IMG/VR virus record: IMGVR_UViG_3300005265_000549
Coordinates: 1 to 64,000 of that record
Length of the DNA: 64,000 nucleotides
From: a virus
Direction: 5' to 3' (one strand)
In this document: positions 1 to 64,000 of the stretch, in pieces
How positions within the stretch are numbered: position 1 is the first letter of the stretch
How the letters are laid out: every line of letters begins with the position of its first letter
The notes under the pieces: generated by a model
What the model was told of the DNA's origin: nothing
The model's input: the letters and a program-made list of their open reading frames with translations, nothing else
Database searches by the model: none
Translations under genes and position numbers: made by a program

Positions 1-1354
1 TTGATAATCAAGAAGCTAGAACTTTAAATGATATGAAAGCAAGAAAATCAACTATGGATGCTAATGTTGATTTATTTTTTAAAATTGGTGCATCAAGAGG
101 TAAAGATATAATTCCTACTTTTGTTGCTGCGTTTGTAGAAAACGTTGATTATGCTATGCGTATTACTCAATGGGTCAGAGATATTCGAGGTGGTGCGGGA
201 GAACGACAATTATTTAAAGATATTCTTTCTTATTTAGAACAAAATGAACCTAATTTAGCAATAAAATTAATTAATAAAATTCCAGAACTTGGTCGTTGGG
301 ATGATATGTTAATTAATTATTCTAATAAAAATGTTGAAGATTATGCTTTCGAAAAGGTTTGATGGCTGTGAAGTTGCGTAACTTTTTTGAAATGACTCCT
401 AAACAATATCGTAAAACTTTAGTGAATTTAACAAAAGTTGTTGAAACTCAAATGTGTAAAAAAGAATGGGATGAAATTGATTTTTCAGCAGTTCCTTCAT
501 TAGCACATACTCGTTATAAATCAGCTTTTCAACGTAATTCAGTATCATATGGAAAATGGGTCGAAGCTTTAGTTAAACATGAAGATCCAAAAGTAAAAAT
601 TAATGCTGGAGCTGTTTATCCATATGATATATTAAAACAAGTGATATTAAATATGTTTGGTGGTTGGCAATTTAAACAATTTAATATTTCAGAAACTGAA
701 AGAAATGTTATTATTGAACAATGGAATGTATTACCTAATTATGTGAATGATGCAAAAGTTCTTCCAATGGTAGATGTTTCAGGTTCTATGTTTGGTTTAG
801 CAAGAGATAAAAATGTATCTCCAATACTTGTTGCTATTTCACTTGGATTATATTTTGCAGAAAAAAATACTGGTGATTTTAAAGATGTATTTTTAACTTT
901 TTCAGGTGATCCTGAATTAGTAAAATTAAATGGTGATATTGTTCAAAAAATTGAACAAATGGGAACTAGCAAATGGGGAATGAATACAAATCTCCATAAA
1001 GCTTTTGATAAAGTGTTAGAAATGGCTGTTAGTAAAAATGTAAAATCTGAAGATATGCCAAAAACAATTATTATTTTTTCAGATATGCAATTTGATAATT
1101 GTGTTAGATTTGATGATAATGCTTTAGAAATGATCGAACGTAAATATAATGATGCTGGTTATGAAGTACCTAATATTGTATTTTGGAACATTAATTCTCA
1201 TGACAATGTTCCTGTTAAATTTAATCAATCAAAAACAGCATTAGTATCAGGTTTTTCACCAACAATTGCTAAAACTATTTTAACAAATTTAGAAGATCTA
1301 TCACCAATTAAAATGATGTTAAATACTATTTTAGATAAAAGATATGATTATTAA
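1..1354 (+). pseudogene. TROVE/vWA (Ro60-like, DUF2828-type) protein, split by a frameshift/deletion near 352-360; 5' end probably lies upstream of the window
   Basis: ORF 33-362 (RDIRGGAGER, GRWDD) and ORF 359-1354 (VPSLA, YPYDI, MIDAS-like DVSGSM, TFS, NTNL, FSDMQFD, VFWN, SGFS) are two halves of one family. The frame is open back to position 3 (DNQEARTLND). Confidence 0.75.
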
Positions 1355-1378
1355 TAAAATTATTTGATGTAATTTATA

Positions 1379-1639
1379 ATGATTTGTGATGATAATAAAT
1401 ATTCATATAAGAAGATATCTAAAATATTTTATGTTTTTTTATATGATTCAAAAATTATTGGTGATGTTTTTAAATCGAATGACTCGTGGGGTTGTTTTTT
1501 ACATGAACCCCACGAGTTAAATCCAATTTTAGGTTTTAAGACGAAAAGATATGCTTCAGACTTTTTACTAAAATTGAGTAGTTTAAAAAAGAATAAGGAA
1601 AGAAAATTTTTAAAATTTAGAAAAAATAAATTAAGGTGA
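1379..1639 (+). CDS. hypothetical protein
   Basis: 86 aa ORF in the co-oriented run; contains a GC-rich hairpin. Confidence 0.45.
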   Translation: MICDDNKYSYKKISKIFYVFLYDSKIIGDVFKSNDSWGCFLHEPHELNPILGFKTKRYASDFLLKLSSLKKNKERKFLKFRKNKLR

Positions 1640-1845
1640 ATATGAAGAGAATATTCGAAATATTAAAAGATGAAAAATGGATTCCTATTGAAATGGAATA
1701 TTTAAGAAAAGGTGATCAATTTAGAATTTTTGATCAATATGATGATGGTTTGCAAAAAGTTATTTTTGAAGATAAAGATGTTTTTACTTGTCTAGATGAT
1801 ACTTATAAAAATGAAAATGATTTATGGACAGTAAATATTAAATAA
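1636..1845 (+). CDS. hypothetical protein
   Basis: 69 aa ORF, AAGG before the start. Confidence 0.55.
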   Translation: MNMKRIFEILKDEKWIPIEMEYLRKGDQFRIFDQYDDGLQKVIFEDKDVFTCLDDTYKNENDLWTVNIK

Positions 1846-1851
1846 AAATAT

Positions 1852-1929
1852 CCGGGAGTAGCTCAGTCAGGTCAGAGTTCTCGCCTTGGAAGCGAGATGT
1901 CGTAGGTCCAAATCCTACCTTCCGGACCA
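1852..1929 (+). tRNA. tRNA-Pro(TGG)
   Basis: Acceptor CCGGGAG/CTTCCGG, anticodon arm CTCGC-CTTGGAA-GCGAG, encoded CCA; T-loop TCCAAAT. Confidence 0.92.
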
Positions 1930-1940
1930 AAAAAATTAAT

Positions 1941-2013
1941 GGGGAATGCTCATGGGTGACACCGGACGTTTTGCAAGTGACTGGGGAGGGTTCAATTCCC
2001 TCATTCTCCACCA
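1941..2013 (+). tRNA. atypical tRNA-Ala(TGC)
   Basis: Acceptor GGGGAAT/ATTCTCC with G3:U70, A73 and CCA; T arm GAGGG-TTCAATT-CCCTC; loop TTTGCAA on a poorly paired stem; weak D arm. Confidence 0.65.
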
Positions 2014-2029
2014 TTTTTAAAAAGAGGAG

Positions 2030-2581
2030 TTGTGTATGAGACATTTTTTAATTATGTTTTTTATTATGATTTTTTTATCATTTTCTGGTTGTTCTAGAGC
2101 TTATATGGTTAATGAAACTGGAGGATCAGATAGTTTAGTAGCTTGGGCTAATTTATCAAATAGTGGTGATTCAACAGAATTTGAATTTTTATCATTATTT
2201 TTAAATGAAAATATTGATAATTTAAATATAATGAAACTTGAAGATATGTCATTATGGGAAGAAGTTTATGATAATAATCCCAATACTAATCTTTGGGGAT
2301 ATAATTTTCAAAATGAAAATCCAGAATATTTTTTAGTTAAAACTGGAAATAATAATTTAAATGATTATAGATATTTTTTATATTTAAATAATGATTATAT
2401 TTCTTTTGGTGTTATTGATTTATTTGAATCATATGAAATTATTGAGATAGGAAAAATTAGTCATATAAGTTATGCAACACCAACAAATCCTGTTCCTGAA
2501 CCCAATAGTTTATTTTTATTAGGAATTGGTTTAATGTGTTTGGGAATAGTTGGAATAAAAAGAAAGAAAAAAGAAGATTAA
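2030..2581 (+). CDS. PEP-CTERM sorting-domain surface protein
   Basis: N-terminal hydrophobic signal; C-terminus VPEP + transmembrane segment + KRKKK. Confidence 0.85.
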   Translation: MCMRHFLIMFFIMIFLSFSGCSRAYMVNETGGSDSLVAWANLSNSGDSTEFEFLSLFLNENIDNLNIMKLEDMSLWEEVYDNNPNTNLWGYNFQNENPEYFLVKTGNNNLNDYRYFLYLNNDYISFGVIDLFESYEIIEIGKISHISYATPTNPVPEPNSLFLLGIGLMCLGIVGIKRKKKED

Positions 2582-2588
2582 AATATTT

Positions 2589-2671
2589 TGAGGAGAATCT
2601 GGTGATGGCGATTAATTTAGTCATCGGTTCGATTCCTATTTGGAAATTCAGGTTCGATTCCTGACTCCTCA
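2589..2671 (+). ncRNA. tRNA-like element without a recognisable anticodon arm
   Basis: TGAGGAG/CTCCTCA 7-bp stem next to T arm TCAGG-TTCGATT-CCTGA; no CCA; second GGTTCGATTCC at 2626-2636. Confidence 0.5.
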
Positions 2672-2679
2672 TTTTTTAG

Positions 2680-2794
2680 AAGGATATTTTCAGCAAAATA
2701 CTTTACTTTGATCGGTAGTCTTTATTGGTTCGAATCCAATCGTTTTTTTCGGAAAATGTAGCTTAATTGGTAAAGCATTTAAATTAATATCCTG
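2680..2794 (+). ncRNA. Y RNA (YrlA)-like RNA with a circularly permuted tRNA domain
   Basis: Terminal stem AGGATATT/AATATCCT enclosing, in order, a T arm (2724-2740), a 7-bp acceptor-like stem closed by TTCG (2741-2758), TA, and a D arm GCTT-AATTGGTA-AAGC (2761-2776). Confidence 0.75.
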
Positions 2795-2804
2795 TTAAAT
2801 TTTT

Positions 2805-2883
2805 ACCCTTGTATACCCTCTGGCTACGAACTAGTTGAAAGGTTAATGAATACATGCAGGTTTGAATCCTGTCAAGGGTTCCA
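2805..2883 (+). tRNA. non-canonical tRNA-Arg(ACG) lacking a normal D arm
   Basis: Acceptor ACCCTTG/CAAGGGT + TCCA; CTGG-CTACGAA-CTAG arm; T arm GCAGG-TTTGAAT-CCTGT. Confidence 0.65.
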
Positions 2884-2892
2884 TAAATAATT

Positions 2893-2946
2893 AAGGTTGT
2901 TTCCCACATATCAAATAAAAATTTTTTATTTTTAAATAACAACCTG
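2893..2946 (+). ncRNA. short stem-closed RNA with the same ends (AAGG...CCTG) as the Y-RNA-like element
   Basis: AGGTTGTT (2894-2901) pairs with AACAACCT (2938-2945). Confidence 0.45.
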
Positions 2947-2957
2947 ATTTAAATTTT

Positions 2958-3030
2958 GAGTCTGACAAGTGTTCTTGGGTTATGGCTGCAAACCATCTTC
3001 AAGAGGGTTAAATTCCCTCCAGACTCTCCA
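2958..3030 (+). tRNA. tRNA-Cys(GCA), atypical D arm and T loop
   Basis: GAGTCTG/CAGACTC, U73 and CCA; ATGG-CTGCAAA-CCAT; T-loop TTAAATT. Confidence 0.8.
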
Positions 3031-3037
3031 TATTTAA

Positions 3038-3121
3038 GCCCTCGTGGTGGAACGGTTTACACAGTGGACTCAAAATCCATACCCTTATGGGTTCCCGGTT
3101 CGAATCCGGGCGAGGGTACCA
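3038..3121 (+). tRNA. tRNA-Leu(CAA)
   Basis: Class II cloverleaf, GTGGA-CTCAAAA-TCCAT, long variable arm, GGTTCGAATCC, CCA. Confidence 0.93.
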
Positions 3122-3143
3122 TTTAAAAAGGAATAATAATAAT

Positions 3144-3512
3144 ATGAAGAAATTGTTTTATTTATGTATATTTTTATTGATAACAACTTCAACATTAGCT
3201 ATTGAATCACCAATAAAATTAACAGTCTTACAATCACCAACAAAAAATATTTTATTTGAAGTTAAAGAAGCAAAAAAACCAATAGTTAAATATAGTCATA
3301 TTATTCATAATAAAATCAAATGTATTAAATGTCATCATAAAATAAAAACTGGTGATACTAATATTAAAAGTTGTAATGAATGTCATAATACGACAAGTGA
3401 AATTAATTTAAAAAGTGCTTTACATAAAAATTGTAAAACTTGTCATAAAGAAATGAAAAAAGATAATAAAAAAACTGGTCCAATAACTTGTAGAGGATGT
3501 CATAAAAAATAG
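3144..3512 (+). CDS. tetraheme class III cytochrome c (cytochrome c3) with signal peptide
   Basis: Four CxxCH motifs (CIKCHH, CNECH, CKTCH, CRGCH) plus HxxH and LH distal-ligand candidates; MKK + hydrophobic + TLA signal. Start moved to ATG 3144 because the track start at 3087 lies inside tRNA-Leu. Confidence 0.9.
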   Translation: MKKLFYLCIFLLITTSTLAIESPIKLTVLQSPTKNILFEVKEAKKPIVKYSHIIHNKIKCIKCHHKIKTGDTNIKSCNECHNTTSEINLKSALHKNCKTCHKEMKKDNKKTGPITCRGCHKK

Positions 3513-3572
3513 AGCGGGGTGATGCAGTGGTTAGCAGGTTAGCCTCATAAGCTAACAGTTGTGGGTTCAAAT
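3513..3572 (+). pseudogene. truncated 5' duplicate of tRNA-Met(CAT)
   Basis: 59 of 60 nt identical to 3932-3991; ends in the T-loop. Confidence 0.85.
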
Positions 3573-3589
3573 TTTGAAACAAGGAAAAG

Positions 3590-3847
3590 ATGGAATATTC
3601 TAAAGAACAAAAAAAGGAAATTGTTAAATGTAATGTGGATCAAGCCAAAAATATTTTAGTAAAAGCACAATTAATGAATAAAGGAATGTATTCACATCCA
3701 ATTAACAAAATGATACATCAATTATCTGATCTTCTCTCAAAAAAATCTATGTATAACTATGATGATGAGGAAGATATATTTTGGAAAATTGTGAAATTAA
3801 AACACTCGTTGGCTGGATATATGTTTTATGTAGATAATGAAATTTGA
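3590..3847 (+). CDS. hypothetical protein between the tRNA-Met copies
   Basis: 85 aa, AAGGA RBS. Confidence 0.6.
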   Translation: MEYSKEQKKEIVKCNVDQAKNILVKAQLMNKGMYSHPINKMIHQLSDLLSKKSMYNYDDEEDIFWKIVKLKHSLAGYMFYVDNEI

Positions 3848-3931
3848 TTTTTTGGAGTTATTTAGTGGTGATTGGATTATGGCTAAACATATTAGTCATT
3901 AGAGATAATTACCAAAAGATCCTAATAATAC

Positions 3932-4007
3932 AGCGGGGTGATGCAGTGGTTAGCAGGTTAGCCTCATAAGCTAACAGTCGTGGGTTCAAATCCCACCCCC
4001 GCTACCA
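3932..4007 (+). tRNA. tRNA-Met(CAT) with an initiator-like acceptor stem
   Basis: AGCGGGG/CCCCGCT + ACCA; TTAGC-CTCATAA-GCTAA. Initiator, elongator or Ile2 identity not resolved. Confidence 0.88.
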
Positions 4008-4029
4008 AAATATTTAATTAAATAGTGTA

Positions 4030-4080
4030 AAAACCTTGACATTATCTTTTCTTTATGTTATTATGTGTTTATATAATTAA
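4030..4080 (+). promoter_or_regulatory. early sigma70-type promoter cassette, copy 1
   Basis: TTGACA(4036)-17 bp-TATTAT(4059) with extended TG; cassette occurs six times. Confidence 0.85.
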
Positions 4081-4108
4081 CTTAAAGATGGAGGAAATAA
4101 AAAGTTAA

Positions 4109-4507
4109 ATGAAAGTTTTTTTAGGTGGAACTTGTAATGAAAGTAATTGGCGAAATCGTATGATGATTTATTTAACCAATTATGGGATTGATTATTTTAA
4201 TCCAGTTGTTGATGATTGGGATGAAAAAGCACAAAAAAATGAATTAAAAGAACGTGAAAAATGTGATGTTTGTCTTTATACAATTACACCAAAAATGTTA
4301 GGTTTTTATTCAATTGCTGAAGTAGTTGATGATAGTAACAAAAAACCAGAAAAAACTATTTTAATTCTTTTAAAAGAAGATGAATTTTATAAATTTAGTA
4401 AAGAGAAATGGAAATCTCTAAAAGCTGTAGCAAATTTAGTGAAAAGAAATGGTGGAAAAGTTTTTTATAATCTACATAATGCTGCAGTAGAAATTTCTAA
4501 AATATAA
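4109..4507 (+). CDS. nucleoside 2-deoxyribosyltransferase-like protein
   Basis: VFLGGTCNESNWR, FNPVVDDW, SIAE motifs. Confidence 0.7.
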   Translation: MKVFLGGTCNESNWRNRMMIYLTNYGIDYFNPVVDDWDEKAQKNELKEREKCDVCLYTITPKMLGFYSIAEVVDDSNKKPEKTILILLKEDEFYKFSKEKWKSLKAVANLVKRNGGKVFYNLHNAAVEISKI

Positions 4508-4510
4508 TTT

Positions 4511-4584
4511 GGGTGCGTAATTCAATAGTAGAATAGTGGACTTTTAATCCATCAACGAAGGGGCAGTACCTTCCGCACTCACCA
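4511..4584 (+). tRNA. tRNA-Lys(TTT)
   Basis: GTGGA-CTTTTAA-TCCAT; unusual T-loop GGCAGTA; CCA. Confidence 0.88.
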
Positions 4585-4594
4585 AAAAATATTT

Positions 4595-4671
4595 ACCCTT
4601 GTAGCTGAAATGGAACAGCAAGAGGTTTCTACCCTCTGTTAATGCAGGTTCGAGTCCTGTCAAGGGTTCCA
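4595..4671 (+). tRNA. tRNA-Arg(TCT)
   Basis: AGAGG-TTTCTAC-CCTCT; GGTTCGAGTCC; CCA. Confidence 0.92.
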
Positions 4672-4795
4672 AAATAATGTATTGGATTAATGTAAAAGTA
4701 ACAACAGAAGATAAACTTTTTGATGAATTTACTTTTATTATTAGTAAAGTATGTGGTTATTCAGATTATAATTAAATATATTTTAAATGTTTCAT

Positions 4796-4872
4796 ACTCC
4801 GGTAGCTTAGTTGGTTAAAGCACTCAACTTATAATTGAGAGATTGATGGTTCGATCCCATCTCGGGGTACCA
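4796..4872 (+). tRNA. tRNA-Ile(TAT)
   Basis: CTCAA-CTTATAA-TTGAG; canonical D and T arms; ACCA. Confidence 0.9.
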
Positions 4873-4882
4873 AAAATATTAT

Positions 4883-4958
4883 TCCCACCGACCGAGCAAG
4901 CGAACGGGCCTGACTGTTAATCAGAGATTGCCAGGGGCGGTACCTGGGGTGGGAGCCA
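4883..4958 (+). tRNA. tRNA-Asn(GTT)
   Basis: TCCCACC/GGTGGGA + GCCA; CTGA-CTGTTAA-TCAG; T-loop GGCGGTA. Confidence 0.88.
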
Positions 4959-4968
4959 AAATTTTAAT

Positions 4969-5044
4969 GCTTCTGTAGTTAAACTGGCTATAACACTAGA
5001 CCGATAATCTAGAATTCCCTGTTCGAGTCAGGGTGGAAGCACCA
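4969..5044 (+). tRNA. tRNA-Ile(GAT) with C33
   Basis: CTAGA-CCGATAA-TCTAG; TTCGAGT T-loop; ACCA. Confidence 0.88.
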
Positions 5045-5060
5045 ATTTTTAGAGGATAAT

Positions 5061-5261
5061 ATGGAAAAAAAATATAAAGTTGAAGCAATTTTTAGTATTC
5101 CAATTACTGCATATTTTAATGATGATAGTGTTAATGATCTTAATGATCAAGCTAGAAAAGCTGCAGAAGAATCATTATCTGTTGAAGCGGGATTAATATC
5201 AAATTTAACACTGAATAAATTTGAACTTGATTTTATGAAGAAAATCAAAATTTCTAAATAA
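5061..5261 (+). CDS. hypothetical protein
   Basis: 66 aa, GAGGA RBS. Confidence 0.6.
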   Translation: MEKKYKVEAIFSIPITAYFNDDSVNDLNDQARKAAEESLSVEAGLISNLTLNKFELDFMKKIKISK

Positions 5262-5302
5262 AATATTTTTACATTATAATTATTTTATGTTAATATTGTT
5301 TT

Positions 5303-5629
5303 ATGATAATAAATAATTTTATACAATTAATTTGGTTACATTTCGTTGCTGATTTTTTTTTACAAACACCAAATATGTCTTTAAAAAAATCTAAAAATAT
5401 TTGGTTTTTATTATATCATATCATTATATATTCAATTCCTTTTTTAATTTTCCTCCCTTTTAAATTTGTTTTAGTCAATAGTTTATCACATTTTTTAGTT
5501 GATTTTATTACTTCAAAATCAACACATTATTTGTATGAAAAAAAGAAATATCATTGGTTTTTTGTTGTAATAGGTTTTGATCAGGCTTTACATTTATCAA
5601 TTTTATATCTACTATGGAGAATATTATGA
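5303..5629 (+). CDS. DUF3307-like membrane protein
   Basis: HFVADFFLQ, HFLVD and GFDQALH motifs; hydrophobic. Confidence 0.75.
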   Translation: MIINNFIQLIWLHFVADFFLQTPNMSLKKSKNIWFLLYHIIIYSIPFLIFLPFKFVLVNSLSHFLVDFITSKSTHYLYEKKKYHWFFVVIGFDQALHLSILYLLWRIL

Positions 5630-5910
5630 GTGTTGATAATTGGGGTATTTGTCCAAAATGTATGGCAATTCAAGAAAAAAAGAAAGAAGAATTACGTAAG
5701 AAAATGGACTTATCTTATGGTAAAATTTCTGCAGAGGAATATCATGAGTTATTCCTCGAAATTACAAAACCAATTAATATAAAGTCAACTTTACGAGAAA
5801 ATTATGATATTTGGATAGATGAGGAGGGAAAATTTGAAATTGTATATTTAGCCTCATGCAATTCATGTGGTTTTAAGTTTGATTTTACAGAATGTCAACA
5901 AATTTTTTAA
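5626..5910 (+). CDS. Cys-rich hypothetical protein
   Basis: CPKC...CNSCG; GGAGA RBS before MSVDNW. Confidence 0.6.
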   Translation: MSVDNWGICPKCMAIQEKKKEELRKKMDLSYGKISAEEYHELFLEITKPINIKSTLRENYDIWIDEEGKFEIVYLASCNSCGFKFDFTECQQIF

Positions 5911-5923
5911 GAAAGGAATTTTT

Positions 5924-6202
5924 ATGGTTATAAAATTACATACACTTAAAACTGATCCAGAAGTTTTTCAAGCTGTTATTAAAAAATTGAAAACTTATGA
6001 AATACGGAAAGATGATAGAGGATTTAATGTAGGTGATTTTCTTTTGTTACAAGAAACAAAATATACTGGTAAAGAAATGTTAAAAGGAAAACCACTTCAA
6101 TATACAGGAAGAGAGCTTGATGTAGAAGTTACGCATATTCTTCGTGGGCCTATTTATGGATTAGAAGATGGTTGGGTAATAATGAGTATAAAAGAATGTT
6201 AG
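5924..6202 (+). CDS. ASCH/DUF3850-like (PUA-fold) protein
   Basis: HTLKT, KTYEIRKDDRGFNVGDFLLLQE, YTGR. Confidence 0.8.
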   Translation: MVIKLHTLKTDPEVFQAVIKKLKTYEIRKDDRGFNVGDFLLLQETKYTGKEMLKGKPLQYTGRELDVEVTHILRGPIYGLEDGWVIMSIKEC

Positions 6203-6468
6203 ATGGTTCTCATTATTTTGAGTGTGCTTGTGGATCACCAGAGCATACGATTAGATTTATTTTAGATAAAGGTGAAAGGGGAGATTTCCCCTTGATTTTT
6301 TGTGATTTTTATTTAGATCAATATCTTCCTTGGTATAAAAGAATATGGGTAGCTATTAAATATGTTCTAATGTTTAAACCACACAACGAACATTTTGCTT
6401 CTTGGGTGATGAAAAATGAAGATGTAGAAAGATTACAAAAATTATGCAAAGAATTTAAAAATGAATAA
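6172..6468 (+). CDS. hypothetical protein
   Basis: FECACGSPEH and WYKRIWVAIKY; typical small phage protein. Confidence 0.6.
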   Translation: MGNNEYKRMLDGSHYFECACGSPEHTIRFILDKGERGDFPLIFCDFYLDQYLPWYKRIWVAIKYVLMFKPHNEHFASWVMKNEDVERLQKLCKEFKNE

Positions 6469-6622
6469 ACAAAAAAAATATTGGTATTATTATTCACATT
6501 GGATTTGTCCGGTTTGTTTTTATGAAAAAATTTATAAAGAAAGAATTTATAATAAACCAAAACCAAAAAATTATAGTAAAAGACATGAATTTCAAGTTTT
6601 TTATTGTGGATGTTCTGGATAG
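6461..6622 (+). CDS. small Cys-rich protein not in the ORF track
   Basis: MNKQKKYWYYY...CPVC...YCGCSG*, overlapping the preceding stop. Confidence 0.5.
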   Translation: MNKQKKYWYYYSHWICPVCFYEKIYKERIYNKPKPKNYSKRHEFQVFYCGCSG

Positions 6623-6632
6623 AAAGGAAAGT

Positions 6633-6851
6633 ATGAAAGTAGAAATTTATGGAAGAATAATAGTTGAAGTAATTGAATTTTCTGAAGATTTTGACAGTTG
6701 TAAAGATTGTTATTTTTCACAATTTGATTCAAAAGTATGTGAAAATATTTATTGTACTGAAAAAGAAAGAAAAGATAAAAAATCAGTTATTTTTAGACGA
6801 TTATTAAAAAATGAAGCATTACAATGGGTAGAAAATATTTATGATGAATAA
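6633..6851 (+). CDS. hypothetical Cys-rich protein
   Basis: AAGGA RBS before ATG 6633; CKDCYF...C...C.EKERKDKKSVIF. Confidence 0.6.
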   Translation: MKVEIYGRIIVEVIEFSEDFDSCKDCYFSQFDSKVCENIYCTEKERKDKKSVIFRRLLKNEALQWVENIYDE

Positions 6852-6865
6852 ATAAGGAGTTTAAG

Positions 6866-7504
6866 ATGAAAAATTCTTTGTATGATATTTTAGAAGTCGA
6901 TAAAAATTCTTCAAAAGAAGAAATTAAAAAATCTTATAGAAAAAAATCAAAAAAATGTCATCCAGATATGCCTGGTGGTAATACTGAAAAATTTAAAGAA
7001 TTATCTATAGCTTTTAATATTTTAATTGATGATTCAAAAAGAAAAAAATATGATGAAACAGGAAATGAAGATTTTGCTAATAAAATCGATGATTTAACTT
7101 CTGAAGCAATAAGAAGAATTTCAATGATTTTTACAAATTTTTTAGATAATTTAGCAAAAAATAATTTAAATTATAATATAATGGAATCAATAAAAAATAA
7201 TGCTATTCAAGTAATACATTCAAATAAAAAAGATATTAGAATTCAAAAAAAATTAAAGAAAAATGTTAATAATTATAAAAAAAGAATTAAATATAAAGGA
7301 AAAGATCAAAATATATTAATTATGTTTTGTGATAATAAAATAAAAGATATAGATTCAAAAATTCCTAATTTTTATCATGAAATTGAAGTTGCTAAAAAAG
7401 TTATAGAGTTGCTAGAAGGATATGATTTAGAAACAATTATAAATAATTCATCATATTCATCTTTAAATTCAACTTCAACATCAACAACGACATTTAGTTT
7501 TTAG
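6866..7504 (+). CDS. DnaJ (J-domain) protein
   Basis: LYDILEV...IKKSYRK...HPD...FKEL...KRKKYD. Confidence 0.9.
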   Translation: MKNSLYDILEVDKNSSKEEIKKSYRKKSKKCHPDMPGGNTEKFKELSIAFNILIDDSKRKKYDETGNEDFANKIDDLTSEAIRRISMIFTNFLDNLAKNNLNYNIMESIKNNAIQVIHSNKKDIRIQKKLKKNVNNYKKRIKYKGKDQNILIMFCDNKIKDIDSKIPNFYHEIEVAKKVIELLEGYDLETIINNSSYSSLNSTSTSTTTFSF

Positions 7505-7513
7505 AGGTCAATA

Positions 7514-8122
7514 ATGAAAATTGTAAATCAAGAAGTTAGATTAATTTGGGTTACACCTAGTGCAGAACAAATAATTGAACAAGCAGGAAGAACTTGTTAT
7601 AAAAGTGAAGAATTAATTGATAAATTTTCTGCCGCACTATTTATTCAAAAATTAATTAAAATGAAACATGATGCTATGCTTGAACATGCTTCAGCTTCAT
7701 TTCGTATTGTTTGTGATCGTGGAATTAGTCATGAAATTGTACGTCATAGGATTGCATCATACGCTCAGGAAAGTACAAGATACTGCAATTACAGTAAAAA
7801 TAAATTTAAAAATGAAATTACAGTAATTGAACCATTAGATTTATCTAATTTACAAGAAATAGATTGGAGAATAGCTTGCTCTTTTGCTGAAAAAAAATAT
7901 TTTGATATGATTAGAACTGGAACATCACCACAAATTGCTAGAAGTGTATTACCGACTTGTTTAAAAACTGAAATTGTTATGACTGCAAATTTTAGAGAAT
8001 GGAGACATTTTATTAAACTTAGAAGTTCTAAATCAGCTCATCCTCAAATTAGACCAATAGCAAAAAATATTTGTAAAATTTTAATGTCTTATGCTCCAAA
8101 TGTTTTCAATGATTTAATTTAG
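7514..8122 (+). CDS. thyX: flavin-dependent thymidylate synthase
   Basis: HDAMLEH, RHRIASYAQESTRY, ARSVLP, NFREWRHFIKLR. Confidence 0.95.
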   Translation: MKIVNQEVRLIWVTPSAEQIIEQAGRTCYKSEELIDKFSAALFIQKLIKMKHDAMLEHASASFRIVCDRGISHEIVRHRIASYAQESTRYCNYSKNKFKNEITVIEPLDLSNLQEIDWRIACSFAEKKYFDMIRTGTSPQIARSVLPTCLKTEIVMTANFREWRHFIKLRSSKSAHPQIRPIAKNICKILMSYAPNVFNDLI

Positions 8123-8190
8123 AAAATTTTTACATTTTTCTTTTTTTATGTTATTATAATTTTATAAATTTAAATAAAAAGTTAATAAAA

Positions 8191-8424
8191 ATGAAATTCA
8201 AAACAAAAATTCCTAAAGAAATAAGTATACATGATATATCTTTTGTATTAGCACAAGACCCAGATTGTTGTGAGTCGAGTGCTAATGATTGTCAAGAATT
8301 AAAGATTAATGTTCAAAATAATGGAGTAGGTAATTTTGTAACTATTAAAACTGAACGTTGGGCATTTGATGGTGATGGAAGTGAAAAATGGTTTTTAGAT
8401 TTACTCAAGGAGATTTGTGAATGA
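8191..8424 (+). CDS. hypothetical protein
   Basis: 77 aa, IKTERWAFD; follows a TTTACA...TATTAT promoter-like site at about 8129. Confidence 0.6.
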   Translation: MKFKTKIPKEISIHDISFVLAQDPDCCESSANDCQELKINVQNNGVGNFVTIKTERWAFDGDGSEKWFLDLLKEICE

Positions 8425-8633
8425 AAATTACATATGAATTTGATACACAAGCTGATAATTTTGATGATGATGAATTTTATGATATTCAACATGCTACTGA
8501 CGCATTTTGTGCTTTATTAGAAATTAAAGATTATTTAAGAGAACAATGGAAATATAAGGAAATTCCGGATGATATAGATACAATTTATGATAAATTTTTT
8601 GAGATAATTAATAGCAATGGAATAGATATATGA
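8421..8633 (+). CDS. hypothetical protein
   Basis: 70 aa, AAGGAG RBS, ATGA overlap. Confidence 0.6.
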   Translation: MKITYEFDTQADNFDDDEFYDIQHATDAFCALLEIKDYLREQWKYKEIPDDIDTIYDKFFEIINSNGIDI

Positions 8634-8769
8634 AATTGAAATATTTTGTAATGATAGTAATTATAATTATGCTTGCTTTAAGTAATTTTACAGTCAATGT
8701 TAAACATGACGTTACTATTAATGTTTATGATTGTATTGTTCCTATTGAAATATCAGCAAAAGTTGGAAA

Positions 8770-8958
8770 ATGAAATTACGTTGGTTACATTATAAAATTA
8801 TTGAACAATTACCACATTTACCAGGATTATGTGGACCAACTCATTCAGAAAAAATCGAACACAAAAAATTGCAATTTCAAGATGAATTTGGTGTTTGGCA
8901 AGATGTTCCTGATGTGAATAAAAAGGAGAATGATTATGTTCAAAAAAAATTTTTATAA
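8770..8958 (+). CDS. hypothetical protein, paralog of 23810-23995
   Basis: KLRW...LPG...KLQ...W..VP shared with the paralog. Confidence 0.6.
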   Translation: MKLRWLHYKIIEQLPHLPGLCGPTHSEKIEHKKLQFQDEFGVWQDVPDVNKKENDYVQKKFL

Positions 8959-9385
8959 TGAATATATTCGTTATTCTAAAATTGGTTGTCTTATTTCAAA
9001 TATTCGTATATTTTATTATAATTTAAAGTATGGTCTTATTAATCTTTGGGTTTGGCGAAAAGTCGTATGGCGAAATCGAGGTTGGGATCATAGTTTTATA
9101 TATGATGTATTAGAACATCAATTGAAAATACAAGAAAAATATATTCGTAATGGTTACAATATTCGTGCTGAACAAGTTGCTAATGATATTAAAAAAACTA
9201 GACTTGCTCTTACTCGTTTAAAAGAAGATGAGTATATTATGCAAACTGATCTTGTATTTAATATTAAAAATAAATACTTAAAAAAATTTAGTAATAATAA
9301 ACTTTTTGAACAATATATGATTCAACAGGATTTAGATTATGTTTTTAATATGATGAAAAAACATATACAAGAATGGTGGGATTAA
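8930..9385 (+). CDS. conserved phage hypothetical protein
   Basis: NLWVWRKVVWRNRGWDHSFI...KHIQEWWD. Confidence 0.7.
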   Translation: MIMFKKNFYNEYIRYSKIGCLISNIRIFYYNLKYGLINLWVWRKVVWRNRGWDHSFIYDVLEHQLKIQEKYIRNGYNIRAEQVANDIKKTRLALTRLKEDEYIMQTDLVFNIKNKYLKKFSNNKLFEQYMIQQDLDYVFNMMKKHIQEWWD

Positions 9386-9386
9386 A

Positions 9387-9569
9387 ATGAATAATAATGA
9401 AAAACAAATATTTATAGAATGGTTACGAACTGAAATATATGATATGGGTATTTTAATTGAACAAATGGAAAAATTACCAAATATGGACTCAATGCTTTCT
9501 CATTATAGAGAAAAAGTTATGGGATATTCTATTGTTCTTATAGATTTAGAAAATCGTCATGAAGGATAA
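9387..9569 (+). CDS. hypothetical protein
   Basis: 60 aa in a tightly packed operon. Confidence 0.5.
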   Translation: MNNNEKQIFIEWLRTEIYDMGILIEQMEKLPNMDSMLSHYREKVMGYSIVLIDLENRHEG

Positions 9570-9783
9570 AATATATTGTAAAAATTGCAAGTATTTTACA
9601 TATCCTTCAACTTTAGATATTTATTTTAGTTGTAAATGTATGGCGCCTACAGGAAAAATTATTAAAGATTATATTTTTGGGGATCGAATTCAACGAATTA
9701 ACCTTTATGTAGGAGATAATTACTATCCTAATAAAAATGGTGAATGTAAATATTATAAAAGAAAATGGTGGAAATTATACTAG
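9559..9783 (+). CDS. Cys-rich small protein, tandem paralog 1
   Basis: YCKNCKYF...C.APTGKII...CKYYKRKWWKL. Confidence 0.7.
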   Translation: MKDKIYCKNCKYFTYPSTLDIYFSCKCMAPTGKIIKDYIFGDRIQRINLYVGDNYYPNKNGECKYYKRKWWKLY

Positions 9784-9797
9784 ACAAGAGAGAATAA

Positions 9798-10040
9798 ATG
9801 AAAAGTAAAAAAGTATACTGTAAAGATTGCAAGTATTTTTTAAAATATATACCACTTTTTGATGAATCTTTCAGGTATAAATGTATTGCTCCTACAGGAA
9901 AAATTATTACAAATTATATTTTTGGGGATTACAAAGAGCTTATTAATCTTTATGTAGGAGACAAAAATTATCCGAACAATAAAGATACTAATGGATGTAA
10001 ATATTATAAAAGAAAATGGTGGAAATTATGCTTAAAATAG
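9798..10040 (+). CDS. Cys-rich small protein, tandem paralog 2
   Basis: YCKDCKYF...CIAPTGKII...CKYYKRKWWKL. Confidence 0.7.
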   Translation: MKSKKVYCKDCKYFLKYIPLFDESFRYKCIAPTGKIITNYIFGDYKELINLYVGDKNYPNNKDTNGCKYYKRKWWKLCLK

Positions 10041-10182
10041 GAAAGTTTACAGTAGATAACTTTGAATTTGTAGAACCAGATCAATTACTTTTTGACATTG
10101 ATCCAATACCAACAAAAGAAGAAGAAAAAGAAATTCAAGAAATTGTATTGACAGCATTGAAAGAAGGATTAAAATATAATAA

Positions 10183-10248
10183 AAAACCTTGACTTTATCT
10201 TTTCTTTATGTTATTATCTTATTATAAATAATAACAAATTGAAAGGAT
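10183..10248 (+). promoter_or_regulatory. early promoter cassette, copy 2, with RBS
   Basis: TTGACT(10189)-17-TATTAT(10212), then TATAAATA...AACAAATTGAAAGGA. Confidence 0.85.
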
Positions 10249-10254
10249 TTAAGA

Positions 10255-10442
10255 TGCTTAGAAATGTAAAAGTTGTAAAAACAGAAAAATTTTTTAGAGA
10301 AGAACTTCAAGTTACTTTTCCTGAAGTTTGGGTTGTTGAAGATGAAACTGGTGAAAGATGGTTAATTGCTTCTGGAAAAGTAACTAAAAATGAAGCTATT
10401 AAAATTGCTGAAGATTATGGTTTTATTGTAGATTTAAATTAA
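10255..10442 (+). CDS. early hypothetical protein
   Basis: MLRNVKVV... directly after the promoter cassette; start approximate. Confidence 0.6.
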
Positions 10443-10516
10443 AATATTTTTTACATTTAAATGATTTCGTGTTAATATGTTTTATAAATAATAACATATT
10501 GAAAAAGGAGTTCAAG

Positions 10517-11287
10517 ATGGAAAATATTAAAGCATTAGTTCCCGCAGCATTTAGCACAGAAAAAGCTCCCATTCGTTCAAACAAATACAACTTCATTTCC
10601 ACAAAAGAAATAATTAATGTTCTACAAGATAACAATTGGTTTCCAGATGTCGTTTCTCAAACTCGAGTTCAAAAACGACATCTAGAACGTGTCAATTTTG
10701 TAAAACATATGATTACTTTTCAAAATCCCAATGTTGAAACAATTAATAAATCCATTCCTCAGATAGTTATTGTTAATAGTCATGATGGTTCTACTCCATT
10801 TAAAATGTTTGCAGGACTGTTTCGAATTATTTGTTCAAATGGATTAATTGTTTCATCTAATGAATTTTCTTCTATTAGCATTAGACATAGTTCATTAGCT
10901 CCAGAATTGATAGAAAATGGAGTAGAAGAAATTGTTCATATCGTTCCTGAAATTGCAGCTAAAGCTAATGTTATGGAAAATATTAAAATTTCGGTAGTCG
11001 ATCAATTAGATCTGTGTGGAAATATTATTAAAAGTATTTGGAAAGAACAAAAAAATTGTCCTTTTGAAGCGGCTCAGTTGTTACAACTTCGTAGAAATGA
11101 AGATAAAGAATCTACTTTGTGGAATACGTTTAATGTGATTCAAGAAAACCTTATTAAAGGTGGAATTATTGGAACTACTGCTACAAATAAAAAACGTAAA
11201 TTCAAAGGAATTACAAATATTGATAAAAATATTAGTATAAATCAAAAAATTTGGAAAGAAGCAGAAAAGTTTGCATTAGCAGCTTAA
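10517..11287 (+). CDS. DUF932/DUF945 family protein
   Basis: NSHDGS...AGLFRIICSNG, RRNED...LWNTFNVIQENLIKGG; AGGAG RBS before 10517. Confidence 0.85.
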   Translation: MENIKALVPAAFSTEKAPIRSNKYNFISTKEIINVLQDNNWFPDVVSQTRVQKRHLERVNFVKHMITFQNPNVETINKSIPQIVIVNSHDGSTPFKMFAGLFRIICSNGLIVSSNEFSSISIRHSSLAPELIENGVEEIVHIVPEIAAKANVMENIKISVVDQLDLCGNIIKSIWKEQKNCPFEAAQLLQLRRNEDKESTLWNTFNVIQENLIKGGIIGTTATNKKRKFKGITNIDKNISINQKIWKEAEKFALAA

Positions 11288-11298
11288 AGGAAATTACA

Positions 11299-11760
11299 AT
11301 GAAAATTATTTTTTTAGATATTGATGGTGTACTTAATACTGCAGAAAATTTTGTTGAAGGGAATCTTCCAAGTAATCCAACTATGGAAGAAATTAATCTT
11401 TCAATGTTAGATGAAAGATTAATTAAAAATTTAAATACAATTATAGAAGAAACTGGTGCAAAAGTTGTTGTTTCATCAACTTGGAGAATGGGACGTTCAA
11501 TAGAAGAATTAAAATGTTTATTAGATAAAAAAGGATTTGTTGGTGAAATAATTGGTAAAACTCCGATATTGAATGATGACCGTGGTATAGAAATTCAAAA
11601 ATTTATTGATGAATCATCATTCAATATAGATTCATTTACTATATTAGATGATGACAGTGATATGTGTCATCTAATGGATAAATTAATTCAAACAAATTTT
11701 ATAGAAGGTTTAAATAATATAACAGTTAAAAATGCAATTAAAATGCTAAAGGAACTTTAA
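11299..11760 (+). CDS. HAD-family phosphatase (RNA-repair Swiss-army-knife type)
   Basis: FLDIDGVLN, VVSSTWR, RGIEI, ILDD. Confidence 0.85.
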   Translation: MKIIFLDIDGVLNTAENFVEGNLPSNPTMEEINLSMLDERLIKNLNTIIEETGAKVVVSSTWRMGRSIEELKCLLDKKGFVGEIIGKTPILNDDRGIEIQKFIDESSFNIDSFTILDDDSDMCHLMDKLIQTNFIEGLNNITVKNAIKMLKEL

Positions 11761-11761
11761 G

Positions 11762-12508
11762 ATGATTTTACTTAATAAACAAAAAGTTGAATTCAAACAA
11801 TTTCCTAATGGTGAACTTTATTTTAATAATGAAGATTTATATATTCGTCAAGTTAATTATATTGCATGGGAATATGAAAATAATGAAGATTTGATTAAAC
11901 TCATGTTTTTAAAGAGATACTTGGATGATGATTATCGAACAGTAAATCTTTATATTAAATATTTACCGTATTCTCGAATGGATAGAAAAAATCCTTCGTA
12001 TCCATTTACATTAAAATATATTTGTGAATTTATTAATAATTTGAATTTCTTTAATGTAACAATTCAAGATGTACATTCTGATGTATCTTCTGCACTATTA
12101 AATAAAAGTACTGATATATCGTGGGTTGTTCCTACTGCTAAAAAGTTAATTGAAACTTTAGATATTGATACAATATTTTATCCTGATGCTGGTGCTCAAA
12201 AAAGATTTAATATTGATTTTGATAACATTGCTGTTGGTTTTAAACAAAGAGATTTTAGATCTGGAAAAATTGTTGATTATAAAATCTCTGGAAAAATTTT
12301 TGGAAATGTAATGATTGTTGATGATATGTGTAGTCGTGGTGGAACATTTATTGAAGCAGTAAAACATTTTCCAAAAGTTGTTAATAAAATTTATCTTTTA
12401 GTTTCGTATTTGGAAGAAAATGTTTTTACAGGCAATCTTGAAGCATATATAACTAAAGTTTTTCATAATAATAAGGTGTCTGATAATTTTTTTATTGAGC
12501 AATTATAG
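11762..12508 (+). CDS. ribose-phosphate pyrophosphokinase-like protein (Adps-like)
   Basis: FPNGE, YLPYSRMDR, DVHS, YPDAGA, VDDMCSRGGTF. Confidence 0.88.
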   Translation: MILLNKQKVEFKQFPNGELYFNNEDLYIRQVNYIAWEYENNEDLIKLMFLKRYLDDDYRTVNLYIKYLPYSRMDRKNPSYPFTLKYICEFINNLNFFNVTIQDVHSDVSSALLNKSTDISWVVPTAKKLIETLDIDTIFYPDAGAQKRFNIDFDNIAVGFKQRDFRSGKIVDYKISGKIFGNVMIVDDMCSRGGTFIEAVKHFPKVVNKIYLLVSYLEENVFTGNLEAYITKVFHNNKVSDNFFIEQL

Positions 12509-12517
12509 GAGAGATTA

Positions 12518-14005
12518 ATGAATTATTTTCCAGCAACTCTTTTGTGTGATTTTTATAAAGTTTCTCATCGGGAACAATATCCTGATGGAACTGAATATGT
12601 TTATTCTACTTGGACTCCGAGAAGTAATAGTCATCATCCTACGTCTAAATATGTTATTGCTTTTGGTTTTCAAGCATTTATTAAAAAGTATATGATTGAT
12701 TATTTTAATGAAAATTTTTTCAATCATAATTTATCTGCAGTTATTGCGGAATATACTAGATATATTAAATATACACTATCAATTGAAAAACCTTATACTA
12801 AACATATTGAAGATCTTTGGCGTCTACAGTATTTGCCAATTAAAATTAAAGCATTACCAGAAGGAACAAAAGTACCATTTCGAGTTCCAATGTTAACTAT
12901 TGAAAATACTCATCCTGATTTCTTTTGGCTTACTAATTATTTTGAAACTTTGATGTCTGCTGAAATGTGGATGCCATCGACTTCTGCAACTATTTCCAAT
13001 GAATATCGAAAAATTATTGAGAGATATGCTGAAGAAACTGGTGCTGATAAAGAACTTATTCAATTTCAAGCACATGATTTTAGTATGCGAGGTTGTGTCG
13101 GACTTGAAGCATCTAATTTAGTTGGTGCTGGTCATTTACTTTCTTTTACTGGTACCGATAATATTCCTGCAATTGGATATTTAGAAAATTATTATTATGC
13201 AAATATTGAAAAAAAATTAGTAGGTTGTTCTATTCCAGCAACTGAGCATTCGGTTATGTGTGCAGGTGGAGCAGATAATGAATTTAAAACATATAAACGA
13301 TTAATTACTGAAGTTTATCCAAATGGAATGATTTCTATTGTTAGTGATACTTGGGATCTTTGGAATACAATCACTAATATTTTACCACAATTAAAAAATG
13401 AAATTATGAATCGAGATGGAAAAGTTGTAATTCGTCCTGATAGTGGAGATCCAGTTGATATTATTTGTGGTTTAAATAGTAATTCTTATGCTGCTTGTTT
13501 TAAAAAAGATTATAATCCTGAAGATAAAGGTGTAATTCAATTGCTTTGGGAAATTTTTGGTGGAACTATTAATGAAAAAGGTTATAGAGTTCTCGATCCT
13601 CATATCGGTGCTATTTATGGTGATGCTATAACTTTAGATAGAGCTAAAGAAATTTTAAAAAGATTAAAAAATAAAGGATTTGCGAGTTCTAATATTGTAT
13701 TTGGTGTCGGTTCTTATACATATCAATATAATACTCGTGATACTTTTGGTTTTGCATTAAAATCTACTGCATGTATTATTAATGGAAAAGAATTTAAGAT
13801 TTATAAAGATCCTAAAACTGATAATGGAATTAAAAAATCCCAAAAAGGAAAAATAGTAGTCTTAGAAAAAGATGGAAAATTAATTTACGAAGATATGTAT
13901 AATTGGAATGATAAAGTTAGTGAAGATCTTTTAGAAGTTATTTATGAAGATGGTTTTTTAATAAAAAAACAATCTTTAGAAGAAATTCGTCAACGAATTA
14001 TTTAA
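12518..14005 (+). CDS. nadV: nicotinamide phosphoribosyltransferase-like protein (NadV/Namat-like)
   Basis: DFYKVSH..QYP, HDFSMRG, PATEHSVM, SIVSDTWD, IRPDSGDP, IYGDAIT. Confidence 0.92.
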   Translation: MNYFPATLLCDFYKVSHREQYPDGTEYVYSTWTPRSNSHHPTSKYVIAFGFQAFIKKYMIDYFNENFFNHNLSAVIAEYTRYIKYTLSIEKPYTKHIEDLWRLQYLPIKIKALPEGTKVPFRVPMLTIENTHPDFFWLTNYFETLMSAEMWMPSTSATISNEYRKIIERYAEETGADKELIQFQAHDFSMRGCVGLEASNLVGAGHLLSFTGTDNIPAIGYLENYYYANIEKKLVGCSIPATEHSVMCAGGADNEFKTYKRLITEVYPNGMISIVSDTWDLWNTITNILPQLKNEIMNRDGKVVIRPDSGDPVDIICGLNSNSYAACFKKDYNPEDKGVIQLLWEIFGGTINEKGYRVLDPHIGAIYGDAITLDRAKEILKRLKNKGFASSNIVFGVGSYTYQYNTRDTFGFALKSTACIINGKEFKIYKDPKTDNGIKKSQKGKIVVLEKDGKLIYEDMYNWNDKVSEDLLEVIYEDGFLIKKQSLEEIRQRII

Positions 14006-14015
14006 GGAGATTTTA

Positions 14016-14273
14016 ATGAAAGATTTAACAATTGAAAGAGCTTTTTTAAATTTAATTGATGGTTGTTATGATATTTCGCCAATGCCAATGTATGAAAATA
14101 TTGATTCATTTAGATTAGGAATAACTAATCTTGATTATAATGAAGATGAAAATATTTTATGGATTTATCTTCGCCGTCCTGGTTTATTAATTGGACATCA
14201 AGGAAAAACAATAAAAAGTATTCAAAATAATTTAAATGTTAAGATAAATATTGTTGAAGTTAATTTAATATAA
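14016..14273 (+). CDS. KH-domain (ribosomal S3-like) RNA-binding protein
   Basis: IYLRRPGLLIGHQGKTI, a GxxG KH loop. Confidence 0.7.
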   Translation: MKDLTIERAFLNLIDGCYDISPMPMYENIDSFRLGITNLDYNEDENILWIYLRRPGLLIGHQGKTIKSIQNNLNVKINIVEVNLI

Positions 14274-14330
14274 AACCTTGACTTTCTCTTTTTTTTATGT
14301 TATTATGTGTTTATAAATAATAACAAATTT
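14272..14330 (+). promoter_or_regulatory. early promoter cassette, copy 3
   Basis: TTGACT(14278)-17-TATTAT(14301). Confidence 0.85.
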
Positions 14331-14362
14331 TAATTTTGAGAAGGGAATTTTAATTATTTAAT

Positions 14363-14510
14363 ATATTGTGTCATTACAGAGTGGGATGTAGTTTGGAATA
14401 GCTACATGATAGCTGTGCTTAAAGATTTAGTCACTTTAATTAAAAGCTATTTGAAATGGATTGACCTCCAGGAGAGATTTAGCTCCACTCACTCTGTAAT
14501 GACACAATGT
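14363..14510 (+). ncRNA. unknown structured RNA: 19-bp terminal stem and multibranch interior
   Basis: ATTGTGTCATTACAGAGTG (14365-14383) is the exact reverse complement of 14490-14508; four internal hairpins. Confidence 0.6.
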
Positions 14511-14526
14511 AAATAAAGGAAAAAAA

Positions 14527-14958
14527 ATGATAACTAAATTTGATAAAGTATGGACAGAAAAAAAATTAGAAGAAATTCTAAAGTTAAAAAATGATTTTGA
14601 AAAAGAATTAGATATTTTATGTAAAGTTTTTTCTACAGCTTTTGATTCTAAACTTATTGAATCATTTTATCATTTATTTGAATCTTATTGTAAAAATATT
14701 TCAGAAGTAAGTGGAATTTCTGAAGAAGCAATATTTTGGTTTTTTTATGATAATGATGCAGGTAAAAATAAATATGAAGTGAATGATATTGTAATAGATT
14801 CAATAAAATCTTTTGTTGATTTTGAAATGGATCAACCAAAAATTAGATGTGATTGTTGTTTAGAAGAATATGATAAAAAAGATATTATAATTGATGATAT
14901 AATAACAATTTGTAAACATTGTAATGAATACGCTTTTGAATCAATAAAATATGATTAA
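14527..14958 (+). CDS. hypothetical protein with C-terminal Zn ribbon
   Basis: 143 aa; CDCC...CKHC. Confidence 0.6.
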   Translation: MITKFDKVWTEKKLEEILKLKNDFEKELDILCKVFSTAFDSKLIESFYHLFESYCKNISEVSGISEEAIFWFFYDNDAGKNKYEVNDIVIDSIKSFVDFEMDQPKIRCDCCLEEYDKKDIIIDDIITICKHCNEYAFESIKYD

Positions 14959-14965
14959 TAATTAT

Positions 14966-15322
14966 GGGGATAATTTGGGTTCGACAGGAAAAGGAAAAAT
15001 AAAATAACATTTAGAGGATTCTTTTTGTTACTCTTAAAACCAAAAAGATTAAAAAAGAATTGACGAAAACTTTTCTTACGCTATGGCAGCTTAGCCATTG
15101 TTCATCTTAATTTTGTTTATTGGATTTAGAATGAGCATCATTTTAAATAAACTAAATTTTATTTATTGTTTTTGTAAATAAAATTGAATTTTTTAAAAAA
15201 CTCGTTAATATAATTTTTTGATTTTATTTATATTAATTAAAAAATAAAAAATCAAAAATAAATGTAAATTATTTTATTTAGATATTTTTTGGACGCGGGT
15301 TCGATTCCCGCTATCTCCATCA
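14966..15322 (+). ncRNA. ssrA: tmRNA
   Basis: 5' GGGGATA...TTCGAC; 3' GGACGCGGGTTCGATTCCCGCTATCTCCA with G3:U70; pk1 (AGAG/CTCT, TCTTTTTG/CAAAAAGA); tag frame 15062-15094 DENFSYAMAA*. Confidence 0.93.
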
Positions 15323-15335
15323 GAAAGAAAAAAAA

Positions 15336-15584
15336 ATGTTTAAAAAATCAACAAATTATTTTCAAATGATTTCAACTACAGCAAAGTTTGCTTGGTTGTT
15401 TCTAGGTGCAGCTAAAGTTTGTGGTATATTTGCAGTATTTTGTTTAATTTTAAATGAATTAAAATCAGTGAAAATTTTTTTAATATTTTGGATTATTCTT
15501 TTAATTATTTCTGTTATTTTAGCATTGAGATCTAAAAAATATGAACTAGAAATAAAAGAATGGTGGAGATATTATTTATATTAA
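15336..15584 (+). CDS. small two-TM membrane protein
   Basis: Two hydrophobic segments. Confidence 0.55.
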   Translation: MFKKSTNYFQMISTTAKFAWLFLGAAKVCGIFAVFCLILNELKSVKIFLIFWIILLIISVILALRSKKYELEIKEWWRYYLY

Positions 15585-15619
15585 ATTCTCCTTTATAAAT
15601 AATAAAAAAGGAGAAAAAA

Positions 15620-15820
15620 ATGCATAAAATTTATTTGACTTGTTTGACTTGTAAAAAATATTTTTCACAATATACAGATGGAATTCATTTTTCTAAATAT
15701 TGTGAAAAATGTAAAAAAGAAAAAACTCCTCTAGAAACTCACCTTAAAAATTTAAAGGAATTATCTTTAGAAGAAAGAGTAACTTTATTAGAAGCTGAAT
15801 TATTTAACAATCAAAAATAA
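15620..15820 (+). CDS. Zn-finger-like small protein
   Basis: CLTC...CEKC; AAGGAG RBS within a hairpin. Confidence 0.6.
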   Translation: MHKIYLTCLTCKKYFSQYTDGIHFSKYCEKCKKEKTPLETHLKNLKELSLEERVTLLEAELFNNQK

Positions 15821-15831
15821 AGGAGATAATA

Positions 15832-16209
15832 TTGCTAAATACTATTAGTTCAGAAGAAATTAATATGTTTGGTGAAAAATTTAAAATTGGACCAATTCAT
15901 TCAAAAAGATTATTGTTAATAAAAAAAATAGAAGAGAAAATTAAATTAATTAAAGATAATGAAAATAAAGAATTATGTTATCTTTTGTTGCAACTTATAA
16001 AGATGGGTAGATAAATGGAAACATTATATCGTAAAATTGAAAGAAATGAATGTGTAACTTTTGTTCCTATTATGATTCCAAAAAATGAAAATAAAATTCA
16101 TAAACAAATAATCGATAAAATAAATTTAGAAGAAAAATTATTGATTTCTATATTACTAATTAAAGAACCAAAAGAATTAGTAAAAAAAATTATGAGTTTG
16201 ATTTATTAA
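15832..16209 (+). other. two small hypothetical CDSs (15832-16014, 16015-16209)
   Basis: Abutting ORFs, AAGGAG upstream. Confidence 0.45.
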
Positions 16210-16257
16210 AATTTTACAAATTTATTTAATAATGTTATTATTTTAAAAGAGGTGAAA

Positions 16258-16419
16258 ATGTTAAAAAGAGATATTAAAAAAATTAAATGTGAAGAAGCGA
16301 TATTAAGAAATGAAAAATGGAATTCTTTATCTACCAAACAAAAAATTAAAAAATTAGATAATAGACTTGGTAAAGGTGTCGGAGCAATAAAACAAAGAAA
16401 ACGATTAGAAGAATTATGA
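16258..16419 (+). CDS. small basic protein not in the ORF track
   Basis: GAGGTG RBS; MLKRDIKK...KLDNRLGKGVGAIKQRKRL. Confidence 0.6.
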   Translation: MLKRDIKKIKCEEAILRNEKWNSLSTKQKIKKLDNRLGKGVGAIKQRKRLEEL

Positions 16420-16620
16420 TGAATATTGGATATGAAAAAACACATATAAGATTAATTAAAATTAAACATAGAATAGCTTTTCGACCAGGCAATTCCAAAA
16501 AAATATTAATGATATGCTAAATAATATTCCAGATGATGCGATTGTTGATAAAATTATTGATTCTAATGATGAAACTGATATTACTACTATTGAATTTATT
16601 GAAAAAATAAAGGAATTATA

Positions 16621-17034
16621 ATGAAAAAAATAAAAGTTTTTTGTAATTATTTTGATTATTCAATTTTGTGTGATTCTTTAGTTGAACAATTAAAAACAAA
16701 TAAACAATTAAAATTTATTTATGGAATTCCTACAGGTGGTTTACCATTAGCAGTTCATTTAGCAAAACATTTGAATTTAGAATTATTAGATGAAGAAGAT
16801 CTTTATTGGAACTGGAATTCTAAAGAATTATTAATTTGTGATGATATTATTGATACTGGAATTACTTTAGAAACTTTTTTTAAAGAAAGAGAATGGCTTA
16901 AAGAAGCTTTAATTGTTAGTTTATATTGGAAATATAATTTGTCAATTAAACCTAATTATTTTGCTAAAATTGCTAAAGAATATGAATGGATTGTTTTTCC
17001 TTGGGAACCAAAAAATGAAGAAATGAATAGATAA
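16621..17034 (+). CDS. purine phosphoribosyltransferase-like protein
   Basis: GIPTGGL, LICDDIIDTGIT, WIVFPWE. Confidence 0.85.
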   Translation: MKKIKVFCNYFDYSILCDSLVEQLKTNKQLKFIYGIPTGGLPLAVHLAKHLNLELLDEEDLYWNWNSKELLICDDIIDTGITLETFFKEREWLKEALIVSLYWKYNLSIKPNYFAKIAKEYEWIVFPWEPKNEEMNR

Positions 17035-17043
17035 AGAGGAAAT

Positions 17044-17985
17044 ATGTTTAAAAAATATCCAAGTATTACCAATCATTATCTTGAATCAGATATTGATTAT
17101 TTTCAAAAATATTTTAGTTATGATTTACTTAATACTGATTGGATACTTCAAGAAAAAATTCATGGTGCGAATATTTCTATTCTTTTAAATAAAAATGAAG
17201 ACCCTCAATTTTTCTCTAGAAATAATAAAATTGATCCAGCTAAATTTTACAATTCAACTAAAGTTTTTTCAGATATAATTAATGAATTTCAACCTTTTCA
17301 AAAAATTATTAATAAAGCTGGTTTTTCAATACGACTTTATGGTGAATTATTTGGTATGGGTATTCAAAAAGGAGTAAAATATGGACCTGAAAAACAAATT
17401 TTATTTTTTGATATGTTAATTAATGATAAATTCATTTCACCTTATGAAATGGAAGTTATATTTTTAAAAAATCGATTGCAACATTTATTGATTCCTAAAG
17501 TTGATGTCGTTTCAGATTTAAAAACTGCTATTAATTATGATATTAAATTTAATTCAAAAATTTTAAGAATTGAAGATAACATTTGTGAAGGAGTTGTTAT
17601 AAAACCTTGGAATAAAATTTTTGTTACTTCTAATGGTTCAATATTTTATATTAAAAAGAAAAATGAAGAATTCAAAGAAAAACAAAAAATAAAAAAACCA
17701 AAAGTTCTTAAAGATTATGGAGAAGAAGTAAACCAATGGCATGAAATTTTTATTTCGTATATTCATAAAGAAAGATTAGAATCTGTTTTTTCAAAAATTG
17801 GAAGAATTAATCATCCAAAAGATCTAGGAAAATATATACATGAAGTTTATAAAGATGTTATTGAAACTTTTTTAAAAGAAGAAAATTTTGATGAAGAAAA
17901 ATTCTCAAAAAAAGAAAGAAAATTTATAATGAATGGTAATAAAGAAATTGCTAAACTTTTGAAAAAAGAATTAGGAATGGTATAA
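17044..17985 (+). CDS. RNA ligase 2 (Rnl2 family)
   Basis: EKIHGAN, GELFG, FD, EGVVIKP, KKKNEEFKE, RLESVFSKIG. Confidence 0.88.
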   Translation: MFKKYPSITNHYLESDIDYFQKYFSYDLLNTDWILQEKIHGANISILLNKNEDPQFFSRNNKIDPAKFYNSTKVFSDIINEFQPFQKIINKAGFSIRLYGELFGMGIQKGVKYGPEKQILFFDMLINDKFISPYEMEVIFLKNRLQHLLIPKVDVVSDLKTAINYDIKFNSKILRIEDNICEGVVIKPWNKIFVTSNGSIFYIKKKNEEFKEKQKIKKPKVLKDYGEEVNQWHEIFISYIHKERLESVFSKIGRINHPKDLGKYIHEVYKDVIETFLKEENFDEEKFSKKERKFIMNGNKEIAKLLKKELGMV

Positions 17986-18188
17986 TGAAAGTTATTATTG
18001 AAAATAAAAAAGTGAAAGTTCGAATTAAAGAAATTTTTGATGGAGTAAAAACTTATTATATACCACAATTTCGTTATTTATTTTTTTGGAGTGATCTTCC
18101 TAAAAAATTTTTTAATTATGATGATTGTGAAAATTTCTTAAAATCATTAAGAGGAAAATATACAAAAATTCATTATTTAAATGATTAA
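17985..18188 (+). CDS. hypothetical protein
   Basis: 67 aa, TAATG coupling. Confidence 0.55.
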   Translation: MKVIIENKKVKVRIKEIFDGVKTYYIPQFRYLFFWSDLPKKFFNYDDCENFLKSLRGKYTKIHYLND

Positions 18189-18252
18189 AACCTTGACTTT
18201 ACCTTTTCTTTATGTTATTATCTTATTATAAACAATAACAAATTGAAAGGAG
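18187..18252 (+). promoter_or_regulatory. early promoter cassette, copy 4
   Basis: TTGACT(18193)-17-TATTAT(18216)...AACAAATTGAAAGGAG. Confidence 0.85.
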
Positions 18253-18258
18253 TATATA

Positions 18259-18510
18259 ATGGAAATTGCAACTGGATGGAGATTTCATGCAGCAGATTTT
18301 TCAGTACAAGCAAGTGGAAAAGAACATGTCACGGGTTTTGTAACTCTCATTAGAGATCCTGAACATCAAGCTTTGTGGTATAATCTGCCTGAAGAAATGA
18401 TTGAAGATGAAAATGGTCCACCACTGTTTGTTTTTGGACATGGAATGACTATTGAAGAAGCTGTAGAAAATGCAAATATTATGGCTAGACACGCTAAACC
18501 TATTGTGTAA
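18259..18510 (+). CDS. early hypothetical protein
   Basis: First ORF after the cassette, strong RBS, higher GC than neighbours. Confidence 0.65.
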   Translation: MEIATGWRFHAADFSVQASGKEHVTGFVTLIRDPEHQALWYNLPEEMIEDENGPPLFVFGHGMTIEEAVENANIMARHAKPIV

Positions 18511-18519
18511 GGATTAAAT

Positions 18520-19310
18520 ATGAATAAAGCAGCAGAAGCATTAAAAATGAAAAATATATTAAAAAAATTAAATTTAGTAATTTTTTCATGTAATACTTTT
18601 GATCAATTAGAAGTAGCAAAAAATTATAAAGAATTGGTTTTGAAAAGATTAAATTTTTCTAATCTTGATTCTTTATATAATATTGTTATTAAATTTCAAA
18701 AATATAAAATTGAGTATAATTTAAATAATAATATTTCTATTAATATTCCAATAAATATTCAAATATGGTAAAAAAGGAGAACATTATGAGATTATATGAT
18801 TATATTGCAATGTATGATAACTCAACTATTTTAATTAATACATTTTATTATTTTCCAAATATAAAGAAATATATCAATGAAATTGAATCAGTATTAAATT
18901 TCATTCGAGCAGAACAACCATCTTTTGAACCAAAACAAAATTGTGAAGTTAGATTATTTGTTAATAAAGATGAAGAATTTAATATTGATTCATTTATTGT
19001 TTATTTTACTAAATCAAGAAATTTATATTTTGATATTATAAATCTTATTGATATTTCAAATATTGATATTAAGATTGAAAGTAAAAATTTTGTTGATTGT
19101 GCTTTTGATAATTTAAATATTATTTCTTATTTAATTGCATTTGTTTATGAACAATATTCAAAAATTGAAAAAGAAATGAATGATAATGAAATTTCTAATT
19201 TTGAAGAAGAATTAACTAAATTATTCAAGAAAAATGATAATTTTGAAAAGAAATTTGGTCTTAGTAGTGAATTTTTATCAAAATTTATTATTGAATGTTT
19301 AGAAAAATAG
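18520..19310 (+). other. two hypothetical CDSs (18520-18771, 18765/18786-19310)
   Basis: Co-oriented ORFs with RBS. Confidence 0.5.
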
Positions 19311-19318
19311 GTTAAAAT

Positions 19319-19606
19319 ATGAATCGAAAAGAATATTTATTAACTTGTTTAGCTGAAGAAGCTAGTGAAATTGTTAAAGCTGTAACAAAAACTTTAAGAT
19401 TTGGTGAATCAAGTGTTTATAATAATGTTACTAATAAAAAACGTTTAGAAGAAGAAATTATTGATTTTATCACTATTGTTTCAATGTGTTATTCTGATGA
19501 ATATATTAATTTTGATGAAGAAGAATTAAAAATTCAGTTCAAGTTAAAACAAGATAAAATTTTTAAATACATGGAACTTTCAAAAAATTCAGGAAATTTA
19601 ACTTAG
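19319..19606 (+). CDS. MazG-like all-alpha NTP pyrophosphatase
   Basis: LAEEASEIV...K.LRFG...LEEEIID. Confidence 0.65.
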   Translation: MNRKEYLLTCLAEEASEIVKAVTKTLRFGESSVYNNVTNKKRLEEEIIDFITIVSMCYSDEYINFDEEELKIQFKLKQDKIFKYMELSKNSGNLT

Positions 19607-19630
19607 TTTTATTTAAAATTAATTTTTTAC

Positions 19631-19682
19631 AATATCCTCTTGTTTATGTTAATATTTTATAAATAAGAGGATATTTCTTTTA
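19631..19682 (+). terminator. hairpin or possible terminator overlapping promoter-like motifs
   Basis: AATATCCTCTTGTTTAT / ATAAATAAGAGGATATT followed by TCTTTT. Confidence 0.45.
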
Positions 19683-19870
19683 ATGTTATATAAAAAGTAC
19701 ATAAAGGCTTTATATGTTAGTTATATGTCATAATTGTGGAAAAGAAATATTGACTGAAGCTGATACTTTTGTTTTTCAACATAGATTTGATAAAGATTAT
19801 TATTCTTGTGGTTGTAAAGAATTTAAAAAAGAAATTCTTGATAAACGAAAAAATTATAAGGAGAAATTAA

Positions 19871-20458
19871 ATGGAAAGTAATGTTGAAGAAAATAAAGAA
19901 GAAATGGTGGAAATTCCTGTAAAAATTGAACCAAAAAATTTTATTAAATGTGCTAATTGTGGACGATCAGTTGGTCAATTAAGAAAAGTTATAAATGATG
20001 GTGAAAAAAAATATATTCATAAAAATTGTGATGAAGATGTAAAAGCTTTTTACACCAATCAAGCTAGAAAAATAAGATTATCTAATGAACTTTTATAAAG
20101 AAATAAATGTTTTAAACAAAAAAGATAAGATATACGCTAATTATTCAACAAAGGAATTAGAAGATTATTTTAAAGAAAATCTTCATTTTAATCTTCCACC
20201 TATTGCCGAAATAATGTTTAATGAATTAATAGAAAGAAGTTATAAATTAGAGAAATTACAATGTTAACAGCAATTTTAAAAAATGATATTCTTGGATTTG
20301 CTAAAGCAAATGAATTAATTTGGTATGATTTAATTCGAGAACCAAAATTATTAACAGAATTAAAAACTGAATGGTTTTTTGAATTAAAAAATAAAAATGG
20401 AAAAATAATAACTGTACCTGCTGACGAAAAAATATTTCGTCTTTATGCTATAAAATAG
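19871..20458 (+). other. three small hypothetical CDSs (19871-20098, 20085-20267, 20261-20458)
   Basis: Overlapping operon; the first has CANC...HKNC. Confidence 0.5.
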
Positions 20459-20460
20459 TA

Positions 20461-20531
20461 AAAAACCTTGACATTATCTTTTCTTTATGTTACTATGTGA
20501 CTATAAACAATAACAAATTGAAGATGGAGGT
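20461..20531 (+). promoter_or_regulatory. early promoter cassette, copy 5
   Basis: TTGACA(20468)-17-TACTAT(20491)...AAGATGGAGG. Confidence 0.85.
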
Positions 20532-20536
20532 ACAAA

Positions 20537-20794
20537 ATGAATGATTTAACTGCACTAATGGATGAAATTGAAGAGAATGTAAAAGTAAAAGATTATAATT
20601 GTTTGACTAATTTGATTGTTGATGACATCAAACAGAAAGTACACAATGATAAGAAAGAGACAGCTCAGTCTATTCAGCAACAGTTTAATAACGAAGCTAA
20701 TAACGTCAATACAAACGATATATTTAAACTTGTTGCAGCGGGTGTGGTTTCTGTTGTTGTTTTGTTTTTTGCGATACATTATTTTTTGGTTTAA
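20537..20794 (+). CDS. early protein with C-terminal TM anchor
   Basis: GGAGG RBS; hydrophobic C-terminus. Confidence 0.65.
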   Translation: MNDLTALMDEIEENVKVKDYNCLTNLIVDDIKQKVHNDKKETAQSIQQQFNNEANNVNTNDIFKLVAAGVVSVVVLFFAIHYFLV

Positions 20795-20888
20795 GAAAAT
20801 GATTAAAACTTTTTTAGAATGTTTAACTTTGTTGATTGTATTATTTATTAATTGTTTTCTTTTGATGTGTTGCTAAAAGGAAACTATT

Positions 20889-21161
20889 ATGAAAGTTCGT
20901 AAATTTAAGAATTTGACTAAACAACAAAAACTTTGTTTATTTTTTAAAGAAAACAATTATAATAAAGTTAAATCACAAATTGCAAAATACACCGTTTTTA
21001 CCAACAATAGTCAATATATTTTTGTTGGTAAAAACGGTGCGGTTCGAATTAATTCTAGAAATTCAGTAAGTGGTTCAATTTCTTTTACTAAACGATATGA
21101 TAGAATTTTAAGAGAATTTGAAAAATCAGTTTCACCTGAAAGGAAAATAATATTAAAATGA
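20889..21161 (+). CDS. hypothetical protein
   Basis: 90 aa, AAGGA RBS. Confidence 0.55.
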   Translation: MKVRKFKNLTKQQKLCLFFKENNYNKVKSQIAKYTVFTNNSQYIFVGKNGAVRINSRNSVSGSISFTKRYDRILREFEKSVSPERKIILK

Positions 21162-22867
21162 AAAATTTAAAAGATAAAGCAAATGAAACATATTATAATT
21201 CTGGTGAAACTATTCTTACTGATAAAGAATTTGATCTTTTAGCTGATAATGGGTTGGAAATAAAAAGTTTTCATAAAAAAGTAAAACATTTTCAACCTAT
21301 GGGATCATTAAATAAAATTAAAACTGAAAAAGAATTTAATAAATGGTTTAATAATGCTAATATATGTAAAGTTTCACCAAAACTTGATGGTAATAGTGTA
21401 GAATTAATATTTGAAAATAAAAAACTTATTCAAGCAATAACTAGAGGAAATGGATTTGAAGGTAACGATATAACAGAAAAAATTAAATATACTAAATATA
21501 AACTTCCTTTGACAAATGAACTTCAATCAATAAAATGTGAAGCAATTTTACCTAAAGAATTTCAAACAAAATTTGATAAAAATATTAGAAATATTGTTGC
21601 TGGTGTTCTTAATAAAAAAGATATTGATATCGATATCTTAAAAGAAATTCATGTTATTGATTTTAATAGTATTTGGCTTTATTATACGGATTTAAATTAT
21701 AATTTAGTCGAAGGATTATTTCAAGATTGGAAAGAAAATTTCTATTTTGAAATAGATGGAATTGTAGTAGAATTAATTGAAAAAATACATGAAGAAAAAG
21801 ATCCTTTGTTACCAACAAATATTTTAGCATTAAAATTTAATAAAAAAGGTGTTGATGCTGAAATAGGTTTTCATTCTTGGAAACTTGGAAAGCATTCTAA
21901 ATTAACACCAGTTCTTATTTTAAAAGAAGCAGTTGAAATCGATGGAACACAAGTGAAAAGAGTTTCAGCTTCAAATTATTCTTTATTAAAAGCTGCTGGT
22001 TTAGGTATTGGAGCTAAAGTAAAAGTAATAAAATCCGGTGATATTATTCCTTATATTTCAGAAGTAATTGAACCATCAAAAGAAATACAAATCGTAACTT
22101 GTCCTGAATGTGGAGTGTTTGCAGAAATAAATGAATCTAAAGTTGATTTGATTTGTCCGAATGAACATTGTCAAGGAAAAACAATAAATAAATTGCAACA
22201 TATTTTTAAGATATTTGATTTAGAATTTATTTCTGATGCAACTGTTAAAACTTTATATTATAATGGTTTTGAACATCTTGAAGATTTTTTCAAAGCTAAA
22301 GAAGAAGATTTTACAAGTGTTGAAGGATTTGGAAAAAGAAAATCTCAAAATATCATTTCAAAATTAAAAAATTTAAAAATTACTGAATCTCAAGTTTTAG
22401 AATGTGCTCAAGTTCATGGTATTGGTCGTAAACAATGTGAAAAATTAATTGAACATTTTGGTTTAGATAAATTTTTAAATGGGTTCATTGTAGAAGAAGA
22501 TATTGAAAAAATTGATTCATTTGGAGAAATTCATGCAAAAACTATTATTAAAAATTTAGAAAATTTTGATGAAATGTATAATGTTATTTTAGATTGTAAA
22601 ATTAAAATTAAGAAGAATAATTTTACAAAAAAAGAAAATAAAGTTAATATTGTTTTTACTGGAAAATGTGAACAATATGGAAGAAAAGAATTAACTAATC
22701 TTTTGAATGATAAAGGGTATAATGTTCAATCTGGAATTAAAAAAGATACAAACATTTTATTAACAAATGATATTAACAGTAATTCTTCTAAATTAAAAAA
22801 GGCAAAAGAATATAATATTAAAATTATTGATTATAATAATTTTTTTAAAGGAATTGAAGATGAATAA
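21158..22867 (+). CDS. ligA: NAD+-dependent DNA ligase
   Basis: YYN...LTDKEFD (domain Ia), KLDG, TRGNG..G.DIT, DGIVV, OB fold with GDIIP, Zn finger, HhH, BRCT (VFTG). Confidence 0.93.
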   Translation: MKNLKDKANETYYNSGETILTDKEFDLLADNGLEIKSFHKKVKHFQPMGSLNKIKTEKEFNKWFNNANICKVSPKLDGNSVELIFENKKLIQAITRGNGFEGNDITEKIKYTKYKLPLTNELQSIKCEAILPKEFQTKFDKNIRNIVAGVLNKKDIDIDILKEIHVIDFNSIWLYYTDLNYNLVEGLFQDWKENFYFEIDGIVVELIEKIHEEKDPLLPTNILALKFNKKGVDAEIGFHSWKLGKHSKLTPVLILKEAVEIDGTQVKRVSASNYSLLKAAGLGIGAKVKVIKSGDIIPYISEVIEPSKEIQIVTCPECGVFAEINESKVDLICPNEHCQGKTINKLQHIFKIFDLEFISDATVKTLYYNGFEHLEDFFKAKEEDFTSVEGFGKRKSQNIISKLKNLKITESQVLECAQVHGIGRKQCEKLIEHFGLDKFLNGFIVEEDIEKIDSFGEIHAKTIIKNLENFDEMYNVILDCKIKIKKNNFTKKENKVNIVFTGKCEQYGRKELTNLLNDKGYNVQSGIKKDTNILLTNDINSNSSKLKKAKEYNIKIIDYNNFFKGIEDE

Positions 22868-23813
22868 AAAATTTCTAAGTAATGTAACAAAAGATATTGA
22901 TGTAATTATGTTAACTGAATTTGGTTCTCATCTTTATGGAACTGATACACCAACTTCGGATAGGGATTATAAAGGAATTTTTATGCCAACGGAAAAACAA
23001 ATTCTTTTGAATAAAATTCCTAAATCAATAAGGTTTGATACAAATAAAACAAATAAGAAAAATTCAACTGAAGATATTGATTGTGAATTATATTCTTTAC
23101 ATTATTTTTTCGATTTAGCTAAAAAAGGAGAAACTGTTTCTATTGATATGCTACATTCTTCTCCAATTATTAGTTCAAAAATTTGGAAAGATATTTTTGC
23201 TTTCCGTTCAAATTTTTATTGTACTAATATGAAATCTTTGATGGGATATGCAAAACATCAAGCTGCAAAATATGGAATTAAAGGAAGTCGTTTATATTCA
23301 GCTGAAAAATTAAAAACTTTTTTAAATGAATTTGATTCAAATTTAAAAATGAAATTTGTATGGGATAAATTACCAATTGATGAAAATATTAAATTTATAA
23401 ATGACAATCAAAAAATTAAATCTTTAAATTTTTGTGGAAAAATTCTTCAAGATTCTATTAAAATTAGTTATGCTTTAGATATTATTGAAACTTTTATTAA
23501 TAATTATGGTGCAAGAGCAAAATTAGCAAAAGAGAATAAAGGAGTAGATTTTAAAGCTCTTCACCATGCTTTAAGAGCAGCTTTTCAGTTAGAAGAAATT
23601 TTCCTAACTGGTGATTTAAAATTTCCTTTAAAAACTGCACCATTTTTAAAGTGTATTAAACAAGAAAGATATTCTTATAATTTTGTGATAGAATATTTAG
23701 AAGATAAAATTGATAAAGTTGAAAAATTAAGTTTGGAAAGTAATCTTCCAAGTGAAATTAATACTGAAAAAATTGATGATTTTTTATTTAATATCATCAA
23801 GGAGGAAATATGA
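22860..23813 (+). CDS. Pol-beta-type nucleotidyltransferase (phage family)
   Basis: FGSHLYGTDTPTSDRDYKGIF; DFKALHHALR. Confidence 0.8.
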   Translation: MNKKFLSNVTKDIDVIMLTEFGSHLYGTDTPTSDRDYKGIFMPTEKQILLNKIPKSIRFDTNKTNKKNSTEDIDCELYSLHYFFDLAKKGETVSIDMLHSSPIISSKIWKDIFAFRSNFYCTNMKSLMGYAKHQAAKYGIKGSRLYSAEKLKTFLNEFDSNLKMKFVWDKLPIDENIKFINDNQKIKSLNFCGKILQDSIKISYALDIIETFINNYGARAKLAKENKGVDFKALHHALRAAFQLEEIFLTGDLKFPLKTAPFLKCIKQERYSYNFVIEYLEDKIDKVEKLSLESNLPSEINTEKIDDFLFNIIKEEI

Positions 23814-23995
23814 GTATAAAATTGCGTTGGTATCAATATTTACCAGATAATGTTCAACCTTATCTTCCAGGAATTTATCCTACTGAAATTCCATCTGTTA
23901 TAGAAAATTTTAAATTACAATATTGGGATGAAGAAGATAATTGTTGGAATAATGTTCCAAGTGTTATAGAATTAAAACCTAAAAAAGAGGATTAA
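23810..23995 (+). CDS. hypothetical protein, paralog of 8770-8958
   Basis: KLRW...LPG...KLQ...W..VP. Confidence 0.6.
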   Translation: MSIKLRWYQYLPDNVQPYLPGIYPTEIPSVIENFKLQYWDEEDNCWNNVPSVIELKPKKED

Positions 23996-23996
23996 T

Positions 23997-24452
23997 ATGC
24001 AACCTAATTTAACTATTATTCGTGGATTACCTGGTTCTGGTAAATCTACAAGAGCAAAAGAACTTATGCAAGAAAAAAGAAATAATGGACGAAAAGTTAG
24101 TAACTTGGAATCTGATATGTTCTTTATGTTCAATAATAAATATATATTTAATAAAAATCATTTAAATTATTCTCATTTATGGTGTTTATCAAATGCTGCT
24201 TATTATTTAAATCAAGGATATGATGTTATTGTTTCAAATACTTTTGTTACAAAAGATGAAATCTTTCCTTATAATAAAATGGCTGCAGCAATAGATATTA
24301 ATGATATTTCTATTATTACTTGTTTTGGTAAATTTAGGAATATCCATAATGTTCCTATCAAAGTTATTGAACATATGAAAGAAAAATGGGAAGATTTTAA
24401 TCAAGAAGAATATTCAAATTATTTAATTAAAAAAATGAAAGAAGAAATATGA
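23997..24452 (+). CDS. P-loop kinase (AAA_33/polynucleotide kinase-like)
   Basis: IIRGLPGSGKST, VIVSNTF, NIHNVP. Confidence 0.8.
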   Translation: MQPNLTIIRGLPGSGKSTRAKELMQEKRNNGRKVSNLESDMFFMFNNKYIFNKNHLNYSHLWCLSNAAYYLNQGYDVIVSNTFVTKDEIFPYNKMAAAIDINDISIITCFGKFRNIHNVPIKVIEHMKEKWEDFNQEEYSNYLIKKMKEEI

Positions 24453-24979
24453 TAAAAACTTTTATTATTAATGGTGCTGGTGGTTCAGGTAAAGATACAT
24501 TTATTGCTTTTGTTGAAAATTATATTAATTCATTAAATTTAAATCCTCCTTGGTATGTTCGTAATAATTCTGCTATTGATGAAATTAAAGAAATTGCTAT
24601 CAAATATTTTGGTTGGAATAAAATTAAAACAAATATAAATCGAAGATTATTATCTGATTTAAAAGAAATGCAAATTACTTCTTGTGATGGACCTTATAAA
24701 TATATTCTTAATTTATATAAAACATATAAATTTTATGAAAATAATAATTGTTTATTTTTTCATATTCGTGAAATTCCTGAAATAAAAAAAATTAAAGATG
24801 AAATAAAAGCTAAAACTATTTTAGTTTATCGTAATGATGTTAAATATGGAAATAGAAGTGATGATGATATATTAAAGTATCATTATGATTATATCATTAA
24901 TAATCATGGTGATCTAAAAGATTTAAAACAATTAGCAATTAATTTTACTAATGAAAATATAATTAATAAAAAACCTTGA
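24449..24979 (+). CDS. dNMP kinase-like protein
   Basis: INGAGGSGKDTF, RRLLSDLK, HIRE, YDYIINN. Confidence 0.75.
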   Translation: MIKTFIINGAGGSGKDTFIAFVENYINSLNLNPPWYVRNNSAIDEIKEIAIKYFGWNKIKTNINRRLLSDLKEMQITSCDGPYKYILNLYKTYKFYENNNCLFFHIREIPEIKKIKDEIKAKTILVYRNDVKYGNRSDDDILKYHYDYIINNHGDLKDLKQLAINFTNENIINKKP

Positions 24980-25035
24980 CTTTATCTTTTCTTTATGTTA
25001 CTATGTAATTATAAACAATAACAAATTGAAAGGAA
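24970..25035 (+). promoter_or_regulatory. early promoter cassette, copy 6
   Basis: TTGACT(24976)-17-TACTAT(24999)...AACAAATTGAAAGGA. Confidence 0.85.
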
Positions 25036-25041
25036 AAAGAC

Positions 25042-26127
25042 ATGGCTAAAAAATTTGTTAGAAAGTATTTGAAACAAAAAGCTTCGGAAATTATTGAACC
25101 AGATGTTTCAAATGCAACATCAGATAAAAGTATTAAGATTTTTAATTGGTATAATGTTTCTGATTTTAATGATAAAGAAAGAAAAAAATGGGTAATAGAA
25201 TATGCTAAAGAAAAAAATATGGAATGGCGTTGGATTAGTAAAATTAATGAAAAAAATATAATTTCAACTCTTTCAACTATTTGTCGAATTGCTTCACGTG
25301 GATGTACAATTACTGAAAAACATCAAAAATTTATTGAACAAAAATTTGAAGAATTAAAAAAAATCATTCCTGTAGAAACTTCTAAAACTGAAACAAATAA
25401 ACCTAAATTTAATATTCAAGAAAGAATTTATGAACAAGCTGGTGAAGTTATGGCTGAAGTTCATGAATTTGTTGATGCTTTTGTAGAACAAGGAATTGAA
25501 AATAAAATTATTAATTCTTTAGATAAAAAAGGTTTTGGTCGTCCTCAAACAAAACATATTATTAACTTAATTGAACGTTATATTGAAGAATTTATTACTG
25601 TTAAAAATGCGAAAGTTGATGATAAAGAATTATTTGAATCTTATAATTTAAGTATTCGAAAAATTAATTCAATTATAAAATATTTAGAAAGTTTAAAAGT
25701 TGAATGTGAAAAATGGATTTTAGTTAAGAAAAAAATTAAAAAATTATCAGAAACAAAAATTAAGACTCCTTATGAATTATGTAAAAATGTAAAAATAAAT
25801 AAAAATACTGAAATTAAACCAGAAAAAGTTGTTGGAGCAATGGCAACTGTTCTTCAAAATACTCGTAATAAATCATTAATGTTTTTAGTTTATGAAGATA
25901 AATTTTTAAGCATTAAAGGAACCACTATTACTAATGTTGATTTAAATAAATCAACACGATATATAATTAAAAATAAGTTTAAAGAAAAAGCAATAAAAGA
26001 ATTAAGAAAAATTAAAAATATTTCAAAGTTAAAAACATTTTTAAACAATGAAGAAAAATTCAAAAAATCAAAACAATCATGCACTGGACGATTGGGAGCT
26101 TATAGTAATATTATATTAGTGATTTAA
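25042..26127 (+). CDS. conserved T4-like hypothetical protein
   Basis: FNWYN, NIQERI, IKPEKVVGA, SIKGTTI, TGRL pattern. Confidence 0.7.
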   Translation: MAKKFVRKYLKQKASEIIEPDVSNATSDKSIKIFNWYNVSDFNDKERKKWVIEYAKEKNMEWRWISKINEKNIISTLSTICRIASRGCTITEKHQKFIEQKFEELKKIIPVETSKTETNKPKFNIQERIYEQAGEVMAEVHEFVDAFVEQGIENKIINSLDKKGFGRPQTKHIINLIERYIEEFITVKNAKVDDKELFESYNLSIRKINSIIKYLESLKVECEKWILVKKKIKKLSETKIKTPYELCKNVKINKNTEIKPEKVVGAMATVLQNTRNKSLMFLVYEDKFLSIKGTTITNVDLNKSTRYIIKNKFKEKAIKELRKIKNISKLKTFLNNEEKFKKSKQSCTGRLGAYSNIILVI

Positions 26128-26130
26128 TGA

Positions 26131-26195
26131 CATAATTCTTCTCTTGATAAATATATTATATTTAATTATTATATATTTAAAGGAGAAGAATTATG
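26131..26195 (+). promoter_or_regulatory. late promoter (GATAAATA) inside an RBS/ATG-sequestering hairpin
   Basis: CATAATTCTTCTC (26131-43) pairs with GAGAAGAATTATG (26183-95); GATAAATA at 26146. Confidence 0.7.
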
Positions 26196-27062
26196 TCAAC
26201 AGATAATACCAATTTAGGTACATTAGAATCAGTAACAAGTGAGTTAACAGAATTAATTAAAGCAAATAGTATTGCTTATCAAGTTTGTGGTATTCAACAA
26301 ACAACCACTTCAACTCCAGTAGTTTTTGGAATTAAAAAAACATCTGGTACAACTGGATTTCAAATTGTTAAAAAAGATACAGTTAAAAAAGCGTCAACAA
26401 ATTCTGAAGGTTTTACAGATGAATTAATGGAAGATGTTTTTTCATTATTTGGAAAAAATGCTAAAGAATATTTAAAAATTATTTCAGCAAATGATTTAAT
26501 TGATTCATTAGATGATGAAATAATTTCATATATGTCTAGTATAGCAACAGTAGAAAATGCAGTAACTTATGATTTTTCTACAACTACAGATCATAGACAA
26601 ATAATCCATAATTTACTTTTAAAAATAAATAAAACAAGAGTTAGTATGGCAAACGATTTAAAACGTGGTCTTCCAAAAATTTTAATCGTTTCAAGTGCTA
26701 TAGCAGCTTTATTAATCACAAATAAAATGATTAGTGGGAATGATTCTGATTTTGTTGCAGGTGGAGCAGAAAATGTTAAATTTGTTGGTAAGATGGGTGA
26801 TATGCTTGTTTATCAAGATTTTGATGCAGCAGCAGATTATGTTTTAATTGCTCATAAATCATATATTCCTGGAGATGCAAGTATTATTTTAATTCCTATT
26901 AATGAACCGGTTGCGAATATTAGAAGAGATGATGAAACTGGTCAACCTAAATATCATTATAGAATGAGACATGCTTATTCTAGAAATCCTGTTGATTCAG
27001 GTTCTTCTACTGCGGATTCAGATTTTATTAGAAAATTTGCTGTTACATTAACTGATTTCTAA
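26193..27062 (+). CDS. gp23/gp24-like capsid (vertex) protein
   Basis: IAYQVCGIQ, FVGKMG...VYQD, DDETGQPK...RMRHAYSRNP resemble gp23/gp24 motifs; short (289 aa). Confidence 0.6.
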   Translation: MSTDNTNLGTLESVTSELTELIKANSIAYQVCGIQQTTTSTPVVFGIKKTSGTTGFQIVKKDTVKKASTNSEGFTDELMEDVFSLFGKNAKEYLKIISANDLIDSLDDEIISYMSSIATVENAVTYDFSTTTDHRQIIHNLLLKINKTRVSMANDLKRGLPKILIVSSAIAALLITNKMISGNDSDFVAGGAENVKFVGKMGDMLVYQDFDAAADYVLIAHKSYIPGDASIILIPINEPVANIRRDDETGQPKYHYRMRHAYSRNPVDSGSSTADSDFIRKFAVTLTDF

Positions 27063-27069
27063 AAATAAA

Positions 27070-27122
27070 AATCATGGTTTATTCTTCAAGATAAATATAA
27101 ACAAGGAGAATAAACCATGATT
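27070..27122 (+). promoter_or_regulatory. late promoter (GATAAATA) inside an RBS/ATG-sequestering hairpin
   Basis: AATCATGGTTTATTCT (27070-85) pairs with AGAATAAACCATGATT (27107-22); GATAAATA at 27090. Confidence 0.7.
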
Positions 27123-27488
27123 AAACAAACTAAAGAATTATATAAAAATATTCCCTATTGGGTAAAATTAGTTTCTTCAATTTTAGCTGTTACGATAACT
27201 TTAGGTGGAGCTGTTTTAGCAATGGAAGATCGTTATGTTTCTGAAAAAGAAGAAATTAAAACTCTTCAAATTTTTAATTCAAATATTCAACAAAATTTTA
27301 GATTAATGAATTTAAAAATTTTTCAATTACAATATGATCATTTAACAGATTCTTATTATCAATATAAAAAATTAAGAAGAAACCAACCAAATGATATTGA
27401 AATACAAGAAGAATTTGAAAGAATTAAAAATGAAAGAAAATTAATAAAAGAAAAAATAAATAAATTATTAGAAGAAAGAAATAAATGA
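27117..27488 (+). CDS. single-TM membrane protein with coiled coil (holin or lysis candidate)
   Basis: N-terminal TM, charged helical tail; function inferred only. Confidence 0.55.
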   Translation: MIKQTKELYKNIPYWVKLVSSILAVTITLGGAVLAMEDRYVSEKEEIKTLQIFNSNIQQNFRLMNLKIFQLQYDHLTDSYYQYKKLRRNQPNDIEIQEEFERIKNERKLIKEKINKLLEERNK

Positions 27489-28393
27489 AATCATTTTCTA
27501 CTGTATTTCAAGAAATGAAACAAACTAAAAGAGTTGGAATTCAACATCTAAATCAATTAAAACCATTAGATTTTATTAAATTAGTTAAATTAGTAAAAGA
27601 AGAAATGGGTGGTAAGATTTCTAAAACTAATTCTTCTGTATCCCTTAAAGTTGATGGTTTTGGATTAAGATTTGGATTAAATAACAAGGATGAATTTTTT
27701 ATTGAATCTTCTAATAGTGGCCCACAATTTAAAGTTGATGCTTTTTCAGAATACACAAAAAATAAAAAAGGTGAGGTTGATAAAATTTCAATTGCTTATG
27801 ATCAAGTATTTAAATCATTGAAATCAAATAAAAAACTTCAAAAGATTTTAAAAGAAAATAATACTGATTCAGGAATTAAAATTATTTGTGAATGTCTTTA
27901 CACTCCAATAGGTAAAAAAGATAAAGATAAAATTAAGTTTGTTAGTATAAATTATGATCAAAAAAAATTAGGTGAAATAGCAACTTTTGTATTAATTAAA
28001 GTTATTGATGGTGATAATAATATCTTAGATCAGAACATTCTAGAATACGTCAAAGAGCTATCTAGTAAACAATTTTTATTCACAGATGCTACTGTTACTT
28101 TAGATGATATTGATTTAACTATTGAAATTGATAATGTATTAAAATTTGTTAAAAAATATCCTGATTTAGATAAGATAGTATTAAGTAGAAAAAAAGTTGA
28201 TAAAGAAATAAAAAATTTAATTAAAGATACATTGAAAAATTATCAAGAACAAATGAGTGATAAATTATTGAAATCAATAAAATCAACTAAATTTGGAGAT
28301 GAATTTGAAGGAATAGTATTCAACTTATTAAAAGGAAAATCTTTTAAAGTAATTTCAAAATCTTTTAGTCAAGGTATTAAATTTAAACCATAA
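27485..28393 (+). CDS. ligase-like covalent nucleotidyltransferase domain protein
   Basis: GIQHL, motif I KVDG, motif IV EGIV, motif V FKV; CTS-like leader. Confidence 0.65.
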   Translation: MKSFSTVFQEMKQTKRVGIQHLNQLKPLDFIKLVKLVKEEMGGKISKTNSSVSLKVDGFGLRFGLNNKDEFFIESSNSGPQFKVDAFSEYTKNKKGEVDKISIAYDQVFKSLKSNKKLQKILKENNTDSGIKIICECLYTPIGKKDKDKIKFVSINYDQKKLGEIATFVLIKVIDGDNNILDQNILEYVKELSSKQFLFTDATVTLDDIDLTIEIDNVLKFVKKYPDLDKIVLSRKKVDKEIKNLIKDTLKNYQEQMSDKLLKSIKSTKFGDEFEGIVFNLLKGKSFKVISKSFSQGIKFKP

Positions 28394-28406
28394 ATAGGAT
28401 TAATAA

Positions 28407-29354
28407 ATGATTAATTTTAAAACTTTTTTACTTGAAATAAAAATTGAAAAAGAAATTAATGATAAATTATTATCTATTATTAATCGACTTGGTTATAATG
28501 ATATCAAAACAAATTCAAAATTTTATTTTTCTATTTTGACAAATAAAAATCGTATAGAAGTAATGAAAGAACTTGAAAAGGAAATTCAAAAAGAAATTCC
28601 AGAAGCAAAATGGGATATTTCCAGTTCCGGTTCTTCTATAGGAAATATTGTTATAGGTAAATTTAAGTTGGGAGTCAAACCAAAATCTAGACAAGGAAAA
28701 TCATCATTTGGTTTAGAAAATGAAATGACATTATTTAATATTCTTGATGAAATATTAATTAATAAACCAATCAATATAATTTTTTCTACTGGTAAAAAAG
28801 AATTTAAAATTGAAAATGCTGTAAGTTATAAAGATGTCGGAAATAATACAAAAAATAGAAAAAAAGCTGATATAATAATATTTGATGATAAAGGAAAAAA
28901 ATATTCTATTTCAATTAAGAAAGATAATGCTGAAAATTGGGAATCTGCTGATTCTTATTATGCTGATAAAGCAAAAAAAATAATAGATAAATTAATTTCT
29001 CAAGATAAAATTAAATTAGAGCCATATAGAAAAGGATTTAAATTAAATAAAAATATTGGAATTCTTGCAAATAAAAAAGAAATTAAAGATGTGGTTTTTG
29101 GAAGTGATATTTTAGGAAATGGTTGTGTAATTAAAAAAACATTTGATGGAAAATATGTGATAAAAGATGAAAATGTGATTATAAAAGTTTCTGAAATTAT
29201 TACAAACCTTTCTGAAATTCCAGAAAATGAAAAAGTATATTTTTTAATAAGAAATGATATCACAAGAAATAATCCTAAATTATATAAAGGAATTAGAATA
29301 TTAGCTGTTATGAAATCACGAATCAATAAATCAATTTTATTATATAAAGGATAA
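28407..29354 (+). CDS. PD-(D/E)xK-like nuclease-fold protein
   Basis: GLENE...KADIII...SISIKK; CTS-like leader. Confidence 0.5.
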   Translation: MINFKTFLLEIKIEKEINDKLLSIINRLGYNDIKTNSKFYFSILTNKNRIEVMKELEKEIQKEIPEAKWDISSSGSSIGNIVIGKFKLGVKPKSRQGKSSFGLENEMTLFNILDEILINKPINIIFSTGKKEFKIENAVSYKDVGNNTKNRKKADIIIFDDKGKKYSISIKKDNAENWESADSYYADKAKKIIDKLISQDKIKLEPYRKGFKLNKNIGILANKKEIKDVVFGSDILGNGCVIKKTFDGKYVIKDENVIIKVSEIITNLSEIPENEKVYFLIRNDITRNNPKLYKGIRILAVMKSRINKSILLYKG

Positions 29355-29599
29355 AAATGTTAAAAAAAACTTTTAAGGATTTTTATCATGTTGAAAATCC
29401 TACATCATTTATTAATTCAAGAATTAATTAAAATTTCATTTGAAAAAGAAAGTTATGATGTACTTTCTACTTTTTATAAGAAACATCCTTATTCGTTAAT
29501 AACTATTGATAAATATATTTCTAATATGTTAAATAAAAAAATAAGAAAAAAGTAAAAAAACATTTTTTAAATTTTATAAAAAACAAAAAATAAAATGGA

Positions 29600-30733
29600 A
29601 TGATAATGGGTGGTAATATTAAATTAATAAAATTTAAATCTTTTTGTTTACAAGAAGGTGGAAATGTTCATGTGGGTGATGTATCAGCACAACAAATCAC
29701 ATCTAAAGTGAATCGAACCAAATTAGTAAACGATTTAATTAAAAATCTTTTGATTTTAAATAATCAATTCCAAAAAGAATATGGATTGAAAATTTGGAAA
29801 AATGAATCATATCTTAAATCAGGTGAAGTTTTTTCTGGTTCTTCAGAACATTTTATTAATTTAAATATTTCTGATGAAGAATATTTAAAACATAAACCAA
29901 AAACTGGTGATATTGATATACAAATAGATAAATCTTTAGAAACTAATTTACATGATTTTTTTAAAAAACATAATAAATTTGGAACTATGGAATATCTAGG
30001 TCAATCTCAAACAGCTATTGGACAAATTTCTTCTTTATTTAAAATTGATGGATATATGGAAAAATCTGAAAAGAAAAGAAGATTAGTTAAAAAGAAAATT
30101 CTGATCCAATTAGATTTTGAATTTGTAGATGTTGATGAAAAAGGTAAACCAACTGAATGGTCTAAATTTTCTAGATCATCTAATTGGAGTGATATTGAAA
30201 ATGGAATAAAAGGTGTTTTTCATAAATTTGCATTAGCAAATATCGATCATGTGTTTACTAAAAAAATTAAAATTAAAAAAGGTAAACGTAATCCAAAAAT
30301 TATAGAACAAGAAATTCATTTTTTTGCATTCTCAGTACAAAATGGATTAAGACCTAAATATCGTCCTGTTCCAAATGAAAAAGATGTATGGGAAGCAATA
30401 CCTTCTAAAGAAGGAAATTATACACAAGATATTTCACAAATTTTTGAAACTCTTTTTAGAAAAAAACCAGGAAAAACTGATCGGGATTTATTTAATTCAT
30501 TTGTTGGTATTATTGAATTAGTTAAAAAATATTTTAATAAAAAACAACAACAAAAATTTGTTAATGCTTTTGTTGAGTTTATTTGGGGCAAAAATGCTCA
30601 AAAATTATATAGAGGTAACCCTCTACAAGATGCTGAAGTTAAAAATGCAGCAATGAATTATATTGAAAAAAAATTAAAAATTAAAAAGTCTAAATATGAT
30701 TCTATTATAAATAATTATTATAAAAATTATTAA
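29600..30733 (+). CDS. Pol-beta-like nucleotidyltransferase
   Basis: LQEGGN, GSS...TGDIDIQ, QLDFEF, IKGVFHK. Confidence 0.65.
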   Translation: MIMGGNIKLIKFKSFCLQEGGNVHVGDVSAQQITSKVNRTKLVNDLIKNLLILNNQFQKEYGLKIWKNESYLKSGEVFSGSSEHFINLNISDEEYLKHKPKTGDIDIQIDKSLETNLHDFFKKHNKFGTMEYLGQSQTAIGQISSLFKIDGYMEKSEKKRRLVKKKILIQLDFEFVDVDEKGKPTEWSKFSRSSNWSDIENGIKGVFHKFALANIDHVFTKKIKIKKGKRNPKIIEQEIHFFAFSVQNGLRPKYRPVPNEKDVWEAIPSKEGNYTQDISQIFETLFRKKPGKTDRDLFNSFVGIIELVKKYFNKKQQQKFVNAFVEFIWGKNAQKLYRGNPLQDAEVKNAAMNYIEKKLKIKKSKYDSIINNYYKNY

Positions 30734-30754
30734 GGTATGAGAGAAGGAAAAACG

Positions 30755-31090
30755 ATGGATAAATTTGAAACTTTCTTATTGGAAAAAACAATAAAATTTC
30801 CAACTGATGAATTTGATGAATATAAAAATAGAATTCCTGTTCCGGAAGATTTTAATATATTTATTAAATCTTGGTTAATAAAAAATTCAAATAGATTAAA
30901 AGATGAATTTATTATTCAAGCAATTGAAGATGTAGCTTTTAGTTTAAATAAAAAATATAGTTATATTCCAGGAATAAATTTTGAAGTTGCAGGAAAAAAA
31001 TTAAGTATTTATACTAAATCAGGTCAATTTGTTTTCACTTGTGATCAAAAAATAACGTTTAAAAAAATTAAAAAATTAATAGGAATTTAA
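30755..31090 (+). CDS. hypothetical protein with CTS-like leader
   Basis: AAGGA RBS, then MDKFETFLLE. Confidence 0.55.
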   Translation: MDKFETFLLEKTIKFPTDEFDEYKNRIPVPEDFNIFIKSWLIKNSNRLKDEFIIQAIEDVAFSLNKKYSYIPGINFEVAGKKLSIYTKSGQFVFTCDQKITFKKIKKLIGI

Positions 31091-34000
31091 ATGAATAGTT
31101 TAAATAAATTATTTGAAAATAGTTTATATAGTAATGATCAAGAAAAATCTGATTTTGTTAATTCAGAAAAACTTGTTCATATTGCTTTTTGGATTGGTTT
31201 TTTAGGTCCTATTTTTCTTTATATTAATAGTGATAATCCAGTAATTAAAAAATATTTTAAAAGTGATAAAAAATTAAGAATAGATGCTATTACTGATGAT
31301 AATAATGATACTTCTTTAACTCTAAGTTTAATTAAAACATCTATACCTCCGGCTTTAGTTAATAAAATTACAAGATTTCTTGTAAGACTTAAATCTGGTC
31401 AAAAAATTGATGAAGATCTTTTTAAGAAAGAAATATTTGATCCATTATATAAAAAAACAATTAATTTAACTTTAAGTCCTCAAATTAAACGAACATTAAA
31501 AAGTTATTATAATGGTAATCTTTCAAGTTTAGATGTAGTAAAAACATTCATTATTAATGCTAGAAGATGGAAAATTTGTAATGAATTTAAATTTTTAGCT
31601 AGAAAATGTAAAATTAAAGGTGAAGTAAAAATTTCAAAAGATACTTCTAATGATTCGAATATAATTAAAAAAGATAATAAAGATGGTGCTTCTACTGATA
31701 CAACTGTGATTAAACCACCTATTCCTGCCTGGGAAAATTATCTTATTGATTTTGCTAGTAAAATTAATAATAAAGAAATTAGAGCAATTTTTGAAGAAGA
31801 TCTAATTTCTTACTTTAAAGGTGAAATGTATGGACAAACATATCGAAATATCACGTTTCGTAATATGGATGTTTTTTTTGATTTAGTTTTAAGTTTAGAT
31901 AAAAATCAACTACCAGACGTTAAATTTAACATTAGATTAATGGAAATAAAATCATTTCATTTACCATTAATTTTATTATCTTTGAATCCAAAATTAACTG
32001 ATAAAATTAAACAAACATCTTTTAGTAATATTGAACATACTGGATTGGATTATTTCAATCCAATCTTTTATTTAATGTTTTTTTATAAATTTAGTTCAGC
32101 AAGAATTATAACTGAAAAATGTTTTGCTGAAATGTCTATTGATTTATATTATAATACAATAGTTAAAGAAATGGCTGCAAATTCAAAAGGAATAGAATTT
32201 TTTACAATAGATTGGATTGCTGATTTTTTCTTTAATAACTTATATAAATTGGAAGATAAAGATTATTTTGTTTCTTTAATTAAATTTTTAATTAATAATC
32301 TTACATCTAAAGAATTTATTATGCTTAAATCAAAAGTGAATGATAATTTAAAAAACCGTTTAATTAAATATGGACTCTATCATTTATTTGAAAAACTACC
32401 TATTGATAAAATTAAAATGTATGATTTTCAACAATTTATAGAAACTATTATGTCATCATCTTATAGTATGAATAAAATTTTTGAAGATTATAGAAAAGAA
32501 TATTTACCAGATAATTCTCTAGAAGAAATAAAAAAAATATTCTTAAATCAAGATTTTAATGATCTTGATTTCAGTCGATTGAATAATGCTTTATCTTATA
32601 TTTCTGTATATGATCCTATTTTTATTGAAAAATTATGTGAATTTTTTAATAATGAGAAAAAAATTGTAGATTTAATTGATAAAATGATTAAAAATTTTAA
32701 TAATAATGATAATTCTTTAAATCGTTTAAGATCTCATTTTATTATTTTATTTCCTAATTACTTTTCTGAAAAAGAAAGAAATGAAATTTTTGAAAAAAAT
32801 ATCATTTCTTTAATAAATGTATTACAATATTGTCATGATAATAAATCATTATCAAATTTAGAAAATTGGAAATATGAATATTGTGAAAAAATAATTAATT
32901 ATTTAACAAATAATAATAAATTCGATAAGAAAGAAAATTCAATTATTTCAAATATTAATTTAAATTTATTCAAACTTTTTGGTGATGTCTGGGCTAAAAA
33001 ATTATTTTCTAAATTTAAAGATAATTTTCTAAAAAATTATTTTCTAATTTCTTCTATTTATTCTAAAAATAAATTAAAAATTGAAATTTTACGTTTTAGT
33101 AAAATTTTAGATAAAAATATTATTTTTAAAATAATTAGTGATAGTGATGATAATGATCAAAAAGAATTAACATTACAAAAAATTAATGAGTTATTTATAA
33201 CAATCGTTGATAAATTTGATAATTCAATAGATATAGAAAGTTTAGAAAAAATTATTGAAACATTAAATGAAAAATTAGAATTTTCTAGTGATATGAATCA
33301 ATATCAAAAAAAATTCATAACTATTGAATTGCTTACAAAAAATATAAAATATAAAAATAATAAAATAATTGAAAATTTTTATGTTAATTTATTTAAACAA
33401 AATCCAGGATTTTTTTGTAAATTAAATTTAAAAAATTTAAAAGATTTAGAAGAAATAATTAAAAAACATCTTTCAAAAAAACAAATTGCAGAAATTTTTA
33501 AAAATAAAAGTACAGAAGATATTATAGGTGAAAGATTTAATATAAATAATATAAATTTTATAAATTTAATAGACGATAATGATAAAAAAATTGAATTTTT
33601 TAAAAAATATATTAATGAATATAAACGTCAAGTGAATTCTTCTTTAAAAAGAGGTGGAATTATTCCTAAAATTAATAATTTTGCTTTTGATTTATATCAA
33701 AAAGATCCAAAAATTATTGATAAATTATTTGATGAATTAGATCTTTCAACTAAAAATCAATTATTTGCTGAATTAAGAACTTTTGTTACTATAGCACCAT
33801 TATTAAGCAATATACATACTTCACCAGTTGTTCCATTAAAAAAATTAAAATCTGAAGATATTAGAAATGCTTTAAAATATAATAAATTTGAAATTGCAGA
33901 AGTTATAAAAGTTAGAAAAAGAAAAGGTGAAACATATTCTGAAACATTGAAAAGAACTATTAAAATTGCTGATGCTTCACAAAATAAAATTCCTAAACAA

Positions 34001-34948
34001 AAAGTTGAAGAAGTAGAATTAACTGAAAAAGAAATAGCTGAAAAAACTTATAATTTAAATAAAAAATATCATGCAGGAAAACATGGAAGTATTGGAATTC
34101 AATTACTAAAAGAATTTAATGTATCATTACCTGAAGAAGAATGGAAAGCTTTTAGAGAAGAATGGAAAGATAAAGGTGATGGAATTTTATATCCTATGTT
34201 TCATGGAACAAATGGAACAGCTGCTTCAATGATTTTAAGATTTGGTTTTGCTATTTTATCTGTTAAAGAATTATCTTCAGCCGGTGGAAAATATGCTGGT
34301 AATATGTTAGGTGCTGGTGTTTATACTGCTCCTAACATGGATAAAGTTGCTAATTATATTGGTGAACAAAATTATGGACAATTAGGTTCTATTGGATATT
34401 TATTTGAAATTGATCAAACTTTAGGTGAAAAAAATAATCATTATCGAACAATGGGGCATGGTGGAGATAGAATTCGTTCACCTGAATATTGTTCTAAATA
34501 TCCTAGAAAACAATTAAAAATTGTAAAATGTTATAAAGCAGTAAAATCATCATTAAAACATATTTCAAAAACTGCTAGTAAAAATGGAGTAAAATTAGAT
34601 GAAGCTTTTGAAAATCAAATACATAAAGGAATTTTAATGGAAAGTGATGAATTAGATATGATAATTGATGAAGGTTGGACTAATTTTATTTTTATGGATG
34701 GTTATATTCCTATTGGTAATAATGATGCTTTAAATTTCAGTTTTGTAACTTCTCAATTTTATGATGATATTCAAATTACACAAAATCAAGATGGTATAGT
34801 ATATTCAATAAAAAATGATATAGGTAATTTTGAAACTTTTAAAATTCCAGATACTTTTTTTGCTATTGAAGAAAAAGATCCTATTATATCAAAATTTTTA
34901 AATATGACAAAAGATAAATTAATTATTGATAAAGAAGAAATAAAATGA
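31091..34948 (+). CDS. large protein with a C-terminal PARP-like (H-Y-E) ADP-ribosyltransferase domain
   Basis: MFHGT...ILRFGF...AGNMLGAGVYTA...KVANY...SPEY. Confidence 0.75.
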   Translation: MNSLNKLFENSLYSNDQEKSDFVNSEKLVHIAFWIGFLGPIFLYINSDNPVIKKYFKSDKKLRIDAITDDNNDTSLTLSLIKTSIPPALVNKITRFLVRLKSGQKIDEDLFKKEIFDPLYKKTINLTLSPQIKRTLKSYYNGNLSSLDVVKTFIINARRWKICNEFKFLARKCKIKGEVKISKDTSNDSNIIKKDNKDGASTDTTVIKPPIPAWENYLIDFASKINNKEIRAIFEEDLISYFKGEMYGQTYRNITFRNMDVFFDLVLSLDKNQLPDVKFNIRLMEIKSFHLPLILLSLNPKLTDKIKQTSFSNIEHTGLDYFNPIFYLMFFYKFSSARIITEKCFAEMSIDLYYNTIVKEMAANSKGIEFFTIDWIADFFFNNLYKLEDKDYFVSLIKFLINNLTSKEFIMLKSKVNDNLKNRLIKYGLYHLFEKLPIDKIKMYDFQQFIETIMSSSYSMNKIFEDYRKEYLPDNSLEEIKKIFLNQDFNDLDFSRLNNALSYISVYDPIFIEKLCEFFNNEKKIVDLIDKMIKNFNNNDNSLNRLRSHFIILFPNYFSEKERNEIFEKNIISLINVLQYCHDNKSLSNLENWKYEYCEKIINYLTNNNKFDKKENSIISNINLNLFKLFGDVWAKKLFSKFKDNFLKNYFLISSIYSKNKLKIEILRFSKILDKNIIFKIISDSDDNDQKELTLQKINELFITIVDKFDNSIDIESLEKIIETLNEKLEFSSDMNQYQKKFITIELLTKNIKYKNNKIIENFYVNLFKQNPGFFCKLNLKNLKDLEEIIKKHLSKKQIAEIFKNKSTEDIIGERFNINNINFINLIDDNDKKIEFFKKYINEYKRQVNSSLKRGGIIPKINNFAFDLYQKDPKIIDKLFDELDLSTKNQLFAELRTFVTIAPLLSNIHTSPVVPLKKLKSEDIRNALKYNKFEIAEVIKVRKRKGETYSETLKRTIKIADASQNKIPKQKVEEVELTEKEIAEKTYNLNKKYHAGKHGSIGIQLLKEFNVSLPEEEWKAFREEWKDKGDGILYPMFHGTNGTAASMILRFGFAILSVKELSSAGGKYAGNMLGAGVYTAPNMDKVANYIGEQNYGQLGSIGYLFEIDQTLGEKNNHYRTMGHGGDRIRSPEYCSKYPRKQLKIVKCYKAVKSSLKHISKTASKNGVKLDEAFENQIHKGILMESDELDMIIDEGWTNFIFMDGYIPIGNNDALNFSFVTSQFYDDIQITQNQDGIVYSIKNDIGNFETFKIPDTFFAIEEKDPIISKFLNMTKDKLIIDKEEIK

Positions 34949-35508
34949 TATCATTTAAAAAATATTTAGAAGAAGCACTTTCATTAGATAATGTAAATAA
35001 AACACCTGGTAAAAATAAAGTTGTTGTAATGATGGGTCGTTTTCAACCACCGACTATCGCACATTTAGATATAATTGAAAAAGCATATAAAAAATATAAA
35101 CTTCCTGTTATTATTGCAATAGTAAAATCAAAAAATAAAAATTCACCTTTTTCAGTAGATATAATTAAAAAAATGATTAAAGAATCTATTAAAGGAAAAA
35201 TAGAATTTTTAGAACTTTCAAGTGGTTTTATTGGAGATTTTATTTCTCCATTAAGAGATAAAAATTTAGAACCAACAATTTTATTTGCTGGTTCTGATCG
35301 AATAAAAAGTTATGAAAATCAAATTGAACGATATAAAGAATTATTTGATTTAAATTTAACAGTAGAAGAAATAAAACGAAATGATGATGATGTTTCAGCA
35401 TCAAAAGTCAGAGATGCTTTAAAGAATAATGATGAAGAAAGTTTTAAAAAATTAATGTCAAAAAATTTACATAAATATTTTAAAAAATTAAAAGGGATGA
35501 TGGTATGA
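34945..35508 (+). CDS. HIGH-family cytidylyl/adenylyltransferase-like protein
   Basis: GRFQPPTIAH, AGSDR, VSASKVRDAL. Confidence 0.85.
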   Translation: MISFKKYLEEALSLDNVNKTPGKNKVVVMMGRFQPPTIAHLDIIEKAYKKYKLPVIIAIVKSKNKNSPFSVDIIKKMIKESIKGKIEFLELSSGFIGDFISPLRDKNLEPTILFAGSDRIKSYENQIERYKELFDLNLTVEEIKRNDDDVSASKVRDALKNNDEESFKKLMSKNLHKYFKKLKGMMV

Positions 35509-35699
35509 AAACATATAAAGAGATTTTAAATGAAAGATTGGGAAAAGGTACTGGTAGAGAATTTGATGATGGTGAAGATACTTGTAAATGTCCTAAATGT
35601 GGATTTGAAACAGAACATAAAGCTGGAACTCCTTGTTTAGAAACAAAATGTCCTAAATGTGGAACAGCAATGAAAGGAAAAAGCAAAGTAAATGATTAA
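35505..35699 (+). CDS. double Zn-ribbon small protein
   Basis: CKCPKCG..H..GTPC...KCPKCG; leader MKTYKEILNE. Confidence 0.7.
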   Translation: MKTYKEILNERLGKGTGREFDDGEDTCKCPKCGFETEHKAGTPCLETKCPKCGTAMKGKSKVND

Positions 35700-36024
35700 T
35701 TATAAAGAAATTCTAGAAGCAAAAAAGAAAACTGCAAGAGAATTGAAAAAAATTTTAGAAAGTTCTGATTTTGGTTATACAGAAGCTGGTGGAAATGGTC
35801 GATGTAAAATTAAAGGTAAAAACCTTATTGTTTATAATTCTTATTGGGCAGGGAGCCAAAGACATCTTGATAATTTAATCAAATCTTGGTCTCCAAAAGG
35901 ATCAAATTATGAATATTTTAAAGAAGAAGGTTTTGATATAAAAATAATTAATTCTGGTTCTGAACCTAAAAGTAAAATTTATAAAGGTGAACCATCTGTT
36001 TGGGTTGAATTATCTGTAACTTGA
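35692..36024 (+). CDS. hypothetical protein with CTS-like leader
   Basis: MINYKEILE. Confidence 0.6.
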   Translation: MINYKEILEAKKKTARELKKILESSDFGYTEAGGNGRCKIKGKNLIVYNSYWAGSQRHLDNLIKSWSPKGSNYEYFKEEGFDIKIINSGSEPKSKIYKGEPSVWVELSVT

Positions 36025-36040
36025 TAAAAATATCACTACT

Positions 36041-36170
36041 TTTTAAAAAAATCAAATGAATTACTTTTTTCTATTTTTTTATTAATAAAATTAAATACTT
36101 ACAATACACTTTTTTCAAAAAAAGTAAAAACATACCAAGGTGTATGTTAGATTTCTATAAATTTTAAATT
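36041..36170. repeat. dispersed non-coding repeat, copy A
   Basis: ATTAATAAAATTAAATACTTACAATAC (36081-36107) and CAAGGTGTATGTTA are identical to copy B. Confidence 0.8.
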
Positions 36171-36183
36171 AAAAGACTTTTTT

Positions 36184-36999
36184 ATGAAAAACTTTAAAGA
36201 TTACATTAGGTTACACGAATCATTAATTACTTTTGGTGGAAAGACTTTTCCAAAATTTAATAATATAGTAATTATTGCTGGTGGTCCCGCATCCGGAAAG
36301 AGTTTTATTAGAAAATATTTATTAGGTTTATCTGGAAAAATATTTGATGTTGATCAATTAAAAGATTTAACATTATTAACTATCGAATTAAAAAATAAAA
36401 TTAAAGAAAAGTTTGCTATTGATTTAGATAATTTTGATTTTAATGATGCTGAAAAAGTTTCTGAATTACATTCAATTTTGAGGGGAATGAAAATTCAAGA
36501 TAAAAAAATTAAAACTTTTCTTTTGAATACAGTAGGTAATAAAAATAAACCTAATATAATTTTTGATTTAACTTTAGATTCTTTATATTCATTAAATACT
36601 ATTACTAAATTAGTCATTCCTTATGGTTATGATAAAAAAAATATTCATATTGTTTGGGTTGTTAAAGAAATAAAAGAAGCTATTAAATTAAATAAAACAA
36701 GAGAAAGAAATATAGATCCAGATATTTTAATTAATAAACATGAAAATGTTGCTAATACATTCAAAAATATTTTATCAAATAAATCTAGATTTCAAAAATG
36801 GGTTGATGGTGATATTTGGGTTGTTTTTAATAAAACTGATGTTGATACTATTTTAAAAAATTCTGGAAATGGTGGTAGTTATATTGAAAAAGCATTAACA
36901 ATAAAAATTAAAGAACAGGGTAAAAAAATTAAAGATAGAAAAAGTATGGATAAAGATTTTTTACATAAATTATCTAAATATACTAAAAGACATTTTTAA
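36184..36999 (+). CDS. P-loop kinase (zeta-toxin/AAA_33-like)
   Basis: IAGGPASGKS, DVD, IIFD.T, RER; leader MKNFKDYIRLHE. Confidence 0.75.
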   Translation: MKNFKDYIRLHESLITFGGKTFPKFNNIVIIAGGPASGKSFIRKYLLGLSGKIFDVDQLKDLTLLTIELKNKIKEKFAIDLDNFDFNDAEKVSELHSILRGMKIQDKKIKTFLLNTVGNKNKPNIIFDLTLDSLYSLNTITKLVIPYGYDKKNIHIVWVVKEIKEAIKLNKTRERNIDPDILINKHENVANTFKNILSNKSRFQKWVDGDIWVVFNKTDVDTILKNSGNGGSYIEKALTIKIKEQGKKIKDRKSMDKDFLHKLSKYTKRHF

Positions 37000-37001
37000 A
37001 T

Positions 37002-37030
37002 TTTACATTTTTAATCATTTATTATATAAT
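37002..37030 (+). promoter_or_regulatory. sigma70-type promoter for the deazaguanine cluster
   Basis: TTTACA-17 bp-TATAAT. Confidence 0.6.
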
Positions 37031-37059
37031 TAATTAAAAACTTTTGAGGAGGAGTTTTT

Positions 37060-37566
37060 ATGATTATCAGAAAAAAGTATAAATTTGAATCCGCTCACAT
37101 TGTCAGAAATTGTTCATCAATTCGTTGTTCAGAATCAATTCATGGTCACTCATATATTGTAGAAGTTTTTATAAAATCAAATCATTTAGATAATGGTCAG
37201 ATGGTCTACGATTTTGGTTTAATGACTCCAATTAAAAATTTTATTGATAGATTTGATCATTCATATGTTTTTTGGAAAGATGAAAGTTCAGATTTTAAAA
37301 AATTTATTCGTCTTTTTTCTGATAGATGGATTGAAATGCCATTATCACCGACTGCTGAATGTTTTTCTTTAATATTTTTTAAATTTATAGATGAAATATT
37401 AAATAATACTAAATTTAAAAATGGTGAAAAACGAGTTGAACTTCATTCAGTAAGAGTACATGAAACAGCAACTGGTTATGCTGAATGTTTTAAAAATGAT
37501 ATGCATCTTATTAATAAATATGAAACAGAAGATATTAAATTTAGTGAATCTATAATGAAAGGATAA
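37060..37566 (+). CDS. queD: 6-carboxytetrahydropterin synthase
   Basis: FESAH, CxxxIHGHSY, DFG, FDH, PTAE, VHET. Confidence 0.92.
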   Translation: MIIRKKYKFESAHIVRNCSSIRCSESIHGHSYIVEVFIKSNHLDNGQMVYDFGLMTPIKNFIDRFDHSYVFWKDESSDFKKFIRLFSDRWIEMPLSPTAECFSLIFFKFIDEILNNTKFKNGEKRVELHSVRVHETATGYAECFKNDMHLINKYETEDIKFSESIMKG

Positions 37567-37569
37567 AAA

Positions 37570-38346
37570 ATGTTTGTTGATGAAATTTTTTATGGTTTAC
37601 AAGGAGAAGGAAATCGTATGGGTTTCCCATCTGTTTTTATTAGAATAGGAGGATGTAATTTATGTTGCAAAGGATTTGGTTGTAAAACCATTTCACCAAA
37701 AACAGGCGAAATATTATATGGTTGTGACACAATTCATGCAGCAAATACTGAACATTTTATTAGAACTTGGACAGATTATAAAAAATCTTTTGATATAATT
37801 AATATTGTTTTAAATCAAGTTCCTAAAAATCGTCCTTATAATGAAGAAAGAGTTGATATTATTTTTACTGGTGGAGAACCATTTTTATTCCATAAAAATA
37901 AAATAATGATTGAAGTTGTTGAATATTTTATATCAAGAGGACATAAAGTTTATTTTGAAACTAATGGAACAATTAATATTGATTTTAATGAATTTGATAT
38001 TTATAAAAAAGTTTCAATGAGTATAAGTGTAAAAATGAGCAATAGTGGTGAAGAAAAACGTAAAAGATGGAGACCAGAAGTCGTTAATAATTATCTAAAA
38101 CATACTAAAGATTCTTATTTTAAATTTGTTATGAGTAAAGATAATTTAGAAAATGAAAGTGATGAAATTTTTGAATTTCTTAGTTTAGTTCCTACTTATG
38201 GAACAGTTTATTGTATGCCTAAAGGTGAAACTCAAAAAGAATTAAAAGAAAATAGTAAAGCAATTTATGAATTTGTTTCTAAACAAGGTTTTCGTTATTC
38301 AGATAGATTACATATTAGAATTTTTAGTGATAAAAGAGGAGTTTAA
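37570..38346 (+). CDS. queE: 7-carboxy-7-deazaguanine synthase (radical SAM)
   Basis: EIFYGLQGEG, GCNLCC...GCDT, TGGEP, ETNGT, RLHI. Confidence 0.92.
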   Translation: MFVDEIFYGLQGEGNRMGFPSVFIRIGGCNLCCKGFGCKTISPKTGEILYGCDTIHAANTEHFIRTWTDYKKSFDIINIVLNQVPKNRPYNEERVDIIFTGGEPFLFHKNKIMIEVVEYFISRGHKVYFETNGTINIDFNEFDIYKKVSMSISVKMSNSGEEKRKRWRPEVVNNYLKHTKDSYFKFVMSKDNLENESDEIFEFLSLVPTYGTVYCMPKGETQKELKENSKAIYEFVSKQGFRYSDRLHIRIFSDKRGV

Positions 38347-38348
38347 AT

Positions 38349-38729
38349 ATGAATAAAAAACAATTTATTTTTACGACATTTCAACGTGAAGGATATCATT
38401 ATTATCCTGGAGCTAATATTAATTCAAAAACAGCAACAAATGATCGTTTTGATGTATCACATCTTGCTAATCTTCATATGCATTATTTTAATTTCAAAGT
38501 TTGGATTGAAGTCAAAGATACAAATAGAGAAATTGAATTTATTCAATTACGTCGATGGATTGAAGATTTATATACAAATGATACTTTAAAATTAGATTAT
38601 AAATCTTGTGAAATGATTTCAGATGATTTATATTATGAATTAAGTAAAAAATATTCTAATTTAGAAATTAGAATTGAAATTAGTGAAGAAGGTATTAATG
38701 GAAGTTTTACTGAATATAAGGTTAATTAA
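38349..38729 (+). CDS. QueD-paralogous T-fold protein (DpdL-like putative CDG decarboxylase)
   Basis: EGYH, LxxxHMHYF, REIEF, SCEMI, SEEGING. Confidence 0.6.
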   Translation: MNKKQFIFTTFQREGYHYYPGANINSKTATNDRFDVSHLANLHMHYFNFKVWIEVKDTNREIEFIQLRRWIEDLYTNDTLKLDYKSCEMISDDLYYELSKKYSNLEIRIEISEEGINGSFTEYKVN

Positions 38730-38731
38730 TA

Positions 38732-39787
38732 ATGAAACAATTTATAATTTTTTCATTAGAACAATTAGAATCTAGATATACAAAAGAATGGTTTGATCAT
38801 CTACCTTTATTATTTAATGATAAATTAGGTGATAAATTTGAAATTATTCAAATTAATGGTGAAACCACATCTAATGTTCCAACTCCTGGAGCATTTCTAG
38901 ATTTTGCCGCAACTAATTTATGGAAAAATGAACAAATAAATAAATTTTTTCATATGTTAGAAAATATAAAAAATGATGCTTTTATTTTATTTACTGATGC
39001 TTGGAATCCAACTATATTAGAAATAAAATATATTAAAGATTTATTGAAAAAAAATTGGACTATTATGTCTTTTTGGCATGCTGGATCTTATATTAATTCT
39101 GATCCCTTAGGACAATTAATTTCAGATAAAAATTGGTCTTATTCAGCAGAATTATCATTTTTTCATGCTTGTGATTATAATATTTTTGCCACAAATGATC
39201 ATATAAAACAATTTAAAAAAGTATTAAATATAGGAGAAAATTTTAATCATAAAATAATTCGATCAGGATTTCCAATGGAATATATTCAAAAAATTCCTTT
39301 TCTTAATATTGGGAAAAAAAATACGATTGTTTTTGCTGCAAGAAATTCTCCTGAAAAACAACCTGAGATTTTTGATATAATTTCAAAAAAATGTCCAGAA
39401 TATAAATGGGTTAATTGTCAACAAGAAAATTTTACAAAAAGTCAATATCATAATATTCTAGCAGAATCTAAAATATGTATTTCTTTTGCTTTATTAGAAA
39501 CTTTAGGAATTATTCAACATGAAGCCTTACAAGCTAGATCAATTCCTTTAGTTCCTAATCATTTATGTTATCCAGAAGAATATCTTCCTAATTGTAATTT
39601 TTTGTATGATGCTGATATCATAAAAGGTGAAATAAATTATTATAAAATTATTGAAATGATTCATAATTTCATAAATAATTATAATAAATATCAAAATGAA
39701 TTAGAAGAAAATTTAATATATCAAAGAAAAAATTATTTTTCATGTGATATTTTAATTCAAAAAATTAAAGGAGTTTATTATGAATGA
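38732..39787 (+). CDS. GT-B glycosyltransferase
   Basis: RNSPEKQPE, ETLGIIQHEA (Ex7E), YPE. Confidence 0.75.
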   Translation: MKQFIIFSLEQLESRYTKEWFDHLPLLFNDKLGDKFEIIQINGETTSNVPTPGAFLDFAATNLWKNEQINKFFHMLENIKNDAFILFTDAWNPTILEIKYIKDLLKKNWTIMSFWHAGSYINSDPLGQLISDKNWSYSAELSFFHACDYNIFATNDHIKQFKKVLNIGENFNHKIIRSGFPMEYIQKIPFLNIGKKNTIVFAARNSPEKQPEIFDIISKKCPEYKWVNCQQENFTKSQYHNILAESKICISFALLETLGIIQHEALQARSIPLVPNHLCYPEEYLPNCNFLYDADIIKGEINYYKIIEMIHNFINNYNKYQNELEENLIYQRKNYFSCDILIQKIKGVYYE

Positions 39788-40544
39788 AAATTTTGAATCA
39801 ATAGATTTAAAAGAGTTTTTATTAAAACATTGGTATGAAAAATATCATAATTATGAAAACTTTGAAAAAACAATGAATAATTATAAAAATTTACCAATCT
39901 TTAAAGCTAATGAAAATGTTTTTGAAATGGGTTATAAATTTGATGATGAAACTCATTTTCTTATGCGAATGATAACACAATATTTTATTACACAAGCTTT
40001 TAAAGCTATGAAAATTGATATGAATGATGATAATATAGCTGAAAATTTTAATGAAGAAAACATTGGAACACCTGGGAGAATTGCAAAAATTTGGTGTGGT
40101 AAAAATACTGAAGATGATTCAGAATTAGGTAGTGGTAGATGGTGTAAACCACCAAGATTAGCAAAATTTAAAAATGTAAACGATCAACATTTTGTGATTG
40201 AAAAAACAATCGAATTGACTTCAAGTTGTTCACATCATTTTCTTCCTTTTAGTACATTATTTAATGATAGATCTTTTTGTACTATTAAATATATTCCTAA
40301 AGATTATGTTATTGGAATCAGTAAATTAAAAAGATTTATTAATGATTTTATTGCTAAAAGATTTTATTTGCAAGAAGATTTAACAAAAAATATTGGTGAT
40401 GCTTTACAATATATTACACAATCTGATGATGTTTATGTTAAATTATATAAACTTCAACATAGTTGTGAAAAATTTCGTGGCGCTAAAGATTCTCAAGGTG
40501 CAATGACAACAGAATATAAAACAGGAAAATTTTTAAATGAATAA
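39780..40544 (+). CDS. folE: GTP cyclohydrolase I
   Basis: TPGRIAK, CSHHFLPF, GISKL, LQEDLT, HSCEKFRG. Confidence 0.92.
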   Translation: MNENFESIDLKEFLLKHWYEKYHNYENFEKTMNNYKNLPIFKANENVFEMGYKFDDETHFLMRMITQYFITQAFKAMKIDMNDDNIAENFNEENIGTPGRIAKIWCGKNTEDDSELGSGRWCKPPRLAKFKNVNDQHFVIEKTIELTSSCSHHFLPFSTLFNDRSFCTIKYIPKDYVIGISKLKRFINDFIAKRFYLQEDLTKNIGDALQYITQSDDVYVKLYKLQHSCEKFRGAKDSQGAMTTEYKTGKFLNE

Positions 40545-41799
40545 ATGCTCTTTCGAATATATTGCTTCAGGATGTAGTCATATTAGAATTGTTTTTAAAG
40601 AAGCTTATGAAAATAAAAATTGTTTAGCTTATTTAAAAAAATCTTTTAATTATCTTAATACTTTTTCTAAACATCATAAATTTTCTCTTTTGGCTAATGC
40701 TTGGACTGAACCTAATTTTGGTGAAATTTTCCAAAATTATAAACCAAGTATTAATCAAGTTATGTTAGATTCTGGTGGACTTCAAATTGTGACCCAAGGA
40801 ATGTTTATTACTGATAAAATTAAAGAAAAAATTTATTCTATTCAAAGTAAATGGTCTGATTCTGCTATGTGCTTTGATGAAATACCTCTTTCATTTAATG
40901 GTGATACATCTTCCAGAACTGATATTTCAAATAGATGGTTTGATAAAGATAAATTTAAAAATTGTGCTAAAATAACTGGAAAAAATGTTACTAGACAAAT
41001 TGAAATATTTTTAGATGAAAAAAGTCAAACAAAACCATTTGTTATTGTTCAAGGAAATTGTTTAGAAACATATTGTGAATGGATTGAATTAGTTCTAAAA
41101 GAAATTCCATTATCATATCATAAATATATTCAAGGTGTTGCTATGGGTGCTGCATCTTTAGGATATGGAGTTCTAGAAGACATTAAAAAAGCTTTCTATT
41201 TTACACAATTACCAATAGAATGTAATAATCTACATATTTTAGGAGTTGGATCAATATCTAGATTACTTCCATTTATAATTTTTTCACAATCAGGATTATA
41301 TAAAAATATCCACATTTCATATGATTCTTCTACACACACTTCAGGAATAAATATGGGTAGATATTTTATTAATGGTAAAAACTTTAATTTTCCTAAAGTT
41401 TTAGATCATAAAATTTGGAATATTATGTATGAAGATGTTAAGAAAAACGGATTTTCTAATAATGAATCCATCAAACATTTTTTTATTCCTTTTTCTATAC
41501 CAAGTATGGAATTTAAAGAAAAATATGGTTCTAGAGTTCCTTTTATAAAAATTATTAATTCAGTTTTTTGCTCAATAATAAAAAATTTTATAACAGAAGT
41601 TGATAAATGTTTTGATGAAAAATCTTATTTGATAAATAAATATACAAATGTGAAAACAAAAAATAGTTTTCTTTCATTGTATAACATTAAAAATAAAGAA
41701 GATTTTAAAAGTTGGGAGAAAAATATTAGTCGATTTATTAATTCAAAATTTATCGCTTCACACAAAAGAAAAGAAACAGATTTAGATAATTTATTTTAG
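40537..41799 (+). CDS. TGT-like deazaguanine DNA transglycosylase (DpdA-like)
   Basis: LDSGGLQ, FDEIP, VQG, HILGVG, SYDSSTH; adjacent to folE/queD/queE. Confidence 0.75.
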   Translation: MNKCSFEYIASGCSHIRIVFKEAYENKNCLAYLKKSFNYLNTFSKHHKFSLLANAWTEPNFGEIFQNYKPSINQVMLDSGGLQIVTQGMFITDKIKEKIYSIQSKWSDSAMCFDEIPLSFNGDTSSRTDISNRWFDKDKFKNCAKITGKNVTRQIEIFLDEKSQTKPFVIVQGNCLETYCEWIELVLKEIPLSYHKYIQGVAMGAASLGYGVLEDIKKAFYFTQLPIECNNLHILGVGSISRLLPFIIFSQSGLYKNIHISYDSSTHTSGINMGRYFINGKNFNFPKVLDHKIWNIMYEDVKKNGFSNNESIKHFFIPFSIPSMEFKEKYGSRVPFIKIINSVFCSIIKNFITEVDKCFDEKSYLINKYTNVKTKNSFLSLYNIKNKEDFKSWEKNISRFINSKFIASHKRKETDLDNLF

Positions 41800-41808
41800 G
41801 GAGAAAAA

Positions 41809-42252
41809 ATGAAAACGTATAAAGAACAAATGGAAGCTGAAATATTAGAACAAGAAAATGTTGATGATGAACTTTATGATAAAATTTTAGATTTTTTAAT
41901 TAGTTTAGATCCTGATGTTTTACCAGAAGATCAGGCTGATCTTCTTCATGAAATCTTAGATGAATTATTTGATGATTTTGATGATCTTTATGATGATGAT
42001 GATGTTGGCGATGGCGATGAAATTGAAGGTGAAACTATTACAACTGAAGCTTTTGCTGCAAAGAAAAAAAGAATTTCACCCGCTGAAAAAAATAAACGTA
42101 AAAGATTATATCGTAAAAATAAATCAAAAATTAAGATGAAAGCTAAAAAACGTAGAAAGACAGCTTCTTTCAAACGTTATAAAAAGAAAGCAAAAAGAAT
42201 GGCTAAAAAAGGTAAGACTGCTTCAGGTAAACGTCGTACTAAATTTATCTAA
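41809..42252 (+). CDS. prohead core or internal-protein-like (acidic N-terminus, basic C-terminus)
   Basis: MKTYKEQMEAEILE leader; D-rich then K/R-rich; GATAAATA at about 41631. Confidence 0.55.
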   Translation: MKTYKEQMEAEILEQENVDDELYDKILDFLISLDPDVLPEDQADLLHEILDELFDDFDDLYDDDDVGDGDEIEGETITTEAFAAKKKRISPAEKNKRKRLYRKNKSKIKMKAKKRRKTASFKRYKKKAKRMAKKGKTASGKRRTKFI

Positions 42253-42381
42253 TTGTTACTTATAATATATATTTAAGCTGTTTTGTTTAGAATAGTTAAC
42301 ACTTTTAATATAATTTACAAAAAGTGATTTATCATATATAATATATTTTTAACTTTTAATATGAATGAGGAGATTTAAAAT

Positions 42382-43047
42382 ATGAATTTATCAAACCAAA
42401 CTATCAATTTCTTAAAAAACTTTGCTTTAATTAATAATTCAATACATATTGATGAAGAGGGTTATTTAAAAACAAAAACACCCAATGCTTCAAATATTAT
42501 TGGTATTGCTAAAATTGATGAAAAATTACCAACACTTTCAATATATTCTTTAGATGAATTATTAGGTTCAATGTCATTATTTGAACAATCAAATATTGAA
42601 TATACTATTAATGATGATTATATTATCATGACAGATGGTAAAATGAAAATTAATTATCGTTTATCTGACCCCGAACATATTTTAACAAAATGTAAAGCTG
42701 CTAAACAATATGAAGAATATGATGATTTTGATTGTTCTTTTAAATTAACTGAAGAACAATTAATTTCTATTCAAAAAGCATCTAGAATTTTAAAAGCTGA
42801 TGCTTTTTGTATTGATATGAAAAATGGTCAAGGTAAAATCAGTTTAATTAATTCTGAATTACCGATGACAAATAGTTTTGAGTTAGAAGTAAAAGGTAAA
42901 GGTGAAAGTTCAGTAAAAATCTGGGTTGATAATCTTTTAATTATGAATTCTGATTATACTGTAAATGTTTCCAATAATAAAGTTGTAAAATTTTCAAGTG
43001 ATTCATTACCGGTTTTTTATATGTTAGCTACTGCAATTCTTAATTAA
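42382..43047 (+). CDS. gp45: sliding clamp
   Basis: MNLSNQTINFLKNFALINNSI, IYSLDELL; first gene of the 45-44-62-regA order. Confidence 0.88.
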   Translation: MNLSNQTINFLKNFALINNSIHIDEEGYLKTKTPNASNIIGIAKIDEKLPTLSIYSLDELLGSMSLFEQSNIEYTINDDYIIMTDGKMKINYRLSDPEHILTKCKAAKQYEEYDDFDCSFKLTEEQLISIQKASRILKADAFCIDMKNGQGKISLINSELPMTNSFELEVKGKGESSVKIWVDNLLIMNSDYTVNVSNNKVVKFSSDSLPVFYMLATAILN

Positions 43048-43061
43048 TTGAAAGGAATAAG

Positions 43062-44027
43062 ATGACAGAAACTTTACATGGAAGATTATTTGATGATTTC
43101 ATCTGGGGATTAAAATATAGACCAAGATTTATTGATGATTTAGTATTACCAAAAAGAATTAAAATTTATATTAAAAATATTATTGATAGTGAAAGAATTC
43201 CTAATATGTTATTATCTGGTCCTGCTGGTACTGGAAAAACTTCAGCAGCTATTGTTATGTGTTGCGCATTAGATTTAGAATATCTTTATATTAATGCTAG
43301 TGAACAAACAGGAATTGATGTCTTAAGAACAAATGTTAGACAATTTATTACTAATAAATCTTGGGATGATAATGGAAAAATTGTTATTTTAGATGAATTT
43401 GATCGAGCTAGTCCTCAATTTCAAGATGCATTAAAATCAACTTTAGAACAATTTTCTAAATCATGTAATTTTATTTTTATATCAAATCATAAAAATAAGA
43501 TTATTGCACCACTTCAATCAAGATTACAAACTATTGAATTTAAATTTTCTTTAGAAGAAACAAATAAATTAAAAAAAGAATTCTTTAAAAAATGTATTGA
43601 AATTTTAAAGAAAGAAAAAGTAAAATATTCAGATAAAATTGTTGCACAAATAGTTAATAATATTTTCCCAGATATGAGAAAAATATTAAATGAATTACAA
43701 AAATTATCTCAACAAGATCAATTAGATAATTTTGATGCTATTAACAATATTATTACAGATGTTGATGATTATTATAAAATAATAAAATCAAGAAAATATA
43801 AAGATCTTTTAAAATATATTGCTCAATTACCAGGAGATCCTCAAGGATTTTATGCTAATCTTTATGATTCAGCATTAAAATATATTACTTCAGAATCTGT
43901 TCCAGATTTTATTATTTTATTAGGAAAATATTCATATGAATCAGCTTTCGTTGTAGACTCAAGAATTAATATTGCTTCATTTTCAACTGAAGTAATGACT
44001 AATTGTAAGATAAAAGAAGAACTTTAA
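43062..44027 (+). CDS. gp44: clamp loader ATPase subunit
   Basis: KYRP, GPAGTGKT, INAS, ILDEFD, PLQSR, FPDMRK. Confidence 0.93.
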   Translation: MTETLHGRLFDDFIWGLKYRPRFIDDLVLPKRIKIYIKNIIDSERIPNMLLSGPAGTGKTSAAIVMCCALDLEYLYINASEQTGIDVLRTNVRQFITNKSWDDNGKIVILDEFDRASPQFQDALKSTLEQFSKSCNFIFISNHKNKIIAPLQSRLQTIEFKFSLEETNKLKKEFFKKCIEILKKEKVKYSDKIVAQIVNNIFPDMRKILNELQKLSQQDQLDNFDAINNIITDVDDYYKIIKSRKYKDLLKYIAQLPGDPQGFYANLYDSALKYITSESVPDFIILLGKYSYESAFVVDSRINIASFSTEVMTNCKIKEEL

Positions 44028-44028
44028 T

Positions 44029-44448
44029 ATGAAAATAATGGAAAAAGATAATGTAAATTTGTTTGATTTTTTAAAATCTATTTCTGAAACAAAAGAAGAA
44101 TTATTTGAATTAGAAGATTTTGAGAAAAAATATCCTTCATTCATGGTTAATAGATTTTTATGTGCTTTACAAGAAACTTTATTTTTTTCAAATATAATGT
44201 CACAAATGTCACATTTACCAAAAATATTACAATACGCTTTTTATTTTTATGGAATAGAAAAAAAGCGTAGATATTTTCATTATGAAGGAAAAGGAAAAGG
44301 AAATAAAACTGAAGATATAAACAGTATTGTTAAATATTATCAATGTAATAGAGAACAAGCTATTGAATATCAAAACATTTTAACTAAAGAACAAATTGAA
44401 TTAATAAAAAATATTTATTCAAAAAGAATAGAAAGGGATAGAAGATGA
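44029..44448 (+). CDS. gp62: clamp loader small subunit
   Basis: LFDFLKSI, YPSFMVNRFL, LQYAF, KYYQCN. Confidence 0.85.
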   Translation: MKIMEKDNVNLFDFLKSISETKEELFELEDFEKKYPSFMVNRFLCALQETLFFSNIMSQMSHLPKILQYAFYFYGIEKKRRYFHYEGKGKGNKTEDINSIVKYYQCNREQAIEYQNILTKEQIELIKNIYSKRIERDRR

Positions 44449-44819
44449 ATAAAATTCCAGGAATTGAAATTTCATTAAAAGAACATTTTTCTATTGTAAG
44501 AGAATCACTTGATAGAATTGGAATTGCTAATAAAGAGAAAAAAATTTTAAATCCAAGTTGTTATTTATTACATAAACGAGGAAAATATTACATTATTCAT
44601 TTTAAAAATCTTTTACAATTAGATGGAAAACGAACTAATTATTCAGAAGAAGATGATATCAGACAATCATCTATTGCTAGATTATTAGAAAATTGGGGGT
44701 TAATTTCTATTAAAAATAAAGAAGAATTAAATGAAAAAAATACTTTTGTTTTTGTATTACCATATTCAATGAAAAAGAATTGGACAATTATTCATAAATA
44801 TTCAATTGGTAAAAAATAA
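44445..44819 (+). CDS. regA: translational repressor RegA
   Basis: RESLDRIGIA, LHKRGKYYIIHFK, IARLLENWGL, KYSIG. Confidence 0.93.
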   Translation: MNKIPGIEISLKEHFSIVRESLDRIGIANKEKKILNPSCYLLHKRGKYYIIHFKNLLQLDGKRTNYSEEDDIRQSSIARLLENWGLISIKNKEELNEKNTFVFVLPYSMKKNWTIIHKYSIGKK

Positions 44820-44821
44820 GT

Positions 44822-45397
44822 ATGAGTCAAATTTGGTTTTCTTCTGATTTTCATTTTTATCATTTTAATATTTTAAAATATTGTAATAGACCTTTTAAAA
44901 ATTTAGAAGAAATGCATATTACTATTTTAAATAATATAAATTCAACTGTGAATGAAAATGATATTTTTTTCATTGTTGGTGATATGACAATAAAACGTGG
45001 AAGTAAACATAAACCTTATCTTTCAAAATTATTTGGAGAATTACCAGGACAAAAACATTTGATTGTTGGAAATCATGATTATTACACAAGAAAATTTTAT
45101 ATTGAACAATGTGGTTTTTTAAGTGTTAATAGAAAAATCACAACTAAACAATATATAATTACTCATGATCCAAAAGATTTTGGTGGAGAATGTATTTTTG
45201 AAAATAAAATTTTAATCCATGGACATACTCATACACATCATCCAGTTTTATTATTTAATGAATTATCAATGTTAAATGGAGAAGCAACCTATGATGTTGG
45301 TGTTGATGCAAATAATTTCAAACCAGTTTCTTTAAAATATATCAAAGAATATTTTAAAAAACCTTACGAAAGAAAACCAAAATATTCTACAAATTAA
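44822..45397 (+). CDS. calcineurin-like metallophosphoesterase
   Basis: SDFHF, GD, GNHD, HGHTH, DVGVD. Confidence 0.88.
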   Translation: MSQIWFSSDFHFYHFNILKYCNRPFKNLEEMHITILNNINSTVNENDIFFIVGDMTIKRGSKHKPYLSKLFGELPGQKHLIVGNHDYYTRKFYIEQCGFLSVNRKITTKQYIITHDPKDFGGECIFENKILIHGHTHTHHPVLLFNELSMLNGEATYDVGVDANNFKPVSLKYIKEYFKKPYERKPKYSTN

Positions 45398-45434
45398 TAT
45401 TTTTTTGTTATAATGTAAATAAAAAGGATAAAAG

Positions 45435-46358
45435 ATGTCAAAAATATTTAACGGTGAGCCTTTTGTTTTATTAACCCATTATGATTTAGATGGAGTTGGT
45501 TGTGCATTACTTTTAGAAAAAGTAGCACAAGATCAAATTTTAAATATGACTCCAACTGGTTATAATTCAATTGAAAAAAATGTTAAAAAATTCAATAATA
45601 ATAAAAATTTAATAATTACTGATTTTTCTCCTCATCAAAATATAATTGATATTTTAAATGAAAAATTTGAAAATGTTATTATTATTGATCATCATTTAAG
45701 TTCTTTAGAAGTAGATTTTCCCAAACATTGGAAAACATATATTAACATGAAAGCTTCCGGAACTAAATTATTATATCTTTATCTTAAAAAATTAGGTTAT
45801 AATTTAGAAGGAACAAAACAATTCGTTGAATGTGTTAATGATTATGATTATGTGATGTGGGAAAATATAGATCATTTTAATGATGAAAAACAAAGATGGA
45901 TGAATGCGATATATTTAAATAATATATTTTGGAATTTAAAATTCTTTCCATTTAATCAAAAATTTAAAAACTTTTCATGGACTCCAAATTTATGGAAAAA
46001 AGCTAAAGATCTACAAAATATTAAAGAGCGTGAAATTTCAGAATTTGATAATTATTTAATTGATGATTTTCTACGAATTGTTATGGCGAAAAATTATATA
46101 AGTGATATTTCTTTATTTTACACAAATGAAAAACATTTTGTTATAATGAGGAATAAAAATGAAATGAGTTTTAGATCTAAATTTAATCTAAAATCGTTTT
46201 ATACACAATTAAATGATATAGGTATTCCTGCTGGGGGACATAAAAATGCTGGTGGTGTAAATTTAAAAAATACTGATTATGCTGGTAAAGAGATGGAAGT
46301 GATTGAATTATTTTATAATTTTTTAAAGGAGAATATGAATGGACAAGCAAACAAATAA
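45435..46358 (+). CDS. DHH-family phosphoesterase
   Basis: HYDLDG, TD, IDHH, GGHKNAGG. Confidence 0.85.
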   Translation: MSKIFNGEPFVLLTHYDLDGVGCALLLEKVAQDQILNMTPTGYNSIEKNVKKFNNNKNLIITDFSPHQNIIDILNEKFENVIIIDHHLSSLEVDFPKHWKTYINMKASGTKLLYLYLKKLGYNLEGTKQFVECVNDYDYVMWENIDHFNDEKQRWMNAIYLNNIFWNLKFFPFNQKFKNFSWTPNLWKKAKDLQNIKEREISEFDNYLIDDFLRIVMAKNYISDISLFYTNEKHFVIMRNKNEMSFRSKFNLKSFYTQLNDIGIPAGGHKNAGGVNLKNTDYAGKEMEVIELFYNFLKENMNGQANK

Positions 46359-46488
46359 AGAATATATGAAAAATGATCAATTCATTAAAGATTGTAAAAA
46401 AGTTGGTATTGAACCAACTAGTCGTCAAGCATCAAAATATAAAATGAAAAAAGGAAAAGTATATAAAACATTAAATAAATTATTTTAA
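46339..46488 (+). CDS. small basic protein not in the ORF track
   Basis: MDKQTNKEY...GIEPTSRQASKYKMKKG; AAGGAG upstream. Confidence 0.5.
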   Translation: MDKQTNKEYMKNDQFIKDCKKVGIEPTSRQASKYKMKKGKVYKTLNKLF

Positions 46489-46499
46489 AAAGGAAATAT

Positions 46500-46733
46500 A
46501 TGAATTCAAAAGTATTTATTAAAAAGGTATATAACAGTTTTAAAATTGATAAAATGAATATTTTTGAAACTATTTTAGCAATTCAAGAAAAATATAATTT
46601 AACAGTTGAAGAAATAGTTGAAATATTAAAAGAAGAAAAAACTTTATTAAAAGATTTAGAATCACATTGTTTAAAGAATGGTTTATTAAAGAATAATAAT
46701 AAAATATTTAATATTGATAATTTATTTTTATGA
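46500..46733 (+). CDS. gp33: probable late transcription co-activator
   Basis: Size and 33-59-32 synteny; C-terminal NIDNLFL resembles a clamp-binding tail. Confidence 0.55.
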   Translation: MNSKVFIKKVYNSFKIDKMNIFETILAIQEKYNLTVEEIVEILKEEKTLLKDLESHCLKNGLLKNNNKIFNIDNLFL

Positions 46734-47362
46734 AAATAACTGGTTTCAATGCTTATGTAATTTATATTGCTATTAAAAATATTCATTTTTCAAATAGTAA
46801 ATTTGACATCACAAAACATAAAGAAATTCCTTTTAAAGATAAATTAATAAATAACTGGAATAAAACTCGAAGATTAAAAGATGGTAATAAATTTTATGAA
46901 ATAGAAAAAAAATTCAATACATTAAACAGTTTAACTTTCTTATATAGTTCTTATTATATTCATAATTCAAATTTTTATATTCAAGAAATTTTAGAAGATA
47001 ATTTTAATAAAGTTAAGAAAAATTTAGCTGAATTAAAAAATATTAAAGACATTTACACAAATGATTTTTATGATGTTATAATATATTGTAAAGAAAATAA
47101 TTTAAAAGCAAAAGATCTATTTTTTAATGAAGGACGAATTCCTCCAATATTTAATTTAGATATATCGATAAATAGTTTAATAATTTTAAATGAATTATTT
47201 GATATTGTTAAATTAAATGAAAAAAATAAAATTAATGATCTTGAGAAAGAGAGGTGGTTATCTTTTAAAATAATATTGAATAAATACAAACTTATAATTA
47301 ACAATTTTATTACTCAAGAAAATTGGAAAAAAATAACTAATAATATAATAAAAAAAAATTAG
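46730..47362 (+). CDS. gp59: probable helicase loader
   Basis: TGFNAYVIYIAIKNIHFS...FD; synteny. Confidence 0.7.
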   Translation: MKITGFNAYVIYIAIKNIHFSNSKFDITKHKEIPFKDKLINNWNKTRRLKDGNKFYEIEKKFNTLNSLTFLYSSYYIHNSNFYIQEILEDNFNKVKKNLAELKNIKDIYTNDFYDVIIYCKENNLKAKDLFFNEGRIPPIFNLDISINSLIILNELFDIVKLNEKNKINDLEKERWLSFKIILNKYKLIINNFITQENWKKITNNIIKKN

Positions 47363-47402
47363 TCATGCCGTAAGGTGGACGAAAAATTAAAAGGAAATAA
47401 AA

Positions 47403-48254
47403 ATGAATTTCAAAGATTTTAAAAAACAGCAACAAGAATTTACTGAATCAGTAAAAAAATTAATTCAACCTGCAAAAAATAATTACAAAGATGACCGCTT
47501 TTGGAAATTTACAAAAGATGCTGCAGGTAATGCAAATGCAATAATTAGATTTCTCCCACAAAAAGATTTATCAAAATCTCCTGTTCAATTAATTTATAAA
47601 CATGGTAGTCAAATTAAAGGACGTTGGTTAATTGATGAATGTCCCGTAACTATTGGAAAAAAATGTCCTATTTGTGAATATGCTGGAGAAATCTGGGATT
47701 CAAATGAAGACCTTGCTAGAAAATTATATCGAAGTAAAAGATATGTTGCTAATATTCTAGTTATTGATGATCCTTCTGAACCAGAAAATAATGGCAAAAT
47801 ATTTTTATTTTCATTTGGAAAGAAAATTTATGATAAAATTTTAGAAATTATTGCACCAGAAGACGAAGACGAAGAAAGTTTTAATATTTTTGATTTTGAT
47901 GAAGGTGTTAATTTCAAACTTAAAATAACTCAAGTTGGTGGTCATAATAACTATGATAAATCTAAATTTTTATTAACCAAGAAATCTATTGGTGACGATA
48001 AAAAACAAGAAGAAGTATTTAATTCTTTATATGATCTTGATAAATTTTTAGATCCAGAATTATTTAAAACATATGAAACTTTACAACAAAAATTGAATAG
48101 TATTTTAAATAATACTAATGTTACAACTAAAAATATTCAAGAAGAAATTAAAAAGGAAACTAAATTAGAACCTGTAGAAGAAGTTTCTGAGGAAAATGTA
48201 GAAGAAGTTGATGAAGAAGATATTGATTTTGACGCTTTATTAGCTGACGATTAA
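47403..48254 (+). CDS. gp32: single-stranded DNA-binding protein
   Basis: DDRFWK, AIIRFLP, CP.T.G..CPICE, NILVIDDP, FGKKIYDKI, NYDKSKF, acidic tail. Confidence 0.95.
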   Translation: MNFKDFKKQQQEFTESVKKLIQPAKNNYKDDRFWKFTKDAAGNANAIIRFLPQKDLSKSPVQLIYKHGSQIKGRWLIDECPVTIGKKCPICEYAGEIWDSNEDLARKLYRSKRYVANILVIDDPSEPENNGKIFLFSFGKKIYDKILEIIAPEDEDEESFNIFDFDEGVNFKLKITQVGGHNNYDKSKFLLTKKSIGDDKKQEEVFNSLYDLDKFLDPELFKTYETLQQKLNSILNNTNVTTKNIQEEIKKETKLEPVEEVSEENVEEVDEEDIDFDALLADD

Positions 48255-48275
48255 TTTTTTATAATTACTTATATT

Positions 48276-48332
48276 ATAGAGGAAGAAGATTTAATTTGTT
48301 CCAGTTTTTAAATCTTCTTCCTCTATTTTTTT
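48276..48332 (+). terminator. terminator hairpin at the strand-convergence point
   Basis: 19-bp perfect stem ATAGAGGAAGAAGATTTAA / TTAAATCTTCTTCCTCTAT followed by a T-run. Confidence 0.75.
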
Positions 48333-48722
48333 GATTAATTCAGAAAGAGTTGAACGAATAATTTTTTTATCAATATTTTCATTATTTTCATTATTTTCTA
48401 ATTTTTCAGAATTATTTTTATCTATATCTCTAATTTTTTCATGTAAATCTAATAAACTTTTTGATGAATCTGTTAATACTTTTACTGCATTAGCTGCTGC
48501 TTCAACAGCTCTAGGAGAAGGAGAAGTTTTTGCTTCTTGAACAGAAGTATCAATTAATTCTGATCCTCTAACAATAGAACGAATTAAATTTTCACGAACA
48601 AAATTATAATCATCTAATATATCTTCAACAGTTCCTTTTGATTCGACTTCAACAGCATCTAATTCAGCAGGTTCTCTTAAATTTTCATCTTCTTCAAATA
48701 TATCATTTATATTTCTAGACAT
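48291..48722 (-). CDS. gp16: terminase small subunit
   Basis: DDYNFVRENL...SPRAVEAAA...LLDLH...STLSELI. Confidence 0.7.
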   Translation of the reverse strand: MSRNINDIFEEDENLREPAELDAVEVESKGTVEDILDDYNFVRENLIRSIVRGSELIDTSVQEAKTSPSPRAVEAAANAVKVLTDSSKSLLDLHEKIRDIDKNNSEKLENNENNENIDKKIIRSTLSELIKKIEEEDLKTGTN

Positions 48723-48723
48723 T

Positions 48724-49425
48724 TTAATTCTCCGTAATAGTAGTCACAATATTTGGATCATGCCAATCATGACTAATATTTGCTATAATTTTATCTTGTT
48801 CATTTTGAAAATTAACATCAATATGTTCAATTAATGATTCAGGTAAATCTGAAGGATAAATAAATCCTTTTAAAGTCAAACTTAATGTTGCTTGAAAATT
48901 TCTAAAAGATTCTTCTTCTCTTGTTAATTCCAATTCATTTTCTAAAGAAACATCATTTAAAACTATATTAACATCTCTAATAAAATTTAAATAAGGTAAT
49001 TCTTTTACATCAAAATTTAAATCAGGTTTAAAAAAATATAAAATTTGTTCTAAAATTTGCCAAAAATCATTTTGATATTTTGTTCTTACTGTTACTTCAA
49101 AATTAAAATTATATGGTATTCCTTCAAACATATATTTTCCATCTTCAACATTAATAGTATTTAAACTATTCATTTTTCTTACTGGATCATATTGAAGTCC
49201 AGTAATGATAAATCCAATGACTGGTAATATTAAAGAACTAGCACCAACATCATCTTTTTGTGTAAGCATATAACTAATTTTATTTTTTGATGCATATATT
49301 AAAGGTACTTTAATATTTTTAATTTCATTATCATCATCATCTAATCGTTTAACATTTATATCTGAAAATATTTTTGAAATAACAATAATATATGTTCTAA
49401 CTATATTGTGGTACCAATATGCCAT
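48724..49425 (-). CDS. gp15: tail sheath stabiliser/terminator
   Basis: FSDINVKR, KVPLIYA, LPVIGF, YDPVRK, PYNFNFE, QILEQIL..F.P. Confidence 0.85.
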   Translation of the reverse strand: MAYWYHNIVRTYIIVISKIFSDINVKRLDDDDNEIKNIKVPLIYASKNKISYMLTQKDDVGASSLILPVIGFIITGLQYDPVRKMNSLNTINVEDGKYMFEGIPYNFNFEVTVRTKYQNDFWQILEQILYFFKPDLNFDVKELPYLNFIRDVNIVLNDVSLENELELTREEESFRNFQATLSLTLKGFIYPSDLPESLIEHIDVNFQNEQDKIIANISHDWHDPNIVTTITEN

Positions 49426-51117
49426 TTAAATTGCTCCCATAATTAAAGATAAAGTATCATCATCCGAAGAAACTTTCATGTCTGGTGGTTGAATAATATT
49501 ATTTGTATTTAATAAATTATTTGTATTTTGAACATTTTCTGTTCTAATTATTTTTTCTTCATTTACTAAATTAGATATTTGTTTAGTTTTTTGTTTTAAT
49601 CTTTCATCTTTCTTAAGTTGTAATTCTTTTTTAGGTATTTCTTGACTATAACCAAATTCATCAATTTGTGAAATTTCTTTTGGTTGTGTTTCATTATCTG
49701 AAGTAAACCAACTAAACAATCTATCTTTTATTTTCAATACAAAACTTCGAATTAATTTCATTAAATCTAAATCAGGAATTTTAATATTATCAAGACTAAA
49801 TTTTTCTTTTAAAGAAATAAATATTTCTTTTATATATTCATATAAACTTTCAAATGGTGAAAATATAATATCACTTAAATTATTAAATAATGCTGCTGCT
49901 GATGATTTTACTAAATCTAAATTACCTGTGAATATTCCTTTAATTAAATCAATAAAACTTCTAATAGAAGATGTAACATTTTCTAAAAATACATTAACAG
50001 ATGTAGTTATTTTAGTAGCTAAATCAGAAAAACCAAGAAAATTCAATATCCATGAAGCAGCTCCTGTTAACATTTTAATTAAACCACCAATTAAAGAATC
50101 AAATATTCCAATTAAACCTTCTTTTATTCCACCAATAATACCATCTTTTTTAAATCCTTTCATAAAACCTTTTACAAAAGAATAAGCACTCATAATCACT
50201 GTTAAAGGTAAAGTGATTTTTCCTAAGATTTCACCAAAACTTTTAGAAAATTTTAATACTTTTCCTATTATTCCTCCTACTTTTTTAGAATCTTTTGCTA
50301 ATTTAAATGTCCATTTAAAAAAATTTATAATAGGATCAATAATTTTTCTAATTACTTTAATAAAACCCTTTACAAAACCACCCATTTTTTTAATAATTTT
50401 TATTTCACTAACAGCTTTTTTTACATCTAAAAATAAATCAACTAATGGTTTAAATAATTTAAATAATTTTCCACCAGTTATTTTATTTAAATACTTAAAA
50501 CTTTTTGTTAAACCTTCAAGATATCCTTTGACAACCATAAAAGGTACAACTAATGCTGCAACAATAATTCCTATCGTTGTCAATATTCCTTTAACAAAAT
50601 TATTTTCAATTTTTGGTTTTTCTTTACCTTGATCTACTAAATCTTCTAATAATTCATTAGTTTTTTCTGAAGTTCTTATTTGTTCTTCTTGTTTTTGTTC
50701 AGCAAAAAAATCATTTTTAGGAGTAGTATTTTTAATAATATTATCTAATTTTTCATTTGTATCTTCTGAATTATCATTTAATTCTTCTTGATTTTCTTCA
50801 CTTTCATTTAAATCATCATTAGCATCTGTTTTTTCAAATTTTAATAAATCATTTATTTTATCACCAAGTAAGGCTAACATAGGTGAGCCTGTTGATAAAC
50901 CAATTCCTTTCAATAAAGATCCTGGTCTTAACAGACTTTTAAAAGAAGTAAGCTGTTTTGCGGCATTTTGAGCGAGTTGTGTGCGATAACCTTCAGAACT
51001 TTTTTCTGATGCTTTTTGAGTCTTAACAATTTTTTCACCAACTTCTTTAATTGTTTTTTCAGAAGCTGGTTGATTTTCTTTATTTATTTTACTTTTAACT
51101 TCTTTACTATTTTCCAC
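49426..51117 (-). CDS. baseplate hub/tape measure (gp29-like)
   Basis: 563 aa helical, amphipathic Gly-rich core; adjacent to gp51/gp26. Confidence 0.6.
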   Translation of the reverse strand: MENSKEVKSKINKENQPASEKTIKEVGEKIVKTQKASEKSSEGYRTQLAQNAAKQLTSFKSLLRPGSLLKGIGLSTGSPMLALLGDKINDLLKFEKTDANDDLNESEENQEELNDNSEDTNEKLDNIIKNTTPKNDFFAEQKQEEQIRTSEKTNELLEDLVDQGKEKPKIENNFVKGILTTIGIIVAALVVPFMVVKGYLEGLTKSFKYLNKITGGKLFKLFKPLVDLFLDVKKAVSEIKIIKKMGGFVKGFIKVIRKIIDPIINFFKWTFKLAKDSKKVGGIIGKVLKFSKSFGEILGKITLPLTVIMSAYSFVKGFMKGFKKDGIIGGIKEGLIGIFDSLIGGLIKMLTGAASWILNFLGFSDLATKITTSVNVFLENVTSSIRSFIDLIKGIFTGNLDLVKSSAAALFNNLSDIIFSPFESLYEYIKEIFISLKEKFSLDNIKIPDLDLMKLIRSFVLKIKDRLFSWFTSDNETQPKEISQIDEFGYSQEIPKKELQLKKDERLKQKTKQISNLVNEEKIIRTENVQNTNNLLNTNNIIQPPDMKVSSDDDTLSLIMGAI

Positions 51118-51313
51118 TATTTTTTGCTCTCTTTTTTTCTTCTTTTAGTTGTTTTAATAATATAGAAGAATAAATTTCCATTTCATAAGGAATCATATTT
51201 TCAACTTCAGTTAATGAATAATCTGAATATCTAACAAAATCAGCAATACTTTCATATAAATCTACTAAAGATTTACTTTTATATAATTCTATAATAAATT
51301 CAAAAAATGACAT
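51107..51313 (-). CDS. baseplate hub assembly protein (gp51-like)
   Basis: YSLTEVENMIPYEMEIY. Confidence 0.75.
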   Translation of the reverse strand: MSFFEFIIELYKSKSLVDLYESIADFVRYSDYSLTEVENMIPYEMEIYSSILLKQLKEEKKRAKNSGK

Positions 51314-52002
51314 TAGAAAAAATCTATAATTTCTTCAGTTTCAAATTCGTTTTCTTTACCACAATTAGTACAAATAAATTTAAAAGCTATTTTAATTTTA
51401 GGTAATCTTTCTAAACCATCAGATATTTTTTTAATTTCTTGGTTTGTTAAATTAAAAAGAATATTTTCTTTAAATTCTTTAATAGTAAAATCATTATAAA
51501 CTATTTCCTCATAAACAATTGATTTTATTGAAGAACATATTAAATCAATTACTTCAAGTTTATCATTTTCAAAAAGAAGATTAATATTGGGTAAAATCAT
51601 CTGAACAACTAATTTATCATTCACAGAAACTGTTTCTATTTCTTTATTAATATTTTCAAATTTTAAAGATTCTTCTAAATTAACAGCGAACAAAGTATTT
51701 TTTTTACAATATTTACATTTTAAACTACCTTCAATTTCTTCACCAGTTGATTTCATTCTAATACTTAAAATTAGATAAAAGAAATCAACCATATTTAATT
51801 CTTTTATATTAAAATCTTTAGTAACTACACAATTTTCAATTAGAATATTGAATATTTTTAATATTTCTTCTTTATTTTCTGTATTGATTGATGTTAATAA
51901 AGATTTTTCTTCTTTAATAACAAAAGGTTTTATTTCAATAATTTTTTTTGAAACTGGTAACGTTATTGAATGTATTGGAACTTGTAAAATAGGTAATGCC
52001 AT
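51313..52002 (-). CDS. gp26: baseplate hub subunit
   Basis: MALP, PFVIKEEK.LL, IRMKSTGE, two CxxC. Confidence 0.85.
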   Translation of the reverse strand: MALPILQVPIHSITLPVSKKIIEIKPFVIKEEKSLLTSINTENKEEILKIFNILIENCVVTKDFNIKELNMVDFFYLILSIRMKSTGEEIEGSLKCKYCKKNTLFAVNLEESLKFENINKEIETVSVNDKLVVQMILPNINLLFENDKLEVIDLICSSIKSIVYEEIVYNDFTIKEFKENILFNLTNQEIKKISDGLERLPKIKIAFKFICTNCGKENEFETEEIIDFF

Positions 52003-52020
52003 AATCTATCTCCTCGATAA

Positions 52021-52878
52021 TCATTTAAAAAAAGTTTTTGCTTTTTCAATCATACCCTTAGTAAAAGATTGTTTCTTTTCTTCTAATACTGGTGGAATAT
52101 ATTTTTTAACTTCAGTTGCTGCATGTTTTACATCTTCAGGAATTAAATTATTTATATGTGATGGAATATTTTTAATATTCTCTGGTATAGGAATTTGTTT
52201 TGTAATAGATAATGGATCATGTGAAACTTCTTCCGGAATCCATTTTTCTATTTCAAGTGGTAATTTAGGAATTTCAAATGGTAATTTAAGAATCTTAAAC
52301 GTTGATTTATTTGTATCTTCTTCATGATGCAAAGGACTTTTAGCAGCAACTGAATGATTAACTTCTATATTTTCATATTCTAATTTAAGAAAATTAAATG
52401 ATATTGAATATTCTAATAAAGTATCTGAATTTTCCCATGCTAAATCTAAAGCTGAAATATTTGTTGGATATGCTTCAATTATTTTTACCTTATGAATAAC
52501 ATTACCAATTCTATCTAATAAATCAATATCAATATTACAACTATATGATTCTTTGAAACCATATTTACCTTCACTAAAAATATAAGCTGACCATTGAGTA
52601 AATAATTTGGTGATAAAACCATCACCATCAATAAAAAAATTTATAGTAATAGGATCATAATCAGCTCCACTAACAAACTTTCTATAATAACCATCAACTA
52701 AAAATTTAGATTCATTAAATGTAACTCCAGGGATTTGAATATTTTTACAAGCAAAAGATAATAATTCAGAATGTGGTAATTCTGGAAGATTAAAAAAATT
52801 CACTCTAAATAAATTAGATCTCGCAAAACCTGAAGAAAATTTTTGAACAAAATCATTTATAGAAAGATTATTTGCCAT
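52021..52878 (-). CDS. tail tube-like baseplate/tube initiator (gp54-like)
   Basis: FARSNLFRV, IPG, AYPTNISALDLAW; C-terminal extension. Confidence 0.7.
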   Translation of the reverse strand: MANNLSINDFVQKFSSGFARSNLFRVNFFNLPELPHSELLSFACKNIQIPGVTFNESKFLVDGYYRKFVSGADYDPITINFFIDGDGFITKLFTQWSAYIFSEGKYGFKESYSCNIDIDLLDRIGNVIHKVKIIEAYPTNISALDLAWENSDTLLEYSISFNFLKLEYENIEVNHSVAAKSPLHHEEDTNKSTFKILKLPFEIPKLPLEIEKWIPEEVSHDPLSITKQIPIPENIKNIPSHINNLIPEDVKHAATEVKKYIPPVLEEKKQSFTKGMIEKAKTFFK

Positions 52879-53121
52879 TTATAATGATTCTTTCAAACCT
52901 TTATTTAATGTTCTCAATAGTTCTTTAACCATTTTTTTATTTTCTAATAATTTTTTAGAAAACATCAATGGATAAAAACCTTTACCATCTAATTTATATG
53001 TGACAGTGATATAATCATTTTTATCTGGTTTTGACATTCCAGTATATTCTAAAATTTCACCAGATTGAGTTGTTGTTGTTTCTTCATTTAATTCATTGAA
53101 TATTTCATTAAAAGATTTCAT
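52879..53121 (-). CDS. hypothetical protein with CTS-like leader
   Basis: MKSFNEIFNELNE. Confidence 0.55.
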   Translation of the reverse strand: MKSFNEIFNELNEETTTTQSGEILEYTGMSKPDKNDYITVTYKLDGKGFYPLMFSKKLLENKKMVKELLRTLNKGLKESL

Positions 53122-53139
53122 TTAATATTTTCCTTTTTA

Positions 53140-53637
53140 TCAAGATCTTTCCCAATGACTAAAACTAAATGTTACACCATATTCTAAAATAGTATCAGCA
53201 TTTTCAAAACCTAAGTCCATAGGATCAATAGTTGTAGGCCAACAATTAATTAATTTATATTTTCCATTATCTGATTCAGAACCATCACGATTTAATTGAA
53301 TAACTTGAGCGGTTCTAAAATATTCTGATAATTGACCTGCACCTTTAGCTTCACCATTAGCAATAATATCAGTTTGCCATTTATCTAATTGAGTTCTAAT
53401 TAAATAATCTTCATCATTTAGAATTGTTATAGTCCAATCATCAAATGTAATATCTCCACCAATTTTTATTGTGTTATTAAGATATTTCACTTCTATTGGA
53501 TTTATTGTTTTACCTGGAATTTGAGCAGCTTTACAAGTGAATTCAAGTTTTTGGCTTAAACCATCAATAAAAACTTTATATAAATTTGCTCTTGCTCCAA
53601 TAGTAAAATTTGAAACAAAATCATTAACTGTACTCAT
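53140..53637 (-). CDS. gp19: tail tube protein
   Basis: GARANLYKV, CKAAQIPG, GDITFDDWTITILNDED, WPT. Confidence 0.92.
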   Translation of the reverse strand: MSTVNDFVSNFTIGARANLYKVFIDGLSQKLEFTCKAAQIPGKTINPIEVKYLNNTIKIGGDITFDDWTITILNDEDYLIRTQLDKWQTDIIANGEAKGAGQLSEYFRTAQVIQLNRDGSESDNGKYKLINCWPTTIDPMDLGFENADTILEYGVTFSFSHWERS

Positions 53638-53650
53638 TTAATTTTCTCCT

Positions 53651-55375
53651 TTATGAATTATATTTAAATATAAAATTTCCACAATCCCATATTCTATCAT
53701 ATCCATTTTGTTGCATATTTTCCCATTCAGTTAAATTTACATCAAAATTTTCTGATTTATTTTTCAATTTATGTTTCATATAATTAGCTCTATGTTCTAA
53801 TTCTATATAATTTTTAGTATACCAATAATTAGGAAGACTTTCATGTGAATATTTAAATCCTAATTTATAATACAATTTTCCTATGCTAAATCTTTTATCT
53901 GCATAGGTAATAATTTCTTGATTTTTCCAGAAATTATTTAAAAAATGTTTAAACAATCTAGAAGCAGAACCTATTACATTAGTATTTATCAAATTACAAA
54001 ATCTTATTAATTCAAAAGAAGTTTTTCCTGTAATTCGTCTACTACCAAAAGTCATCAAAGAAACTAATTTATTATCATAATATAAACCTAGTCTAATACT
54101 AGAATTATCTTTTCCTTGAAGATGATTATTATTTAGAAAATCATTTTTTTCTTTTCTTTTTACTTCTTTAATAATACATTTTCTTGCATAAATTTTATTA
54201 GGTGTTTTTCCTAATTTATTTTTAATAATAGATTTAATTATATCTTGTTTATTATTCCATTCAGAATCAAAGATATGAATTAAATCTATTCCTAATTGTT
54301 CTTTTGCTTGTTCAGTTTTCCATAGGTGGTAATTTCTATCTTTACTACCTGATAATTCTGTGTGATAATAAATACCATCACACTCAATTCCTAAATTATA
54401 AGAAGGAATTAATATATCTATTTCTAAATTACCTTTATTTCCAGATTGTGTGAAATCTTTAATAGGTTTTGTATTATTAATTGTTTCTATATTTAATGAA
54501 TGAATAAAAAAACAAACTTCTTCTTCAAAATTAGATTTAGTAAAACATTTTGGACATGAAAAATTTTTTCTATTACTTATATAATTTAATCTAAATATAT
54601 TACCACATTTATTATGTTTTATATTAAAATATCCTGTATTAACATATTCTTCTTTATTTGTTAATACTTTAAATATTTTTTTTTCTTCTATATCATTTTT
54701 ATAATTTTTATAATTATTATTTCTATCTTTAATTCGTTTTATATTTTCTTTATTAATTGTACCACATGATTTAGAACAAACACCCGAATATCCATTTTTT
54801 AATCCATTAAAATTTTGATTTTTAATTCCACAGACTTTACATTTAGGTATTTCTTTCAAATCATTTATTATAATATAACACTTTTCAATTAATGTATTTC
54901 CTGGATATTCATAAATTGCTCTTAAAAGATTTGGATTTTTTTTAAATAAAGAATATTTTAAATTAGGAATATCTAAAAGTAGTAAAATTTCTTGAACTTT
55001 CAATTTTATATTTTTAATTTCTGAGTATTTTATTTCAAATATTTCTTTATCTGATACTACATTATTGGGCTTATGACCTTTTATTCTAAATCCTTTATAT
55101 TTATTATCTTTACCAGTGCATTTTCTTGAACAATAAATAGCATATCCAAGTCTTTTATTTCCACCAAAAGAAACTTTTTTTCTACAAACTTTACATCTTG
55201 GAATTTCAGTAATATTAAAAAAATAATTATAACATTGTTGACTTATAGAAATATCACCAAAATTATATTGTGTATTATATAATTTAATCTTTTCATATAT
55301 TTTTAAAGAACGAATTATTTTTGAAAATTGTCTTGGTTTTTCAAATCTTAATTTTAAATATTCTTGTTTTGTCAT
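53651..55375 (-). mobile_element. free-standing homing endonuclease-like gene between gp18 and gp19
   Basis: Repeated CKVC...YCSxxC Zn motifs; nuclease SNFEEE...LEIDI...GIECDGIYYH; C-terminal IYARKC...NHLQG...RF...GSASRL...YAD...RIWDCG. Confidence 0.8.
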
Positions 55376-55458
55376 AAGATTGGTCCTTAAAATAAAAAAG
55401 TGAGTAAGACAATAAGACCAATTTATTGTCGGGATAGCTAATCCTTGTCCTCACTTTC
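55376..55458 (-). promoter_or_regulatory. structured leader RNA with a loop complementary to the RBS region
   Basis: Three-way junction; the 7-nt loop can pair with GACCAAT overlapping the SD. Confidence 0.6.
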
Positions 55459-55479
55459 AATTTATTTTTTTTTTAATAT

Positions 55480-57132
55480 TTAGAATGATTTACCAATAAA
55501 TTCAGCAAAATCAACACCTGTACGAGTGGCGATAAAATTTAATGAAATAAATTCTGCGGTTCTAGTAGGTTGAATAAAAATATCACATACTAATTCATTA
55601 GCATCAATTACTGCTGGAGTATTATTAGTATCATCACAAACTACTAAGAATTCATTGATTCCTTCTCTACCTTGAACTCTTCTTAAAAATGGTTCGATCA
55701 TACCTATAATTTGTCTACGAGTAAAAGCTGTATTTTTCTCAAAAATAAAATATTTTGAAGCTGTACTTATTGCTTTTTCAAGAATAATAAATAATCGTCT
55801 TACATCAATTCTATCAAAAGCTGAAGGTTTATTTTGCATTGTTTTTTGTCCAAAAACTGTTGCACCATCACCAGCAAAAATTGTAATAGGATTAACTTGT
55901 TTTTTATATAAAGTATCTCTTTGAGCTCTATTTGGACTAAAAGCTAATTTAATAACATTTTTAATAATTCCACGATTTAAACCAGCTGGGGCAAACCAAG
56001 GATCTCTAGTATTATCAGTATATGCAAAAATACCAGCTACATCACCAGTGATTGGAACCCAACGATATTTATCATTGAATTTATCATATTGATATTTCCA
56101 ATTTCCATATAATGCAGCATATGATGATGAAGTTAAAATAGTATCTCTATAATCTGTACAATTTGTTGTAGCTGTTCCTGCCGGAATATTTACGACATCA
56201 ATTTTTGGAACACCTAATATTCCCATACAATCTTTTCTAGAAGATGCTATTGAAATAATTTCTGCTTGAACTGTAATATTAGTAGATGCTGCATCTAAAA
56301 TTAAATTAATATCAAATTCTTCTGGATTAGCAAATAAATCTAATCCAAGAATAATATCATCATTTCCAGGTGCACCTTCAACTCCACCAGCTAATGCAGT
56401 TGCTTCAAATGCTAAAATTTCATCATCATCATCATCATTAGCATAAGCAAGTAAATATGAAGAATATCTATTAACATAATCTTCAACATAAATTGAAGTT
56501 CCTTCAAAATTTGTATCTGTTTCATTAAAAGAAACAATCATTTGTTCTAAAATTTGATCATCAGAATCTAAAACTACGATAGCAAATTGATCAGTAGTTT
56601 CTGGACCAAATTCAAATTCATCGGCAAATTTAGTTGTTCCAACAATATTAGCTGAAGCAAATTCAGCATAATTTGCTATTGCTACTTTATATGTATTTCC
56701 TTTGATACCAGGATATTTTGCGACTAATAATAATTTTTGATCTTCATCGGCCGCTGTATAAGTATAAACATCCGCTGCATCACTATTTGGAATATATACT
56801 GGTTTTGTTGCTGGCACACCAGCACCTGTAGTATCTTCACATTCCAATCCAGCATTAAGAGCTGAGCTATCATCAACTGCTCTTACAATATAAAGTGTAT
56901 TTCCATATTGTAAAAAATTCCAAGCTGTAAACCAATCTTGATAATTAGCATCAGTTGGATATCCAAAAATGGTTAAAAGATCTTTTTCGCTTGTTACAAG
57001 TTTTTTGTCAAATGCTGGTCCCCATTCAAATTGACCAGACATTCCAGCTATTGAAGTTGAAACTGCTGGAATAGAAGTTGTTAAATCAATTTCTTTTACA
57101 TTGACAGATGGTGAAAGATTGAAGCCCATCAT
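55480..57132 (-). CDS. gp18: tail sheath protein
   Basis: LSPSVNVKEIDLT, FEWGP, PWFAPAGLNRG, SAFDRIDVRRLF. Confidence 0.96.
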   Translation of the reverse strand: MMGFNLSPSVNVKEIDLTTSIPAVSTSIAGMSGQFEWGPAFDKKLVTSEKDLLTIFGYPTDANYQDWFTAWNFLQYGNTLYIVRAVDDSSALNAGLECEDTTGAGVPATKPVYIPNSDAADVYTYTAADEDQKLLLVAKYPGIKGNTYKVAIANYAEFASANIVGTTKFADEFEFGPETTDQFAIVVLDSDDQILEQMIVSFNETDTNFEGTSIYVEDYVNRYSSYLLAYANDDDDDEILAFEATALAGGVEGAPGNDDIILGLDLFANPEEFDINLILDAASTNITVQAEIISIASSRKDCMGILGVPKIDVVNIPAGTATTNCTDYRDTILTSSSYAALYGNWKYQYDKFNDKYRWVPITGDVAGIFAYTDNTRDPWFAPAGLNRGIIKNVIKLAFSPNRAQRDTLYKKQVNPITIFAGDGATVFGQKTMQNKPSAFDRIDVRRLFIILEKAISTASKYFIFEKNTAFTRRQIIGMIEPFLRRVQGREGINEFLVVCDDTNNTPAVIDANELVCDIFIQPTRTAEFISLNFIATRTGVDFAEFIGKSF

Positions 57133-57191
57133 ATTCTCCTTTAATCTATATTGTTAATTTTCTTCAAATAATTAATATAATTATTTATCTT

Positions 57192-58754
57192 TTAAAAAAA
57201 ATATTCTAATGGTATTGAATTATCTTCTTTTTTCATTGAATCTGGAAAAAAGCCTACTGGTAATAAATTATTTTCTATTTCCTCCATTGCTTTAGAATAA
57301 ATTTTTCCCAAAATATTTTCTTGTTCTAACCAAATATCAACTAATTGTTCATTTGACATAAAATATGAAAATAAAATTAATGGAGTAATTAAATCATCAT
57401 GTTTTGTTTTAGCAGCAGAAAACGTTCCATTTTTCTGCTTCTCAAAATAACTAAATTGTTCGATTGTTTCAAAATTTAATATATTTAATTTATTTAATTC
57501 TATAAATGTTTTAAGATGTGAACAACCTAATCGTTTTGAACCTCTAGTCATCCTAATTCCAAATTTTTTATTATAAAAAAATAAATTTTCATATTCATAA
57601 TCATAATTCAAAGAATTTAAAACTGATTCACCAATAGAATTATTTTCAACAATTACTAATGAATTATTATAAGCTTTTCCTATATTATTTATCACATTAG
57701 AAAATAAATTAGTTTTAATCAAATTATCATTAAATACTGCTACTTGCTTCCATGGAATCGTTGTGACATCAATAATTTGAATTGTAGAATAATCACCACC
57801 AACACCTTCAGCTACATCACAAACAGAAATATAACTATGATTTTTAATTGGATTTTCATAAATTTTTAAGTTATCATTATTTATTGAAATTGGGTCTTCA
57901 AATACCATATTTCTTATTGTATTTACATCAATTAAAGTATTAGATGATCCTAAAAATTCAGATTCAAATTCTTGTCGGAATCTTTCAATTCCTATTTCAG
58001 AAATCATTTTTTCACGCCAAGCTTCATCTCGACCAGGAACTTCATTCCATTTTATACTAAAATATTTATAACCATTTATTCCTTTTTCTGCTTCAATCCA
58101 AAATTTATAAAAGTGATTTAATCCCCAAGGAGTAGAAACCATTAAAATTTTAGCTTCTTTTGATGTTGAAATAGTTGGATAAACAGATTGAATGAAGTCT
58201 TCAAAAACACCATGATGAATAAATGCAAATTCATCAAGTGCTAAAAAATTTATTGCCATACCACGAATGGCTGATGAACTTGTTGCTGCTGTAACTATTC
58301 TAGAACCATTATCAAATTCAACAGTTCCTTTATTCCATTCAACAACTCCAGGTTTTAACCATTTTGGAAGATTTTCAAACATTATTTTTATTCTATATAA
58401 TATTTCTCTAGCTGTCTTATCTTTATTACCTAAAATTGCTGCAGTTTTATTTTCATTGAATATTATATAATGACACATATAAGCTGCAAAAGATGCAGTC
58501 TTTCCTGATTGTCTTCCAAGCTTTGCTATAATTCTTTTATTATTATGTATTAAATTAATAAATTTAGTTTGATAATCATATAAATCAAATTTAATTAATC
58601 CATCATCCAAATTTACAATATAAATATAATTTTTTATAAAATAAATTGGATCAAATTTACAACGAATTATTTCTCTAATTTGTTCTTTAGTATAATTTTC
58701 TTTGAAACCTTTAGGGTTTAGATTTATATTACCTTGATAAGATACTTTATTCAT
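57192..58754 (-). CDS. gp17: terminase large subunit
   Basis: DPIYFIKNY, RQSGKT, LDEFAF, STPWGLNHFY, FRQEFE, DVAEGVGGDYS, HDDL. Confidence 0.96.
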   Translation of the reverse strand: MNKVSYQGNINLNPKGFKENYTKEQIREIIRCKFDPIYFIKNYIYIVNLDDGLIKFDLYDYQTKFINLIHNNKRIIAKLGRQSGKTASFAAYMCHYIIFNENKTAAILGNKDKTAREILYRIKIMFENLPKWLKPGVVEWNKGTVEFDNGSRIVTAATSSSAIRGMAINFLALDEFAFIHHGVFEDFIQSVYPTISTSKEAKILMVSTPWGLNHFYKFWIEAEKGINGYKYFSIKWNEVPGRDEAWREKMISEIGIERFRQEFESEFLGSSNTLIDVNTIRNMVFEDPISINNDNLKIYENPIKNHSYISVCDVAEGVGGDYSTIQIIDVTTIPWKQVAVFNDNLIKTNLFSNVINNIGKAYNNSLVIVENNSIGESVLNSLNYDYEYENLFFYNKKFGIRMTRGSKRLGCSHLKTFIELNKLNILNFETIEQFSYFEKQKNGTFSAAKTKHDDLITPLILFSYFMSNEQLVDIWLEQENILGKIYSKAMEEIENNLLPVGFFPDSMKKEDNSIPLEYFF

Positions 58755-58770
58755 AAAAATTCTCCATAGT

Positions 58771-58872
58771 CTATAAATTTTAAAAAAAATCGTTTAATCG
58801 TCATTTTCTGTTTTTTCATTAATAAAATTAAATACTTACAATACGCTTTTTTCAAAAACAAGGTGTATGTTA
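58771..58872. repeat. dispersed non-coding repeat, copy B
   Basis: 58818-58844 identical to 36081-36107; CAAGGTGTATGTTA at 58859. Confidence 0.8.
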
Positions 58873-58937
58873 AAAATAAGTAAAATTTTATTTATTTGAT
58901 TTTTTTATAAAACTTTAATAATTTCATTAACTTACAT

Positions 58938-58977
58938 AAATAAAAATTGGGATTTTCCCTCACAAAGAAAATCCCAA
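58938..58977 (-). terminator. intrinsic terminator after gp14
   Basis: TTGGGATTTTC/GAAAATCCCAA stem with a minus-strand T-run. Confidence 0.7.
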
Positions 58978-59010
58978 CGAGGAGGACACATATTTCATCT
59001 TCAATAACTT

Positions 59011-59604
59011 TTAAAATCCATCGTTAAATGGATCAGTTTCATTAAATTCTAATATATCTGTAAAAGTTTGAATTGAATCATCTTTAGCTGATATTTTATC
59101 TTCTAATATATCAATATTAATATCACCTGTATCAAGAATTTCTCCTGAATAATTCCATTTTTTAGCTGAAAAAGTAAATAAAGTTTGTCCTCCAGCTAAA
59201 TAAAATATTTCTTCATCTTCTACAAATGATATTTCAAAAATCACTTTATTAAATTTAAATTGAATTAAATCTCCAATCTCTGGTAATTCACCACCTAATA
59301 ATTCAATCATATAATTTTGTTGAATTTTTAATTTTAATGTATCATCAATTTCTAAACCAAATTTAGAAAAGAAATCTTGTTGACCACCAAAAGCTGTATA
59401 ATCATCTAATAACATCTTACATTCAATTTTTTCATCAAATGTTGATAAATCATCTTCACCAAATAAATCATCTTGAGCTATAGATGTTCTTGGTAAATAA
59501 ATTACAGGAATACCATATTGTTCAATATATTCTAAAGTATTATCATTATATAAAGCATATTCATTTGAAGAATTTTCTTCAAAAAAATTAAAATAACCCA
59601 TCAT
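59011..59604 (-). CDS. gp14: neck protein
   Basis: YLPR...LFGED...FSKFGL...P.IGDLI...FEISFVE. Confidence 0.88.
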   Translation of the reverse strand: MMGYFNFFEENSSNEYALYNDNTLEYIEQYGIPVIYLPRTSIAQDDLFGEDDLSTFDEKIECKMLLDDYTAFGGQQDFFSKFGLEIDDTLKLKIQQNYMIELLGGELPEIGDLIQFKFNKVIFEISFVEDEEIFYLAGGQTLFTFSAKKWNYSGEILDTGDINIDILEDKISAKDDSIQTFTDILEFNETDPFNDGF

Positions 59605-59640
59605 TTTATCCTATTAAATAAATCTTCATAAATTTTTATT

Positions 59641-60339
59641 TTAACCCCACATAAAGTCAATTGGTTCTTGATAACGATTATATAATTCTTCTTCTAATAA
59701 TTCTTTTTCTGTTTTACCTTCTTCTAAAATAGATCCATAATTTAATGAAACTCCACCTGGTAAAGTGGCTCCTTCATATTTTCCAATATTACCAGCCCAG
59801 ATAATTTTACTTAAAGCTGCAGCGTATTTTTTTACCCAAAGATTTTCATATAATAATGTTTCATCTACTGGTGAAGAATATACTTGTAGAGCAACTTTTT
59901 CATCTGAAGTTATTTTAAAAAATTTAATTAAATGAGTTGTTGAATTAAAATCAAATGATTTTTGTCTTTTAAGATAATTTTCGGTATTTGAAATATTTTG
60001 ATAAAACATTTCCAAATCTAAAACACTAGAAGAATAAGTCGGAGTCATATTATTAATTAAATAAGGATTAATTAATAAAGGTTCATCAGTAATTAAAGAA
60101 TCAGTAATTGATAAAACTCGTAAAACTGTTTTTATATTAATAGGTAAATTATATTCTAAAGTATCTTTTATTAAATTTAAAAAAACAAAACCTTCATCTA
60201 AACCATCATAATGAACTTCAACAAATTTATCAATCGTATCTTGGATTGCGATATCTAACTGTTCATCAGCAATTTCAATATTAATAACTGGTGATCCTAG
60301 ACGTTGCATTATATGCTGTTTGAATTCTACTTTTGTCAT
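59641..60339 (-). CDS. gp13: neck protein
   Basis: LGSPVINIEIADEQL, HYDG, WVKKYA, LPGGVSLN. Confidence 0.9.
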   Translation of the reverse strand: MTKVEFKQHIMQRLGSPVINIEIADEQLDIAIQDTIDKFVEVHYDGLDEGFVFLNLIKDTLEYNLPINIKTVLRVLSITDSLITDEPLLINPYLINNMTPTYSSSVLDLEMFYQNISNTENYLKRQKSFDFNSTTHLIKFFKITSDEKVALQVYSSPVDETLLYENLWVKKYAAALSKIIWAGNIGKYEGATLPGGVSLNYGSILEEGKTEKELLEEELYNRYQEPIDFMWG

Positions 60340-60650
60340 ACTAATTTTACCTTAAAAGAAGGCATCCATTGTATTCCAGCAGGTGCCGTAGGTTTATATA
60401 TTGTAACTGATGCGTCATATGTGCCTTCTTGTAAATCTGGAACATTTAAAATTTTAATTGTAATAGTTCCATTATTAGCTGACCAATCAAAAGCATCAGT
60501 TATTATATCTGAATCAATAACAACTTCACCCAATTCCATCACAACTCTTGTGACAGTTGATAAATCCGCCGGGGCAAAAACCCCGGTAGAATTATCACTT
60601 AATTTTATTTTTTGAACATTTTCTTTACCAATTGCAAATGTTAAAGTCAT
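60336..60650 (-). CDS. virion-associated hypothetical protein
   Basis: 104 aa, beta-rich, in the structural operon. Confidence 0.55.
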   Translation of the reverse strand: MTLTFAIGKENVQKIKLSDNSTGVFAPADLSTVTRVVMELGEVVIDSDIITDAFDWSANNGTITIKILNVPDLQEGTYDASVTIYKPTAPAGIQWMPSFKVKLV

Positions 60651-60663
60651 TTAATTTAACCTA

Positions 60664-61455
60664 TTAATTTAGTGATGTTACAAATTGTCCAGCTAAAAAT
60701 TTAACATCATCATTTAATCCTACAGCTTGATCGACTACATTCGTATTATCATACATCAACATATTACCGGCATTTAAATCATCACATAATGCTGTTGCAA
60801 CAATAGTTCCCCAAGAACCAGAAGGTGTATTAAATTGAATGTTTGTATTATTATTCAATGTTCCAGTTGTTGCAGTTGACCAATCTGAAAAAGCTTTTCT
60901 AGCATAGTTATTTCCAGCAGGATCTGAAACTGTTGATCCTGTATCTGAATCTGAAACAGTAGCGGTAACCAATGCAACATAAATTGATGGTTGTGCATAA
61001 GATGTATTTTTGAACATAAATTCTAATAATGCATTTGCTAAATAATCTGACATTCCTGTTCCAGAACCAGCATTTACACTAATAACAACTTCACCAGATG
61101 CAATTGATGGGGTACTATTAACAACGACATTAATATCATTATTTAATGAACCATAAGCTAACATATTACCACCTGAAGAAGCATCAAATATAGCATAATA
61201 ACCATATGTTTCATCTCCAGAAGTAGATTTTGGAAAAGTAACTGTTCCAGATTGTGTTATTGCTCTTGATGCTGCTGCGCCAAATGTAATAGCTTTTCTT
61301 GTATAAGAACCATACGTTGCTTCAGTCCATCCTGAAGCATCTTCACCAGCATCTGTAGAACTTAATGCAACATAAACAGTAGAAACTTGTGAATAAGAAG
61401 TATTCCCAAAAATATGATTTAAGATTGCATTTTCTGCATAATTTGTTAAACTCAT
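60664..61455 (-). CDS. virion structural/fibre protein with two tandem domains
   Basis: Two copies of (T/S)xY..NA.L...F.NTSY.Q...YVAL...Y.RKA...GNML. Confidence 0.7.
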   Translation of the reverse strand: MSLTNYAENAILNHIFGNTSYSQVSTVYVALSSTDAGEDASGWTEATYGSYTRKAITFGAAASRAITQSGTVTFPKSTSGDETYGYYAIFDASSGGNMLAYGSLNNDINVVVNSTPSIASGEVVISVNAGSGTGMSDYLANALLEFMFKNTSYAQPSIYVALVTATVSDSDTGSTVSDPAGNNYARKAFSDWSTATTGTLNNNTNIQFNTPSGSWGTIVATALCDDLNAGNMLMYDNTNVVDQAVGLNDDVKFLAGQFVTSLN

Positions 61456-61463
61456 TTTTTACC

Positions 61464-64000
61464 TCATTTTTGAATATTGATTACTATTAGTGGGAAATCT
61501 TTTTCCTCACTTACATTTTCAATTTTTTGTTTATAATCAATTAATTTTTCTAATTTAAAATTAATACTCTCATTATTTATCAAACTAAAATATTCTTTAT
61601 TTATTTTTCGTTTTTCACTAACATTTTCTAATTTTCTAAAAATAGTTTTATTTATTTTTTGTTTATCAAGAACTTCATAATAATTTTTCTCTAGAGGAAT
61701 TCTTAATAATTTTGTGAATATACTATTATTATTTATATGTCTGAAAATTGAAACATTTTCAATTTTTGAAAAATCAGAAATATTTTTAATTCTTGTTTTA
61801 AGTATTTCACCTAAATAATCCCATAATAAAATAATATCATTATTAATAAATTCTAATTCATTAATATTAGATAAAAATTCTCTATAACAAAAAATATCAA
61901 TATTTGAAAAATCAAAATTAACATTAATACTATTTTCAAATGTTTTTGTAATTATCGCATTGATTACATCAATGACAATATTATTATTTATATTATTTAG
62001 TAATTCAGAAATTTTAAATATTTGAATATCTGAAATATTTAAACTATTTAATTTATTAAATTCTAATAATCTTTCAATCGAAATAACAATATTATCATTA
62101 ATATTAAATTCAATATCATTAACACTATTAAATTCTCTATCTATATTAATTAATAATGATGATACATTAATATTATTATTAATATTTGAATTTATTGCCC
62201 AATAATTATATAAATTAAAAGTATTTAAATTAAATTGTAATTCTAATTGACTTAATAAATTTCTTTCAATTGAAACAATAATAATATTATTATTATTAAA
62301 TTCATTTTCAATATTAGAAATTATTTCTCTATCAACAGTAATATCAACATTTGTAATATCTAAAATTGAAGTTGCTTCACAAGAAAATTTATGAAGATTT
62401 TTAACTTCAATATCTTTTGAAGTAACAATATTATCTATTGTTGAAATTAATAATCTTTCATTTGAAACAATACTATTTGAAAGACTAATTATATTTTCAA
62501 CTTCAAATTTTCTTCTACTATGTTTTATTTCCCGTAAAACAACTGCTGCTGCATCTGAAGTAACAAAATATCCTAATGCTGGTTGAAGAAGAAGTTCTCT
62601 ATTATTAAGATATCTTATAACAAATGCATCAACAATATTTGTTTCTGTATTGATTTGAATATTTGCATTGAAAAATCTATCAGTAACTTCAATTGCATTA
62701 ACAATATTTGTTTCTGTATTGATTTGAATATTTGCATTTAATTCAATATTTCTAGAAACTATTACAATACTATTTGATAATGAAGTTTCTATTGAAATAT
62801 TTGAATTAAAAAATCTTTCAGTAACTGAAATTGCTTCAATATCTGATGCATCAATATTATTTTCAATGAATGCTACAAGTGGAATACCTGTAATTTCTGA
62901 TGCTTTAATATCATTAACATTAAATTCTATTTGAATATTAGAAGTTAATGCTTTTTCTTGTGCAATATAAATTTCTGAACATATAAATGAAGAATTTATT
63001 TCACAACTATAAGTTGAAGCAATATTAACATCACTACAAATAAATAATTCTTCGTGTCCTGGATAAAATACTTCATTTGGAAAAATTCTTTCACCAGGAT
63101 ATTTACTTTTTAATATATCTGCTTTTAAGAAAACATCTTTAACACTTTTAGCATCAATATCTGTAACTGTTATTTCATTATTAATTGTTGCTGATAATGA
63201 ATTTTCTAATGAAACATCTATATTATTATTAATAACAGTATGTCTAATTGTTGAACGTAAATTTATATCAGTAACTTCAATTGCATTAATTTTAGAACAA
63301 ACAAATTGATCTTGTAAACCAGGATAAAAACCATTATTAGGATAACTATTATTTGTTGGATAATCTTGTCTAAAAATATTAGCTTTAAATTGTCTAATAT
63401 TTGTTAATGAAATATCAGTTATAGAATAACAATTTTCAATAAATGCTACAAGTGGAATACCTGTTATTTCAACTGCTTCAATATTTGAAAGATTTATTAC
63501 TGATTGAATATTTGTATTAAAATCAGTAATAAAATAAAATTCAATATTTGAATTTATAAAATTAGTAAGAATATTAGTTCTTAAACTTGTTTCTGTGACT
63601 TCTTGAACATCTAAATTAGAAGTTATAAAATCATTGACAATATTTGAAATAAAATAATAATTATTTCTACAAAGTACTAGTGATATATCAAAATCATTTT
63701 TGATATCAGCAATTAATGGAATTATATTTTCAGCTATTGGAACTGATAATTTAACTGTATGTCTGATTATTGAACGTAAAGTTCTTTCAGTAGATTCAAT
63801 TGCTTTAGCTGATGAACAAACAAATTGATCTCTTAAACCAGGATAAAAATCATTATTAGGTAAATTTGATACTTTTGGATAAGTTTGTTTATGAATATCA
63901 GCAGCTAATAATCTTTCAACTGAAATACTAATTTCAGAATTATCAATAGTATTTTCAATAAATGAATTAAATAATATTCCTTGTTCTACTTCTACTTTTA
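61464..64000 (-). CDS. large repetitive Ile/Asn/Ser-rich structural protein (partial; start beyond the window; not in the ORF track)
   Basis: Same frame open at spot checks near 64000, 62600 and 61500, stop TGA at 61464-66; internal DNA repeats; not every codon checked. Confidence 0.7.
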   Translation of the reverse strand, partial: KVEVEQGILFNSFIENTIDNSEISISVERLLAADIHKQTYPKVSNLPNNDFYPGLRDQFVCSSAKAIESTERTLRSIIRHTVKLSVPIAENIIPLIADIKNDFDISLVLCRNNYYFISNIVNDFITSNLDVQEVTETSLRTNILTNFINSNIEFYFITDFNTNIQSVINLSNIEAVEITGIPLVAFIENCYSITDISLTNIRQFKANIFRQDYPTNNSYPNNGFYPGLQDQFVCSKINAIEVTDINLRSTIRHTVINNNIDVSLENSLSATINNEITVTDIDAKSVKDVFLKADILKSKYPGERIFPNEVFYPGHEELFICSDVNIASTYSCEINSSFICSEIYIAQEKALTSNIQIEFNVNDIKASEITGIPLVAFIENNIDASDIEAISVTERFFNSNISIETSLSNSIVIVSRNIELNANIQINTETNIVNAIEVTDRFFNANIQINTETNIVDAFVIRYLNNRELLLQPALGYFVTSDAAAVVLREIKHSRRKFEVENIISLSNSIVSNERLLISTIDNIVTSKDIEVKNLHKFSCEATSILDITNVDITVDREIISNIENEFNNNNIIIVSIERNLLSQLELQFNLNTFNLYNYWAINSNINNNINVSSLLINIDREFNSVNDIEFNINDNIVISIERLLEFNKLNSLNISDIQIFKISELLNNINNNIVIDVINAIITKTFENSINVNFDFSNIDIFCYREFLSNINELEFINNDIILLWDYLGEILKTRIKNISDFSKIENVSIFRHINNNSIFTKLLRIPLEKNYYEVLDKQKINKTIFRKLENVSEKRKINKEYFSLINNESINFKLEKLIDYKQKIENVSEEKDFPLIVINIQK

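What the first reader, a model, noticed from the sequence alone, without database searches (positions are those of the whole stretch)
2680..2794. Circularly permuted tRNA mimic: a phage Y RNA (YrlA-like) candidate next to a Ro60-like gene
Seen: an 8-bp terminal stem (AGGATATT 2681-88 / AATATCCT 2786-93) encloses a single-stranded TTCAGCAAAA linker and then tRNA parts in permuted order: T arm ATTGG-TTCGAAT-CCAAT (2724-40), a 7-bp acceptor-like stem CGTTTTT/GAAAATG closed by TTCG (2741-58), U8-A9, and a canonical D arm GCTT-AATTGGTA-AAGC (2761-76). There is no anticodon loop and no free CCA end. Known: bacterial YrlA Y RNAs have this T / closed-acceptor / D layout on a Ro60-binding stem. A TROVE/vWA-type gene lies about 1.3 kb upstream. 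Inference: DUF2828-type proteins are divergent Ro60s with their own class of Y RNAs, forming a phage RNP hidden in the tRNA array (RNA repair, decay tether or decoy). tRNA scanners would probably miss it.
Basis: partly seen in the sequence, partly recalled or inferred. Interest (0 to 1): 0.9.

Follow-up and report, generated by a model that had tools for sequence, protein, structure and literature searches.

The report
Phage tRNA-mimic Y-like RNA gene
This phage carries a gene for a small folded RNA that imitates a tRNA with its ends sealed. It belongs to a large RNA family, not found in any paper I could search, that lies beside the gene for a ring-shaped Ro60-like RNA-binding protein in many phages.

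Summary
Window 2681-2793 (+) has a 7-8 bp terminal helix, a single-stranded UUCAGCAAAA, a T arm, a 7-bp acceptor-like stem closed by UUCG, U8-A9 and a canonical D arm. Rfam's YrlA model matches only this tRNA-like core (27.5 bits, below the 69-bit cut-off).

It is not tRNA debris. Eight distinct homologs from other phage contigs keep all 20 scored base pairs, 14 of them through compensatory changes.

The terminal helix plus CAGCAA motif plus CUGUU tail is a "handle" shared by many small RNAs. My covariance model found it in 87 of 96 phage loci encoding a DUF2828/DUF7788 protein. All 170 hits lie on the gene's strand, and most lie just upstream of the start codon.

An AlphaFold model of an intact homolog (55% identical to the window's protein) matches only Ro60/TROVE structures over its full length, although Pfam TROVE is not hit.

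The handle also resembles the Class I RNAs reported only from Dictyostelium (Rfam RF01414, up to 34.9 bits, below cut-off).

The gene's apparent break in this window is a 58-nt deletion of this record. A 97%-identical phage contig and public assemblies have it intact.

RNA-protein binding, expression and function are untested. This scan has already found the same pairing many times on other DNA.

The parts
1..1354 (+). Gene for the DUF2828 + DUF7788 (vWA) Ro60-fold protein. The contig start removes the first 8 codons. In this record the gene is split into two frames by a 58-nt deletion at 348/349.
   Evidence: Pfam hits. Comparison with the intact 477-aa L008 homolog and with P0001. L019 (97% identical) is one open frame through the junction. 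Logan contigs of 3 runs from 2 studies carry the extra ~58 letters. Fold of the L008 homolog.
2680..2688 (+). 5' flank AAG plus the 5' strand of the handle helix (A2681-U2793; G2682-C2792 through U2688-A2786).
   Evidence: Sequence. Handle model R1 hit at 2678-2798, 25.7 bits. Covariation of the helix over 36 and 9 distinct sequences.
2689..2698 (+). Single-stranded UUCAGCAAAA motif, the conserved sequence of the handle.
   Evidence: C, G, C and A of CAGCA are invariant in 118 distinct hits. The motif aligns with the UUACAGCAA core of Rfam Dicty_Class_I_RNA in sister copies.
2704..2717 (+). Weak hairpin (3 bp, 8-nt loop) at the position of the anticodon arm / YrlA 'V' arm.
   Evidence: Read from the sequence. 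Relatives have a 4-5 bp stem and a 7-nt loop here, e.g. L013 AUGGC-CUUGUAA-GCCGU.
2724..2740 (+). T arm ATTGG-TTCGAAT-CCAAT.
   Evidence: Rfam YrlA alignment. 5 pairs, 3 with compensatory changes, 100% paired.
2741..2758 (+). 7-bp acceptor-like stem sealed by the loop UUCG. No CCA is encoded.
   Evidence: The 4 outer pairs all show compensatory changes across 9 copies. The inner 3 pairs were read by eye from A6.
2759..2777 (+). U8-A9, D arm GCTT-AATTGGTA-AAGC, and A26.
   Evidence: The nt15:nt48 (Levitt) pair is complementary in 8 of 9 copies, as A:U, U:A or G:C (read from A6).
2778..2797 (+). A/U-rich spacer, 3' strand of the handle (AATATCCT 2786-93) and conserved tail. The conserved CUGUU spans 2792-96, overlapping the last two stem bases.
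2891..2950 (+). Second, degenerate handle-like hairpin: AAGGTTGTT ... AACAACCTG, with UCCCACAUAUCAAA where CAGCAA should be.
   Evidence: R1 hit at 26.1 bits, E 0.004-0.01. The invariant CAGCAA is absent, so membership is doubtful.

Best explanation
Window 2681-2793 is a gene for a structured non-coding RNA of about 115 nt. It belongs to a widespread phage family that I call handle RNAs.

Every member has the same handle: a 7-8 bp terminal helix of free sequence that opens with a G-C pair, a single-stranded (U/A)CAGCAA(A) motif directly after the 5' strand, an A-rich 3' side, and a CUGUU tail. The interior is an interchangeable cargo. Here the cargo is a tRNA body with a sealed acceptor end, in the order T arm, closed acceptor, U8-A9, D arm. 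This is the layout of the bacterial Y RNA YrlA.

Inferred steps:
1. The RNA is transcribed with the tRNA array.
2. It is released by the enzymes that trim its tRNA-like neighbours, which lie 8 and 11 nt away.
3. It is bound through the handle by the phage's Ro60-fold DUF2828/vWA ring protein, as Y RNAs are bound by Ro60.
4. The tRNA-like cargo then tethers or decoys a tRNA-recognising factor (nuclease, modification or repair enzyme, RNase P), probably in the phage-host contest over tRNA or in RNA quality control.

Shown here: the family, its structure, its linkage to the gene, and the protein's predicted fold. Not shown: expression, binding and function.
For: Structure and homology:
- YrlA core match; sister copies score 36 and 30.6 bits.
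- Alignment A6 of 9 copies: 20 pairs, 100% paired, 14 compensatory, 0 of 500 shuffles reach this; slid controls reach only 34-48% paired.
- Levitt-pair covariation read from A6.

Handle family:
- Model R1, built from 8 minimal copies, finds 47 and 126 hits.
- The helix is 99.6% paired, with 7 of 7 pairs compensatory.

Linkage to the gene:
- 87 of 96 DUF2828 loci have at least one hit.
- 170 of 170 hits lie on the gene's strand; 163 are upstream, 7 downstream and 0 inside the gene.
- 71 loci have a handle ending within -40..+60 of the start codon.
- In the own 89-kb genome, the two best hits (E about 0.004-0.005) are the two near the gene; the next, at 64242 (E 0.018), does not look like a handle.
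- The pairing also holds in a cultured E. coli phage.

Protein:
- AF2 model with pLDDT 86.6 and pTM 0.84.
- Foldseek top 13 hits are all Ro60/TROVE, full length.
- The PDB sequence profile ranks Ro60 first, E 0.017.
- The gene is intact in the population.

Precedent:
- Ro60-YrlA in bacteria and 22 phages (PMC4201824).
- Thermus phage Ro60 binds two phage Y-like RNAs and host PNPase (PMC12135203).
- A DUF2828-type mycobacteriophage protein has a YrlA-like RNA just downstream.
Against: - No RNA-seq run holds this sequence, so there is no evidence for a discrete transcript.
- No binding data exist.
- The single-sequence fold energy is unremarkable (z -1.26).
- The element fails the Rfam gathering scores of both YrlA and Class I RNA.
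- This copy lies 1.3 kb downstream of the gene, whereas 163 of 170 family members lie upstream.
- Its anticodon-position hairpin is weaker than in relatives, so it could be a decaying paralog.
- The 96 loci are related phages and include some duplicate contigs, so the counts overstate independence.
- The R1-based alignments (A3, A5) are fitted to the model, which inflates pairing percentages. A6 is a plain MAFFT alignment.
Confidence: 0.8

Rival explanations
1. The element is debris: the T arm of one decayed tRNA gene fused to the D arm of the next, with chance complementarity around them.
For: It lies in a tRNA array among several non-canonical tRNA-like genes. Dimeric tRNAs are a known false positive for YrlA models (PMC4201824). 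The fold z-score is ordinary.
Against: The sealed acceptor hairpin, T, D and terminal helices are all kept by compensatory changes in 8 distinct homologs. No CCA or spacer lies between the 'two tRNAs', although real tRNAs here encode CCA. The same handle occurs on dozens of copies with no tRNA parts.
Confidence: 0.02
2. The handle hairpins are processing or insulating signals of phage tRNA operons (RNase recognition sites or spacers) that work without the DUF2828 protein. The gene linkage only reflects shared residence in tRNA islands.
For: The elements are interleaved with tRNA genes and abut tRNA-like neighbours within about 10 nt. No binding has been shown.
Against: 71 of 96 loci place a handle right at the start of the DUF2828 gene, and all 170 hits are on its strand. 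A conserved single-stranded motif next to a helix of free sequence is typical of a protein-binding site. T4's tRNA cluster, which has no listed DUF2828 gene in the 8-kb stretch examined, gave no hit.
Confidence: 0.1
3. The handles are cis-acting operators through which the DUF2828 protein represses its own translation. Copies such as 2681-2793 are dispersed duplicates without a function of their own.
For: In L008 (and its duplicate loci L009, L010, L020) the last handle encloses the Shine-Dalgarno sequence and ATG of the gene. Most loci have a handle ending within 40 nt of the start codon.
Against: In most loci, including the 97%-identical L019, the handle ends before the ribosome-binding site. 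Arrays of 2-6 copies with conserved, covarying tRNA-like cargo are not needed for an operator. This copy is 1.3 kb downstream, behind other genes.
Confidence: 0.05
4. It is a circularly permuted tRNA gene that matures into a working, chargeable tRNA-like molecule after RNase P opens the acceptor loop and CCA is added, as seen for M. smegmatis YrlA.
For: A 7-bp acceptor stem is the main RNase P determinant, and M. smegmatis YrlA is cleaved and receives CCA (PMC4201824). Relatives have a 7-nt anticodon-like loop.
Against: No CCA is encoded. The window copy has only a 3-bp stem with an 8-nt loop at the anticodon position, and the loops of relatives are not conserved as one anticodon. There is no bulge-helix-bulge motif. 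The handle would remain attached at the 26/27 junction.
Confidence: 0.05

Closest known systems
YrlA, the bacterial and phage Y RNA bound by Ro60/Rsr (Rfam RF02553; Chen et al. 2014, PMC4201824)
   Same: A terminal helix carries the protein-binding module. The interior is a tRNA mimic in the order (V hairpin) - T arm - closed acceptor-like stem - D arm, with G18G19, T-loop and Levitt-pair features. It is encoded on the same strand within a few kb of a Ro60-fold gene.
   Different: It scores 27.5 bits against a 69-bit cut-off. It lacks the GNCGAAN0-1G motif and has UUCAGCAAA instead, with a CUGUU tail. The partner protein is of the DUF2828/DUF7788 clade, which Pfam TROVE does not detect. It belongs to multi-copy arrays whose other members carry different cargo or none.
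Class I RNAs of dictyostelid social amoebae (Rfam RF01414; Kjellin et al. 2021, PMC7919456)
   Same: AAG start; a 5' G paired to the C of a CUGU end; a short terminal helix that covaries freely; a single-stranded motif ending in ACAGCAA directly after the 5' strand (invariant T3, C6, C9, A10 and A11 all match); a variable interior; genes in clusters. Minimal phage copies of 50-66 nt score up to 34.9 bits on the Dictyostelium model.
   Different: All phage copies are below the 41.5-bit cut-off. This copy is about 115 nt with a tRNA-like insert. There is no DUSE promoter. Class I RNAs are reported as unique to Dictyostelia, with CIBP/Rnp1A as the known binder. Whether dictyostelids have a DUF2828 protein was not tested here.
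Ro60 of Thermus phage phiLo with Yrl1/Yrl2 (PMC12135203; PDB 9KOP, 9L5Y)
   Same: A phage-encoded Ro60-fold ring with phage-encoded partner RNAs just upstream of its gene. It is among the top structural matches of the DUF2828 model.
   Different: The phiLo RNAs carry the CGAA motif of canonical Y RNAs and no tRNA array context. Sequence identity to the model is about 16%.
DUF2828-type 'Ro-like RNA binding protein' of mycobacteriophages (e.g. MsGreen gp54)
   Same: Same Pfam architecture, DUF2828 + DUF7788. It is 32% identical to the homolog modelled here. A tRNA-mimic RNA lies just downstream on the same strand (YrlA model, full length, 39.3 bits).
   Different: That RNA starts CACAGGAAAAAC, which lies between the YrlA and CAGCAA motifs, and is not found by my handle model. 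It is a single copy, not an array.

Membership tests
YrlA (Rfam RF02553) | T arm, acceptor-like stem closed by a loop, then D arm, in that order, inside a terminal helix | tested here: met
   cmscan alignment to model positions 29-81. Covariation of all three helices.
YrlA (Rfam RF02553) | Score at or above the curated gathering threshold (69 bits) | tested here: not met
   27.5 bits. Sister copies score 36 and 30.6 bits.
YrlA (Rfam RF02553) | GNCGAAN0-1G motif in the 5' strand of the Ro60-binding module (PMC4201824) | tested here: not met
   The sequence at that place is UUCAGCAAAA. CAGCAA is conserved in 118 distinct family members.
YrlA (Rfam RF02553) | Encoded within about 4 kb of a Ro60 ortholog, on the same strand | tested here: met
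   The element lies 1.3 kb downstream of the DUF2828 gene on the + strand.
YrlA (Rfam RF02553) | Bound by the Ro60 protein in vivo | not testable with these tools
   Needs immunoprecipitation or EMSA.
Dictyostelid Class I RNA (Rfam RF01414) | AAG start, 5' G paired with the C of a CUGU end, short covarying terminal stem | tested here: met
   AAGGAUAUU ... AAUAUCCUGUU. Stem covariation. Features as described in PMC7919456.
Dictyostelid Class I RNA (Rfam RF01414) | 11-nt motif next to the 5' stem with invariant T3, C6, C9, A10, A11 | tested here: met
   AUUUUCAGCAA at 2686-2696, whose first three bases are the inner end of the stem, fits all five positions. This is my own reading against PMC7919456, and the register is my choice.
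Dictyostelid Class I RNA (Rfam RF01414) | Score at or above the gathering threshold (41.5 bits); length 42-65 nt | tested here: not met
   The window copy is not reported by cmscan. The best minimal phage copies score 34.9 and 31.1 bits. This copy is about 115 nt.
Dictyostelid Class I RNA (Rfam RF01414) | DUSE promoter about 60 nt upstream; dictyostelid genome | tested here: not met
   The host is a phage and the element abuts a tRNA-like gene 8 nt upstream.
Ro60 / TROVE proteins | HEAT-repeat ring followed by a vWA (MIDAS) domain | tested here: met
   AF2 model of the intact homolog L008 (pLDDT 86.6). Foldseek top 13 PDB hits are all Ro60/TROVE with 500+ aligned columns and TM up to 0.64. This is a prediction for a homolog 55% identical to the window's protein.
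Ro60 / TROVE proteins | Match to Pfam TROVE (PF05731) | tested here: not met
   Only DUF2828, DUF7788 and VWA_2 are reported at E up to 0.1.
Permuted tRNA genes (Cyanidioschyzon type) | 3' half before 5' half, joined through a bulge-helix-bulge motif, with a working anticodon loop and a mature free CCA end | tested here: not met
   The acceptor is closed by 4-10 nt loops without CCA in all 9 copies. The window copy has only a 3-bp stem and 8-nt loop at the anticodon position.
skipping-rope RNA motif | Match to the Rfam model | tested here: not met
   Not listed at E up to 10 on 2560-3060 or 1-6000.

The most novel reading that the evidence does not exclude
Phage handle RNAs and the Class I RNAs of Dictyostelium are one RNA class: the ligands of DUF2828-type Ro60 paralogs. 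This second Ro/Y-RNA lineage would be shared by phages, giant viruses and eukaryotes. It would give the orphan Class I RNAs a candidate protein partner and a Y-RNA-like mode of action, and it would make the interchangeable tRNA-part cargos a programmable way of tethering or decoying tRNA-directed enzymes.
Probability: 0.2. Interest if true: 0.9.

Novelty: new variant of a known kind. Interest (0 to 1): 0.72.

Why it matters
Ro60-Y RNA particles are known from animals, about 5% of bacteria and a few phages, and what their tRNA-like modules do is still open.

This finding points to a much larger, separate branch. The DUF2828-type protein has tblastn matches in 710 cultured phage records, including Felix O1-like coliphages, Listeria P100-like, staphylococcal, campylobacter and mycobacterial phages. 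At least 8000 metagenomic proteins match it. In the 96 metagenomic phage loci and the one coliphage I examined, its gene comes with arrays of small RNAs that share one handle and carry different pieces of tRNA.

That gives a genetically tractable system, for example a coliphage on E. coli K-12, for asking what tRNA mimicry by Y RNAs is for. The likely setting is the phage-host conflict over tRNA.

The handle's close resemblance to Dictyostelium Class I RNAs, whose function has been unknown since 2004, suggests a concrete protein partner to test there.

Tried and rejected
- Single-sequence folding is not informative (z -1.26).
- Rfam at gathering thresholds finds nothing at the element. Skipping-rope is not matched even at E 10.
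- The YrlA family search of the own genome by the genome search picked the tmRNA 3' end, not the element.
- My first 12-sequence alignment (A1) put the L016 copies out of register and was dropped.
- T4's stable RNAs rnaC/rnaD, which are also unexplained RNAs in a tRNA cluster, are not members; no R1 hit with filters off.
- The R1 hit at genome position 64242 does not look like a handle.
- Window 2891-2950 has the helix and flanks but not CAGCAA, so I do not count it as a sure member.
- No RNA holder is listed among public runs, so expression could not be examined.
- Literature: DUF2828 (5 papers, none relevant), UCP015417, DDB_G0281243, 'Ro-like', and YrlA since 2019 gave no description of this RNA family. 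The October 2026 preprint on tRNA mimics covers other families. Avesson 2011 is not held.
- I could not determine whether Dictyostelium has a DUF2828 protein, or whether the Class I pull-down protein DDB_G0281243 is one. The protein searches list only the best 120 hits, and none listed was dictyostelid. The Atlas gave only viral clusters.

Full report
**Setting.** The window is the first 64 kb of an 89.2-kb IMG/VR phage contig that CheckV rates about 48% complete. Public runs that hold this stretch come from marine sediment and hydrothermal vent metagenomes in two studies. Bases 1-5100 form a tRNA island on the + strand. ARAGORN finds six tRNAs and Rfam a seventh. A tmRNA lies at 14966-15322. 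Several tRNA-like genes that the scanners miss lie between them.

**The observation.**
- The terminal helix is 2681-88 / 2786-93.
- TTCAGCAAAA is 2689-98.
- The T arm is 2724-40.
- The 7-bp acceptor-like stem is 2741-47 / 2752-58, closed by TTCG.
- TA is 2759-60, and the D arm is 2761-76.

Rfam's YrlA model aligns to exactly the T / closed-acceptor / D part (2722-2776, model positions 29-81). The score is 27.5 bits, E 0.009 for 6 kb against all 4227 families, well below the curated 69 bits. ARAGORN at default settings and the Rfam tRNA model do not call the element. The fold energy of the single sequence is ordinary (z -1.26), so the case must rest on comparison with relatives.

**The neighbouring gene.** ORFs 3-362 and 359-1354 both match Pfam DUF2828, and the second also matches DUF7788, a vWA-type domain. 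Intact homologs are single proteins of 477-503 aa.

The apparent break here is an artefact or rare variant of this record. The 97%-identical phage contig L019 has 58 more bases at window 348/349 and reads through in one frame, including the conserved AAKWAP motif. Logan contigs of three runs from two studies also carry the extra letters. The contig start removes only the first 8 codons.

**Recurrence.** nhmmer with the element found homologs in L013, L004 and L019, three contigs fetched because they encode the same protein. These showed that the terminal helix, the CAGCAA motif and a CUGUU tail are shared with many shorter hairpins in the same places.

I built a covariance model (R1) from eight minimal copies of 50-66 nt. 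It found 47 hits in the first 18 sources and 126 in 79 further DUF2828 loci. The tally is as follows.
- 87 of 96 loci have at least one hit.
- All 170 hits in those loci lie on the strand of the gene.
- 163 lie upstream, 7 downstream and none inside the gene.
- 71 loci have a handle ending within -40..+60 of the start codon.
- Copy number per locus runs from one to six.

The empty opposite strand serves as an internal control for chance. The loci are related phages and include some duplicate contigs, so the counts are not independent events. Even so, protein identity among them goes down to 34%, and the pairing also holds in the cultured coliphage dune, a Felixounavirus.

In the window's own genome, the two best hits are 2678-2798 (25.7 bits) and 2891-2950 (26.1 bits). 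The second lacks CAGCAA and is doubtful.

**Covariation.** The handle helix is 99.6% paired over 36 distinct sequences. All seven pairs show changes on both sides, with 79 compensatory cells against 20 ± 3.6 in shuffles. That alignment is fitted to the model.

For the tRNA-like subclass I used a plain MAFFT alignment of nine copies, eight of them distinct, from different contigs (A6). I scored 20 pairs: 7 in the handle, 5 in the T arm, the 4 outer acceptor pairs and 4 in the D arm. All 180 cells are standard pairs, and 14 pairs have compensatory changes. No shuffle reaches any of the five measures (0 of 500 each), and sliding the partners drops pairing to 34-48%.

Read from the same alignment, nucleotide 15 of the D loop and the base before the T stem are complementary in 8 of 9 copies (A:U, U:A or G:C). 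This Levitt-pair argument is the one used for YrlA in PMC4201824.

This rules out fused tRNA remnants.

**Anatomy.** In the better-preserved relatives, the order is as follows:
1. handle 5' strand
2. UUCAGCAA
3. a hairpin with a 7-nt CUUGUAA-type loop
4. a 5-nt AGGUA-type variable loop
5. T arm
6. sealed acceptor
7. U8-A9
8. D arm
9. A26
10. an A-rich spacer
11. handle 3' strand
12. CUGUU

This amounts to a tRNA opened at the 26/27 junction and closed at the acceptor end. In the window copy, the hairpin at the anticodon position is only 3 bp with an 8-nt loop. No copy encodes CCA in the acceptor loop, whereas the real tRNAs here do encode CCA.

Other family members carry only an anticodon-stem-loop-like hairpin, only a T arm, or nothing recognisable.

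**The protein.** An AlphaFold2 model of the intact L008 homolog (55% identical to the window's protein) has mean pLDDT 86.6 and pTM 0.84. Foldseek against the PDB returns Ro60/TROVE structures as the top 13 hits, all aligned over the full length, with TM up to 0.64 and E 1e-9 to 8e-5. They include Xenopus, human and Deinococcus Ro60 and the Ro60 of Thermus phage phiLo. Isolated vWA domains follow only after these.

A sequence profile also ranks Ro60 first, at a marginal E of 0.017. Pfam TROVE is not matched.

That this family is Ro-like is already reflected in annotation. Mycobacteriophage homologs with the same Pfam architecture are labelled 'Ro-like RNA binding protein'. One of them, MsGreen gp54, has a full-length YrlA-like RNA (39.3 bits) just downstream, beginning CACAGGAAAAAC. 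This suggests continuity between YrlA and the handle RNAs.

**Resemblance to Class I RNAs.** Before I consulted the scan's notes, Rfam reported sub-threshold matches of minimal handle RNAs to Dicty_Class_I_RNA: 34.9, 31.1 and 21.9 bits against a cut-off of 41.5. The same model finds matches in 4 of 5 phage records at E down to 1e-6 per record.

The published description of Class I RNAs fits the phage handle feature by feature (PMC7919456). Those features are an AAG start, a 5' G paired to the C of a CUGU end, a 6-bp stem that covaries freely, and an 11-nt single-stranded motif CCUUACAGCAA with five invariant positions.

Those RNAs are reported as unique to Dictyostelia. One of their four pull-down partners, DDB_G0281243, has no known function (10.1101/2020.04.05.026054). 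I could not test whether dictyostelids encode a DUF2828 protein, so this remains a resemblance and not a shown relationship.

**Mechanism.** Shown: a conserved, covarying RNA family; its tight, strand-specific linkage to a gene whose product is predicted to have the Ro60 fold; and a YrlA-type tRNA mimic as cargo in this copy.

Inferred from the Ro60-Y RNA precedent (PMC4201824, PMC12135203): the handle is the protein-binding site, and the cargo tethers or decoys a tRNA-recognising factor. The RNA is probably released from the tRNA-operon transcript by the trimming of its neighbours, which lie 8 and 11 nt away.

In L019, the array of four minimal handles and the gene follow two or three promoter-like repeats (TTTACA, 17 nt, TATAAT; read). 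This suggests a dedicated early unit. I could not check this.

**Novelty and earlier notes.** This scan has found the same protein-RNA pairing many times on other DNA. One later check rated the observation at 90/100 and the bold reading at 6/100. My results agree with those notes and were obtained independently up.

In the papers I could search I found no description of the CAGCAA-handle RNA family. I rate it a new variant of a known kind, the Ro60/Y-RNA particle.

Noticed in passing
window 348-349: This record lacks 58 bases that are present in the 97%-identical contig L019 and in Logan contigs of three public runs. The deletion splits the DUF2828 gene into two frames with a TGATG overlap. 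It is probably an assembly error or a minor variant.
   Followed up: yes
L008:2702-2773 (same in L009, L010, L020): The last handle RNA of the array encloses the Shine-Dalgarno sequence and ATG of the DUF2828 gene, and its 3' strand lies in codons 8-11. This could allow the protein to repress its own translation. Most other loci end the handle before the ribosome-binding site.
   Followed up: partly
L019:5087-5215: Two or three tandem promoter-like repeats (TTTACA, 17 nt, TATAAT/TATACT) precede the array of four minimal handle RNAs and the DUF2828 gene, as if they formed their own early transcription unit.
   Followed up: no
window 2588-2672, 2805-2883, 2961-3033: Three tRNA-like genes have 7-bp acceptor stems and good T arms, and two of them have an encoded CCA, but their D or anticodon regions are aberrant. 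ARAGORN misses them at default settings. They flank the element within 8-11 nt.
   Followed up: partly
L013:5483-5542, L004:2500-2559, L019:5333-5382: Minimal handle RNAs carry a perfect anticodon-arm look-alike as their only cargo (for example TTCGA-CTGCTAA-TCGAA). The 'anticodon' differs between near-identical phages (GCT versus TCT).
   Followed up: no
L099:4070-4178 (Mycobacterium phage MsGreen): A YrlA-like RNA (39.3 bits, full model length) lies just after a 'Ro-like RNA binding protein' that is DUF2828 + DUF7788 by Pfam. Its 5' motif, CACAGGAAAAAC, is intermediate between the YrlA GNCGAA motif and the CAGCAA handle.
   Followed up: partly
L100:4712-4786 and 4879-4941 (Escherichia phage dune): Two handle RNAs lie between annotated tRNA genes, just downstream of the 'vWFA protein' gene, in a Felixounavirus that grows on E. 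coli K-12 MG1655. They are unannotated in the record. This is a convenient experimental system.
   Followed up: partly
window 14966-15322: The phage encodes a full-length tmRNA (Rfam 100.7 bits).
   Followed up: no
window 2030-2581 and 3087-3512: Genes for a PEP-CTERM protein and a class III (tetrahaem-type) cytochrome c lie inside the tRNA island. Other notes of this scan also flag them.
   Followed up: no

Follow-up and report, generated by a model that had tools for sequence, protein, structure and literature searches.

A block of leader-bearing genes

IMGVR_UViG_3300005265_000549 belongs to an uncultured, very AT-rich (22% GC) T4-like phage, and the window of 64,000 nt, the whole stretch of DNA analysed here, contains a block at 27485-36999 in which nine of nine credible genes carry a short leader of the form M-x-x-(F/Y)-x-x-hydrophobic-hydrophobic-x-E. 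Genes 41809 and 52879-53121 carry it as well. The nine leaders quoted in the preliminary description are present at the genes it named, two of them with a corrected start (30737-31090 and 29600-30733), and the two occurrences outside the block are as it described. All block genes are on the plus strand; their leaders are given below with the predicted cut shown by a slash.

Gene 27485 (27485..28393; MKSFSTVFQE/MKQTKRVG) encodes an ATP-dependent enzyme of the RNA-ligase fold. It has 49 homologues, some with PF09414, and K55-x-D57-G58, E136, E275-G276 and K288 are invariant in the family. Its model (pLDDT 89, with residues 1-8 below 50) best matches Naegleria RNA ligase, T4 Rnl2, TbREL1 and T4 Rnl1. 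Gene 28407 (28407..29354; MINFKTFLLE/IKIEKE; phrog_12709) encodes a two-domain protein with conserved residues K153, D155, S169 and K171. As modelled (pLDDT 95.7), its N-terminal domain looks like the palm of a small nucleotidyltransferase (VIA-align Z 9.7 to URT1, residues 4-96) and its C-terminal domain resembles a restriction endonuclease (Z 6.0 to HhaI, residues 100-304), with HinP1I, HaeIII and MspI as leads in the Atlas. The leader in this model begins a confidently predicted helix and is not a free peptide. The homologues (360 representatives) mostly lack a leader, and leader patterns are found in at most 10 of 147 representatives (strict 7, loose 10).

Gene 29600 (29600..30733; phrog_19290) encodes a Pol-beta-type nucleotidyltransferase, assigned to viral 'nucleotidyltransferase family' clusters at 0.97 in the Atlas, with structural matches that begin at residue 13-19. 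The ORF reads M-I-M-G-G-N-I-K-L-IKFKSFCLQE-GGNVHV, with the predicted cut before GGNVHV, and the embedded leader occupies residues 10-19, not the annotated N-terminus. It sits 7-9 residues downstream of the annotated start, where such a leader is not known to function in T4. The leader in ORF 30737-31090 begins at Met7 (30755), behind GAAGGA, and this second Met is the start of a 111-aa protein (30755..31090; MDKFETFLLE/KTIK) for which the family search gave no match.

Gene 31091 (31091..34948; MNSLNKLFE/NSLYS; phrog_18612) encodes a 1285-aa, 149 kDa protein with a hydrophobic segment near the N-terminus and a C-terminal PARP-like (H-Y-E) ADP-ribosyltransferase domain. The Pfam PARP match is under the cut-off (4e-4); many of the 28 homologues have PF00644, and the H-G, Y and E are invariant. 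Family leaders are 6-18 residues long and end in hydrophobic-x-E right before a conserved N-S/T-L/I-Y. BLAST against T4 Alt found no similarity.

Gene 34945 (34945..35508; MISFKKYLEE/ALS) encodes an enzyme of the cytidylyl/adenylyltransferase fold (Pfam CTP_transf_like 2.7e-8; TIGR00125 above its own cut-off), with a linker of ~15 residues between leader and Rossmann strand; PDB and NCBIfam matches begin at residue 25-28. It is followed by a 64-aa zinc-ribbon protein with two CxxC pairs (35505..35699; MKTYKEILNE/RLGK) and a 110-aa protein (35692..36024; MINYKEILE/AKKK) without a match in the family search. The last gene, 36184 (36184..36999; MKNFKDYIRLHE/SLITFGG), encodes a P-loop kinase-like protein (GGPASGKS) that aligns with phrog_5268 from residue 1 (5e-74) and has homologues in 215 cultured T4-like phages; in some phages the kinase is fused to the cytidylyltransferase domain. 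Across 62 IMG/VR loci nearly all full-length homologues begin M-K/Q-x-F-x-x-F/H/Y-L/I-x-E. The ADP-ribosyltransferase and P-loop leaders depart from the 10-residue form.

The enzyme assignments made earlier were checked in part, and those of the ligase-like KxDG protein (fold and invariant motif), the Pol-beta and HIGH-family nucleotidyltransferases, the Zn ribbon and the P-loop kinase agree with the descriptions above. The PD-(D/E)xK-like label for 28407 is a lead only; the ADP-ribosyltransferase is of the PARP-like (H-Y-E) type, which makes it analogous rather than homologous to T4 Alt.

Outside the block, gene 41809 (41809..42252, plus strand; leader MKTYKEQMEAE) encodes a 147-aa protein that is acidic in its N-terminal half and strongly basic in its C-terminal tail, and that resembles an internal protein. 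The 80-aa product of 52879..53121 (minus strand; leader MKSFNEIFNE) is encoded between two tail-tube-like genes.

Enrichment of the leader motif

That T4-like phages attach a capsid targeting sequence to diverse proteins is an idea published before (PMC3012670, PMC9026906). In the T4 tag, residues 4 and 7 are involved in targeting and residues 8 and 10 in processing (PMC9026906). The tag itself, MKTYQEFIAE, was confirmed at ipII and ipIII of the T4 genome; the window leaders agree with it at all four mapped positions, and the closest window match, MKTYKEILNE of gene 35505, has six of ten residues in common.

Occurrence was counted with a strict pattern (^M..[FY]..[FILVYM][FILCMV].?E) on the 89-kb contig, which has 127 ORFs, and on a joined sequence of 137 kb with 196 true N-termini, composed of this contig and an adjoining contig. 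The latter comes from another sample, and its overlap with the end of the 89-kb contig is 104 identical bases. Nine of the 127 ORFs match, six of ten in the block and three of 117 elsewhere (Fisher p=3e-6), which bears out the enrichment that the preliminary description had proposed to check; a looser pattern matches 13 of 127, eight of them within the block (Fisher p=4e-8).

Chance likeness is the most immediate alternative, given a K/N/F/I/Y/E-rich proteome in a 22% GC genome in which the motif residues are among the commonest. To control for AT-rich codon bias, the internal Met positions of these ORF products were scored as well, and the strict pattern matches just 2/355 of them on the 89-kb contig; on the joined sequence it matches 13/196 true N-termini and 2/553 internal Met positions (binomial p=7e-13). 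Together with the six matches among ten neighbouring ORFs, and with the recurrence of the same leaders in relatives and throughout families, these counts lead us to reject chance as highly improbable. In T4, taken as the positive control, the strict pattern finds only ipII, ipIII and gp61.1 among 260 ORFs, and none of 1061 internal Met positions. The third of these T4 matches, gp61.1, is a hypothetical gene. Two strict matches outside the block, 51107 (gp51-like) and 59011 (a gp14 neck protein aligning with its family at the N-terminus), look like chance matches.

Promoters and gene order

A sigma-70-type early promoter cassette is present in six copies at 4036-24976, all on the plus strand (chance expectation 0). 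The last copy (24976..25004; TTGAC-N5-CTTTTCTTTATGTTAYTAT), upstream of gene 25042, closes the early region that precedes the block; none was found beyond 24976 in the window, and none inside the block. Late-type promoters had been reported upstream of the block, and this stands in altered form: T4's TATAAATA is not the relevant motif and is uninformative here, and the candidate late (gp55-type) promoter is GATAAATA. This motif precedes gp23 by 28 nt, gp22 by 45 nt and the sheath gene by 49 nt, and is found upstream of the tagged clusters 26193/27117, 29600, 41809 (170 nt), 118032 and 128221, although as 8 nt in a 22% GC genome it has 37 same-strand copies, many within genes. For the single gene 52879-53121 no upstream copy was noted.

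The first copy near the block (26146..26153, plus strand) lies 39 nt upstream of 26193 (26193..27062, plus strand), a short gp23 paralogue of 289 aa (Pfam Gp23 3.7e-23; phrog_138) that may be a gp24-like vertex protein and is the head-related gene opening the late unit. A second copy (27090..27097, plus strand) is 19 nt upstream of 27117 (27117..27488, plus strand), which encodes a 123-aa leaderless protein with a single hydrophobic helix and a tail that is charged and coiled-coil-like; the family search gave no match, and the gene's stop codon and the start codon of 27485 overlap in ATGA. A third (29508..29515, plus strand), 84 nt upstream of 29600, is enclosed by a doubtful 55-aa ORF (29388-29555). 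Judged from this promoter-like motif, the block would be transcribed late, and transcription from the early promoter at 24976 may also run on into it. Directly after the block, a strong sigma-70-like promoter (37002..37030, plus strand; TTTACA-17-TATAAT) restarts a queD-dpdA unit.

The leader in related phages

The leader is modular, in that four cargo families have homologues both with and without it. Untagged members of the RNA-ligase and nucleotidyltransferase families start where the cut after Glu is predicted. Members of the 29600 family share the mature N-terminus GGN, found either after the initiator Met (Mendera_048, MGGNVV; Va1_161, MGGNVSV) or after a leader ending L/I-x-E (CP220 gp100 and IBB_35 gene 1-56, both MKLSELMFILE|GGN). 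The product of IBB_35 gene 1-56 was detected by mass spectrometry in purified virions of Campylobacter phage IBB_35 at 17% coverage, in a shallow proteome in which two other leader-bearing ORFs went undetected and which gives no N-terminal peptide (PMC3322345). The closest relative, L047, has near-identical leaders (MKTFKEILNE, MKTFKELFEE and, on its 41809 homologue, MKSFRETLFEE) on partly different cargo.

Stenotrophomonas phage Mendera encodes the nucleotidyltransferase, nuclease-like protein and adenylyltransferase in neighbouring genes without leaders, the last beginning directly at the Rossmann strand with no extension; its ligase-like match is weak (33% identity over 42 residues, E=8e-4). 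Because leaders are missing from homologues in Mendera and many other phages, the enzymes evidently function without packaging there. This adjacent leaderless set speaks for a reading in which the peptide serves otherwise, as a translation-initiation or RegA-type RNA element, a tag for degradation or a helix for membrane association, on enzymes that are cytoplasmic only and form an ordinary RNA-repair and nucleotide pathway, presumably like their leaderless homologues; the phage also has a RegA homologue, and all starts are AU-rich. We regard this as quite improbable, since conservation is at the amino-acid level (position 4 alternates between F and Y, position 7 uses eight different codons and the Glu is fixed), the leader lacks a hydrophobic stretch of the signal-peptide type, and it is kept across very different hosts and lineages, the P-loop family spanning Aeromonas, Klebsiella and marine phages. 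The boundary after Glu, which is the start of leaderless homologues, and the tagged homologue found in virions also argue against it.

Head-maturation genes and nature of the cargo

The adjoining contig encodes a gp21-type prohead protease (Peptidase_S77 3e-27) and a gp22 scaffold (T4_CASP 3e-33) with 23 hydrophobic-x-E sites, as well as at least six further tagged genes. The protease and scaffold genes thus sit on a second contig, joined to the first by the 104 bases only. The true gp23 lies at 88651-89943 of the joined sequence and carries the site ELQE|ASSSS at the position of FLTE|AEIGG in T4.

The 137 kb of joined sequence encode at least 17 unrelated, mostly basic tagged proteins. The predicted mature cargo has a median pI of 9.4 vs 6.8, and 13 of 17 cargo proteins exceed pI 9, as against 58 of 179 others (p=5e-4). 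Basic mature cargo is a resemblance to the T4 internal proteins.

The leader could be a true prohead-targeting, protease-cut propeptide on cargo that acts in head assembly or stays in the capsid, for example in DNA condensation or as scaffold accessories, and is not an injected toolkit. The T4 core proteins gp67, gp68 and gp22 are likewise loaded and cut, yet are not effectors (PMC9026906), and several of the cargo proteins are small and basic with function unassigned. We consider this unlikely, as the large cargo proteins are of enzyme folds with intact catalytic motifs (K-x-D-G in the ligase, H-Y-E in the ADP-ribosyltransferase) and no obvious capsid job, and T4 Alt and IPI offer precedents that are ejected and active in the host.

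A proposed T4-type packaging scenario

The earlier reading of these peptides as T4-type capsid-targeting leaders is supported by several independent lines of computation and by one virion proteome published for a homologue, and the peptides are likely to be functional counterparts of the T4 sequence. With the tag on at least 17 unrelated proteins, the enzymes are therefore probably carried within the virion. A plausible scenario is that the tagged genes would be expressed late, alongside the head proteins, and that the N-terminal peptide of ~10 residues (aromatic at 4, hydrophobic at 7) would dock each protein on the gp22 core of the forming prohead. The gp21-type protease would then cut behind the Glu of hydrophobic-x-Glu at positions 8-10, and the basic mature protein would stay in the head with the DNA and exit with it at infection. 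Cargo packaged, cleaved and injected in this way may include, from the window, the RNA ligase, Pol-beta-type nucleotidyltransferase, restriction-endonuclease-like protein, PARP-like ADP-ribosyltransferase, adenylyltransferase and kinase, with presumptive roles in the host, the remainder being small proteins without assigned function.

The likeness to T4 extends to the ~10-residue N-terminal tag (aromatic at 4, hydrophobic at 7 and 8, Glu at 10), to otherwise unrelated, basic cargo and to the gp21-type protease and gp22 scaffold, and as in the polymorphic T-even internal-protein loci the cargo varies among relatives and the tag is conserved. However, at least 17 genes of the 137 kb are tagged here and three or four in T4, and much of the cargo consists of large enzymes (30-150 kDa) whereas that of T4 consists of small inhibitors; the host lineage is distant, the genome very AT-rich, one leader lies off the annotated N-terminus and the system here is a prediction from sequence. 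The ADP-ribosyltransferase recalls T4 Alt, which is head-packaged and gp21-cut, in its short propeptide ending hydrophobic-x-Glu (Alt, MMELITE/LFDE; 31091, MNSLNKLFE) and in a predicted role in early modification of host targets with NAD+, but its domain is PARP-like (H-Y-E, with PF00644 in homologues) and not of the Alt/VIP2 type, and it is twice as long, with the hydrophobic segment near its N-terminus.

The giant phages phiKZ and SPN3US similarly have many head-internal ejection proteins cut after Glu by the same protease family (PMC5694885, PMC9026906), but the cut motif differs, those proteins are not known to share a 10-residue N-terminal targeting tag, and the phage here is T4-type, not phiKZ-type. 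ADP-ribosyltransferases have been proposed to be often virion-packaged in myoviruses (PMC9503650), and the NAD+/ADP-ribose enzymes and polyvalent effectors of Iyer et al. (2017, 2022; PMC5512222, PMC9503650) are alike in that ADP-ribosyltransferases and RNA-repair or nucleotide enzymes would be head-loaded and deployed at injection. Packaging was deduced there from MuF/portal fusion and gene neighbourhood, whereas here each enzyme is a separate protein with a detachable T4-type tag.

Leaders resembling the T4 capsid targeting sequence

The short N-terminal leaders noted in the preliminary description are present on all nine credible genes of the block at 27485-36999, and again at 41809 and 52879-53121 (genes are named here by their start coordinates). 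The positions given for them hold except that in ORF 30737 the leader begins at the second methionine (30755), and that in 29600 it lies nine residues into the ORF, at residues 10-19 (M-I-M-GGNIKL-IKFKSFCLQE-GGNVHV), and not at the start. The annotated start codon of 29600 may not be the true one; GGN is seen on both flanks of its leader (29600-29660), which gives the impression of a leader inserted just behind a former MGGN start.

A strict pattern was defined as Met with an aromatic residue at position 4, hydrophobic residues at positions 7 and 8 and Glu at position 9 or 10. It matches 9 of 127 ORFs in the 89-kb source contig, six of them among the ten ORFs of the block (Fisher p=3e-6); a looser pattern matches 13 of the 127, with eight in the block (Fisher p=4e-8). 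To guard against the bias of a proteome rich in K, N, F, I, Y and E, the same patterns were scored at internal methionines, where the strict pattern occurs at 2 of 355 in the 89-kb contig. In the sequence joined to an adjoining contig (see below), 13 of 196 true N-termini match compared with 2 of 553 internal methionines (binomial p=7e-13), and this control rules out chance or AT bias as the origin of the leaders. Two strict matches outside the block are probably fortuitous: in both proteins, one gp51-like and the other the gp14 neck protein, the matching residues sit in conserved family domains.

A search of the T4 genome showed two copies of its tag, MKTYQEFIAE, one in ipII and one in ipIII. 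Mutational work in T4 assigns residues 4 and 7 to targeting and residues 8 and 10 to processing (PMC9026906), and these are the same four positions that are constrained in the leaders here. The targeting positions (aromatic at 4, hydrophobic at 7) are exact in 27485, 28407, 30755, 34945, 35505, 35692, 36184 and 52879; 41809 agrees at position 4 only and has Gln at position 7, and the leader of the ADP-ribosyltransferase (ART) gene 31091 has Leu at position 4. The processing determinants, a hydrophobic P3 and Glu at P1 (positions 8 and 10), are present in the tagged genes, with leaders ending in FQE, LLE, LQE, LLE, LFE, LEE, LNE, ILE, LHE and FNE. The same hydrophobic-x-Glu rule is seen in T4 gp24 (MAKINELLRE/S, the slash marking the cut after Glu), gp23 (..FLTE/AEIGG) and Alt (MMELITE/LFDE).

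Among the 260 ORFs of T4 the strict pattern finds ipII, ipIII and the hypothetical gp61.1, and it matches none of 1061 internal methionine positions. T4 ipI (MKTFKEF...ITE/A) escapes because its Glu falls at residue 19, and natural tags thus tolerate spacing variation like that of 36184. Gene 61.1 (NC_000866, 18966-19130; locus L089) encodes a 54-residue hypothetical protein whose start, MKTFKEFIKE, is a perfect capsid targeting sequence, which could make it a T4 internal protein that has gone unrecognised.

In the internal-protein loci of T-even phages the tag is conserved and the cargo is variable (PMC3012670). A similar relationship is seen between this phage and the closest relative found (L047), in which the leaders are almost unchanged on partly different small proteins; the interval between the gp23 paralogue and gp45 is ~4 kb in the relative compared with 15 kb here.

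The leader is a detachable module

The modularity of the leader, as judged from family alignments, is the strongest computational argument for reading it as a tag. Most of the 49 homologues of the ligase 27485 have a leader followed by (M/A/S)-x-x-T-K-R-V-G-I-Q-H-L, and four start directly at this conserved stretch. In the nucleotidyltransferase family of 29600 the predicted mature N-terminus GGN is conserved, standing after the leader in Campylobacter phages CP220 and IBB_35 (gp100 and gene 1-56, respectively; MKLSELMFILE-GGN) and in this phage (..FCLQE-GGN), and without any leader, as MGGN, in Vibrio phage Va1 and Stenotrophomonas phage Mendera; a cut after the Glu would therefore recreate the leaderless N-terminus that is left by removal of Met. 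Members of the ART family have leaders of 6 to 18 residues (one starts MKRLQSFIAE), always with a hydrophobic-x-Glu ending just ahead of a conserved N-S/T-L/I-Y. In all three of these families the position after the Glu marks the point at which either the leaderless homologues or the conserved mature sequence begins.

The other families vary in how often the leader occurs. It is carried by nearly all full-length members of the P-loop family of 36184, which are found in the cultured Aeromonas phage 65 (gp142) and 62 IMG/VR loci; Slopekvirus, S13 and Morganella phages also have homologues, and most homologues show a second L-L-E site ahead of K-L-I-T-F-G-G. Among 147 representatives of the 28407 family the strict pattern flags 7 and the loose one 10, with a few more that are similar by eye. 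The 34945 protein has ~25 additional N-terminal residues relative to its Mendera homologue and to solved structures.

Identities of the cargo proteins

Gene 27485 is predicted to code for an ATP-dependent RNA-ligase-fold enzyme (PF09414; Rnl2-Rnl5-like). The KxDG motif that first suggested a ligase is well conserved, with K55, D57, G58, E136, E275, G276 and K288 invariant in 26 sequences. The structural model (pLDDT 89, first 8 residues disordered) gives Foldseek matches at probability 1.0 to the Naegleria RNA ligase, T4 Rnl2, REL1 and Rnl1, at a TM of only ~0.45. Pfam finds no match on 27485 itself, and PF09414 is found on homologues. There is no tblastn match to 27485 in the phage collection, no relatives were recovered by related-locus searches with 27485 or 29600, and PDB sequence searches gave nothing useful for the P-loop protein, the ART domain or 27485, the last queried both as a single sequence and as a profile.

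A confident two-domain model was obtained for 28407, and we treat a restriction-endonuclease-like C-terminal domain as a lead. It aligns with HhaI (VIA-align Z 6.0 over 147 residues), the atlas leads are HinP1I, HaeIII and MspI (scores 0.87-0.89), and D155, S169 and K171, candidates for the D...(D/E/S/Q)-x-K motif of such a fold, are conserved; a Foldseek search of the model returned nothing below E=0.07. Gene 29600 is a putative Pol-beta-type nucleotidyltransferase, with GSSEHF and GDIDIQ as candidates for the G-S ... D-x-D signature. Its viral atlas clusters are named nucleotidyltransferase at 0.97, with the fold beginning at residue 13-19, and PF01909 is found in 33% of the members of one related cluster; neither Pfam nor NCBIfam matches 29600 itself.

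The ADP-ribosyltransferase assignment of 31091 stands, with H-G, Y and E invariant in 18 aligned sequences and a C-terminal PARP-like H-Y-E domain. Pfam scores the protein itself at 20.3 bits, short of the 26.7 cut-off, while precomputed annotations place PF00644 on 15 homologues, and the product is predicted to be a PARP-like (PF00644) ADP-ribosyltransferase. Membership of the T4 Alt/VIP2 family was rejected, as the domain is PARP-like and there is no T4 or Alt tblastn match at 1e-3; the protein is predicted to work like Alt as an analogue, not a homologue.

An NCBIfam search with seven cargo proteins matched only the adenylyltransferase 34945, for which a generic cytidylyl/adenylyltransferase domain alone exceeds its cut-off and all NMNAT and PPAT models are far below theirs. 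The P-loop kinase-like 36184 protein contains a Walker A motif and matches Zeta_toxin weakly. The two genes may at most be candidates for a NadR-like pair, in which an NMN adenylyltransferase would partner a kinase of the ribosylnicotinamide-kinase type. Domains of the 34945 and 36184 types are fused in other phages, as cytidylyltransferase-like/P-loop kinase proteins of ~610-640 aa (loci L048-L050, and L054 in Tenacibaculum phage PTm1), which indicates a functional link between the two genes, without specifying a substrate. In Mendera, adjacent genes lacking leaders encode a nucleotidyltransferase, a nuclease-like protein, an adenylyltransferase and a protein with weak similarity to the ligase (33% identity over 42 residues, E=8e-4), suggesting that these enzymes form a functional set able to work unpackaged too.

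Head-maturation genes on an adjoining contig

The gp21 protease is absent from the 89-kb contig. An exact DNA match to the last 45 bases of that contig located IMGVR_UViG_3300005265_000008 (48,122 bases), whose first 104 bases are identical to its end. The resulting join of 137 kb (L074-L076, G001) rests on these 104 identical bases, and it agrees with the presence of an identical 27485 ligase protein on a contig of 139,980 bases. CheckV's estimates leave roughly a quarter of the genome missing.

The added sequence encodes a gp21-type prohead protease (Peptidase_S77, PF03420, 3e-27), a gp22 scaffold (PF25623, 3e-33) containing 23 hydrophobic-x-Glu sites, a gp23 whose predicted maturation site (ELQE/ASSSS) aligns to that of T4, a portal protein and a weakly matching gp55-like sigma factor; the joined sequence also carries gp46/47 and DNA replication genes. 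The gp21-type (S77) protease and gp22 core expected alongside capsid targeting sequences are both encoded on the overlapping contig. Six further tagged ORFs are present in two clusters on the added sequence (MKSFREYLIE, MKSYKEFLLLE, MKKFKELHE, MKTFKSLFIE, MKTYKEILAE and MKTYKEILIE), giving at least 17 tagged genes among the 196 ORFs. One of these encodes a tagged 173-aa protein with the motif FYHGT (joined 118951-119472; L075:9854-10375) and a weak match to KptA/Tpt1 (E=0.006), which may be a packaged RNA-end-healing enzyme of the RNA 2'-phosphotransferase type. The ORF at the portal position (joined 91540-94425, minus strand; L074:2443-5328) is 961 aa long compared with 524 aa for T4 gp20, and the excess length may reflect an intein or an inserted domain.

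Promoters and timing of expression

Early and middle genes occupy the plus strand at 1-48 kb and are driven by six copies of one strong sigma-70-type cassette, the last at 24976; structural genes follow on the minus strand from 48 kb on. The early cassette is missing from 25005-64000, and hence from the block, although read-through into the block from the promoter at 24976 is possible. A strong sigma-70-like promoter is present at 37002, just after the block. A generic sigma-70 scan was uninformative in this base composition (150 sites, 160 expected).

Late-type promoters had been described upstream of the block, but the T4 late promoter TATAAATA is of no use as a marker here, its 29 copies being unrelated to late genes. 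The octamer GATAAATA was used instead, and it does precede the tagged clusters. It is found 28 nt before gp23, 45 nt before gp22 and 49 nt before the sheath gene, as well as ahead of 26193, 27117, 29600, 118032 and 128221, and 170 nt before 41809. The pattern is suggestive, not proof, of late expression of the tagged genes together with the head genes.

Virion detection and charge

In the virion proteome published for Campylobacter phage vB_CcoM-IBB_35, the 29600 homologue, gene 1-56 (39251-40417; 44.4 kDa), is listed at 17% coverage; it begins with the leader. Gene 1-30 (MNFYNLIYE..) is also listed, and two other leader-bearing ORFs are undetected in what is a shallow proteome. Consulted for virion proteomics, papers on Jiaodavirus (PMC13119998), DLP6 (PMC5349666) and a cyanophage (PMC3037559) contain nothing mapping to the P-loop or ART families. 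We also note that IBB_35 contig 1 (L008) carries at 15971-17890 a GenBank 'PhoH family precursor' with a mature peptide starting 16 codons in, which suggests that those who annotated the record were already expecting N-terminal processing in this group of phages.

The predicted mature tagged proteins are basic, with a median pI of 9.4 compared with 6.8 for the rest, and 13 of the 17 have a pI >9 (p=5e-4). T4 internal proteins are likewise described as highly basic.

Possible roles of the tagged enzymes

The reading of these genes as tagged enzymes is well supported computationally. A bolder scenario, which we offer tentatively and consider rather doubtful as it stands, is that they constitute a ready-made enzyme kit, packed in the capsid and acting before any phage gene expression. 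The RNA ligase, the nucleotidyltransferase, the kinase and the KptA-like protein of the adjoining contig would form an RNA-repair set, the PARP-like transferase and the adenylyltransferase would act in NAD+/ADP-ribose chemistry, and the restriction-like nuclease could attack unmodified host DNA while sparing the phage's own 7-deazaguanine-modified DNA. Taken together, these three putative activities make a coherent reading.

Published work already covers the tag itself, the range of T-even internal proteins that bear it and the suggestion that T4-like phages can load various proteins with it (PMC3012670, PMC9026906), and frequent head-packaging of ADP-ribosyltransferases and related enzymes in myoviruses has been proposed from domain fusions and gene neighbourhood (PMC9503650). 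Our literature search found no report in which an RNA ligase, nucleotidyltransferase, adenylyltransferase or kinase carries a T4-type tag. The general principle is known from T4, and the gain here is in breadth and testable predictions, not in a new principle: a distant AT-rich lineage retains an almost identical tag on 17 or more proteins, some of them large enzymes.

Injected proteins decide the first minutes of an infection and are known for very few phages. If the enzyme-kit scenario is correct, the injected proteome of T4-like phages could be read directly from sequence through the T4-type tag, and if the tag is as portable as it appears, cargo could be predicted for thousands of such phages, both cultured and uncultured. 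RNA repair, NAD+/ADP-ribose chemistry and nuclease activity would then be deliverable as protein, which bears on escape from abortive-infection systems acting ahead of phage gene expression, and phages would pre-package counter-defence against tRNA-cleaving and NAD+-depleting immunity. The tags would also be natural parts for putting foreign proteins into phage heads.

Genome layout and other features

The source contig is 89,201 bases long, of which the window is the first 64 kb, and has a CheckV completeness of 48%; the GC content is ~22%. Its genes mark it as a T4-type myovirus: the clamp, clamp loader and RegA are present, as are both terminase subunits (small and large), the sheath, tube, gp15, gp14 and baseplate hub. 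A NAD-dependent ligase and 7-deazaguanine genes are also encoded. The head-gene region has no blastn match in the phage collection.

Among other features, a short gp23 paralogue (26193-27062; 289 aa) lacks the N-terminal third, has a late-type promoter motif upstream and is kept in the relative L047 at 54% identity; it is a candidate gp24-like vertex protein. Between the tail tube and sheath genes is a Hef-type homing endonuclease of 574 aa (53651-55375, minus strand), which over its C-terminal 255 residues shares 49% identity with the Hef protein of Campylobacter phage IBB_35. An intergenic element of ~120 nt is present twice on the same strand, at 36025-36190 and 58755-58930, with a near-identical ~45-nt core around TTAATAAAATTAAATACTTACAATAC followed by a second shared block, CAAGGTGTATGTTA, where zero matches are expected by chance. 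The first copy is upstream of the P-loop gene, and the second falls within the upstream region of the large terminase gene, in the opposite orientation to that gene.
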